DNA from: Candidatus Methylomirabilis oxygeniifera
Lineage (GTDB): Bacteria > Methylomirabilota > Methylomirabilia > Methylomirabilales > Methylomirabilaceae
DNA length: 32,000 nucleotides
Direction of reading: 5' to 3'
Assembly: GCA_000091165.1 (NCBI GenBank)
Contig: FP565575.1
Span: forward strand, 510,001 to 542,000
In this document: one piece after another, positions 1 to 32,000 of the stretch
Position numbering within the stretch: position 1 is the stretch's first letter
Layout of the letters: each line of letters opens with the position of its first letter
The notes under the pieces: model-generated
Seen by the model: the letters and a program-made list of their open reading frames with translations, nothing else
The model's database searches: none
What the model was told of the DNA's origin: nothing
Program-made: the position numbers and the translations under genes

Positions 1-1
1 G

Positions 2-1246
2 GCGCGTGTTCGAACGGTCTTTGAGAAGTGGGACCTCGACGCGGCGGTCATCGGGCATGTCACTGAGGGGGGGCTGCTGCGGGTGCTGGATCATGGCAGG
101 CCGGTCGCGGAGATCCCGGCCGATGCCTTGGCATCAGAGGCGCCCGCCTATCACCGGCCGAGCAGCCGCCCTTCCGAGGCTGATGCGCGGCAACGACTCG
201 ACCTGGATCGCCTTCCGTTGCCGGACGACTATGCGGCTGTCCTGTTGGAGCTGTTGCGGTCGCCCAACCTCTGTTGCAAGGAAGGGATCTGGGAGCGATA
301 TGACCACATGCTGTTTCTGGGCACGATCGTCGGACCGGGGTCTGATGCTGTCGTCCTGCGGCTACCCGGAGGCACGCGCGCCATTGCGCTCTCGATTGAC
401 GGCAATAGCCGCTATTGCACCGTAGATCCCTATCGGGGCGCGATGATCGCTGTGGCCGAGGCGGCCAGGAACGTTGTCTGCGGGGGCGGCGAGCCGCTCG
501 CCATTACCAACTGCCTGAACTTCGGCAATCCTGAGCGCCCGGAGATCATGTGGCAGTTCATTGAGGCGGTCAAGGGGATCGGCGAGGCCTGTCTGGCCTT
601 CCAGACCCCCGTCACCGGCGGCAACGTGAGCTTGTACAATGAGACATCGGGGAACGCGATCTTCCCCACGCCTATGATCGGGATGGTCGGCCTCCTGGAT
701 GATGTCGCGCACGCGACAGGCCAGTGGTTCCAGGCTGAAGGAGATATGGTGGCGCTCCTGGGGGATACACGGGAAGAGTTGGGGGCCAGCGAGTATCTTT
801 CGATCCGGTTCGATCTTGTGCAGGGTGAGCCGCCGGCGCTGGACCTGGCCAGGGAGCGGGCCGTACAGCGCACCTGCCTCGAGGCGATCCGAGCGGGGAT
901 CATTCGTTCGGCGCACGACTGCTCGGACGGGGGACTGGCCGTCGCGCTGGCGGAATCATGCCTGGGCGCGACACCGATCGGTGTCGATGTCCAACTGAAG
1001 GATACGATTCGCCCCGATGCGCTACTCTTCGGGGAATCACAATCCAGGATCGTTGTCTCCCTCAAGGCAACTGACTGGCTGAGATTGGAAAGGATTGCTG
1101 CGGCGCACCAGGTTCCTGTGACGCGCCTGGGCATCGCCGGGGGGACAAGGTTCAGACTTCACGGTCCGGCCTGCGGGCTTGATCTTCCCATGAGAGAGGT
1201 CGAGACCGCCTGGCGAAGCGGGTTGGCGTCGTCCCTGGGCGCGTAA
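2..1246 (+). CDS. purL: Phosphoribosylformylglycinamidine synthase subunit PurL, C-terminal part (5' end lies upstream of the window)
   Basis: Frame 2 is open from nt 2 (ARVRTVFEKWDLDAAVIGHVTEGG…), so the listed GTG at 83 is internal. The translation has PurL/FGAM-synthase II hallmarks (…GEPLAITNCLNFGNPERPEIMWQF…, …SAHDCSDGGLAVALAE…). Stop TAA at 1244-1246. Confidence 0.9.
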   Translation, partial: ARVRTVFEKWDLDAAVIGHVTEGGLLRVLDHGRPVAEIPADALASEAPAYHRPSSRPSEADARQRLDLDRLPLPDDYAAVLLELLRSPNLCCKEGIWERYDHMLFLGTIVGPGSDAVVLRLPGGTRAIALSIDGNSRYCTVDPYRGAMIAVAEAARNVVCGGGEPLAITNCLNFGNPERPEIMWQFIEAVKGIGEACLAFQTPVTGGNVSLYNETSGNAIFPTPMIGMVGLLDDVAHATGQWFQAEGDMVALLGDTREELGASEYLSIRFDLVQGEPPALDLARERAVQRTCLEAIRAGIIRSAHDCSDGGLAVALAESCLGATPIGVDVQLKDTIRPDALLFGESQSRIVVSLKATDWLRLERIAAAHQVPVTRLGIAGGTRFRLHGPACGLDLPMREVETAWRSGLASSLGA

Positions 1247-1263
1247 GGCGGGAGAGACGTAGA

Positions 1264-2568
1264 ATGAAATCGGTACAGATCGGCATACTGGGGTTCGGGA
1301 CGGTGGGTTCCGGGGTGGTGAAGCTGATTCAGGAAAACGGGGCACTCCTGGAGCAGCGGCTGGGCGGGCGGGTCGTCATCCGTCGAATTGCCGATACCGA
1401 CATCAACCGGCGGCGAAACGTTGATGTGGACCCGACCATACTGACCACCGATGCGGCGGCCGTGCTGGAGGATCCCGCGATCGATATCATTGTGGAGTTG
1501 ATCGGTGGCTGTGATATCGCGCTCAGGTTTTGCCGGGAGGCGCTGAACCGGAACAAGCATCTGGTCACAGCCAACAAGGCACTGCTGGCCACTCACGGGC
1601 TTGAACTGTATCGGATCGCCGCGGCGCGTCGGGTATCCATTGGGTTTGAGGCCAGTGTCTGTGGCGGCATTCCGTTGATCCGGGCGATGAAAGAGGGGCT
1701 GGTCGCCGATCGGGTCCGCTCGATTATCGGAATCGTGAACGGTACCTGCAATTATATCCTCACGACGATGACGGACAGCAGGCGGCCGTTTGCCGAGGTG
1801 TTGGCAGAGGCGCAAGCCCACGGCTACGCTGAGGCCGATCCCTCCTTTGATGTGGACGGGATCGACTCCGCCCACAAGCTCCAGATCCTGGCGACGCTGG
1901 CGTTCGGGACCTATGTCCCCTTTGATCGGATTCACGTCGAGGGGATCAGACAGATCGACGCCTCCGATATCGAATACGCCCGCGAGTTGGGATACCGGAT
2001 CAAGTTGCTGGCGATCGCCAAGCAGCTTAACGGTGAGCTGGAGGCGAGAGTGCATGCCGCCCTCGTTCCTGAAGATCACCTGCTGGCCTCGGTGGGTGGC
2101 GTCCACAACGCGGTCTATGTGGTCGGCGACGCGGTGGGTTCCTTAATGTTCTACGGACGCGGAGCAGGACAGATGCCGACCGCCTCTGCCGTGGTCAGCG
2201 ACATCGCCGAGATCGCCAGGGGCCTGTTGCACGATCCGACTGCGAGGGGCGTTCCGCCTCCGCAGATCTCCGGGGCGGAGGCCGAGGTCAAGGATATGGC
2301 GGCCGTTCGCTCCTGTTACTATCTCAGGATTATGGCGATCGATAAACCTGGGGTCCTCTCGAGGGTCACCGGGATTCTGGGCAGCAATAACATCAGCATT
2401 GTATCCGTCATCCAAAAAGGCCGCCATGAGCAGAGCGCCGTCCCCATCGTCATGTTGACCCATGAAGCGGCAGAGGGCGATATGCAACGGTCGCTTCGCG
2501 CCATCAGCCAACTTGATGTGGTCAGTGAAGGGACCGTCTGTCTCAGGGTTGAGGGCGTGACCGATTGA
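1264..2568 (+). CDS. hom: Homoserine dehydrogenase with C-terminal ACT domain
   Basis: 434-aa ORF. N-terminal Rossmann motif IGILGFGTVGSGV, a central homoserine-DH catalytic region (…VTANKALLA…GGIPLIRA…NGTCNYILT…) and a C-terminal ACT-like segment (YYLRIMAIDKPGVLSRVTGILG). GGGAGAG Shine-Dalgarno upstream. hom-thrC synteny. Confidence 0.93.
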   Translation: MKSVQIGILGFGTVGSGVVKLIQENGALLEQRLGGRVVIRRIADTDINRRRNVDVDPTILTTDAAAVLEDPAIDIIVELIGGCDIALRFCREALNRNKHLVTANKALLATHGLELYRIAAARRVSIGFEASVCGGIPLIRAMKEGLVADRVRSIIGIVNGTCNYILTTMTDSRRPFAEVLAEAQAHGYAEADPSFDVDGIDSAHKLQILATLAFGTYVPFDRIHVEGIRQIDASDIEYARELGYRIKLLAIAKQLNGELEARVHAALVPEDHLLASVGGVHNAVYVVGDAVGSLMFYGRGAGQMPTASAVVSDIAEIARGLLHDPTARGVPPPQISGAEAEVKDMAAVRSCYYLRIMAIDKPGVLSRVTGILGSNNISIVSVIQKGRHEQSAVPIVMLTHEAAEGDMQRSLRAISQLDVVSEGTVCLRVEGVTD

Positions 2569-2575
2569 GCCGACT

Positions 2576-3640
2576 ATGAAGACCATGAGTTGGAAGGGGA
2601 TCATCGAACAGTATCGGGCGTTTTTGCCTGTGACGGACCGGACGCCGGTCGTCACACTGGGCGAGGGCAATACGCCGCTGGTGCGCGCTGAACGGCTCCG
2701 GGCGGCGATCGGGATTGAGGCGGAGGTCTATCTGAAGTACGAGGGGCTCAACCCGACCGGCTCGTTTAAGGATCGGGGGATGACCCTCGCCATTACCAAG
2801 GCGGCAGAGGAGGGTGCGAGAGCTGTCATCTGCGCCTCGACCGGCAATACCTCGGCCTCCGCCGCAGCGTACGCAACGCGGGCGGGGCTGCGAGCCTATG
2901 TGCTTATCCCGGAGGGAAAGATCGCGCTGGGTAAGCTGGCGCAGGCGATGATTCATGGCGCGCAGGTGCTGCAGATTGAAGGCAACTTCGACCAGGCCCT
3001 GCAGATCGTCAGGCGCGTGGCTGCCGATCTGCCGATTGTATTGGTCAACTCGGTCAACCCATATCGGATCGAGGGTCAGAAGAGCGGCGCCTTTGAGGTC
3101 TGCGACCGGCTCGGCCGGAGTCCGGACTACCACTTTATTCCGGTAGGCAATGGGGGCAATATTACCGCCTACTGGAAGGGGTATCAGGAATATCTGAAGG
3201 CCGGACGGATCAGCTCGCTGCCAAAGATGATGGGATGGCAGGCAGAAGGCGCGGCGCCGATCGTCCTGGGAAGGGTGGTCGAACAACCGGAGACGATCGC
3301 GACGGCCATTCGGATCGGGAACCCTGCAAGCTGGAATGGGGCGGTGGCGGCCTCGGCCGAGTCCGGCGGACAGATTGACATGGTCTCCGACAGTGAGATC
3401 ATCGACGCCTACCGCCTCCTGGCTTCCATGGAGGGGGTCTTTTGTGAGCTGGCCTCAGCGTCGTCCGTGGCCGGCCTCATCAAATACTGCCGGTCGAATC
3501 GCCTGCCGAAGGATGCGGTGGTGGTGTGCGTGCTGACGGGACATGGCCTGAAAGAGCCTGATGCTGCCATCCGTCTTTCGCAGCAACCTGTAACAGTGAA
3601 GGCCGATCCTGAGGCTGTGCTGAAGCTCCTGTCGGTCTAG
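2576..3640 (+). CDS. thrC: Threonine synthase (PLP-dependent)
   Basis: 354-aa ORF with the PLP-lysine motif NPTGSFKDRGMT and the TGNTSAS glycine-rich loop. It follows hom after an 7-nt gap. Confidence 0.93.
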   Translation: MKTMSWKGIIEQYRAFLPVTDRTPVVTLGEGNTPLVRAERLRAAIGIEAEVYLKYEGLNPTGSFKDRGMTLAITKAAEEGARAVICASTGNTSASAAAYATRAGLRAYVLIPEGKIALGKLAQAMIHGAQVLQIEGNFDQALQIVRRVAADLPIVLVNSVNPYRIEGQKSGAFEVCDRLGRSPDYHFIPVGNGGNITAYWKGYQEYLKAGRISSLPKMMGWQAEGAAPIVLGRVVEQPETIATAIRIGNPASWNGAVAASAESGGQIDMVSDSEIIDAYRLLASMEGVFCELASASSVAGLIKYCRSNRLPKDAVVVCVLTGHGLKEPDAAIRLSQQPVTVKADPEAVLKLLSV

Positions 3641-3661
3641 AGCCGGCCAAGCGATTTTCGT

Positions 3662-3690
3662 TTGACAGGCGGGATCGGCGACGCTATAGT
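3662..3690 (+). promoter_or_regulatory. Sigma70-type promoter for tRNA-Gly
   Basis: TTGACA (3662-3667), a 17-nt spacer, then TATAGT (3685-3690), ending 11 nt before the tRNA 5' end. Confidence 0.6.
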
Positions 3691-3701
3691 GCTCTGCGGA
3701 T

Positions 3702-3776
3702 GCGGGAATAGCTCAGCGGTAGAGCATCGCCTTGCCAAGGCGAGGGTCGCGGGTTCAAATCCCGTTTCCCGCTCCA
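3702..3776 (+). tRNA. tRNA-Gly (anticodon GCC), CCA encoded
   Basis: Hand-folded cloverleaf. Acceptor GCGGGAA/TTCCCGC, anticodon stem TCGCC/GGCGA with loop TTGCCAA, T-arm GCGGG-TTCAAAT-CCCGT, discriminator T, then CCA. Confidence 0.93.
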
Positions 3777-3907
3777 ACCTTGTGACTGACGAACCGTTAT
3801 TGAGCGGATACATGAAGTAATCGGCATGTTGCCCATGGCCGTGCCCACCCAGTGTCTCTTACCCTACCGCCTGAATTGCTGGATCACGTCATCGTTGCCT
3901 CCCTCAT

Positions 3908-3983
3908 GGCGGCGTAGCCAAGTGGCTAAGGCAGAGGTCTGCAAAACCTTTATTCGGCGGTTCGAGTCCGCCCGCCGCCTCCA
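3908..3983 (+). tRNA. tRNA-Cys (anticodon GCA), CCA encoded
   Basis: Acceptor GGCGGCG/CGCCGCC, anticodon stem GAGGT/ACCTT with loop CTGCAAA, T-arm GGCGG-TTCGAGT-CCGCC, then T plus CCA. Confidence 0.92.
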
Positions 3984-4233
3984 CGCTTCCTTTGATGTGC
4001 ATACGGATTTCGCGTACTGTCTCTCAGGGGTATTCACGTGACTCCGATCGATCCGGCATATTGGGGTAGTCCTTCTATTGTATTCCCGGTACGTCGAGAG
4101 CGACAAACAGGCGTGTCATCCAATGCTTAGGTCATACGCGGGTGACGCTTTACTCCCCTATGTACTCCGTCGGCGCTCCGTAAGCCGCTGAACGGGGCGT
4201 GAGTCTGCTTATTATTATTTGTGGAGGAACCCT

Positions 4234-4809
4234 ATGGAACCTATGGATGGGGAAGAGAAGGAGAAGCAAGAGAAGAAGCATACAAAGTGGGTGAAGAGTG
4301 TCATGGGTATCGTCGCGCTTGGGGAAGCGGTTGTGATTTTTATTGGTATTCAGTTCATCCCCTACGGCCGGGGGTACAACAATCCTCCGGTGAAAACTGA
4401 GCCCCAATGGAACAGCCCCCAAACAAGAGAGCTATTTTTCCGTGCCTGTGGTGATTGTCACAGCAATGAAGTTGTCTGGCCATGGTATGGCTACATTGCA
4501 CCCGTGTCATGGTTCATTCAACACGACATCGACAAGGGTCGCGCTGCCCTCAACGTGTCGGAATGGGGACGTGTAGAGGAGAATAGTGGCGACGCTGCAG
4601 AAACCGTCAAGAACGGCTCAATGCCGCCTTGGGCCTATACAATCTTGCGTTCGTCGGCGAATATGGCTGCTTCCGAGAAGGAGACGTTCGTTCAGGGACT
4701 GGTAGCCACATTCGGCGAGCAGAAGAGCGACGAAAAAAGTAAAAAGAAGGTGGACGACTCGATACACTTCTTCCCCGTTCGTAAAGATGATCAGGGTACG
4801 GACAAATGA
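4234..4809 (+). CDS. Membrane-anchored haem-binding-domain protein (single CxxCH)
   Basis: GGAGG 6 nt upstream of the ATG at 4234 (the listed TTG at 4219 is less likely). One N-terminal TM helix (VMGIVALGEAVVIFIGIQFI). CGDCHSNE haem-c motif followed by WPWYGYIAPVSWFIQHDIDKGR…NGSMPPW, typical of the Haem_bd family. Confidence 0.7.
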   Translation: MEPMDGEEKEKQEKKHTKWVKSVMGIVALGEAVVIFIGIQFIPYGRGYNNPPVKTEPQWNSPQTRELFFRACGDCHSNEVVWPWYGYIAPVSWFIQHDIDKGRAALNVSEWGRVEENSGDAAETVKNGSMPPWAYTILRSSANMAASEKETFVQGLVATFGEQKSDEKSKKKVDDSIHFFPVRKDDQGTDK

Positions 4810-4867
4810 GATGCGCGTATTCCAATTGCTGCGGCGATCAACTCTGAACGCCGGATAAGAGCGAGTC

Positions 4868-6019
4868 ATGGACTTTGAGCTGAGCGAGGAACAACAGGCG
4901 GTCCGGACGATGGTCCGGGAGTGTGCCGAGCGAGAAATCGCGCCGGTCGCCGCCGAGATCGATGAGCAGGAACGGTTCCCGACCGGGATCATTCGAAAGC
5001 TGTCGGAGCTTGGGCTCATGGGTATTCTCTTTCCCAAGGCGTACGGAGGCGCGGGGATGGACTACATCAGCTATGCCCTGATCCTTGAAGAGCTCGGGCG
5101 ATACGATGCGTCGGTTGCGCTGACCGTGGAGTCGCACAACTCGCTTTGCAGCAATCACATTTATCTCTTTGGAAACGAGGCTCAGAGGAGTCGGTATCTA
5201 CCGCAACTGACCAGCGGCCAAGCCCTTGGCGCGTGGGCGATGACGGAGCCTGGGTCTGGGAGTGATGCCGCCGGGATGCAGGCTACTGCAGTGCTGGAAG
5301 GCGACCACTGGGTCCTGAACGGGACAAAGAACTTCATCACGCAGGGAAGCGTGGCGGGCATCTACGTGATTATGGCGCTCACCGATCGGGCCACGCGGGA
5401 GCGGGGGATCTCGGCCTTCATCGTGGAGCAGGGGACGCCTGGGTTGCGGGTCGGTCGGAAAGAGCACAAGATGGGATTCCGCGCCTCCGACACGGCTCAG
5501 GTGATTCTGGAAGATGTGCGTATTCCGGACGCGAACCTGCTGGGCGACCTACACCACGGCTTTATCGATGCGTTGACGATCCTGGATGCGGGGCGGATCG
5601 GGATGGCCGCCCTCAGCGTCGGTATCGCCCGCGGCTGTCTGGAGGAAGGGCTGAAGTACGCTAAAGAGCGCCAGGCCTTCGGCCGGCCAATAGCCAACTT
5701 TGAAGCGATTCAATGGAAGCTGGCCGACATGGCCACGGAAATTGACGCGGCCAGGCTTCTGGTCTTGCAGGCGGCCTATCTGAAAGACACCGATCAGCCG
5801 TTTACGAAGGAGGCGTCGTATGCCAAGCTCTTTGCCTCAGAGACGGCCATGAAGGCCGCCACTGAGGCAGTGCAGATCCACGGCGGCTATGGCTACATTA
5901 AGGAGTTTCCTGTCGAACGATATTTCCGGGACGCCAAGTTTTGCGCCATCGGCGAAGGAACCTCCGAGATCCAGCGCCTAATCATCGCCCGCGAACTGTT
6001 GGGTCGAGCGTATGTGTGA
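4868..6019 (+). CDS. Acyl-CoA dehydrogenase (short/branched-chain type)
   Basis: 383-aa ORF with canonical ACAD sequence along its whole length (…[17 protein letters not shown]…, …[41 protein letters not shown]). Confidence 0.92.
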
Positions 6020-6022
6020 AAG

Positions 6023-6274
6023 ATAGGGTGTAGGGGGTAGACGACGGCCGGCTCCGCTTAATCTCGCCGTACGTCCATGTACGGCTCGAATCGGCGCTGG
6101 CAGGCTGCGCTATCCGTGCTTCGCCTGCCATCGACGACGCGTCGCCACCCGCCGTCCACCCCGGCTTCTGTGACGTAGATGTCTTAGAAGCGTGTGCGGA
6201 GTACAGGATGCAGAAGCGAGATAGATCTTCCCGTACTTTACCCTATCCCCTAAACCCTATACCCTGTTTTTTTT
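6023..6274. repeat. About 240-bp intergenic element bounded by an 18-bp inverted repeat and followed by a T8 run
   Basis: ATAGGGTGTAGGGGGTAG (6023-6040) pairs with CTATCCCCTAAACCCTAT (6243-6260) at 16 of 18 positions. Internal hairpins are CCGTAC/GTACGG and GGCAGGC/GCCTGCC. TTTTTTTT at 6267-6274. Confidence 0.4.
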
Positions 6275-6282
6275 GATGACGC

Positions 6283-7220
6283 ATGGAACTGGTAGACAAA
6301 ATTCTCAAAGGTGATGTACGCGCGGCGGCCCGCCTCATGACCATGATAGAAAACGGCGATGCCGAGGCCAGGGCCGCGCTAAAGTCACTCTACCCCCACA
6401 CCGGTTCAGCCCACATCATCGGGATCACCGGTCCGCCGGGCTCAGGAAAGAGCACGCTGGCAGACCGGCTGACCGAAGAGTTGCGAAAACGCGACAAGAC
6501 GGTAGGGATTGTCGCAGTGGATCCGACGAGCCCCTTCACCGGAGGCGCGATTCTGGGCGACCGGATCCGGATGCAAAGCCACAGCCTGGACGCGGGCGTT
6601 TTTATCCGCAGTATGGCGACGCGCGGCCACTTGGGCGGCCTCGCCCGCGCCACCAACGAAATTGTGGACGTCATGGATGCGGCGGGGAAAGAGGTGATTC
6701 TGATCGAGACGGTGGGGGTCGGCCAGGACGAGGTGGAGGTCGTGGGAACGGCGCACACCTGCGTGGTGGTCTCGGTTCCCGGATTGGGCGACGAGGTGCA
6801 GACGTTCAAAGCGGGCGTTCTGGAGATCGGCGACCTGTTCGTGGTCAACAAGGCCGACCGTGAGGGCGCGAACCGGACCGCCACAGAACTTGAGATGATG
6901 CTGCATATGGCGCCTAAAGGGGCCGCCTGGTCTCCAAAGGTTCTCAAGACGGTCGCCACGACAGGGGAAGTATCGCAGCGCTGCTGGATGCGATCTTCGA
7001 GCACAAAGCCTTCATGGATGAGCGCGATCTACAGAAGCAGAAAGGGCGGGAGCGAGGCGAGCGTGCATTTCGGGTGCTGCTGCAGGAGACGCTCACGGCC
7101 AGAGCGCTGGAGCAGTTCGATCGGAACGGCCGCATGCAGGAGCTGATCGCCCGCGTCGCCGATCGCACCCTCGATCCCTACACCGCCGTCGAAGAAGTCC
7201 TCGCCAAGCTCGGCCTATAG
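6283..7220 (+). pseudogene. meaB: MeaB/ArgK-type G3E GTPase (methylmalonyl-CoA-mutase chaperone family) with an apparent 1-nt deletion near 6970
   Basis: P-loop GITGPPGSGKST, switch region DPTSPFTGGAILGDR, and NKAD. After …VATTGE the frame moves from frame 1 to frame 0, where the conserved tail continues (…IAALLDAIFEHKAFMDERDLQKQKGRERGERAFRVLLQETL…, listed ORF 7014..7220). The total span is 938 nt, which is 3n+2. Confidence 0.8.
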
Positions 7221-7235
7221 GGCCCCTCAGCGGTC

Positions 7236-7265
7236 ATTGCGAGGGAGTGGAGCGACCGTGGCAAT
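7236..7265. repeat. REP-like hairpin between convergent genes
   Basis: ATTGC (7236-7240) and GCAAT (7261-7265) flank the GC-rich GAGGGAGTGGAGCGACCGTG. It lies between the meaB stop (7220) and the stop of the minus-strand gene at 7326. Confidence 0.35.
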
Positions 7266-7325
7266 CTCACAGTATTTGGCGTTATGGTTTGGAGCCGGTA
7301 AGAACGCATGTACCGAACAGTACCG

Positions 7326-8246
7326 TTAGGGAGCCTCCCGCAACTTGAACGAGACGCTGTAATACCGCACGTCGATATTCGTGGTCATCTCCAACGCGTA
7401 GGACAGTTTCGGATCGGGGTCACGGCAGATAACCAACCCCTTCACAGCCTGACCATCCGAGCAGATATTTTTCTTGACCCAACCCATATACCTTAGAATT
7501 TGGCCAATCACCTGATCCGACGGACGGCCTTTCTTGAGTTCAATGACGACAAACGACTCGGACTTAGGCTCGACTGCCAAAATGTCTATCGGACCAATGT
7601 CAGTAGCGTACTGCTGACTGTCATTGCCGTCGGCGTCCTCGAAGATCTTGAGCTCGCCTTTGAAAATCGTAGCGAAATTGCTTACGACGAAGTCTTCCAG
7701 GTACTTCTCCAGAACAAACGCATTGGGGTCTTCAATTGGTTCAGGCGCCTGCGACGGAACTATTGGTAGTCCGGCGCCTTCAACGAGGGCGTGGAACTGC
7801 TCCTCCGAGAATTCGGCGAGCGTGTGCATTGGGAAGACCACTCCGGGGAACGGCTTATCGCGCGGTTGTTCGTGCCACGAGACTTTCAGGAAGTTCTGGT
7901 GCGTATGTGCAGGATTCCTGCCCGGGGCGTAGAACGCTGGTTCGCTGACCGTACCCACGGCCGCGAGGGTTTTACGGCCTCTTCGGGCGACCACGATGTC
8001 ACCAGGGTAAATCTCGTGGTAGAAGGCCCAGAGCATGTTGGCAAAGAGACCCTTCGTTTGTTGCGGCTTGTCCGGATATGTTGACGCAACCACTTCGGAC
8101 AACTCTTGCCGGTTCACCTTCGAGACATCACCGAGCTGCGTCCAACCAATGGAGATGAGGTCGTTGGCCAAGTCGAACTGCCACACTTGGTCAAACATCT
8201 CTGTCGGCTTCGCCTCAACAGGAGCGATTACCCAATAACGTGGCAT
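7326..8246 (-). CDS. Two-domain protein with an unknown N-terminal domain and a C-terminal NucS/DUF91-like PD-(D/E)xK nuclease domain
   Basis: 306-aa ORF. The C-terminus has DIGPIDILAVEPKSESFVVIELKKGRPSDQVIGQILRYMGW, a D…E-x-K core followed by a Q-x-x-x-Y helix as in NucS-type endonuclease domains. The N-terminal ~150 aa (YWVIAP…ISIGWTQLGDVS…GDIVVARRG) was not recognised as a named family. GC looks lower than in the flanking genes by eye. Confidence 0.6.
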   Translation of the reverse strand: MPRYWVIAPVEAKPTEMFDQVWQFDLANDLISIGWTQLGDVSKVNRQELSEVVASTYPDKPQQTKGLFANMLWAFYHEIYPGDIVVARRGRKTLAAVGTVSEPAFYAPGRNPAHTHQNFLKVSWHEQPRDKPFPGVVFPMHTLAEFSEEQFHALVEGAGLPIVPSQAPEPIEDPNAFVLEKYLEDFVVSNFATIFKGELKIFEDADGNDSQQYATDIGPIDILAVEPKSESFVVIELKKGRPSDQVIGQILRYMGWVKKNICSDGQAVKGLVICRDPDPKLSYALEMTTNIDVRYYSVSFKLREAP

Positions 8247-8533
8247 TGATTATTCCTTTTGATTACCGTGGCTTGGGCTTCCTAACTATAGAGTAGACTG
8301 ATCGGTCTATCTCGATCGACTATTTTCGTAGTTAACGTGGATTCTATTGTGTTCTTTGCGCCAGCTACTGGCCGGGTGGGTGGCTGTACCCCTTCTATTC
8401 TCGAAATGAACGGCTGCAACAGCCGGCTTCTATGGATGACTGCGGCGATTAAGGCCTCCGTTGCCTGACGAAGAGGTGACCGGAATCCGGATTTATTGGC
8501 GATCCGGCGGACCGGTTGGTTCGGTGAACGACC

Positions 8534-8776
8534 CTATGCAGCTAATCTGGCTTCGTTCTGTACGATGATCTTGGGATCTTTCACTTTCGGAGGCACGGGC
8601 AGACCTCGTTCTTCGAGCAGTTCTACGTGTTCCTTCATTCCCCATTTCGCCTTATACACGCAGTCCTCGATGGAGTGACCAATCCCCGTAAATCCTTCCA
8701 GATCAGGAGAAAAAAACCCAAAATAATCGGGTTCCTCCGTTGCCTCGATGGTCAAAGAATAGGGCAGATCAATCAT
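8534..8776 (-). CDS. hicB: HicB-family antitoxin (short form without an obvious DNA-binding domain)
   Basis: 80 aa. The sequence YSLTIEATEEPDYFGFFSPDLEGFTGIGHSIEDCVYKAKWGMKEHVELLEERGLPVP is typical of the HicB/UPF0150 fold. GGGAGGA Shine-Dalgarno. The start overlaps the hicA stop by 8 nt. Confidence 0.85.
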   Translation of the reverse strand: MIDLPYSLTIEATEEPDYFGFFSPDLEGFTGIGHSIEDCVYKAKWGMKEHVELLEERGLPVPPKVKDPKIIVQNEARLAA

Positions 8777-8972
8777 GACTTCCTCCCTTCTGTATTCCTG
8801 CTGACTTCAGTATATGATGGCACGTGCCGCTGGGCACTTCCTTGGCCCCATGATAGTCAATCCGAATCAATGCAGGCCAGCCAGCTTTCCCATAATATCG
8901 GATGGACCCTTTCTCCCTCACCAGCTCGAATCCATGAGCTTCAAGCAGTCTCACCAACTCACTGAACTTCAA
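8769..8972 (-). CDS. hicA: HicA-family mRNA-interferase toxin
   Basis: Only the last 67 codons of listed ORF 8769..9257 look like HicA (KFSELVRLLEAHGFELVREKGSIRYYGKAGWPALIRIDYHGAKEVPSGTCHHILKSAGI). TTG at 8972 is preceded by AGGAG at a 6-nt spacing. Confidence 0.8.
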   Translation of the reverse strand: MKFSELVRLLEAHGFELVREKGSIRYYGKAGWPALIRIDYHGAKEVPSGTCHHILKSAGIQKGGSHD

Positions 8973-9405
8973 GATGGTCTCCTGTAGTCCACCGTCTATG
9001 ACATGCCAGTTTCCAGATGCCTCATACTGACACCGAACGCTGTCGGTAACCTGCGGGGCGGCAGATGAAGATAGAGCCACCGACTCTTCAGAGAAGAGCT
9101 GGAGTCGGGGTGTGTCCGTGCGAAGAGCTGGATCACATCTCGTCGGATAAGCTTCACTGAGCGATAATAGCAGACCGCTATTGTTTATCAAAGGACCGGC
9201 TGTGCTTCGGACCCAACAGGCCAGAGTGGTCCGCGCGGAGAAGTCCCACGCGTGCATGGCCGCCGGGAAGCGGCTGGTGAGAGTCGGAAAGCAGCAGTGA
9301 TTTTACTTGCCTTCCAAAATGTTTCAGCTTATAGGTCAGGCTATGAGCAGGAGAGAATACGTCGATGCAGGAGAGATCCTCACTAAAATCGGGCTGTAGG
9401 AGATT

Positions 9406-10383
9406 ATGAGCATGGATGTATTGCAGGCAGGTATCGGCGAATTCAGCGTCACAGACCCGGACGATCTGCGGGCCTTCATGCGCACCGAGAAGCGGCGGGC
9501 GATGGTGGACAAGGTCATGCCTGAAGCTGAGGCGGTTCGCCGCTATGTGAAGGACGGCGATTATGTGAGCTTCGACTTCTCCTCCTTTACTAGAGGCCCG
9601 GCCTCGCTTGTCCGGGAGATCATCCGCCAACGGAGGCGTGACCTCTGGTTTGCGGCGAAGTTTACGCTCATGGAAACGACGCTGCTGGCGGTCGGAGGCT
9701 GTTTGCGTGGGGTCGACGTGGGATTTCTGGGCCTTGGCCAGCTTATCGGCAAGTGGGTGCAGGAGGGGCGGATCAAGGTGACAGAGTGGACCAACGGGAC
9801 CTTGACGCTTCGCCACCTGGCCGGGGCGATGGGGGTGCCGTTTCTGCCGACCAGGAACCTGCTGGCGACAGATACCCTGACCTACTCCGGCGCCAAGGTG
9901 GTGCAGGATCCGTTCACCGGCAAGCCGATCGCGCTGGTCCCTGCCGTCAACCCCGATGTCGGACTGGTCCATGTCCATCAGTGCGATATCTACGGCAACG
10001 CTCGCTGCTTTGGCCCTGGTGTCTCGCCGCTGGAGACGGCCATGGCCTCCAAGCGGACGATTCTCTCGACCGAAGAGATCATCACGACCGACGACATCCG
10101 CAAGGAGCCGTCGAAGACCACCATCCCGTACTACATGGTGGATGCCGTCGTCTATGCCCCATTCGGCTGCCTGCCTGGGGGGACACAAGGGATCTACGAG
10201 ATGGATATCCCGCACTTCCTGGAGTTCATGGGCGCCTCACGCGACGAGCAGAAGATGGCCGCCTATCTCGACAAGTATGTCTATAGCGTCGCCACCCACG
10301 AGGAGTTTTTAGACAAGCGCGTGGGGATGGCGAGGCTCCTGGACCTGAAGCGGCAGGCGACGATCAAGGAGGGGTACCATTGA
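9406..10383 (+). CDS. CoA-transferase family I, subunit A (glutaconate-CoA-transferase GctA-like)
   Basis: 325-aa ORF with full-length family resemblance (…VSFDFSSFTRGP…EWTNGTLTLRHLAGAMGVPFLPTRNLLATD…GLVHVHQCDIYGNARC…). The start may be the second ATG, at 9412. Confidence 0.85.
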   Translation: MSMDVLQAGIGEFSVTDPDDLRAFMRTEKRRAMVDKVMPEAEAVRRYVKDGDYVSFDFSSFTRGPASLVREIIRQRRRDLWFAAKFTLMETTLLAVGGCLRGVDVGFLGLGQLIGKWVQEGRIKVTEWTNGTLTLRHLAGAMGVPFLPTRNLLATDTLTYSGAKVVQDPFTGKPIALVPAVNPDVGLVHVHQCDIYGNARCFGPGVSPLETAMASKRTILSTEEIITTDDIRKEPSKTTIPYYMVDAVVYAPFGCLPGGTQGIYEMDIPHFLEFMGASRDEQKMAAYLDKYVYSVATHEEFLDKRVGMARLLDLKRQATIKEGYH

Positions 10384-11174
10384 ACGGCGTGGAGTTCAGC
10401 GACGCAGAGTTCATGATCTGCCAGTGCGCCCGGCTGATTCAAGACGGCTCACTTGTCTTCATCGGGTATGGGATGCCGCAGATCGCCGCGATCCTGGCCC
10501 AGCGGCTGCACGCCCCTCGTATGGTCCAGGTCTATGAATTCGGCGCGGTCGGGGCGCTCCCCGAGACGCCGTTCGTCCGCTTTACCATGGGCGGGCCGCG
10601 CAACTGCTACCGGTCGCTCGCCTGGACGAGCATGAACACTATCTTCGCGCAGGTCCAGCTTGGGATGGTCGATATGGGCGTCCTCGGCGCTACCCAGATC
10701 GACCGGTTCGGCAACCTGAACTCGACCATGCTTGGAGCCGATTACCACCGCCCGGAGAAACGGTTTCCCGGAAGCGGAGGGGCCAACGAGGTGCTGAGCC
10801 AGTGTTGGCAGACGGTGATCATTGTCAAACACGAACGGCGCCGCTTCGTGGAGAAGGTCGATTTCGTGACCTCACCAGGGTTTCTTGACGGCACCCCCGG
10901 GGCGCGCGAGCGGGCGGGTTTGCCGAAGGATACCGGGCCTTGGCGGGTAGCCACCTCCAAGGCCCTGTACGGATTTGACGAACAGACCAAGCAGATGATC
11001 CTGCTGGGGGTCCTGCGTGGCCTGAGCGTGGATGACGCCCTTCAGGAGATGGACTTTACCCCCCTCATCGCTCCGCAGCTTAGGGAGCTTGCACCTCCGA
11101 CCGCTGAGGAGCTTCGTATCCTTCGGGAGGAGATCGATCCCGGTCGCGCGATCATCGGCTCTGCCGGGGAGTAA
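10380..11174 (+). CDS. CoA-transferase family I, subunit B (GctB-like)
   Basis: 264-aa ORF overlapping the subunit A stop by 4 nt (…VFIGYGMPQIAAILAQRLH…GATQIDRFGNLNST…GSGGANEV…). The exact start is uncertain: TTG 10380, GTG 10389, or the internal ATG of MICQCARL (about 10410). Confidence 0.8.
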   Translation: MNGVEFSDAEFMICQCARLIQDGSLVFIGYGMPQIAAILAQRLHAPRMVQVYEFGAVGALPETPFVRFTMGGPRNCYRSLAWTSMNTIFAQVQLGMVDMGVLGATQIDRFGNLNSTMLGADYHRPEKRFPGSGGANEVLSQCWQTVIIVKHERRRFVEKVDFVTSPGFLDGTPGARERAGLPKDTGPWRVATSKALYGFDEQTKQMILLGVLRGLSVDDALQEMDFTPLIAPQLRELAPPTAEELRILREEIDPGRAIIGSAGE

Positions 11175-11240
11175 GGATGGGACAATTACCCCAAAATCTG
11201 AAAGCTTCTTACATGCGAGATAGGCTGACCAGTCTACTCA

Positions 11241-12191
11241 ATGGTTCGGCCGCAAGGTGAAATGACCATGACCGGTACTACGAATCCGAATCCGTCACCC
11301 CGTCGTATGCACGACCGGCGCTACTTCTACAAGTACGTCACCACCGATGTCGCGAAGATCGTAATGGCGACTCGCAAGCTGCGTTGGAGTTCCCCGTTGA
11401 AGTTCAATGATCCTTTCGACGTTACCCAACAGCTCCGTTTGCCCTTCAGTGCCGACGATCTCAACCTCGCCCTCGCTCAGCAACTGGCCGCGCTCTTTGA
11501 GACAGGCGATCCGACCCTGGTCCGGCAGCCTCTCGCCCGTACTCTGCTGCAGTTTGCTGGCGCGATGACTCCGCAGTCGCGAGCTCAGGTTGCCGCCAAG
11601 CTTCGGTCCGATCCCCGTGTCGCCACCCCAGGGAGGATCGACTCATTCAATGAGCTTCGGATCGTATGGCACGAAGTGGTTCCGCGTCTGCGAGCGCTGT
11701 GCCTCTCAGAAAGCTACGAGATTGTGCCTATGTGGGCGCACTACGCGGAGAATGGCACGGGTGCGGTGCTGGAGTTCGAAGCCATTGACCATCTAGATAG
11801 TGTCTTTCTTATGGCTCGCAAAGTAGTCTACCAAGACACGCCGCCAGCAATAGCAACGCCGCCGGCTTAGGCGCAATGCATGCTGGGCACGTCCAAGACG
11901 TCTTACATGGACCTGTTTTCCGAGCTGATGTACGTGAAGACTACTCCATGGTCCTACGAGAGGGAGTGGCGGCTCGTGACCGTGGCGCGGCTTGATGACG
12001 CAGATCTGCATGGCGATTGGGGCTTCCACCCTCAGGAACTCGCTGGAGTCTACCTGGGGCCGAGGTGCTCGGGTCAACATCGGGAAGACATCATGGCGCT
12101 CCGCGCCATGGGACTCGATCACATTCGTGTTTGGCAGGCTGCCGCGAATCCCGAACAGGGAACGCTGGAGTTTCAGCCGCTTGAGCTGTGA
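11241..12191 (+). pseudogene. DUF2971-family protein interrupted by one in-frame TAG (11868-11870)
   Basis: The N-terminal ORF carries the family signature YFYKY…LRWSSPLKFNDPFD. ORF 11880..12191 is in the same frame (both starts are 0 mod 3) and carries the C-terminal signature TTPWSYEREWRLV. Only the TAG plus three sense codons lie between the two listed ORFs. Confidence 0.7.
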
Positions 12192-12319
12192 ACGATACGC
12201 AGGCGGCCGAACAAGCGCTTGCACTCGACGGCGGGCGCAAGGCGAGCTCAGCCGGTCCGACGTTTTCAATCTAGCGCCCGCCGCGGGTGAAGCGCAGCGT
12301 CTGGCATCAGGAGAATTAC

Positions 12320-12898
12320 ATGAGTCTCTTTTCACTCTTTCACAGGAAGCCTTCGCCGAGCAAGATTGCCGAGGACCTCGGCCCACTGTTCGTCCAAGTG
12401 GCCGTACACGAGTGTGGAAGTTTTCAGCAGATCTGGAAACGCCAGCTCGACGATGAAACTCAAGTCATGCTCTTCGCGGAGTTCGCCATCATCCTCGTCG
12501 CCGTGGCGGATAGACTCGTCTTTGACAAGTTTGGTGATCCCACCCGCTCCAAAGTGATTAATCGTGTAGTCGAAACGGTCCGCGATTGCTTTGTCAATCA
12601 GAGTCATTTCGGCGACACCCGACAGGAGCGTATCGTCTACTTCGAGCGTTTTTTTGCTGACCGTTTTCAAAGCTTTGCAACTTGTTCCAGCATCATGGGT
12701 GAAGGACAAGACTCCCTCATTTCCACTGGGACTCGATACCTCGCGGAGACATTCCTTGAGGATATCCCTGAATCCCAGCTCCCTGAGGCCGTTCTTGAAA
12801 CCGATAAAACTCTCAGCAAATCGGTCGTCGCTTTGTTAGCCACCCCAATCTTCAAAGCCCTGTGCGAAAATAATAGGGACAGCGACTATTTAAAATGA
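12320..12898 (+). CDS. Hypothetical protein (192 aa), no recognisable domain
   Basis: AGGAG 6 nt upstream of the ATG at 12320 (the listed GTG at 12287 is less likely). The frame has a coding-like composition. GC looks lower by eye than in core genes. It lies directly downstream of the DUF2971 gene. Confidence 0.55.
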   Translation: MSLFSLFHRKPSPSKIAEDLGPLFVQVAVHECGSFQQIWKRQLDDETQVMLFAEFAIILVAVADRLVFDKFGDPTRSKVINRVVETVRDCFVNQSHFGDTRQERIVYFERFFADRFQSFATCSSIMGEGQDSLISTGTRYLAETFLEDIPESQLPEAVLETDKTLSKSVVALLATPIFKALCENNRDSDYLK

Positions 12899-12903
12899 GA
12901 AAA

Positions 12904-12965
12904 CCGTAAGAACGCCGACCGTAAAAATCAGCTGCCGTTCTTTTTACGGTTGGCTGATTTTTACG
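12904..12965. repeat. Two interleaved inverted repeats downstream of the 192-aa ORF (candidate terminator or alternative hairpins)
   Basis: CGTAAAAATCAGC (12920-12932) is the perfect reverse complement of GCTGATTTTTACG (12953-12965). CCGTAAGAACG (12904-12914) pairs imperfectly with CGTTCTTTTTACGG (12936-12949). The arm order is A5'-B5'-A3'-B3'. Confidence 0.4.
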
Positions 12966-13292
12966 TTAGGCGGCAAGAGACCGCTGGGTATGTGATTCTG
13001 ATCGTCGCCCCGTCAGGGAAGCAAGCTAGAGGATCAGATTGTGCTCGGTGCCTGCTCGAAGCGAGCCTCTGGTGCCCCCTAGGGATCGCACATGAAGTGC
13101 CAGAGTATAGATTGGTGGTGTCCAGGGGAACCGCCTCTGCCACCGAGTAGGGTGCAGATTACACCCCCGTAATCGTGAGTCTCTTGCATGGGTCTCGCCC
13201 CGCCCCGCCCGTGCTCGGTTCACTACCCTTCATCGAGGCATCTTAGACCGGCTCCTGCTCCAAGGCGCCCTGTCTTAGGAGGCAGATTAGAC

Positions 13293-13321
13293 TTGCGGTG
13301 TGCAACACTGTATCTTATGTT
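13293..13321 (+). promoter_or_regulatory. Candidate promoter with an operator-like palindrome for the RelE-type module
   Basis: TTGCGG, a 17-nt spacer, then TATGTT. The spacer contains the palindrome GTGT-GCA-ACAC. Confidence 0.3.
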
Positions 13322-13393
13322 AGCCGATGTTGGGTATCGATGAACCGAGTGACGAGTCACATCACCAGCTCTTGTGCGGGAGGGAGGAGCACC

Positions 13394-13585
13394 ATGACTG
13401 GTATTCAGTTTCTGACCGATGAGAAAGGCCGAAAGGTGGCCGTACAGATCGACCTTCGCAAACATAGGGCGCTGTGGGAGGATTTCTACGACGGCCTTGT
13501 CTCTGAACAACGGCGCAAGGAGAAAGGCGTTCCCTTCGAAACCGTCAAGGCGGATTTGATCAAGCGCGGTCGCCTGCGTGGCTAG
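13394..13585 (+). CDS. Putative antitoxin partnered with the RelE/ParE toxin (family not assigned)
   Basis: 63 aa from the ATG at 13394, preceded by GGGAGGGAGGAG. The stop overlaps the toxin GTG by 8 nt. The sequence MTGIQFLTDEKGRKVAVQIDLRKHRALWEDFYDGL… resembles small antitoxins found upstream of RelE-like genes. Confidence 0.65.
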   Translation: MTGIQFLTDEKGRKVAVQIDLRKHRALWEDFYDGLVSEQRRKEKGVPFETVKADLIKRGRLRG

Positions 13586-13838
13586 ATACGCTCTGGATAT
13601 CAAGCCGTCCGCACGGAAGGAGTTGGAGCGCTTGAGCGATAAGCTCCTTGCACACCTGGTATCGAGGATTGATGGTCTGGTCGTTAATCCAAGACCGTTC
13701 GGCTACAAGAAACTGCGCGGTTACAAGGATCTCTGGCGTATCCGCGTCGGCGATTACCGTGTCGTGTACATTATCGATGATGACCATAAGACGGTGAGCG
13801 TCACCCGGGTTGCCCACCGCGGAGATGTCTATGAATAG
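13578..13838 (+). CDS. relE: RelE/StbE-family type II toxin
   Basis: 86 aa: …LRGYKDLWRIRVGDYRVVYIIDDDHKTVSVTRVAHRGDVY, the canonical RelE/ParE-superfamily C-terminus. Confidence 0.85.
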   Translation: MARYALDIKPSARKELERLSDKLLAHLVSRIDGLVVNPRPFGYKKLRGYKDLWRIRVGDYRVVYIIDDDHKTVSVTRVAHRGDVYE

Positions 13839-14094
13839 TGAGACGACACTTGTTCCGCATCAGCTCGCCCGGTTTTCACCACGACTTCGAAGGTTACCGG
13901 GTGCGCATTGTGAAACTGTTATGAAGGTATTGTTGATAACTATTGGTTTTCCTGGGTGTGAATAGAGTTAGAGAATAGTCGGTAGGTCGATGATTGGCAG
14001 CATGTGCACTACATGGAGCCGGATAGGTTCCCCCTTGGCCAGGATTCCGTTGAACTTGGTGCGCCTGACCAATCTGTGTGCGTGAAGATTCGAA

Positions 14095-14478
14095 TCAACG
14101 GATCAACTCGACAGCCACCCCGGCGTCGATGTTCACCCATGCCTGATCCGCTGTGACCGCAGTGGCGTCGAGACGGCGGGCCAGGATCAGGCAGGCCCGA
14201 TCGCCTAGCGACAGCCCTGAGGGCTTGGTCGTAGGCGCGAGCAGCCCCACCTCGATGGCTTGTCCGATGTCGAATGGCACCGATTCCAGAGGTAGGAAGG
14301 CTAGAGTCTCTCGAATGGCGGTCTCCGGCATCCCTGCAAGAGCCAAGCGCGTGACGATCTCGGCCAGGTTCACCGTCGAGATTACAGCGTCCGACAGGAA
14401 AGGTGCGACCCGTTCCGCCCCCTCCTCTTGATTCAGCAGGGCGAGGAGCGCAGAGGCATCAAGGACGGCTTTACTCAC
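14095..14478 (-). CDS. vapC: PIN-domain toxin VapC
   Basis: GTG at 14478 overlaps the vapB stop. The PIN acidic residues are in context (VLDASALL…, NLAEIV…, SLGDRACL…, VTADQAW). Confidence 0.88.
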   Translation of the reverse strand: MSKAVLDASALLALLNQEEGAERVAPFLSDAVISTVNLAEIVTRLALAGMPETAIRETLAFLPLESVPFDIGQAIEVGLLAPTTKPSGLSLGDRACLILARRLDATAVTADQAWVNIDAGVAVELIR

Positions 14479-14746
14479 GCTTTGCCTCTCTCCGGCGCTC
14501 CTTGAGCAGCGACTCGACAAGGGCGGCGTCGGCTGGGATATGCTGGCGAACGCGATGTTGTGCCTCAACGATAGCCTGCCGGAGTGGGATTAGCCGCAAC
14601 GTGTCTTGCTCGACCTGAAGGACCACAGGGTCGCCCGGGTTAAGCGCGAGTGCTTTACGGAGCGCGGCCGGAATCACGACTCGCGCCCCCCTGCCAATCC
14701 GGGTCACTACTCCTTCGGGTCGCGTATCTTTCAGTTTGACCGTCAT
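14471..14746 (-). CDS. vapB: AbrB/SpoVT-type antitoxin VapB
   Basis: 91 aa. The sequence GVVTRIGRGARVVIPAALRKALALNPGDPVVLQVEQDTLRLIP is a SpoVT/AbrB swapped-hairpin motif. It lies directly upstream of vapC and overlaps it. Confidence 0.85.
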   Translation of the reverse strand: MTVKLKDTRPEGVVTRIGRGARVVIPAALRKALALNPGDPVVLQVEQDTLRLIPLRQAIVEAQHRVRQHIPADAALVESLLKERRREAKRE

Positions 14747-14752
14747 GGCTAT

Positions 14753-14780
14753 ATGCTACCATGCTGGATAATCGTGTCAA
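14753..14780 (-). promoter_or_regulatory. Candidate promoter giving a leaderless or near-leaderless vapB mRNA
   Basis: On the minus strand: TTGACA (plus coordinates 14780-14775), 16 nt, then TAGCAT (14758-14753). The -10 element ends 6 nt before the vapB ATG (14746). There is no Shine-Dalgarno in between. Confidence 0.3.
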
Positions 14781-14922
14781 GTTTTATCAATATACCAATA
14801 ATATAAACAAGCCACGGTCTGATAATACACCAGATCATGGACTAGGCGAGTTAGAATAGTCTGGACGGGGGTCGTGAGGAGATCGACCCAGATCGAGCGA
14901 TCATCGGGAGAATGGCCGGGGA

Positions 14923-15588
14923 TTAATCCCCACGCATGTCGTCGGCGGTCCGTGTCAGTGTGTGGCCTCCACGAAGCCATGTCGGAACGCCCAACCAGAC
15001 CTTACGTCGCGCCCAGTCCCAGAGGCGAATGCCCAGCAGGGCGGCCAGGATGGCGGCGTAGAGATACGGGTCGTTCACGCCCTTCTTGACCAGCCACAGG
15101 TAATGCAGCACGGCGAGCAGACCGATCAGGTAGACCAGCCTGTGCAGTCGCCGCCAGTTCTTGCCCCCCAGACGCTTTACCATTCCTGATGTGGAAGTGG
15201 CGGCCAGCGGCATCAGCAGCGTCAAGGCGAGCATACCAACGGTGATGTAGGGCCGTTTGACGATATCTGGCGCGAGTTCCCCCCATTCGAAGAAGTGGTC
15301 GACCGCGATCCAGACGGTGAAGTGAAGGCCGGCATAGAAGAACGCGAACAACCCCAGCAGACGCCGCAGGCTCATCTGCCATGAGATCCCGAATAGGAGC
15401 CGAAGGGGTGTCAATGCGAGGCTGGCGAGCAGCAGCCTAAGTGTCGTATCGCCGAGCAGGTTGGTGGTGTACGAGATCGGATTGGCGCCGAGCGAATCGG
15501 TGAGGAATCGATACAGAAGCAGCAGAAGGGGCGACAACGCGACGCCCCACACTGCGCTCTTCAGGAAGATGCGAGCTCGCCTGGACAT
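14923..15588 (-). CDS. msrQ: Protein-methionine-sulfoxide reductase haem-binding membrane subunit MsrQ (YedZ)
   Basis: Start trimmed to the ATG at 15588 (MSRRARIFLKS…), 4 nt after the msrP stop. Multi-TM ferric-reductase-like protein with conserved His residues (…YAGLHFTVW…, …AVLHYLWL…). Confidence 0.88.
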   Translation of the reverse strand: MSRRARIFLKSAVWGVALSPLLLLLYRFLTDSLGANPISYTTNLLGDTTLRLLLASLALTPLRLLFGISWQMSLRRLLGLFAFFYAGLHFTVWIAVDHFFEWGELAPDIVKRPYITVGMLALTLLMPLAATSTSGMVKRLGGKNWRRLHRLVYLIGLLAVLHYLWLVKKGVNDPYLYAAILAALLGIRLWDWARRKVWLGVPTWLRGGHTLTRTADDMRGD

Positions 15589-15592
15589 GGCA

Positions 15593-16561
15593 TCAGAAGT
15601 TCCGTTGGAGGTCCATTCCCGTGTACAGCGCCGCGACCTGGTCTGCATAGCCGTTGAACATCAGCGTCTTTCGCCGTCGAAACTCCCCGATACGTCGCTC
15701 GGTTGCCTGACTCCAACGCGGATGATCAACGGTAGGATTGACGTTTGAGTAGAACCCATATTCCCTTGGGGCCGCCTTTTCCCACGCCGTCTTCGGCTGC
15801 TCACTCACAAAGCGGATCCGCACGATCGATTTTGCGCTCTTGAAGCCATACTTCCATGGTACGACGATGCGAACGGGGGCGCCGTCCTGGTTCGGCAACA
15901 CCTGCCCGTACAGCCCGAAGGTGAGCAGCGTGAGCGGGTTGAGCGCCTCATCCAGCCGCAACCCCTCCATGTATGGCCAGTCGAGTGAGGAGACACTCAA
16001 GAAGCTTTTACGCTGTCCGGGGAACTGCGCTGGATCGTGGAGCGTGGTGAACTCGACGAACCTGGCCTTGCTCGTCGGTTCTACCCGCTTGATGAGGGAT
16101 GCGAGCGGATAACCGATCCAGGGGATCACCATCGACCACCCCTCGACACAGCGCAGGCGATAGATCCGTTCTTCCAGTGGAAACAGTCGCGCCAACTCAT
16201 CGACATCGTACCGCCTGGGGCGCGCCACGTGACCATCGACTTGGACTGTCCAGGGGCGAGGCTTCAGCAGATGTGCAAGCCGCGCCGGATCGTCCTTATT
16301 CGGGCCGAATTCCCAGAAATTATTGTATGTGGTGATATTCTCAAAGGAGGTCTGGCGATCCTCCGGGGTGAACCGCTCGTTGCGGGCAGCAGGGAGAGGT
16401 GCGCCGGCGGGCGGAGCAGCCACAGCCGATCCGGTCGGGGACAGCGCCAGGGCCGCCATTCCGATCAGGAACGACCGCCGATTGAGGTAGAGCTGATAGT
16501 CCGTAATCTCTGACGGTGCAATGTCCGGGGCAAGCCTGATCAACATACGATTCTCCTGCAA
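15593..16561 (-). CDS. msrP: Molybdopterin-dependent protein-methionine-sulfoxide reductase catalytic subunit MsrP (YedY)
   Basis: 322 aa. Tat signal [14 protein letters not shown]. Sulfite-oxidase-family core (…[20 protein letters not shown]…, …[23 protein letters not shown]…). Confidence 0.92.
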
Positions 16562-16579
16562 TCCTAAAATCTCCCCCTA

Positions 16580-16628
16580 CCCCTCTTTGTCAAAGAGGGG
16601 ATTTATTCCTCCCTTTGGAAAAGGGAGG
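16580..16628. repeat. Tandem GC-rich REP-like hairpins (probable terminator of the NUDIX gene)
   Basis: CCCCTCTTTG-T-CAAAGAGGGG (16580-16600) and CCTCCCTTT-GGA-AAAGGGAGG (16608-16628) both have perfect stems. They lie between the NUDIX stop (16723) and the msrP start (16561). Confidence 0.5.
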
Positions 16629-16722
16629 TTAGGAGGGATTCTGCTACTTGTGGCCTCTGTGGGTACCGTCTATGTCTCCTGATTTCTTAGATGCTACAGA
16701 GCCTCATATGGTTCAGTCGACA

Positions 16723-17283
16723 CTACAGACCTCGCAGGCGGGCGGCGTGGAGGATGGCGATGATCGTCATTCCGTCCACGATGTCACCCCGTAAGACCAT
16801 CTGGAGGGCATCGGAGAATGGGAACGCGCGGACCTCGATGAACTCCGTTTCGTCCGGTGGCCGCTCCAGCCTGGTCAACTCCTCCCCGATGAAGAGGTGG
16901 GCCGTCTCGTCCATTATACTCTTACTCGTGTGATAGGTGCTGATCCGGGTGAGCCTCCCCGCCTGATACCCGCTCTCCTCAGTGAGCTCCCGCTGGGCTG
17001 CCGCCTCGATCGATTCGCCTGCATGGAGTCCGCCTGTCGGCATCTCCCAGGTGACCCGCTTCGAGACGTACCGGTACTGCTTCACGAGCAGGACCGTGCG
17101 GCTGTCGAGAAAGGGGAGGATGCCGACACACTCGCCGCAGGTGACCACGCCGTAGATCGTGGTCCGTCCGTCAGGGAGCTCGACGAGGTCTTCGCGGAGA
17201 GAGAGCCATCTGTTCTGATAGATCGGCCGACTGGAAAGGGTCTTCCACGCCTGTTCTGCTAACGCATGCGCCTTCTTCACCAT
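16723..17283 (-). CDS. NUDIX hydrolase (ADP-ribose pyrophosphatase-like)
   Basis: 186 aa with a Nudix box GGLHAGESIEAAAQRELTEESGY (GX5EX7REUXEEXGU). Confidence 0.88.
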   Translation of the reverse strand: MVKKAHALAEQAWKTLSSRPIYQNRWLSLREDLVELPDGRTTIYGVVTCGECVGILPFLDSRTVLLVKQYRYVSKRVTWEMPTGGLHAGESIEAAAQRELTEESGYQAGRLTRISTYHTSKSIMDETAHLFIGEELTRLERPPDETEFIEVRAFPFSDALQMVLRGDIVDGMTIIAILHAARLRGL

Positions 17284-17380
17284 ATCTGCTCCATGAGAAA
17301 CTGCCTCGTGTGCTCGGCCTGCCCCGGCCAGGGGGCCTTGGCCATAATCGCGACAGCAGCGCTGGAGATCGTGGTCACCC

Positions 17381-18775
17381 TCATCGCTCGACTTCGGGTA
17401 TTACGCCGGGGAGCTGTTCGGGGCGGGATGTTGCCGGTTGAGCGTCTTGCGTTGCCATGCGCACATGACGTGCGGTCCGCCGATGCCACAACGCCTGGAG
17501 CAGCAAGAGGAGATAGAGGGGAAGGAACTCCGCGAATCGGATCGTGAGCGGAAAGTCAAAATGTTCGTTGGTGTATGTGAGATAGGAGAGTGAGATGGCC
17601 GCGCTGAGGTACAACCATCCCCATGAGGGGAAGAGGCAGAGAAACGGAAGAAGCCAGACCAGATACCATGGGTGGAAGCTTGTCGGGAGGAGCAGCATGT
17701 ACGCACCAGCCATGAGGTACCCCTTCCGGTAAGGATCCAACGACCCCGCCTTGAGGATCAGGCGAAGTGCGAAGAGGAGGAGACAGGTTGCCAGGATGAA
17801 CATCGAGAGAATGCGAGGGGAAGCTGCGAAGGGAGTCAGGGCCAAGCTGAGGAAGTACCGGAGCCCCACGTTGAAATCTTCAGGAGGTTGAATGTAGCCG
17901 GGAAGAAACCCTATCACCTTGATTCCCGCACCTGCAACATAGGGAACATAGCCCAGCAGGACTATGAGACCGAAGGTAAGCGGGAACCGAATATCCCGAC
18001 GCTGATACAGGGCGGGGAAGAGGACCGCCGGATACAGCTTTATCAAGGTGGCGACACCCAATGCTCCTCCTGCGAGGACAGCTCGTCCCTTCGTTCTGGC
18101 GGCAAGTGCCAGAAGGACAAACGGCAGCATCAGGGCTTCGAGGTGACCGCTTCCGGCCAGCTCGAACAACACGAGGGGGGACCAGGCGTAAAGAAGCACG
18201 CGATCGGGATCTATTTTGGTCTTCTTCAGGAGTCGCATAATCAGGACGATGGTGGCGAGATCGAAGCAGAGCATGATGAACTTCAGGCCGACAATACTGT
18301 CAGGGAAGAGCTGGTACATGCCGGCAAAGAGAATCTGCGCTCCCGGAGGGTAGATGGTTGGCGCCCACGGACGGTTGATTAGGGGAAAGATCCGTTCGTC
18401 TCTCAGAAATCTCAGGGCGTCGGCTTCTGGGGGAGACGCATACGGGTTGATCCCTGCTGACTGGACCCGACCATCCCAGACATAGCGGTAGACATCGCTG
18501 GAGAGCACCTGAGGCATGAAGAGGAGGATGATCCGGAAGAGAAGGGCGAAGCCCAGGATCACACCAAGCGAAGAGCTCCTCGATCGTTTCCTGAGGATCG
18601 ACACAAGGGCGAGCAGGTAGAGGCCAAACAGCAGCGCGCACAGGAACGGATAGGCCGCGAGAGGATCGGTCTTTGGATCAACCAGCCCAACCCGACTGAG
18701 CAACGGGATGATCCGGAAATTGAGGCCGTATACAATGGCCGAGGCAACCCCTGTACCGGTCAGAATCCAGATCAT
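17381..18775 (-). CDS. Polytopic GT-C-fold membrane glycosyltransferase (DUF2029/GT87-like)
   Basis: 464 aa with more than 10 predicted TM segments. The first periplasmic loop has an acidic/aromatic motif (SSDVYRYVWDGR) as in polyprenyl-phosphate-sugar-dependent GT-C enzymes. The start lies 4 nt after the upstream radical-SAM gene stop. Confidence 0.65.
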   Translation of the reverse strand: MIWILTGTGVASAIVYGLNFRIIPLLSRVGLVDPKTDPLAAYPFLCALLFGLYLLALVSILRKRSRSSSLGVILGFALLFRIILLFMPQVLSSDVYRYVWDGRVQSAGINPYASPPEADALRFLRDERIFPLINRPWAPTIYPPGAQILFAGMYQLFPDSIVGLKFIMLCFDLATIVLIMRLLKKTKIDPDRVLLYAWSPLVLFELAGSGHLEALMLPFVLLALAARTKGRAVLAGGALGVATLIKLYPAVLFPALYQRRDIRFPLTFGLIVLLGYVPYVAGAGIKVIGFLPGYIQPPEDFNVGLRYFLSLALTPFAASPRILSMFILATCLLLFALRLILKAGSLDPYRKGYLMAGAYMLLLPTSFHPWYLVWLLPFLCLFPSWGWLYLSAAISLSYLTYTNEHFDFPLTIRFAEFLPLYLLLLLQALWHRRTARHVRMATQDAQPATSRPEQLPGVIPEVER

Positions 18776-18779
18776 CTCT

Positions 18780-19784
18780 CTAGACGCTCCAAAGGAGGCC
18801 GCAGCCCCGACAGGGGTCCGGAGGCGCGTCGGTGTCGAAGGCCTCTCGGAATGCCTGATAGCGCGGGCCGTTCCAGATCTTGCCGAACTCTTCCGTAAAC
18901 GCGTTACCCAGTATCAGGCTCCTGTAGTCCTGAGCGGTCCACGGCGAGATGCAGCACGGCAGCACGTTTCCGTTGGCGGTGATGTAGCTTAAAGTCCAGG
19001 GGCGCCGGCACCCAGCCCATGGCCGCTTCACCGGGTCTTGGCCTCTCAGGCTGGCCAGGGGAGTGGTGGCCCCGGAGGCCGTAAAAGCGATCTCAAGCAT
19101 GGCAGCGAGACGTTCGGCCTCCCCGATGAGCTCCTCCTGCAGTTGGTGAAGCGCTCCGTGAAGCGACTGCGCCCCTACGGCCAACCCCTGACCGTAACAC
19201 ACCAGGCGCTGGACATACACCTCTGAGACCCCGATCTCTTTGGCCAAGCGGATGAAGGCTGGAAGCTCCTCGATGTTGGCTTTCATCGCCGTAAACCAGA
19301 GCGAGACTCGAGGGGTCTTCTGCCCCAGCCGACGTTGAAGGTCGATTAGCCCTCGAATGTTCTTGACCACCCGATCGAACTGGTCCACCCCTCGAATGCG
19401 CTGATAGGTGCCCCTTGAAGCCGCGTCCATCGAGACCCGATACTCATCCAGGCCGCTCCCGATCAATTGGAGAGCACGCTGCGGCGTCAGACTGATGGCG
19501 TTGGAGTTGAAGAGGACAACGGCCCCCTTCGCCTTCAGGTACGCGACCATCGCGAAGAGTTCGCGGTTGAGAAGTGGTTCGCCGATCCCGTGCAGGGCGA
19601 CCCACTCCAGAACCGGGAACTGTTCCACGACCTGCTTCAGTTCAGCCAGGGCGAGGTCCTTGGGTGGTTCCAGGCTCATGAAGGTCCTGATGCAGGTTTG
19701 ACATCCGGAGTCACAGCGGTTGGTGGCCTCCAGGTACAGCGAGCAGGGGAGTGTTGGGACGATAGCCGATCGCGCCGCGTCCAT
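18780..19784 (-). CDS. Radical SAM enzyme with C-terminal SPASM domain
   Basis: 334 aa. CDSGCQTC is a CX3CX2C cluster motif. Cys-rich C-terminus: …WAGCRRPWTLSYITANGNVLPCCISPW…DPCRGCGLLW. Confidence 0.85.
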   Translation of the reverse strand: MDAARSAIVPTLPCSLYLEATNRCDSGCQTCIRTFMSLEPPKDLALAELKQVVEQFPVLEWVALHGIGEPLLNRELFAMVAYLKAKGAVVLFNSNAISLTPQRALQLIGSGLDEYRVSMDAASRGTYQRIRGVDQFDRVVKNIRGLIDLQRRLGQKTPRVSLWFTAMKANIEELPAFIRLAKEIGVSEVYVQRLVCYGQGLAVGAQSLHGALHQLQEELIGEAERLAAMLEIAFTASGATTPLASLRGQDPVKRPWAGCRRPWTLSYITANGNVLPCCISPWTAQDYRSLILGNAFTEEFGKIWNGPRYQAFREAFDTDAPPDPCRGCGLLWSV

Positions 19785-19802
19785 CTTATGCCTCCAGGCG
19801 CC

Positions 19803-20792
19803 TTACCGCGCCGAGACGATGGTGGTACACGCCGATCCTGCCTTGGGCAAATCCTCTGCGCCTGCGCGCTCCCAGTCGATGGCGATCTTGTCTCCCCTGG
19901 CGAAGGGGCAGTACGGATCCGGATCGTGAAGCGACACCAGGGCTCGCCTTCCCGCACAGCCGCCTCCGCAGGGGCAGCCTCGACACGCTGCGGGGACTGT
20001 CCTGGCCTGTTGAAACTCCTCCGCGTCGATGATCTGTTCCCGCTGCCGGTACAGGTCGTCGAGGGTCAAGCGGCTGCTTGGCCAATAAGTACAGGGCAGG
20101 ACCCGCCCGTCTGGCGCTACGCGAATGGTCGAGCGGCCGCAGGCAGGCCCGACAAAGCCGTCGAGACCGAGGACCCCCGCCAGAACCGGTTCCGTGGTGG
20201 CCGCCAGACGAGCTGATCCCAGCAGTCGTTTGAAGCCATCCCAGAACTCGTGGTAGCTCAGCGTAAAGTAATTGCTCTTCGAGGGCTGGTAGACGTTGAC
20301 CCTGAGATATGCTCCAAGGGAGGCGGCGAGCTTGGCGAGAGCCGGGAGCTTCTTGCTGTTGACGTTCATCATCACCGAGGTAACCGTGACGTTCAGACCA
20401 AGACCGCTGCAGCGCTCGAGGGTCTTTATCACTGCCCGCCAGTTGCCCTCTCCTCGAAGGGTATCGTGCTCTTGCCTGGTGGGAAAGTCGAGCGAGATCT
20501 CCACACTGTGGAAGCGCTTCAACTCCTCATCGCACAGGACCTGAAGGCTCAGACCGTTCGAGGTGATACTGGTCGTGATGCTTCTCCGCTCAAGATCGGC
20601 CAGGATGACGTGGAAATCGGGATGCAGGCCGTTCTCCCCCACCCCCAGATTGATGGACCGTACAGGGATACTCTCGCAGATACGCGTCATATCCTCACGG
20701 GTCAACCGGCTTATCACCGTGTCCGGGCGGTAGCAATGGGGGCATGTGAGGTTACATTCGTTCGTCAATCCGATGCCGACGGCAAAGGCCAT
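19803..20792 (-). CDS. Radical SAM enzyme with SPASM/twitch-like C-terminus
   Basis: Start trimmed to the ATG at 20792, with AAGGAG 7 nt upstream. The GT2 stop TAA overlaps that Shine-Dalgarno. CNLTCPHC is a CX3CX2C motif. C-terminus: …ACGRSTIRVAPDGRVLPCTYW…CRGCPCGGGCAGR…DPYCPF. Confidence 0.85.
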   Translation of the reverse strand: MAFAVGIGLTNECNLTCPHCYRPDTVISRLTREDMTRICESIPVRSINLGVGENGLHPDFHVILADLERRSITTSITSNGLSLQVLCDEELKRFHSVEISLDFPTRQEHDTLRGEGNWRAVIKTLERCSGLGLNVTVTSVMMNVNSKKLPALAKLAASLGAYLRVNVYQPSKSNYFTLSYHEFWDGFKRLLGSARLAATTEPVLAGVLGLDGFVGPACGRSTIRVAPDGRVLPCTYWPSSRLTLDDLYRQREQIIDAEEFQQARTVPAACRGCPCGGGCAGRRALVSLHDPDPYCPFARGDKIAIDWERAGAEDLPKAGSACTTIVSAR

Positions 20793-20803
20793 CACGGGTC
20801 TCC

Positions 20804-21478
20804 TTACGGCCTCCAGGCATAGCGAAGGGTGGTGAGGAGCAGATGATATCCGGCCAGCAGGCTTCCCTTGACCGTTCCCGCCACCTTCGATTGTCCGATC
20901 CGTTTTCGGCAACTTGTCGGTACCTCCACGATTCGGTAATCCTTTTTCACAGCCTTGACGATCATCTCGACGGGCCAGCCGTAGGTCCGATGTTCCATCT
21001 TCAAATCGCACAGGACCTCGGCTGTGATCGCCCGGAACGGACCCAGGTCGGTGAGCCTCAGACCGTAGAGAAGTCGGATGAGGGACAGGACCAGCCGATT
21101 CCCGACGCGCTGCTGGAGCGTCAAGGCTCCTGCCTCGCAATAGGTCCGCGCGCCGATCACCAGGTCGGCCTGGTCCTCGATGATTGGCTGGAGGACAGCC
21201 AGCATCTCTCGTGGATCGTCGCTTCCATCGCCATCACAAAACACGAAAATCTCAGACTCTGCGGCGGCCCGGATGCCTGTGCGACAGGCTGCGCCATAGC
21301 CTCGCACGGATTCCCTAACGACCCTGGCCCCGGCCGCTTGGGCGACCTCCGCCGTCCGATCATGGCTTCCGTTGTCCACCACGATGATTTCTTGAACGAG
21401 ATCTTTAGGGACTGCACTCACCACCCGGCCGATGACCGCCTCCTCATCAAGCGCCGGAATAATCACCGAGACCCGCAT
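20804..21478 (-). CDS. GT2-family glycosyltransferase (polyprenyl-phosphate sugar synthase, DPM1/GtrB-like)
   Basis: 224 aa. VSVIIPALDEE…VVDNGSHDRT…FCDGDGSDDP (DxD), typical of a GT-A fold. Confidence 0.88.
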   Translation of the reverse strand: MRVSVIIPALDEEAVIGRVVSAVPKDLVQEIIVVDNGSHDRTAEVAQAAGARVVRESVRGYGAACRTGIRAAAESEIFVFCDGDGSDDPREMLAVLQPIIEDQADLVIGARTYCEAGALTLQQRVGNRLVLSLIRLLYGLRLTDLGPFRAITAEVLCDLKMEHRTYGWPVEMIVKAVKKDYRIVEVPTSCRKRIGQSKVAGTVKGSLLAGYHLLLTTLRYAWRP

Positions 21479-21502
21479 TCAGCCCTCAGCATTCAGCCGT
21501 AG

Positions 21503-21528
21503 GTCGGGTTAGCGCAACGTAACCCGAC
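21503..21528. repeat. REP-like hairpin between the methyltransferase and GT2 genes
   Basis: GTCGGGTTA-GCGCAACG-TAACCCGAC, a perfect 9-bp stem. Confidence 0.5.
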
Positions 21529-21592
21529 AACTCGGCTAGGGCTGGCCGTTTCCTCAGAATGGCATTTTCGCACGCCATGGTGCGGCAGCGCC

Positions 21593-22438
21593 TCATGAGG
21601 TATTCCTTGCGAAGAGGTGGAGATAGCGGGCCACATCCTTCCAAGGGTGGTGCTTGCCCCCTTCCTCCTCCAGATTAAGGAGCGATTCGAACGCGGCGCG
21701 GTCGTTGATGACCTCTTTTGCGAGGTAGTCGATAAAGATGGCGATCCCCCCGTCTTCCACGACCTCGAACTCCGCCTTCTGCAGGATAGTATGGAGCTCC
21801 TCCCGCTCAAACGCTCCTCGCCTGACACCAAAGAGGGAGTCTGAGGAGGCAGTATGGGTGAGGGCTTCTAAGGCCTCGGGAAACTTCTGATCGCGGATGG
21901 CCAGTCGAAGCGGTTCCTGCCGGCGGTTGACGGTAATCAGCGAAAGGTACCCCTCAGGCCGAAGGATGTGGCGAAGGGCGGCAAGGGCGGGGCGGGGATC
22001 GGGGAGATATTCGACGAGGAAATGGCAAAGGATGAGATCGAATGCGCCTTCCTCGAAGAGACCGGTCGCCTCTTCGACAGCCCCTTGCAGGAACTGAGGC
22101 GGGAAGGCCGGCGGGGGTCGCAAGGCCTTGACGTGGCATTGCGCGAGACTAAGCATCTCCTCGGCAGGATCCAGCAGCACCACCTGGTAGCCGATCTGGG
22201 CCAAGCGGAGGGCCAACTCGCCCGTTCCACATCCTGCGTCAAGGATGCTCCTGGGGACTGAAGCCGTGTTCCAGAACCTCTCAAGAAAGGCTGACAGACG
22301 ACGCCAGGTGATCTCCTGGCGAAGGCGGCCGGAGGGGCCTGCCAGATAGTCCCGGTACGCAAAAGCCTGTTCCCCGAAGGCGGATGCAATCGGTTGATCC
22401 ATCGCAGCTCCAGATTGGCCAGAGTCCATACTTACCAC
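21593..22438 (-). CDS. Class I SAM-dependent methyltransferase
   Basis: Motif I ILDAGCGTGELALRLAQIGYQVVLLD. The start is ambiguous: GTG 22438, ATG 22429, or ATG 22402 (the last has GGAG upstream). Confidence 0.85.
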   Translation of the reverse strand: MVSMDSGQSGAAMDQPIASAFGEQAFAYRDYLAGPSGRLRQEITWRRLSAFLERFWNTASVPRSILDAGCGTGELALRLAQIGYQVVLLDPAEEMLSLAQCHVKALRPPPAFPPQFLQGAVEEATGLFEEGAFDLILCHFLVEYLPDPRPALAALRHILRPEGYLSLITVNRRQEPLRLAIRDQKFPEALEALTHTASSDSLFGVRRGAFEREELHTILQKAEFEVVEDGGIAIFIDYLAKEVINDRAAFESLLNLEEEGGKHHPWKDVARYLHLFARNTS

Positions 22439-22606
22439 GGTTGCGGTATTTCAGCAACGGTTTCCCATCCCGGTTGCGAAGACACCTTGCCGGGAGGGCA
22501 CGGTAGTAATGGGGCGTATCGTATTGGAAGCTACACTTGAGAAATCCTGGATTGCGCCCTCTCTCGAAGAGCCCTCTTACCTATCCGGACCCTCCAGCAA
22601 AGGATG

Positions 22607-22636
22607 GTGACATATTGTGCTCCATAGTGTTATAAT
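22607..22636 (+). promoter_or_regulatory. Promoter of the RHH-ParE module
   Basis: GTGACA (22607-22612), 18 nt, then an extended -10 TGtTATAAT (22628-22636). AGGAGG Shine-Dalgarno at 22643-22648, ATG at 22657. Confidence 0.5.
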
Positions 22637-22656
22637 AAACACAGGAGGTACACATT

Positions 22657-22920
22657 ATGCCCCAAACCACGACCATGACCGTAAGGCTTCCCGCCCAGGT
22701 GAAGGCTCGCCTCGAAAAACTCGCCAAGTCCACGGACCGCTCCAAAGCGTACCTTGCAAGCCAAGCCATTGAAGAGTACCTAGACGTCCAGGAGTGGCAA
22801 GTCAAGGCCATTAAGGACGCCATCCGCGAAGCGGACTCGCCGAGCCCAGTGTTCTATGAACATGAGGAGGTACAGACCAAGCTCAAGAAGCTGACCGCCA
22901 AGAGGCGCAGGACGGAGTGA
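22657..22920 (+). CDS. Ribbon-helix-helix (CopG/ParD-like) antitoxin
   Basis: 87 aa. MTVRLPAQVKARLEKLAKSTDRSKAYLASQAIEEYL is an RHH motif. It overlaps the downstream toxin by 4 nt. Confidence 0.8.
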   Translation: MPQTTTMTVRLPAQVKARLEKLAKSTDRSKAYLASQAIEEYLDVQEWQVKAIKDAIREADSPSPVFYEHEEVQTKLKKLTAKRRRTE

Positions 22921-23195
22921 AGGTCCGTTGGCTGTCCCGCGCCGCCGACGATCTGGAGTACCTCTATGAGTATATCGCTCAGGATAACCCAGAGGCCGCT
23001 GCCAGTGAGGCGGGGAAAGTGCTGGAAGCCGTGAAGCACCTCGCAGACTATCCCGCCTCTGGACGACCCGGAAGGGTCCCGGGCACTAGAGAGCTGGTCA
23101 TCTCACGGTACATCGTGGCCTACCGGGTCAAAGACGGAGTTGTCCAGATTCTCCGTGTCCTCCATGCGGCCCGCAAGTGGCCCGAGAGTCTCTAA
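22917..23195 (+). CDS. parE: ParE/RelE-superfamily toxin
   Basis: 92 aa. …AADDLEYLYEYIAQDNPEAA…YPASGRPGRVPGTRELVISRYIVAYRVKDGVVQILRVLHAARKWP is typical of ParE. Confidence 0.85.
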   Translation: MKVRWLSRAADDLEYLYEYIAQDNPEAAASEAGKVLEAVKHLADYPASGRPGRVPGTRELVISRYIVAYRVKDGVVQILRVLHAARKWPESL

Positions 23196-23310
23196 CCAGT
23201 CCCCCTGAAAACCCATCCCGGTCCTTGTGTTCTCTGCCCATCCATGGCTATCTGAAGTCCCCTTTGGAAAGCTGAAGGTGAAAGCTGGCTCTTTCAATCC
23301 ACAGGGAGTT

Positions 23311-23450
23311 GATTCCCCGCGACTTGCTGCGAGTTCGTCATACCGGCGGAAGCCGGTATCTAGAGGGCTCGACTGGATTCCGTGTCAAGCACGGAATGAC
23401 GGGCCAGAACAGAAGACGATACCCCGCGACTTGCTGCGGGGTAGTTCATT
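23311..23450. repeat. Composite REP/MITE-like element: ~30-bp direct repeats flanking two perfect hairpins
   Basis: DR1 GATTCCCCGCGACTTGCTGCGAGTTCGTCAT (23311-23341) and DR2 GATACCCCGCGACTTGCTGCGGGGTAGTTCATT (23418-23450). Hairpins are ATACCGGC-GGAA-GCCGGTAT (23340-23359) and ATTCCGTG-TCAAG-CACGGAAT (23377-23397). Confidence 0.55.
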
Positions 23451-23454
23451 GGTC

Positions 23455-23927
23455 TCAGTGTTCCATAGGAAAGGCATATCCTCCGGGACGCCCAGCAGTC
23501 GAGGATGTGAAAGGGGTCAGGCTCGTGGGCATGTACCTCCACGGTCGTAGCTCGATTCCTGAGCGTGTATGCCTGCTGTCGCCCGCGTAAATCAACAGGG
23601 GCTTCGATGCGAAGGCCCCGGCAAGGGCCAGCCATTTCTGCAGGCCGATCAGGTAGTCGCGGGTCACGGTCTGGCCCGATGTGATCTCGATAGGCAACAG
23701 CGCGCCTCACCGTGCTCGGCCAGGACGTCCACTTCATTGCCCGCCCGGTCGCGCCAGAAATAGAGATTGGGCATCAGTCCGCGATTGTATCTGCCAGCGT
23801 GATTCTGGGGATAGTTGACTCGATTCATGGGCTGGCTATCCCGGAAATGAGTATCGTGTCCCCTGATACCATCCAGGTCAGCCTTCTGATCGAGAATCGG
23901 CTGGAGGACGGCCGGGCGGGAAGGCAC
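23455..23927 (-). pseudogene. Remnant of a DUF4143-type AAA ATPase gene (N-terminal ATPase part missing, internal frameshift)
   Basis: ORF 23664..23927 has …LYFWRDRAGNEVDVLAEHGE. ORF 23455..23697, in another frame, continues …PIEITSGQTVTRDYLIGLQKWLALAG…LLIYAGD. Together these form the C-terminal DUF4143 pattern. No P-loop region fits before the DoxX stop at 23940. Confidence 0.6.
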
Positions 23928-23939
23928 GCAAGGAAGCCA

Positions 23940-24479
23940 TTAGACGATCCATGAGAGAAGCTGGGCGGTGCGACCTCGCTTGTTCGCGAGCCACCGCGAA
24001 AGCAAGCTGTCCAGCCCCAGGATGCGCCCGGATGGGAAGGAGAGGAAGAGCACGCTGTAGCCGATCAGCATGAAGTAGGTCCAGTGCCACTCGTGTGGCA
24101 CCCTCAGGACGCTGAGGGTCACGTTGATTGCCATCAAGAGCCCCACCAGTCCCCCCAAGCGGGCAAAGAGCCCGAAGGTGAGGCTGAGGCCGATAAATGC
24201 CTCCGTCAGTAGGGTCAGGTAGCCAAAGAGGATAAAGTTGGGCAGGACGACGTTCATCAGGAATGCGTGGTGGACGCTCCAGGTCGGGTACTGAATCGCC
24301 TGATTCAACCAATACCAGAGGCCATCCCCCGCCTTCATACCGAAATCCGGCGGTACCTTCCACTTGGCTTGCTGGAGCCACAGAATCCCATACATCATCC
24401 TGAGGAGACCAACAGTCCAGCGAAAGAGTGGGCTCTCCTGAACGCCTGCGCCAGGCGGCTGAACTATAGTAGTCATCAC
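23940..24479 (-). CDS. DoxX-family integral membrane protein
   Basis: 179 aa with four TM helices and a DoxX/DoxD-like pattern (…LLRMMYGILWLQQAKWK…EAFIGLSLTFGLFARLGGLVGLLMAINV…). Confidence 0.75.
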   Translation of the reverse strand: MMTTIVQPPGAGVQESPLFRWTVGLLRMMYGILWLQQAKWKVPPDFGMKAGDGLWYWLNQAIQYPTWSVHHAFLMNVVLPNFILFGYLTLLTEAFIGLSLTFGLFARLGGLVGLLMAINVTLSVLRVPHEWHWTYFMLIGYSVLFLSFPSGRILGLDSLLSRWLANKRGRTAQLLSWIV

Positions 24480-24519
24480 GTGGGTTTCCTCATCCTCTGC
24501 GTACGACCGCGAAGCGATG

Positions 24520-27152
<2,633 letters not shown>

Positions 27153-27156
<4 letters not shown>

Positions 27157-27554
27157 GATGCTTTCTCCTTGAACTCCAGCGCAGCGGAATTGATGCAGTA
27201 CCTGAGATGCGTCGGTGCCGGACCATCATGAAAGAGGTGACCGAGGTGGGCGTCGCACCTGCTGCAGAGTACCTCAGTTCGCCTCATGCCAAGGCTGTGA
27301 TCAGCTTCGGTTCTTACGGCTTCGTCCGCAATCGCGGCCCAGAAGCTCGGCCACCCAGTACCGGAGTCAAACTTGGTGTCTGAACTGAATAATTCACTCC
27401 CACAACAGACGCACTCGAACATTCCCTTGTCGTGCAGGTTGTGATACGCCCCTGAAAAGGCTCTCTCCGTCCCTTTCTTCCTGGTCACATAATACTGATC
27501 TTCAGTGAGCTGCTTGCGCCACTCCTGGTCAGTCTTGATGACTTTGTCGGCCAT
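27153..27554 (-). CDS. msrB: Peptide-methionine (R)-S-oxide reductase MsrB
   Basis: Start trimmed to the ATG at 27554 (GGAGGG upstream). Both CxxC zinc motifs are present ([18 protein letters not shown]), as are GTGWPSF and the catalytic RYCINS. The stop overlaps the GH63-like start by 4 nt. Confidence 0.92.
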
Positions 27555-28010
27555 AGTGAATCCCTCCCCAGATGAGTACTCTTCCCCCCCCCATAGGGCG
27601 ATCAGATCATAGCACGTCATAGCACTCGCTCAGGGTCGAATGCTCGGAACATTTAGCCTCCCACTTACCGCTCACTTTTTTTGACGCCGTTCCAAAGAAA
27701 AAGGATTCGTGAAATTCGGAATGAGAAAGGGGGCAGTAATTGGCTTAGATTGTTGGAGGGTGGAGGGTACGGCGGTGCGCTTCTGGAGAACCTTCCTCAG
27801 GGAGGGAATCGAATAGCGTGGATATCTTCAGACTCTTTCGGAAATCGTGTGGGTAATTGACCCCACCGGCGCGATGCTCAGACCCTCGAAAGGAGACTGT
27901 TCGGGTTTATCCGACCCGCAAGCGAGCAGCGGTCAGGTGGAACGGTTTGGGGATAACCCGCGCCGGGCGGAGCAAGACGCGGGTTCATCGCCTTGCTACG
28001 CTGCCCTCTG

Positions 28011-28655
28011 TTACGAGAAATGCTTGACGAGCAGCGCCTCCGTGAATCCGAGGATACTGGCAACCTCTGGGCGATCAACCTCGGTCCACTTCGCATGGAG
28101 TGCGCGATTGCGAAACGACAGATACGATTGAGCAATACCGACCTGGGCGCCCTGCAGCACATCCTTCTCTTTAAGAGCGGTAACTACGTCAGCCAGTTTT
28201 TCTTGATGTGGAAGCCCAGCCGAGGCAGCGAGACGCCTGAGAGAGTCTTCGAACGCCGCAGCAGCAAGCACCGCCGCAACGTTCTTGGTGGCCTCGCCAC
28301 CTTCATCGGAGACGGTTCTGGCAAGCTTGATCAAGTCGCTTAGGACCTCGCTTGTAACTGCATCGCGAAGGCTTCCCAACATCCCTACTTCAACATCGGC
28401 CTGAATCGCTTGAAGAACGCCTCGAAGCACATTTATCGAAGAATCTACACTGGCTGGGACCCCTGGATAATAAGATTTCGCAATTCGATCAAGTGCATTA
28501 CACATATCGCGTTCACGACTACTGTCACGCCCGTACAATACGTGTAGGAGACCTAGCGTTCCTTGATGTACCCTGTTCTGCACCTCAAGGTTTTTGGACC
28601 CCTGGGAGTCTTGGAGCAGATCCTTTAGGCGCACTTTGATCGCTTCTACGTCCAT
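28011..28655 (-). CDS. Hypothetical protein with a C-terminal HEPN-like Rx4H motif
   Basis: 214 aa, predicted all-helical. The C-terminus …LADVVTALKEKDVLQGAQVGIAQSYLSFRNRALHAKWTEVDRPEVASILGFTEALL contains R-N-R-A-L-H in a DUF4145/HEPN-like context. GC looks lower by eye. No partner gene in the same operon. Confidence 0.5.
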   Translation of the reverse strand: MDVEAIKVRLKDLLQDSQGSKNLEVQNRVHQGTLGLLHVLYGRDSSRERDMCNALDRIAKSYYPGVPASVDSSINVLRGVLQAIQADVEVGMLGSLRDAVTSEVLSDLIKLARTVSDEGGEATKNVAAVLAAAAFEDSLRRLAASAGLPHQEKLADVVTALKEKDVLQGAQVGIAQSYLSFRNRALHAKWTEVDRPEVASILGFTEALLVKHFS

Positions 28656-28788
28656 GAATTTACACCTGCCTCAGATGCCGCATGCCGTCAATCTAATGTC
28701 TCGCTCCGGGAGCACGCCGCTTGCTGCGCATCCCGCTTGACTGTAATGTTAGACTGCCTGGAGTTGCAATCAATGCAACTACACGCCA

Positions 28789-29124
28789 TTACTTTTCGCA
28801 CCTAAATCGGAGGGTTACATTGCCAGCCGCGAAGGTTCCGCCACCGGCGCCACCACCGTGAGCGTTCCACGATGCTCCAGCCGCGCTTTGGTATATATCT
28901 CGCTCTCTTGCATCGACTACAATTGCTCGACCGCCTTTGGCGCCGCAAAACTTCTGCGCCTCCTCATACGCGATGGCGTTTGCACCTGCGGTTCCACCAC
29001 GTACAGGCGCAGCCCTAGCAGAAATGATATACGTGCCTCCCTCAGCTTCCATAACACCACTGGTAGTGGCACACGCAGCTATTAATAATGACAGCGCAAC
29101 GACCCCCACGAGATATATTCTCAT
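28789..29124 (-). CDS. Small lipoprotein, unknown function
   Basis: 111 aa. Signal peptide plus lipobox LLIAAC. The start codon lies ~48 nt downstream of repeat copy 1. Confidence 0.6.
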   Translation of the reverse strand: MRIYLVGVVALSLLIAACATTSGVMEAEGGTYIISARAAPVRGGTAGANAIAYEEAQKFCGAKGGRAIVVDARERDIYQSAAGASWNAHGGGAGGGTFAAGNVTLRFRCEK

Positions 29125-29171
29125 GTTGTCCCTTTTAATGTATTGTCACAAATAGCTTGGCTGCGAACATG

Positions 29172-29327
29172 CTGGTCTGTATAACACCAGCCAAGCCCCC
29201 TCACGATTTACGGGATTTTCCTGCTGTTTCGCAGCCTTGTCAACGGAATTTCAACATGGCCCATAGGGACACAGGCCGCCCCGATGGTCGGCATAATCCT
29301 AATGGGGCCGACCACGCCGGCTTACGG
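29172..29327 (-). repeat. Cassette-punctuating repeat, copy 1 (~145-nt family)
   Basis: Aligns with copies at 30330-30476 and 31644-31787. Shared core (plus strand): CTGGTCYGTAYARCAC…ACGATWTRCGGGATTKTCCTGCYG…CAGMCTTGTCAAYGGAATTTCAAC…ATAGGGACAMAGGC…. Confidence 0.85.
29215..29243 (-). promoter_or_regulatory. Promoter inside repeat copy 1, facing the lipoprotein gene
   Basis: Minus strand: TTGACA (29243-29238), 17 nt, then GAAAAT (29220-29215). Confidence 0.45.
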
Positions 29328-29471
29328 AAGACGCTGACGCCATTTAGCAGGATTGCGAGACGTGTGAAATACGCCGTGGGCGGTCACCGCGCCCTTAACA
29401 TGCTCGTAGAACACCGCGTAGGGAAGGCGAGGCTCCAGCGAGTGGTCAGCCGGAGCCGACCGGCGACGACA
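29322..29471 (-). pseudogene. 5'-truncated ParE/RelE-type toxin remnant (last ~48 codons)
   Basis: The open frame reads …LEPRLPYAVFYEHVKGAVTAHGVFHTSRNPAKWRQRLP*, a ParE C-terminal pattern (FPY.v.Y…v.i..v.H..R.P). An in-frame TAA lies upstream at 29474-29472, and there is no start codon or N-terminal half. Confidence 0.45.
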
Positions 29472-29515
29472 TTAGGCGGCATTGAGCGCTGAGTCGGCCG
29501 GAACTCTGTGAGTGT

Positions 29516-29784
29516 CTACGCCGCGCGAAGGGGCGCAAGATCCCCACGCTTCGCCGGGGACACTCCCAAGCTGCGCAGGATCCGATTCAGGGCTGCAAGC
29601 GTGACCTTAGACGGGGCGGTAATTTCAATCCCAATCGGTTGACCATGCCGATTGAAATCGATCAGGAGGCCGGGCGCGGCCACGGCCGTTCGGCAGCTTT
29701 TTCCCCTGGGCGACGAGGCAGGTAGTAGTAGGCGGCGAGCGCCCGACCATGGCGAAACGTGACTTCCAGAAAGGGCTCCTTCAC
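29516..29784 (-). pseudogene. DUF2283-like small protein (GIEI motif) with an apparent 1-nt deletion
   Basis: GTG at 29784 with AGGAG 7 nt upstream. Frame a reads VKEPFLEVTFRHGRALAAYYYLPRRPGEKAAER…. Frame c continues …AVAAPGLLIDFNRHGQPIGIEITAPSKVTLAALNRILRSLGVSPAKRGDLAPLRAA*. The span is 269 nt (3n+2). The shift falls within about 29680-29705, next to the run GGGGAAAAA. Confidence 0.55.
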
Positions 29785-29818
29785 GTCACGACTCCTCGTG
29801 CGGTTGGCCCGACCGGAA

Positions 29819-30031
29819 TCACGCGAAGATTAGACGCCGTCCTTTTGGAATAGGAATCGGATCGCCAAACTCCTTGGCCGTGTCAAGCCAGAGGCCAATA
29901 GCCTCTTGGATATTGACCAGTGCTGCTTCCTGGGAAGCACCGTGTGCCATGCAGCCAGGAAGCTCAGGGGCCTCAGCCACGAACGCCTGATCCTCATCGC
30001 TCCAATAGATGATAACCTCGTACTTGTTCAT
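29819..30031 (-). CDS. hicB: HicB-family antitoxin
   Basis: 70 aa. YEVIIYWSDEDQAFVAEAPELPGCMAHGASQEAALVNIQEAIGLWLDTAKEFGDPIPIP is a canonical HicB N-domain. It overlaps hicA by 4 nt. Confidence 0.85.
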   Translation of the reverse strand: MNKYEVIIYWSDEDQAFVAEAPELPGCMAHGASQEAALVNIQEAIGLWLDTAKEFGDPIPIPKGRRLIFA

Positions 30032-30282
30032 TCCGCCTCACCTGCAAGTCCGTACGTCAGAATAACGTTTCGGACCTGCTTGACCTGATACGGCTTCGCC
30101 TCGTGACCTTCACGCTGAAGGTTCAGTTTCTCCTCAATTCCTGCGCGGCGGAAAATATGATGACTCCCGCGAACGCGCATCTCGAACCCCAGGCTTGTCA
30201 ACAGGTGGCAAAGGTCGTCGAAATCAAGATTTGCGTCGGACGTGCCGCTGAGGACACGACGAAGAACTTTGCCAGTGCTCAT
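30028..30282 (-). CDS. hicA: HicA-family toxin
   Basis: 84 aa. …[47 protein letters not shown]… is a HicA/YcfA pattern. Confidence 0.85.
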
Positions 30283-30329
30283 GCGACCATTCTACCTTGC
30301 GAAAGAACTTCTGGCTCACTACGATTAGA

Positions 30330-30476
30330 CTGGTCTGTATAGCACCCAGCCCAAGAATTCTTACGATATGCGGGATTGTCCTGCCGCCTCTCAGCCTTGT
30401 CAATGGAATTTCAACGGGGGCTATAGGGACAAAGGCTGCCTTGTGCCTGACTACAAGGGGGAACGAGACGGGTTAC
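30330..30476 (-). repeat. Cassette-punctuating repeat, copy 2
   Basis: Same family as copies 1 and 3. It is the most divergent copy. Its distal hairpin has a different sequence (CCTTGT/ACAAGG, 30439-30458) at the same position. Confidence 0.8.
30375..30403 (-). promoter_or_regulatory. Promoter inside repeat copy 2, facing hicA-hicB
   Basis: Minus strand: TTGACA (30403-30398), 17 nt, then GACAAT (30380-30375). Confidence 0.45.
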
Positions 30477-30587
30477 GCGGGGTCAGCGGCTGCGTGAGAA
30501 GCCCCCGTGATCTTCGTTCGGAGGAAGTGTCGGACACGTTTTCGCATCGCCGGCGTGATGGTAATATTTCGAGGCGGCCTACCGTGA

Positions 30588-30662
30588 AGTTAACCGGCGC
30601 GGGCCACGACAACCAACATTGTGCCGGCGGAACACGGCGTCCGGGCAAACGCCGGGTTAGGC
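30588..30662 (-). other. attC-like imperfect hairpin overlapping the higA stop codon
   Basis: Minus strand: GCCTAAC (a perfect RYYYAAC containing the higA TAA), then CCGGCG…, 49 nt, …CGCCGG, then GTTAACT (near GTTRRRY). TAACC(C)GGCG pairs with CGCCGGTTA, giving 9 bp with one bulged C. Total length 75 nt. Confidence 0.3.
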
Positions 30663-30950
30663 CGCCGTGAGCCGCAGCTTGCCAACTTTGCCGAGCTTGA
30701 GACGCTGTTTCGCTTGCCAGAGATCATGGTCGTTCTGCATAGCAAGCCAGCTCTCAGGAGAACGCCCGAGGGCCTTGGAGAGCCGCAGCGCCATTTCCGG
30801 ACTGATACGGCTGGAGCCCACCAGAATACGATGCAATGTCGAAGGTGCCACACCGAGCTTTGCAGCCAGCTCCCGGCCGCTCAGGTTATTCGGCTCCAGA
30901 TAGACCTGAGTGATGAACTCTCCGGGATGGGGTGGATTGTGCATAGCCAT
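30657..30950 (-). CDS. higA: HigA-family HTH (XRE) antitoxin
   Basis: HPGEFITQVYLEPNNLSGRELAAKLGVAPSTLHRILVGSSRISPEMALRLSKALGRSPESWLAMQNDHDLW is canonical HigA. Start is ATG 30950 (or TTG 30953), overlapping the TGA of the higB remnant. Confidence 0.85.
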   Translation of the reverse strand: MAMHNPPHPGEFITQVYLEPNNLSGRELAAKLGVAPSTLHRILVGSSRISPEMALRLSKALGRSPESWLAMQNDHDLWQAKQRLKLGKVGKLRLTAA

Positions 30951-31042
30951 CAATGATAATCCTCATAATCCAAGACGTAGGCGTGTCCGTCTTTGAATGC
31001 GAAGGTTACGCGCCGGTTCCCGTGCCCTTGTTGGCCCTCTCT
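30950..31042 (-). pseudogene. higB: HigB toxin remnant (last ~30 codons only)
   Basis: REGQQGHGNRRVTFAFKDGHAYVLDYEDYH* matches the HigB C-terminus (…R..F.f.dG.a..vdyeDYH). An in-frame TAG lies at 31045-31043. The upstream space is occupied by the parE 3' end. Confidence 0.5.
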
Positions 31043-31055
31043 CTATTCGCCTGCC

Positions 31056-31353
31056 TCAACGGCGGCCGCGCCAATAGAAAGGGCGCCTCTTCTGGTGCGC
31101 TACCGCCAGTAGTCTGACCTCGTCAGGCCGAACGGAGTAAACCAGAGAGTATGGGAATCTGACGAGGGGTTTCTTCCGCACACGTCCGCGGACGAACTGA
31201 GCCGCTTCCGGGAGACTGAGAGATGCTCTCTGCGCCGCGTTCGACCTCGTCGATGAACACACTGCCGAGCCCCGGGTCTTCGAGGTCGTAGAAGTCGGCT
31301 GTTTCGTTGATCTCGACCTCGGCCGTCTCGTGGATCGAAAATCGTCGGCTCAT
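31056..31353 (-). pseudogene. parE: ParE-family toxin with an apparent 1-nt insertion (frameshift near 31195-31215)
   Basis: The N-terminal frame reads MSRRFSIHETAEVEINETADFYDLEDPGLGSVFIDEVERGAESISQSP…. The C-terminal frame reads …PEAAQFVRGRVRKKPLVRFPYSLVYSVRPDEVRLLAVAHQKRRPFYW. The span is 298 nt (3n+1). The junction is at TCTCCCGGG. Confidence 0.7.
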
Positions 31354-31574
31354 TTTCGGCGAGCCCGCGCCCGGGCAAGCACTTCGTCCGCCGGGTACGC
31401 GCGGGCCGCGCCACTGTCGAGTTCCTCATCGCGCCGAATCGCTTCGTCGATCCATAGCTTTTCAATTTCTGCCTCACTCAGTGCGTCTAAACTGGCGAGC
31501 AGTTCGCGAGCCAGACGCGCACGCGCTGCCGGATTCAGGCGAAGGGCCTCTTCTCTTAGTTCGTCAACGTTCAT
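31350..31574 (-). CDS. Addiction-module antitoxin (Unstab_antitox type)
   Basis: 74 aa. …LSEAEIEKLWIDEAIRRDEELDSGAARAYPADEVL… is the characteristic W..E..RR..E…G motif. It overlaps parE by 4 nt. GGAGG Shine-Dalgarno. Confidence 0.75.
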   Translation of the reverse strand: MNVDELREEALRLNPAARARLARELLASLDALSEAEIEKLWIDEAIRRDEELDSGAARAYPADEVLARARARRK

Positions 31575-31643
31575 CTGCGCACCTCCAATTTCATTTGCGG
31601 TGTTCCTTATCGTCTTCTATTTTCCGGGCCAATTATGATTACG

Positions 31644-31787
31644 CTGGTCCGTACAACACAGCCCCAAAATTGCTCACGATATGCGGGATTTTCCTGCCGT
31701 TTCGCAGACTTGTCAACGGAATTTCAACAGGGCCCATAGGGACAAAGGCCGCCCCGACGGTCGGCATAATCCTGATATGGCCGACCA
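31644..31787 (-). repeat. Cassette-punctuating repeat, copy 3 (ends ~28 nt from the recombinase stop)
   Basis: Closest to copy 1. Includes the distal hairpin GGTCGGC…GCCGACC (31759-31786). Confidence 0.85.
31688..31716 (-). promoter_or_regulatory. Promoter inside repeat copy 3, facing the antitoxin-parE pair
   Basis: Minus strand: TTGACA (31716-31711), 17 nt, then GAAAAT (31693-31688). The -35 overlaps the direct repeat GTTGA-N6-GTTGA. Confidence 0.45.
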
Positions 31788-31815
31788 ATGCTGAGGTCGT
31801 GCGGGTGTGCACGGG

Positions 31816-32000
31816 CTACGGACTGCGAACCCCTCTGCTGCCTCGGTTCAACACATGGGTGTAGATCATCGTCGTACTGACATCCCGATAACCCAGCAAC
31901 TCCTGGACAGTGCGAATGTCATAGCCATCTTCGAGGCGATGTGTAGCAAAGGAATGGTGAACCTTACTGAAAATTGCGGCTGGGGGTGGCGAGGTTAGCG
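31816..32000 (-). CDS. intI: Integron-integrase-like tyrosine recombinase, C-terminal 60 codons (5' part lies beyond the window end)
   Basis: The minus-strand frame reads …[46 protein letters not shown]. The block [21 protein letters not shown]…G-GV-SP, containing the catalytic Tyr, is the pattern I associate with IntI proteins. The IntI-specific insertion cannot be assessed from this fragment. Confidence 0.65.

Follow-up and report, generated by a model that had tools for sequence, protein, structure and literature searches.

The region from about 27.9 to 32.0 kb of the window (the whole 32,000-nucleotide stretch analysed), together with about 0.4 kb beyond the window end, is probably what is left of the cassette array of a sedentary chromosomal integron of the 'reverse' type in Candidatus Methylomirabilis oxyfera. 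Same-strand toxin-antitoxin genes, mostly decayed, occupy this region, with three copies of a 126-165 nt repeat in between. The triplicated repeat of about 150 bases is probably a promoter and docking-site (Pc-attI) module, which is unusual, yet no new kind of system. As stated in the initial annotation of the locus, the run of genes is same-stranded: the minus strand carries every gene of the ORF list from 28.0 to 32.0 kb. The observation behind that annotation is largely real and was partly confirmed, and its interpretation is partly supported.

The ancestral order on one strand would have been dnaE2, intI, a hairpin, an outward promoter (Pc) and an attI site ending in a GTT core, followed by the cassettes. 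By analogy with integron biology, IntI would join a circular cassette, through its folded attC, to attI at G|TT, and the promoter within the module would then drive the freshly inserted cassette. At present intI is down to 48 mutated codons, the toxins in most toxin-antitoxin cassettes are truncated or frameshifted, and the attC sites of the window are eroded below model detection. As each module copy retains the predicted promoter, the array would fall into three blocks, each driven from a promoter of its own. The array is the same in all sampled close M. oxyfera strains and thus gives no sign of current activity. Conserved chromosome returns at about 27905, approximately 30 nt past the last attC-like relic, as seen in the alignment with the corresponding locus (L063) of a congener.

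The integrase remnant and the repeated module

The recombinase C-terminus at the window edge is of the IntI type, as first proposed (TIGR02249, integron integrase, 81.6 bits versus 56 bits for XerD), and matches positions 134-169 of Pfam PF00589; the window does not, however, end inside a gene. What is present is a pseudogene remnant consisting of the last 48 codons and a TAG stop (31816..31962, minus strand; tblastn with IntI1 and translation). It corresponds to IntI1 residues 279-326 with 73% identity and is substituted at two catalytic positions (R280 to H and H303 to Y). When the sequence was followed past position 32000 in the contig of GCA_009026205.1 (loci L001/L042), no further intI sequence was found: IntI homology ends at about 31962-31985 in window numbering, and a 3' remnant of dnaE2 and then an unrelated higB-higA pair follow within about 200-600 nt. 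In the relative L033 an IntI N-terminus is located just downstream of dnaE2 and matches integron-integrase models only.

Three copies of the repeat were found in the window by an HMM trained solely on copies from outside it. The core measures 126-165 nt, so that the repeated element of the initial annotation is real while its uniform length of about 145 nt is not. A 19-mer of the core occurs three times versus 0.00 expected, the spacing along the array is 1.16-1.31 kb, and the copies share 77-80% identity with each other (74-78% when the core is delimited slightly differently). All three are on the minus strand. R3 (31627..31786; alignments and HMM, match 31623-31923 together with the intI tail, E=3e-73) is the full copy. 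It extends from a GC hairpin (GGTCGGCC..GCCGACC) through an invariant 20-mer and the promoter to the junction ATAATCATA|ATTGGCC, with R' at 31633->31627 and GTT mutated to ATT. R3 is contiguous with the intI tail, likewise the copies of L010, L030, L033, L035 and L063. R2 (30313..30441; HMM positions 167-291, match 30316-30441, E=2e-29) is a 5'-truncated, delta-attI-like internal copy with the junction GTGAGCC at 30319->30313; its positional counterpart in L063 is copy A63. The second internal copy, R1 (29162..29315; HMM positions 133-296, match 29153-29315, E=2.5e-37), begins at the hairpin, lacks the intI tail and has the junction GTTCGCA (29168->29162) after a 7-nt deletion.

With the copies from a genome and a metagenome scan, 11 element copies were compared in all (three from the window, two from genomes, four from metagenome contigs and two from the congener); they show approximately 70-94% identity over a core of about 125 nt. 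The intI tail directly precedes seven of the 11 copies, the element lies immediately 3' of intI remnants in at least seven Methylomirabilota contigs besides the window, and in most relatives the module is single-copy beside intI remnants; a full-length intI followed by the element was not found in the relatives scanned. The 20-mer GTTGAAATTCCRTTGACAAG is exact in 10 of the 11 copies, with one change in A63. Past ...TATAATCATA|GTTRNNC the identity drops at once to 15-37%, which is typical of unrelated sequences, and the homology of each copy ends at the GTT-type core. No Rfam family matches the repeat. The repeats are copies of the intI-distal segment of the integron platform (promoter plus attI) and not attC sites; the crossover site is putative, the attI assignment being based on position and junction logic. 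That the repeats are not canonical attC sites had been recognized from the start. The suggestion of an undescribed cassette punctuation is not supported, because the repeats are the promoter and attI segment of the platform and delta-attI sites provide a precedent (PMC12901181).

The outward promoter of the module is predicted by consensus match. In R3 it reads TTGACA-17-GAAAAT (31688..31716, 10/12 consensus match) and points into the first cassette; the counterparts are TTGACA-17-GACAAT in R2 (30375-30403) and TTGACA-17-GAAAAT in R1 (29215-29243), all on the minus strand. The -35 hexamer TTGACA is invariant in all 11 element copies. A promoter scan of the region delivered five sites versus 1.6 expected, among them those of all three window copies.

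Cassette genes and attC relics

The gene list of the initial annotation (antitoxin-parE, a higB remnant with higA, hicAB, a DUF2283-like gene, a parE remnant, a lipoprotein and possibly a HEPN protein) was recovered, and a cassette-like nature of the toxin-antitoxin units is supported. All features of this section lie on the minus strand. Cassette A (31056..31574) contains an Unstab_antitox antitoxin (31350-31574; Pfam PF09720, E=1e-10) and a parE split by a frameshift into the pieces 31123-31353 and 31056-31262, with the C-terminal part of ParE_toxin in the second frame. Cassette B (30657..30997) consists of a C-terminal higB remnant (30950-30997, frame translation), which ends in ..FKDGHAYVLDYEDYH* and was compared with the intact HigB of L001, and an intact higA (30657-30953; TIGR02607, 104.8 bits). 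Between the attC of cassette B and R2 lies a 3' remnant, some 30 codons long, of a putative zinc-finger anti-sigma factor gene (30473..30565), recognized by homology to an ORF of L063. The homologous part is the 3' end of an ORF that follows an ECF sigma gene immediately upstream of A63; from a reading of its sequence, without a family search, we take this ORF to encode a zinc-finger anti-sigma factor.

Behind R2 the genes hicA (30028-30282) and hicB (29819-30031) are apparently intact (29819..30282; Pfam PF07927 and PF15919). They are followed by a frameshifted DUF2283-like gene (29516-29784; weak Pfam DUF2283 match) and a C-terminal parE/relE remnant ending in ..LPYAVFYEHVKGAVTAHGVFHTSRNPAKWRQRLP* (29322-29426; translation read by eye). 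Further ORFs encode a 111-aa putative lipoprotein with a lipobox-like N-terminus (28789-29124) and a 214-aa HEPN/HepT-like protein (28011-28655; weak HepT match, E=0.002, below the cut-off); a Pfam search with these two proteins gave no match.

A covariance model built from nine class-1 attCs alone, which recovered 15/15 real sites in 120 kb with one weak false match, and a lineage-augmented model both found nothing in the window at E<=10, even with filters off. The attC sites called in the window are putative, hand-recognisable relics. The best preserved one (30577..30662, 86 nt; inverted repeats and fold) follows higA and reads GCCTAAC-CCGGC-GTT-T-GCCCGG-A-CGC...GCG-CCGGTT-AAC-TTCAC-GGTAGGC. 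It fits the canonical R''-5-3bp-bulge-6bp-bulge-3bp architecture, with the higA stop codon inside R'' and the GTT of R' changed to GGT. Its 18-nt 3' half equals that of the L035 attC with two mismatches and is the sole such match in the window. The relic of cassette A (30992..31036; hand parse and heptamer search), GGCCAAC-AAGGG...GCGTAAC-CTTCGC-ATTCAAA, has 45 nt, too few for an attC fold, and carries the R'' GGCCAAC, complementary to the R3 junction at 6/7 positions. A degenerate attC-like relic after the gene of the 214-aa protein (27937..28001; folds and hand parse) reads GCGTAGC-AAGGC-GAT-G-AACCCGCG...CGCGGGTT-ATC-(7-8 nt)-GTTCCAC. R''-like heptamers also occur 10 nt past the hicB stop (GGCCAAC, 29809->29803) and 35 nt past the stop of the 111-aa lipoprotein (GTCTAAC, 28754->28748), and on the gene strand 4/7 RNYYAAC heptamers fall 0-35 nt after terminal ORF stops.

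Evidence from relatives

The class-1 attC model matches L010 (23.9 bits, E=0.005) and L013 (20.4 bits, E=0.035); both matches lie downstream of the element, on the same strand as the cassettes. L035 contains a textbook attC of 72 nt, which scores 24 bits in the lineage-augmented model that has L035 among its seeds. The R'' heptamer predicted from the junction closes the first cassette of L035 (GCATAAC, 7/7), L013 (GTCTAAC, 7/7) and L030 (6/7). No complementary R'' boxes were found for the junctions of L010 and L063, and L063 yielded no convincing attC. In L013 a group II intron (RF02001, 131.5 bits) is inserted in the attC at R', and the group IIC-attC intron lineage is known to target attC (PMC3001079).

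The congener GCA_040960765.1 (L063) has the same flanks as M. oxyfera (Cupin_5-PBP1A ... msrB-GH63). Between them intI is truncated at the same point as in M. oxyfera, two element copies (A63 and BC63) are present and the cargo is wholly different; MITEs also occur in this region. The window copies differ from one another as much as from the copies of other species, and the congener also has two copies, so that the multiplication of the module is old or occurred via imported copies. In the initial annotation, silent attC models and a region invariant among relatives had been named as findings that speak against an integron. Taken literally, the missing attC match in the window and the invariance in close M. 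oxyfera strains would refute the integron reading; the integron origin is rescued because the relatives provide junction/R'' complementarity, attC model matches and a different cargo in the same-flank congener.

Comparison with known systems and alternative explanations

In reverse integrons of the Treponema denticola type intI, Pc, attI and cassettes are co-oriented, with Pc and attI immediately beyond the 3' end of intI; cassettes join at GTT, and R'' often contains a stop codon (PMC4909258, PMC3607928). The present locus shares this orientation, its intI tail, predicted promoter, GTT junction and cassettes lying together on the minus strand, and R'' likewise contains the higA stop; the descent from an integron of this type, already proposed in the initial annotation, is upheld. 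It differs from Treponema in that a 48-codon pseudogene relic is all that is left of intI, in that the attI/Pc module occurs three times (PMC3607928 gives a single attI for each integron), and in that its attC sites are too eroded for detection by the models. The array, with about seven cassette-like units, is also short and is fixed within the species, and the host belongs to the phylum NC10/Methylomirabilota. Delta-attI sites are partial attI copies inside class 1/2 mobile integron arrays, which keep the crossover-proximal part and are variably truncated on the far side, from 8 to 238 nt (Gonzales Machuca et al. 2026, PMC12901181). R2 (about 126 nt) and R1 (about 155-165 nt) are likewise 5'-truncated, crossover-proximal copies. 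The delta-attI sites of that study are near-identical, belong to mobile integrons from clinical settings, and their recombination with IntI1 was demonstrated (PMC12901181). In contrast, the copies described here are diverged (77-80% identity), chromosomal, part of a reverse integron and putative as recombination sites; they include a predicted Pc promoter, and two of them have mutated GTT cores.

In degenerate integrons and CALINs a cassette array is still present although the integrase has been lost or inactivated. CALINs are reportedly clusters of attC sites without an integrase, and at least two model-detected attC sites define them. Toxin-antitoxin genes abound in such arrays and presumably stabilise them. 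The present locus, too, has lost its integrase and kept a toxin-antitoxin-rich array; unlike in CALINs, it has zero model-detected attC sites, and the attI/Pc module has outlasted them. Due to this lack of model-detected attC sites standard tools would report nothing at the locus.

It is rather unlikely, though a reading to be taken seriously, that general (RecA-type) recombination and not IntI multiplied the module and exchanged the cargo, the locus being a homology-driven hot spot merely descended from an integron. Possible routes would be Campbell-type insertion of 'element + cargo' circles, unequal crossing-over, and uptake of foreign DNA with the element of about 150 nt as homology anchor. 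M. oxyfera and the congener share the intI truncation while the cargo behind the intI-adjacent copy is entirely different, indicating that the cargo changed after the death of intI. Similarity among the copies is reticulate and does not track positional orthology (R2 is nearest to BC63 with 86%, versus 82% to its positional counterpart A63), which suggests gene conversion. Single-crossover insertion also yields direct repeats around cargo blocks, and detectable attC sites are absent from most of the cargo. However, the junction/R'' complementarity in L035, L013, L030 and window cassette A points to an IntI-type crossover at G|TT, and an IntI encoded elsewhere in the genome and acting in trans could account for turnover after the loss of the local intI; the two models are not mutually exclusive.

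That the repeats represent the lineage's own non-canonical replacement of attC, in an undescribed cassette architecture, is very improbable. They punctuate the array at distances of 1.16-1.31 kb, and delta-attI sites can stand in functionally for attC in class 1/2 integrons (PMC12901181), but on neither strand does the element show two-fold hairpin symmetry, and in most genomes it occurs once and is joined to the 3' end of intI. Canonical attC sites are present in the same lineage, several toxin-antitoxin modules and attC relics lie between successive repeats, and the last genes of the array have no repeat copy after them. We give hardly any credence to an ordinary toxin-antitoxin or defence island in a variable spot, in which the repeat would be a MITE or an intergenic repeat that carries a promoter, and the recombinase piece a chance phage or XerC/D-like relic. 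Silent attC models in the window, the missing Rfam family, the MITEs of the congener region and a variability between species as in any island would fit such an island. Against it, the intI fragments score best on integron-integrase models, the N-terminal one exclusively so, and the relatives provide attC evidence; the repeat has neither terminal inverted repeats nor a target duplication and was found only beside intI tails or within this locus.

The recombinase remnant and the genes behind it

The best-supported reading of the array between about 27.9 and 32 kb is a decayed chromosomal integron of the reverse type, in which a segment with cassette promoter and attachment site (Pc-attI) is present once in full beside the remnant of the integrase gene (copy R3) and twice more inside the array in copies shortened at the 5' end (R2 and R1). 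In reverse integrons the cassettes share the orientation of intI, Pc and attI (PMC4909258, PMC3607928). This layout, already pointed out in the initial annotation, is borne out: the intI remnant, the repeated element and every ORF between 28.0 and 32.0 kb lie on the minus strand, with the putative attI past the 3' end of intI. The same co-orientation of intI remnant, element and cassette ORFs is also found in loci L010, L030, L033 and L035 of other genomes and in L063, the corresponding locus of a congener (GCA_040960765.1).

The recombinase remnant covers only the equivalent of IntI1 residues 279-326 and is 73% identical to IntI1 over these 48 residues. It scores 81.6 bits with the integron-integrase model TIGR02249 versus 56 bits with XerD, so that the IntI-type C-terminus noted at the window edge was correctly assigned. 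Two catalytic positions are substituted (R280H and H303Y). The window had been thought to end inside the recombinase gene, which proved mistaken. In contig L001 (WBTX01000004.1 of GCA_009026205.1), which is identical to the window region, the IntI homology stops some 20-40 nt short of the window end and gives way to the 3' end of dnaE2 (ending in GVTGTLQAEHGVVYFIADRL and a stop), to higB-higA and then to a divergently oriented PBP1A gene. The remaining intI sequence is missing from L001, where higBA and the dnaE2 relic occupy its expected place. Because the region of the IntI-specific additional domain is absent from the M. oxyfera remnant, the locus is not a functional integron.

In M. oxyfera the dnaE2 remnant, from a gene for an error-prone polymerase, lies immediately ahead of the intI remnant (L001:9400-9560, just past the window end). 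In L033 (5520-8926) dnaE2 is intact and immediately followed by an IntI N-terminal fragment, which matches integron-integrase models only. The integrase of this lineage was therefore ancestrally linked to a gene of SOS mutagenesis. A composite IntI query of N-terminus and C-terminus, skewed toward naturally truncated mini-IntI ORFs, found no full-length member of the lineage with the element after it. Such mini-IntI ORFs of 117-140 aa, in which the N-terminal ~55 residues of IntI are fused to the C-terminal ~55 residues, are numerous in the public protein collection and occur in several phyla (e.g. P0005, P0006, P0025, P0071); recurrent pseudogenes with internal deletions are one possibility and a genuine family of small proteins another. 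In the ENA metagenome contig L065 (4340-11900) a 123-aa mini-intI is followed by co-oriented RibD_C, BrnT/BrnA, GFA, AbiTii and MazE genes, with attC-model matches on the same strand at 11666-11722 (E=0.03) and 8099-8166 (E=0.8). L065 is another, independent reverse integron; its attI region differs, and it has no copy of the element.

Family searches agree with the toxin-antitoxin inventory of the array as first drawn up. The first cassette after R3 (cassette A) consists of an Unstab_antitox antitoxin and a parE split by a frameshift. The other minus-strand genes are the last ~15 codons of higB with an intact higA (TIGR02607, 105 bits), hicA-hicB, a frameshifted DUF2283-like gene, a C-terminal remnant of parE, a 111-aa protein with a lipobox-like N-terminus and a 214-aa protein whose HepT/HEPN match lies below threshold. 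Outside the array, a separate parE/RHH toxin-antitoxin pair (L001 18380-18918) is located within 22657-23445, and next to it are two 28-nt direct repeats (GATNCCCCGCGACTTGCTGCG..) at 23311-23338 and 23418-23445, 107 nt apart. The sequence belongs to Candidatus Methylomirabilis oxyfera, and its GH63-like glucosidase is identical to CBE67694.1. The gene msrB (27153-27620) measures 155 aa as a mechanical ORF versus 133 aa in public annotations.

The repeated element and its proposed assignment to Pc-attI

An HMM of 303 positions, built from copies in other genomes only and from none of the window, recovers three copies on the minus strand: R3 at 31623-31923 with the intI tail included (E=3e-73), R1 at 29153-29315 (E=2.5e-37, model positions 133-296) and R2 at 30316-30441 (E=2e-29, model positions 167-291). 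The repeated element described as separating the array genes is thus confirmed. R1 and R2 both reach the junction end of the model and both lack the intI tail; a tail upstream of them was considered and is ruled out by the HMM, the likeness in the R1 flank being that of a parE C-terminus. The GTT core reads GTG in R2 and is kept in R1 after a 7-nt deletion, while the R3 junction is ATTGGCC. Genome and metagenome collections were scanned with a 19-20-mer of the element core and chance matches were removed by the HMM, which delivered six further true copies: L010 and L013 from Methylomirabilota MAGs, L030, L033, L034 and L035. Two more copies, A63 and BC63, belong to L063 (total n=11). A C-terminal remnant of intI lies directly 5' of the element in 7 of the 11 copies.

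The components of the element, in gene direction, are a GC-rich hairpin, a 20-mer, a sigma-70-like promoter, a small hairpin and TATAATCATA-GTTATGC. The 20-mer GTTGAAATTCCRTTGACAAG (window 31709-31728, 30396-30415 and 29236-29255, minus strand) is matched in all copies except A63, which carries one change (10/11). A promoter TTGACA-17-GAAAAT/GACAAT is predicted, as a consensus match only, in each of the three window copies, and the -35 hexamer is unchanged across all copies. Core identity between copies is ~70-94%; immediately past the GTT it drops to 15-37%, as between unrelated sequences, and the homology ends at ...CATA/GTTRNNC (slash at the boundary) in 11/11 copies. The window copies are 77-80% identical to one another and no closer to each other than to copies of other genomes. 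The 20-mer also holds the direct repeat GTTG-N7-GTTG, which overlaps the -35 hexamer. Direct-repeat LexA boxes have the form GTTC-N7-GTTC, which the repeat resembles; it could represent an SOS operator or accessory IntI-binding repeats.

Other identities of the element were discarded. In the fold of the alignment there is nothing beyond the terminal hairpin and small local stems; neither strand forms a global hairpin, which rejects an attC or a structured RNA and upholds the first impression that the repeats are unlike canonical attC sites. An Rfam scan of 26-32 kb (E<=1) delivered only a chance 23-bit match of MAT2A_F on the small hairpin in R1, so that the element belongs to none of the known RNA families; an end of a group II intron was likewise not detected. 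A small ORF through the element (57-59 aa, MPTVGAAF..PVEIPLTSLRNGR..) was judged non-coding, as 1-nt indels break its frame and its start codons differ.

Where the initial annotation had envisaged an unusual or undescribed cassette architecture, the repeats match instead the Pc-attI segment of reverse integrons, which they resemble in position, promoter orientation and GTT boundary (PMC4909258, PMC3607928). By this analogy the element is assigned to Pc-attI, and the logic of the sequence places a putative attI with a G/TT insertion core beside intI. Should the boundary heptamer with its GTT be an R' that a cassette insertion left behind, the attC of the inserted cassette must open with the complementary R'' (R'' and R' being the outer heptamers of attC), and the predicted R'' heptamers were searched downstream of the junctions. 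In L035 the junction GTTATGC has its GCATAAC at +638, where it opens a textbook attC of 72 nt (GCATAAC-CTTTC-GCTCAAC...GGTTAGC-TTCAC-GTTAGAT). The corresponding pairs are GTTAGAC and GTCTAAC at +1035 in L013, GCTATGC and GCATAAC at +710 in L030, and ATTGGCC and GGCCAAC at R3, the latter heptamer directly after parE of the first cassette. As each exact 7-mer has a chance of ~0.06 within ~1 kb, three or four such coincidences at ORF ends are unlikely. The pairs would be traces of past cassette insertion mediated by IntI.

Traces of attC sites

A home-made covariance model was built from nine attCs parsed from class-1 integron arrays on plasmids, all with the architecture R''-5-3bp-bulge-6bp-bulge-3bp. 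Collapsed seeds were used, the MAFFT alignment of the full-length sites being too ragged. In a control of 120 kb the model recovered 15/15 real attCs (60-114 nt) with one weak false match. With filters off and E-values that are rough for such models, it matched L010 at 1909-1968 (23.9 bits, E=0.005) and L013 at 3893-3958 (20.4 bits, E=0.035), both matches lying past the element on the strand of the cassettes; the L035 attC scored weakly. Running attC models over the array had been suggested in the initial annotation and came out negative: neither the class-1 model nor a model augmented with the L010 and L035 sites gave a match in the window at E<=10 with filters off. A scan for AAC...GTT with hairpin energy was dropped, as it could not tell the array apart from ordinary coding sequence. 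CALIN elements (attC clusters that lack an integrase) are defined by at least two model-detected attC sites with no intI nearby; the locus, with zero sites detected in the window by two home-made models, would not count as one. Standard finders are probably silent at this locus because they are keyed on intI and attC models, and searches for conserved attI-side modules could uncover more relics.

Parsing by hand gave an attC with exact canonical architecture after higA (30662->30577, minus strand): GCCTAAC-CCGGC-GTT-T-GCCCGG-A-CGC...GCG-CCGGTT-AAC-TTCAC-GGTAGGC. The higA stop codon lies inside its R'', and the model missed the site because the GTT of R' has become GGT. Its 18-nt 3' half differs from the L035 attC by two mismatches, the sole such match in the window with ~1e-3 expected. 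Short relics, also hand-parsed, follow parE (30992-31036, minus strand) and the 214-aa gene (27937-28001, minus strand), and heptamers resembling R'' come after hicB and after the lipoprotein gene. On the gene strand 4 of 7 RNYYAAC heptamers fall within 0-35 nt past terminal stops, a zone that makes up ~6.5% of the region. Relics and heptamer positions argue for a cassette structure that is real but eroded.

A group II intron (RF02001, 131.5 bits) breaks the L013 attC at its R'. The intron (L013:3957-4217, Methylomirabilis sp. bin48; D1-D4, E=2e-27) opens with GTGTG exactly at the expected R' and lies on the cassette strand; in the class-1 integron L058 the maturase gene of the intron runs antiparallel to the cassettes. 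The group IIC-attC intron lineage is described as targeting attC (PMC3001079). In L010 (1909-3803), from the Methylomirabilota MAG FeB_30, gdhA (glutamate dehydrogenase) lies ~90 nt downstream of the element, and the best attC match follows gdhA and a 136-aa ORF. A housekeeping-type gene thus appears to occupy a cassette position, although the heptamers of junction and R'' are mismatched.

Comparison with relatives and history of the locus

Every contig that encodes an identical copy of the antitoxin, of HicA or of the lipoprotein is colinear with the window (97-100% identical), and none offers an alternative context for these proteins. The array is fixed within M. oxyfera, so that variation of cassettes among relatives, looked for since the initial annotation, is lacking among strains but is found in the congener, where the cargo is completely different between common flanks and behind the same element junction. 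As in the window, Cupin_5-PBP1A bounds L063 at one end and msrB...GH63 at the other; the two GH63 proteins share a 90%-identity cluster, and the intI of L063 is truncated at the same point as that of M. oxyfera. Between these flanks L063 carries an ECF sigma gene with a following ORF, read as a zinc-finger anti-sigma factor, and then copy A63; a DUF4258 toxin-antitoxin pair, HigA and hydrolases; an intI tail and copy BC63, the latter interrupted by a 215-nt MITE; and DUF4145, PIN_12, methyltransferase and other genes. Homology between window and L063 resumes at ~27905, ~30 nt past the last attC relic. The cargo is different again in L010, L013, L030, L033 and L035.

Window positions 30473-30565, the 90 nt from the higA attC to R2, correspond to the 3' end of the L063 anti-sigma gene. 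As this end adjoins both copies, R2 is the positional counterpart of A63, and multiple copies of the module are therefore an old feature common to this locus. R2 is 86% identical to BC63 versus 82% to A63, figures that shift slightly with the core window. Likeness out of step with position suggests gene conversion or imported copies among the modules.

For the origin of the extra copies, homology-driven recombination with the element as anchor is a substantial alternative; it is compatible with an integron origin and is favoured by a turnover of cargo later than the shared intI truncation. We consider it improbable that Pc-attI is an autonomous, multipliable unit of promoter and docking site, copied into arrays or imported with cargo, that still receives cargo after the death of the adjacent intI, through IntI in trans or homology-anchored recombination. 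If it were, integrons with several attI sites and arrays split into independently transcribed blocks would follow, a distinct escape of integrons from the confinement of expression to promoter-proximal cassettes. The shared truncation set against different cargo in two congeners raises the question whether orphaned attI sites are still recombinationally active.

For a decayed reverse integron with internal Pc-attI copies the closest precedent is the recently characterised delta-attI sites of class 1/2 mobile integrons, which keep 8-238 nt beside the crossover, can replace attC and recombine with IntI1 (PMC12901181). R1 and R2, known here from sequence, are likewise partial internal copies with the crossover-proximal end. 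In contrast to delta-attI, the locus is reverse-oriented and chromosomal in NC10, and its copies are strongly diverged, each with a predicted Pc promoter. The three copies with their predicted promoters form a chromosomal counterpart of delta-attI. If each copy were active, each cassette block would have its own promoter, which suggests a route by which distal cassettes may regain expression.

The decayed integron places a reverse-type chromosomal integron lineage in Candidatus Methylomirabilis (NC10 phylum), nitrite-dependent methane oxidisers; in the library searched, none of five papers naming integrons and Methylomirabilis together describes one there. It gives a picture of late decay in which the attI/promoter module outlasts intI and the attC sites.

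The MITE-like insertion of ~215 nt in L063 (9654-9870) splits the 20-mer core of the element; its terminal inverted repeats are GGTAGTGTCCTAATT / AATTAGGACAGCACT, and it is accompanied by a duplication of 9 bp, CCCCGTTGA. Another MITE-like repeat of L063, GTGTAGTCCC...GGGGACACTACAC, is located at ~14320-14450. Between msrB and GH63 the congener has a pyridine nucleotide-disulfide oxidoreductase and an alcohol dehydrogenase, both absent in M. oxyfera.

Follow-up and report, generated by a model that had tools for sequence, protein, structure and literature searches.

What are the three direct repeats that bracket small groups of genes in the window, the whole 32 kb stretch of DNA analysed here? 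The first-pass annotation placed them in no RNA family, MITE or attC class that it knew. That judgement holds for the Rfam search and the attC scan described below, but the class of the element is not unknown: the repeats are probably paralogues, each a copy of the Pc/attI platform of a now dead reverse chromosomal integron in a Candidatus Methylomirabilis genome. Each stands before one group of mostly toxin-antitoxin genes, a layout that is uncommon yet has a precedent.

The repeat copies and the genes between them

A repeat search with MAFFT alignment recovered three direct copies in the 32 kb window, and an nhmmer profile of the family locates them at 29153-29285 (E 7e-38), 30311-30445 (E 3e-39), and 31625-31758 (E 1e-41). 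No fourth copy was found by nhmmer in the 32 kb window, even with the filters off. The number and common orientation of the copies are thus as first described, and the start-to-start spacings of 1158-1160 and 1313-1314 nt agree with the reported 1.1-1.3 kb. The shared blocks quoted at that time, CGGGATT(T/G)TCCTGC, CTTGTCAA(C/T)GGAATTTCAAC, and ATAGGGACA(A/C)AGGC, are all present on the plus strand. The functional sense of the element and of all genes in the region is the minus strand, which had been read implicitly; the correction to be made is that every neighbouring gene codes on it. The element is also somewhat longer than the ~145 nt first given, as a stem-loop precedes the conserved core; the core spans ~127 nt, and core and stem-loop together 150-165 nt (full range 130-170 nt). 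The layout is element, group A, element, group B, element, with all elements in direct orientation:

31816..31962, minus strand: intI', C-terminal remnant of ~47 codons plus TAG; in-frame stop upstream, rest of the gene deleted
31625..31786, minus strand: repeat copy 3, directly 3' of intI'
31759-31786, minus strand: stem-loop of copy 3, GGTCGGCC..GCCGACC
31627-31753, minus strand: core of copy 3
31711-31716 and 31688-31693, minus strand: predicted promoter of copy 3, -35 TTGACA and -10 GAAAAT
31644-31649 and 31627-31633, minus strand: terminal block of copy 3, GACCAG and the degenerate R-box position ATTGGCC
30657..31574, minus strand: gene group A, between copies 3 and 2 (Pfam)
31350-31574, minus strand: group A, Unstab_antitox antitoxin (Pfam)
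31123-31353, minus strand: group A, truncated toxin-like ORF
within group A, minus strand: HigB C-terminal remnant, read from the sequence
30657-30953, minus strand: group A, HigA-like HTH_3 antitoxin (Pfam)
30311..30458, minus strand: repeat copy 2, flanked on the left by the 3' remnant of a zf-HC2 anti-sigma gene
30439-30458, minus strand: stem-loop of copy 2, CCTTGT..ACAAGG, different from that of copy 3
30313-30440, minus strand: core of copy 2, with R-box position GTGAGCC at 30313-30319
30398-30403 and 30375-30380, minus strand: predicted promoter of copy 2, -35 and -10 GACAAT
29330..30282, minus strand: gene group B, between copies 2 and 1
30028-30282 and 29819-30031, minus strand: group B, HicA and HicB
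29516-29784, minus strand: group B, frameshifted DUF2283
TAA at ~29330, minus strand: group B, ParE/RelE-like C-terminal remnant, a by-eye reading of the translation
29153..29313, minus strand: repeat copy 1, stem-loop 29286-29313 and core 29155-29280
29238-29243 and 29215-29220, minus strand: predicted promoter of copy 1, -35 and -10 GAAAAT
29155-29161, minus strand: diverged 3' end of copy 1, GCCAAGC
28011..29124, minus strand: downstream of copy 1, lipoprotein-like ORF (28789-29124) and 214-aa ORF (28011-28655)

The copies had been said to start shortly after stop codons, and they do: the hairpin of copy 3 begins 29 nt past the TAG of intI' (31816-31818), copy 1 begins 9 nt past the TAA of the ParE/RelE-like remnant, for which no Pfam family was found, and a remnant ending in TAA precedes copy 2. 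The latter had been taken for an RHH-like remnant; homology with the intact gene of the related strain L035 identifies it as a zf-HC2 anti-sigma factor. The distance of 35-70 nt to the next start codon is obtained from the repeat ends used originally (47-69 nt), whereas from the end of the conserved block to the next ATG it is 52, 30, and 30 nt. The ORFs called across the copies are indeed not conserved as protein, and the alignment reveals 1-2 nt indels between copies that shift the frame. Homology with L035 resumes just past the genes at 28011..29124, before msrB.

The best NCBIfam match of intI' is the integron integrase family TIGR02249 (E 5.6e-23 over profile positions 265-311 of 315), with XerC/XerD ranking behind it; the fragment is far too short to reach the TIGR02249 cutoff, and the IntI-specific extra domain is absent from it. 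All genes adjoining the remnant are co-oriented with it. Of the three repeats, only copy 3 lies next to intI'. The DNA upstream of intI' in L001 is a dnaE2 3' remnant fused to intI'.

Predicted promoter, terminal block and folding of the element

A promoter scan of 28600-32000 returned three sites and no others; every repeat has one of them, on the minus strand and with a 10/12 match to the consensus. The -35 hexamer TTGACA, the 17-nt spacer, and A2/T6 of the -10 hexamer (GAMAAT) are invariant in 11 sequences, and the -10 hexamer starts with G in all copies. The consensus match predicts that the promoter in each copy is intact and reads into the downstream genes; it would be of the sigma-70 type and equivalent to Pc, pointing away from intI.

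Conservation extends beyond the promoter, the 60 nt past the -10 hexamer being conserved as strongly as the promoter itself. Homology between loci, despite different downstream genes, stops at GACCAG...ATCATAG/ (the slash here and below marks the predicted crossover). The sequence that follows ...CATAG is TTAGAC in L017, TTATGC in L037 and L039, and TTCGGC in L008, with G/TTAGGC and G/TTAGCT as the counterparts in L045 and L048; the window heptamers at this position, ATTGGCC, GTGAGCC, and GCCAAGC, are degenerate. With its spacing of ~60 nt past the promoter and the arrangement GACCAG-N8-ATCATAG/TTAGAC, the terminal block is a candidate attI with a GTTRRRY-type R box, at which IntI would bind and cut after the G. 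Two further attI-core-like motifs are present in the window at 8281-8314 and 11216-11249, upstream of unrelated genes.

The position of the repeats also raises the question of attC sites. Our attC scan was home-made rather than IntegronFinder and required a pair of R''/R' heptamers together with pairing. It was validated on one control sequence (labelled aadA7-type), which it recovered, as well as the attCs of the related loci L035, L008, L045, and L048. In the window, the three repeats were not flagged even under relaxed criteria, and no canonical attC passed. The repeats were rejected as attC because the R''/R' palindrome (RYYYAAC...GTTRRRY) is absent. An attC is expected to measure 57-141 nt and to lie at the 3' end of a cassette ORF; the ~127 nt core follows stop codons, yet it lies equally upstream of the next gene. 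An unusual attC class would be in keeping with copies that stand between gene groups, near an integrase remnant, in one orientation, and as alike as in sedentary chromosomal integrons. The ends of the repeats, however, carry no inverted cores and form no end-to-end imperfect palindrome; no common end-to-end hairpin was found in DNA and RNA folds of both strands, and the centre, the most conserved part, is non-palindromic. Moreover, related loci hold ordinary attCs besides the element, and the copy beside intI occupies the position of attI rather than the 3' end of a cassette. Such a class is therefore very improbable. A different stretch, 30577..30662 (minus strand) after HigA, is attC-like: its R'' GCCTAAC overlaps the stop codon and its R' is GGTAGGC (GTT to GGT). 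It has the same core heptamers as the canonical L035 attC, and its hairpin energy is non-significant (z ~ -1.1); it is possibly a decayed attC.

A structured RNA, be it an sRNA, a 5' leader, or a riboregulator common to the downstream operons, could likewise lie upstream of genes and be conserved over 130 nt, well past the promoter hexamers, and column shuffling gives z ~ -3.4 on both strands. This is at odds with the conserved-structure check proposed by the first-pass annotation, in which the RNAalifold consensus fold over 189 columns is weak (-10.2 and -8.4 kcal/mol) and covariation contributes an unfavourable term (+1.19) in the promoter-forward direction. The leader that would be transcribed has no consensus structure, with a double change in only 3/23 pairs, and the Rfam search, also proposed earlier, gave no match for the repeats at the gathering threshold or at E up to 10. 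We give this explanation very little credence.

Related loci of Methylomirabilota type

Pattern scans of genomes and metagenomes, combined with nhmmer, followed the earlier suggestion to search related genomes and located the element in nine other Methylomirabilota-type loci: L008, L017, L019, L034/L038, L035 (twice), L036, L037, and L039. In L008, it stands before the housekeeping gene gdhA. A C-terminal remnant of intI, with different cut points, directly precedes the element in L008, L017, L035, L036, L037, and L039; no recognisable remnant precedes it in L019 and L034/L038. An intact intI with the exact element downstream was not found by pattern scans and nhmmer. The association of the repeat with cassette boundaries and the recombinase is thus upheld. 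Small mobile repeats of the dispersed kind, such as a MITE or REP, would also be short, non-coding, and intergenic, as the element is. Terminal inverted repeats and target-site duplications are absent, though, and instead of a dispersed distribution there are three clustered copies in the window and one copy each in the species-representative genomes L008, L017, and L019, so that a repeat of this kind is extremely improbable. The phage and plasmid collections contained no match to the element.

The order dnaE2-intI is seen in L037 and L042, and a 190-nt dnaE2 3' remnant is fused to intI' in the window and in L035. The ancestral arrangement in the Methylomirabilis lineage was probably lexA-imuA-imuB-dnaE2-intI-element.

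Besides the element, several relatives carry ordinary attCs that are 58-97 nt long and have GCCTAAC/GTTAGGC cores. In L035, an attC (4430-4519; GCCTAAC..GTTAGGC, 7/7 R''/R' positions complementary) follows the first downstream ORF, and in L008 an attC (5319-5378) follows the first ORF downstream of the element. L045 has three attCs after CGTTGACAAGTTT...AATAG/TTAGGC. L048 encodes a near-full-length IntI (TIGR02249, 392.7 bits against a cutoff of 265) that is co-oriented with its cassettes; it is followed by a hairpin, TTGCGA-17-TAGAAT, ATAGGCTGACCAGCTTACATAATTAG/TTAGCT, and then cassettes with attCs, among which are HigB/HTH, HicB, and Unstab_antitox genes. Thus, canonical attC-bounded cassettes start just past the terminal-block position in L035, L045, and L048. 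The likeness of the element to the platforms of L045 and L048 is at the level of motifs only, with an nhmmer E of 6e-4 for L045 and nothing for L048.

Constraint was gauged by comparing L035 with L037. Their intI' remnants differ at 2, 0, and 16 sites in codon positions 1, 2, and 3. The element is under purifying selection, since it differs by only 11-16% between the two loci while 43% of the intI' third positions differ.

These data bear on the alternative that the repeats are mere promoter or regulatory modules, for example TA operator-promoters, that were spread by ordinary recombination and came to lie beside intI by accident. TTGACA-17-GAMAAT is the strongest invariant feature, the element is conserved where intI is dead, the R-box heptamers of the window are degenerate, and the position before gdhA in L008 points the same way. 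A promoter by itself, however, does not account for the equal conservation of the 60 nt after the -10 hexamer, for the stop of inter-locus homology at a GTTRRRY-like heptamer, for the canonical cassettes that begin downstream of this heptamer in L035, L045, and L048, or for the intI 3' end that directly precedes the element in 6/9 other loci. We consider this alternative unlikely.

The elements have also recombined with one another. In the main L035 element, informative sites on the left favour copy 3 by 12 to 1 and those on the right favour copy 2 by 12 to 2, and the right half of copy 2 is 89-91% identical to the right halves of the L035 and L037 elements. The L035 gene downstream of the main element is unlike those after copies 2 and 3, and the difference starts exactly at CGTAG/. 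The main L035 element is chimeric and records recombination between copies.

A probable triplicated attI/Pc platform and its precedents

In reverse integrons, Pc and attI lie between intI and the first cassette (PMC4909258). The platform reading assumes an ancestral integron of this type, in which the intI stop codon would have been followed by the stem-loop, the promoter, and then the attI where cassettes were inserted. The integrase is now dead, with just its last 47 codons left, and site-specific recombination from the locus is consequently no longer expected. Since the left part of attI is not copied in normal IntI recombination, the triplication calls for a further event, which has not been observed. 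A ~25-nt intI tail, read by eye alongside the L035 counterpart of copy 2, suggests that an intI-attI unit was duplicated and that intI was then deleted. Today, the copies most probably act as outward promoters for groups made up mostly of toxin-antitoxin modules, each copy ending 30-52 nt before the first gene of its group. As direct repeats, they probably also recombine with one another and thereby reshuffle or delete gene groups. The element would accordingly match a known family in kind, the attI/Pc platform, and not in sequence.

A further variant supposes that the attI/Pc module took over the role of attC, the groups being bracketed by full attI-type sites. Exchange would then proceed between double-stranded attI sites, by another IntI acting in trans or by homologous recombination, and every unit would have its own copy of the platform promoter. 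The mosaic of element halves across lineages, the chimeric L035 junction, and the motifs at 8281-8314 and 11216-11249 fit this variant, which we nevertheless regard as quite unlikely. If it were true, attI-type sites would be dispersed and more widely used in the genome, and the integron would be one built on attI repeats in place of attC hairpins.

The proposed platform resembles that of the Treponema denticola reverse integron, in which intI is co-oriented with the cassettes and variable genes follow; the promoter and the insertion site fall within the ~250 nt that separate the intI stop from the first cassette ORF, 242 nt here and 271 bp there (PMC4909258). As in reverse chromosomal integrons, the relatives carry canonical attC cassettes. 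In contrast to the Treponema denticola type, the element is unlike every described attI in sequence, only 47 codons of intI are left, three copies of the platform occur inside the array, the integron would stand at the end of a lexA-imuA-imuB-dnaE2 operon, and the host belongs to Methylomirabilota (NC10).

Unusual delta-attI-type cassettes of mobile integrons were reportedly described by Partridge in 2009. The attI-ORF-attI form of such a cassette is the closest precedent, in that an attI-derived sequence stands where an attC is expected; judged by architecture, gene groups are bracketed by direct attI copies downstream as well. Some known versions are long (delta-attI2-238, and a full 65-bp attI1 on either side), but most cases are fragments of 14-18 nt, and they come from integrons on plasmids or transposons whose IntI is live. 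Here, the entire platform of 130-170 nt with its promoter is repeated in a chromosomal, integrase-dead setting, and the units consist of several decayed genes. Copies of attI inside arrays are known to be recombination-proficient (PMC12901181), and attI1-ORF-attI1 occurs in class 1 and class 2 mobile integrons (Gonzales Machuca et al. 2026, PMC12901181).

The sedentary chromosomal integrons of Vibrio share the interspersed toxin-antitoxin modules and the internal promoters that restart expression. Those promoters belong to single attC (VCR)-bounded cassettes, whereas here they would be copies of the platform's own. Degraded integrons with an inactivated integrase and relic recombination sites also recall the CALIN and In0 categories of IntegronFinder, reportedly introduced by Cury et al. 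in 2016. A CALIN consists of at least two attC sites without an integrase; in contrast, the repeated sites here are attI-like.

To our knowledge, no current tool annotates attI sites, and detailed knowledge of them is limited to a few integron classes. The platform described here would provide a sequence-defined attI/Pc for a reverse integron clade of the uncultivated NC10 bacteria, the nitrite-dependent methane oxidisers, and would place the integrase at the downstream end of lexA-imuA-imuB-dnaE2, the SOS mutagenesis operon. The loci document how integrons die: erosion of intI took its own course in each lineage, while selection preserved the promoter/attI block, which was re-used. The attI-ORF-attI layout, known until now from mobile integrons of clinical origin, would be extended to an environmental chromosome. 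The finding is of use for annotating integrons and for understanding their evolution, and it represents no new kind of system. For the organism, it suggests that internal Pc copies can keep distal gene groups, here toxin-antitoxin modules, expressed.

The three repeats and their surroundings

The three same-orientation copies of a ~145-nt repeat recorded in the first-pass annotation are real: a repeat search, MAFFT alignment and a profile HMM concur. The repeat search of the window returned a family of three direct repeats, each 115 nt long (29200-29314, 30360-30474 and 31673-31787), and a second, adjoining direct-repeat family of 28 nt with identical spacing (1158/1160 and 1313/1314 nt). Mean column identity among the three copies is 78% in the MAFFT alignment, in which all of the identical blocks quoted in that annotation are present. 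The family profile HMM matches 29153-29285 (E 7e-38), 30311-30445 (E 3e-39) and 31625-31758 (E 1e-41) and, with all filters off, found no fourth copy in the 32 kb window. Contigs with the identical HicA protein from six independent samples carry the same three copies at the same spacing, which indicates that the triple array is a stable feature of a natural population rather than an assembly artefact.

All credible genes between 28000 and 32000 lie on the minus strand. Read on this strand, a stop codon does stand just before each copy and a start codon soon after it, as had been described. Among the labels given earlier to the preceding units, that of an RHH-like remnant before copy 2 did not hold; the intact gene of L035, the sister locus, identifies it as the tail of an anti-sigma factor gene.

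Gene order on the minus strand, and other features of the region
31816-31962 (-): integrase remnant intI', start of the order
31625-31786 (-): copy 3
between copies 3 and 2 (-): Unstab_antitox antitoxin, truncated toxin-like ORF, HigB remnant, HigA-like HTH_3 protein, short zf-HC2 anti-sigma 3' remnant
30311-30458 (-): copy 2
between copies 2 and 1 (-): HicA-HicB, frameshifted DUF2283, ParE/RelE-like C-terminal remnant
29153-29313 (-): copy 1
after copy 1 (-): lipoprotein-like ORF, 214-aa ORF, msrB, housekeeping genes
just past window coordinate 32000 (part of the dnaE2-intI' locus at L001 8084-8467): dnaE2 3' remnant, ~190 nt
3702-3776 and 3908-3983 (+): tRNA-Gly(GCC) and tRNA-Cys(GCA) genes
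8769-9257 (-); L001 2717-3312 and 17088-17626: examples of toxin-antitoxin genes outside the repeats (L001 is contig WBTX01000004.1, covering the window locus and beyond)

Toxin-antitoxin modules are unusually abundant on the surrounding chromosome beyond the repeat region too (HicA-domain ORF, BrnT/CopG, ParE/RHH), and several ParE-like fragments share short DNA similarity (29406-29436 with 10310-10339). We also note a 28-nt direct repeat, 23311-23338 and 23418-23445, whose members are 86% identical and 107 nt apart (GAT(T/A)CCCCGCGACTTGCTGCG(A/G)G(T/G)T(C/A)GT).

Anatomy of the element and readings rejected

On the minus strand, the upstream stop codon is followed by a GC-rich stem-loop, GGTCGGCC-N13-GCCGACC in copies 1 and 3 and most relatives; the hairpin at the same place in copy 2 differs (CCTTGT-N8-ACAAGG). 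The next block 3' of the stem-loop, GTTGAAATTCCGTTGACA, contains an invariant TTGACA, and the -10 hexamer lies exactly 17 nt after it as GAAAAT, GACAAT, GAAACT or GAGAAT, with A2 and T6 invariant in the alignment. A promoter scan of 28600-32000 returned three sites, one per repeat, all directed at the downstream genes, the distance from promoter to first start codon being 84-107 nt for the gene groups. Every copy retains the intact motif and, judged from this sequence, the element promoter is probably active. The last ~60 conserved nt end ACAGACCAG-N3-AATCATAG, followed by TTAGAC, TTATGC or TTCGGC; past this point nothing is shared among loci with different downstream genes. The R-box heptamers of the window copies are degenerate (ATTGGCC, GTGAGCC, GCCAAGC).

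A candidate second, weaker promoter (TTGGGn, 17-18 nt, (T/C)ATAAT-like) was seen by eye in the right half of the repeats, where the scanner is silent. Its -10 is a perfect TATAAT in the metagenome loci L037 and L039, and its predicted start falls right at the predicted cassette junction.

Candidate second promoter, read from the alignment
31633-31667 (-): in copy 3
30319-30354 (-): in copy 2
29161-29194 (-): in copy 1

Several other readings of the repeats were considered. A structured RNA was rejected: Rfam, searched over the whole window at gathering threshold and over 28700-32000 at E up to 10, returned only the two tRNAs and noise. Neither strand gave a convincing structure, whether single sequences were folded as RNA or DNA or alignment columns were shuffled, and the predicted leader is without consensus structure. 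The RNAalifold consensus of 11 sequences is weak (-10.2 or -8.4 kcal/mol over 189 columns), with an unfavourable covariation term on the promoter-forward strand. A conserved small ORF would fit the in-frame TAA that most copies share, but indels of 1-2 nt between copies shift the frame; the repeats are therefore taken to be non-coding, in agreement with the earlier remark that the ORFs called across them are not conserved as protein. A MITE was rejected for the lack of terminal inverted repeats and target-site duplications and by single-copy occurrence in other genomes; plasmid and phage collections gave no match to the element (blastn, distant mode). No conserved sigma-54 promoter, LexA-type palindrome or L-box could be read from the alignment.

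For attC sites, a home-made scanner of R''/R' pair and hairpin was used at strict and relaxed settings; it recovered its one control, a presumed aadA7-type attC. Because relaxed settings give many false positives, only calls with 7/7 R''/R' positions complementary were trusted. The repeats were flagged at neither setting, and the attC reading was rejected, since their ends are without inverted RYYYAAC/GTTRRRY cores, there is no end-to-end hairpin and the conserved centre is non-palindromic. A covariance model was abandoned because five canonical attCs aligned poorly with MAFFT. The sole attC-like relic in the window, 30577-30662, is statistically unconvincing; weak attC-like sequences after the lipoprotein gene (~28660-28725) and after the 214-aa ORF (~27935-28010) were seen by eye only and are not claimed.

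The integrase remnant and related integron loci

The minus-strand translation of 31816-31962 has as its best NCBIfam match the integron integrase family TIGR02249 (E 5.6e-23, profile positions 265-311 of 315), which beats XerC/XerD by seven orders of magnitude. Upstream of this 47-codon remnant, L001 contains an in-frame stop and ~190 nt of the dnaE2 3' end, which indicates that deletion has removed the remainder of intI and the greater part of dnaE2. The ancestral operon, lexA-...-imuA-imuB-dnaE2-intI, is seen in L042. In L037 the first ~85 intI codons come directly after dnaE2; ~2.1 kb with toxin-antitoxin genes separates them from the final 47 codons, after which the element follows. In both loci (L042 518-8438; L037, oriented, 1681-5087) the integrase ends the co-oriented string of SOS mutagenesis genes; the gap of ~20 nt after dnaE2 leaves no room for an attI upstream of intI, and downstream of it are cassette-like genes that point the same way. 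This matches the reverse-integron arrangement: intI first, then Pc, attI and the cassettes (PMC4909258).

Among species-representative genomes, 27 stretches match the most conserved 19-mer, where ~17 are expected by chance; 3 of the 27 are true family members (L008, L017, L019), and a gapped pattern scan of metagenome contigs added six further loci, L034 to L039. The element lies directly 3' of an intI C-terminus remnant (...GRGVRSPLD...) in L008, L017, L035, L036, L037 and L039, and the remnant is cut at a different point in each; L019 and L034/L038 have the element and no recognisable intI remnant. The intI remnants of L035 and L037 differ at codon positions 1, 2 and 3 by 2, 0 and 16, a pattern that points to protein-level selection over the greater part of their divergence, and to independent and recent destruction of intI in each lineage. 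Third positions of intI' differ by 43% between the two loci and the element by only 11-16%, which argues that the whole 130 nt, beyond a hexamer or two, is under purifying selection. Very likely, the repeat is the stretch immediately 3' of intI and has been conserved as one unit.

No intact intI adjoining the element was found in contig look-ups of N-terminal fragments or in two protein searches, which returned only proteins up to ~1.75x the query length and so placed full-length IntI beyond reach. Of the contigs looked up, L042-L044 are without the element, L045 and L048 are related reverse integrons, and L046, L047 and L050 are uninformative. A second, N-terminal intI fragment of 78 aa is present in GCA_009026205.1, the assembly that also contains L001 (L040 8001-8347), at the end of contig WBTX01000017.1 beside an IS (rve_3) gene fragment.

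L035 has a textbook attC at 4430-4519 (GCCTAAC...GTTAGGC, 7/7 R''/R', -29.8 kcal/mol), 43 nt past the stop codon of the ORF that comes first after the element, and the scanner places one two genes downstream of the element in L008. In the more distant L045, intI is internally deleted and is followed by the promoter region CGTTGACAAGTTT, AATAG↓TTAGGC (arrow, junction) and three cassettes, whose attCs start right after the cassette ORFs. IntI of L048 is near full length but frameshifted (TIGR02249, 392.7 bits against a cutoff of 265); 3' of it lie a stem-loop, TTGCGA-17-TAGAAT and ATAGGCTGACCAGCTTACATAATTAG↓TTAGCT, with the first cassette ATG 7 nt further. Its cassettes include HigB/HTH, HicB and Unstab_antitox genes.

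attC sites of L048, by the scanner
3814-3900: attC
5584-5641: attC
6596-6655: attC

Taken together, these loci indicate that the GACCAG...TAG↓TTAG block ending the window's repeat is where arrays begin in related, better-preserved integrons. We lean modestly towards reading this terminal block as a putative attI whose crossover point is the terminal G↓TT, and the combined explanation, that the repeats are copies of an integron platform, is considered fairly probable. The first-pass annotation had proposed a mark of cassette boundaries beside a recombinase, unmatched to any known class; the tie to boundaries and recombinase stands, while the repeats most likely belong to a known kind, the integron platform, and not to a new class.

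In L008, a Methylomirabilota genome (oriented, 3256-4827), the element lies 95 nt upstream of the housekeeping glutamate dehydrogenase gene, gdhA, with the canonical attC cassette only further downstream, which suggests that the integron promoter was co-opted or that gdhA was captured.

Elsewhere in the window, a 34-nt inverted repeat has arms within 8281-8360 (-) and at 11216-11249 (+), 2.9 kb apart and 82% complementary, that read CGAGATAG(A/G)C(C/T)GA(T/C)CAGTCTACTC.AT.GTT.GG. Each arm is just upstream of, and directed into, a gene (PDDEXK-nuclease-like, 7326-8246 (-); ORF of unknown function, 11241-11870 (+)), and a HicA-like gene and two CoA-transferase subunits lie between them; the ORF that follows motif B has no entry on record. 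The arm at 8281-8360 is significantly similar over ~80 nt to the L048 Pc/attI platform, at a score reached by 0/500 shuffles, and the 457 kb of sequence examined contain the 13-mer ATAGRCYGAYCAG nowhere except in the L048/L049 attI and the two window sites. Possibly, these two window sites are remnants of a second attI type.

Repetition of the probable platform and its proposed role

To our knowledge, ordinary attI x attC recombination never duplicates the left part of attI, so that the triplication needs some other event. Copy 2 and the partial second copy of L035 share an anti-sigma gene tail as their left flank, and the latter seemingly keeps ~25 nt resembling the intI 3' end (by eye); at least that copy may thus derive from an intI-attI unit of its own, the integrase of which would have been deleted later. 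This second copy (L035, oriented, 2468-2690) carries an insertion of ~80 nt in the loop of the stem-loop and ends after ...CATGAGGATTC, where the final 18 nt of higB are joined to it; the counterpart place in the window's genome holds an intact higB-higA with its own promoter.

The main element of L035 is chimeric: its left part sides with copy 3 at 12 informative sites against 1, its right part with copy 2 at 12 against 2, and a different cassette starts exactly after its CGTAG. Left and right halves are re-assorted across the family, as in L037 and L008 (identity 90% left, 75% right), and together these features indicate that recombination between copies is recurrent. Between conserved flanks, the sister strains differ in gene content, with 3.7 kb and three copies in the window versus 1.1 kb and one canonical cassette in L035. 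A precedent for the repeated platform of the window comes from mobile integrons of classes 1 and 2, where cassettes with attI-derived sequence in place of attC are documented and are recombination-proficient; among them are a complete attI1-ORF-attI1 unit and a delta-attI2 of 244 nt (PMC12901181).

With intI cut to 47 codons, site-specific recombination from the window locus is not expected, and the degenerate R boxes and the unconvincing relic at 30577-30662 fit a long-dead recombination system. Since an intact promoter precedes each gene group by 84-107 nt, the copies probably serve as internal copies of Pc, from which the toxin-antitoxin groups and the lipoprotein gene would continue to be expressed. 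The stem-loop before the promoter may insulate it from upstream transcription, and as direct repeats the copies could mediate loss or exchange of gene groups. New here are the sequence family itself, the phylum in which it occurs, its link with the SOS mutasome operon and the presence of the complete platform in three copies.
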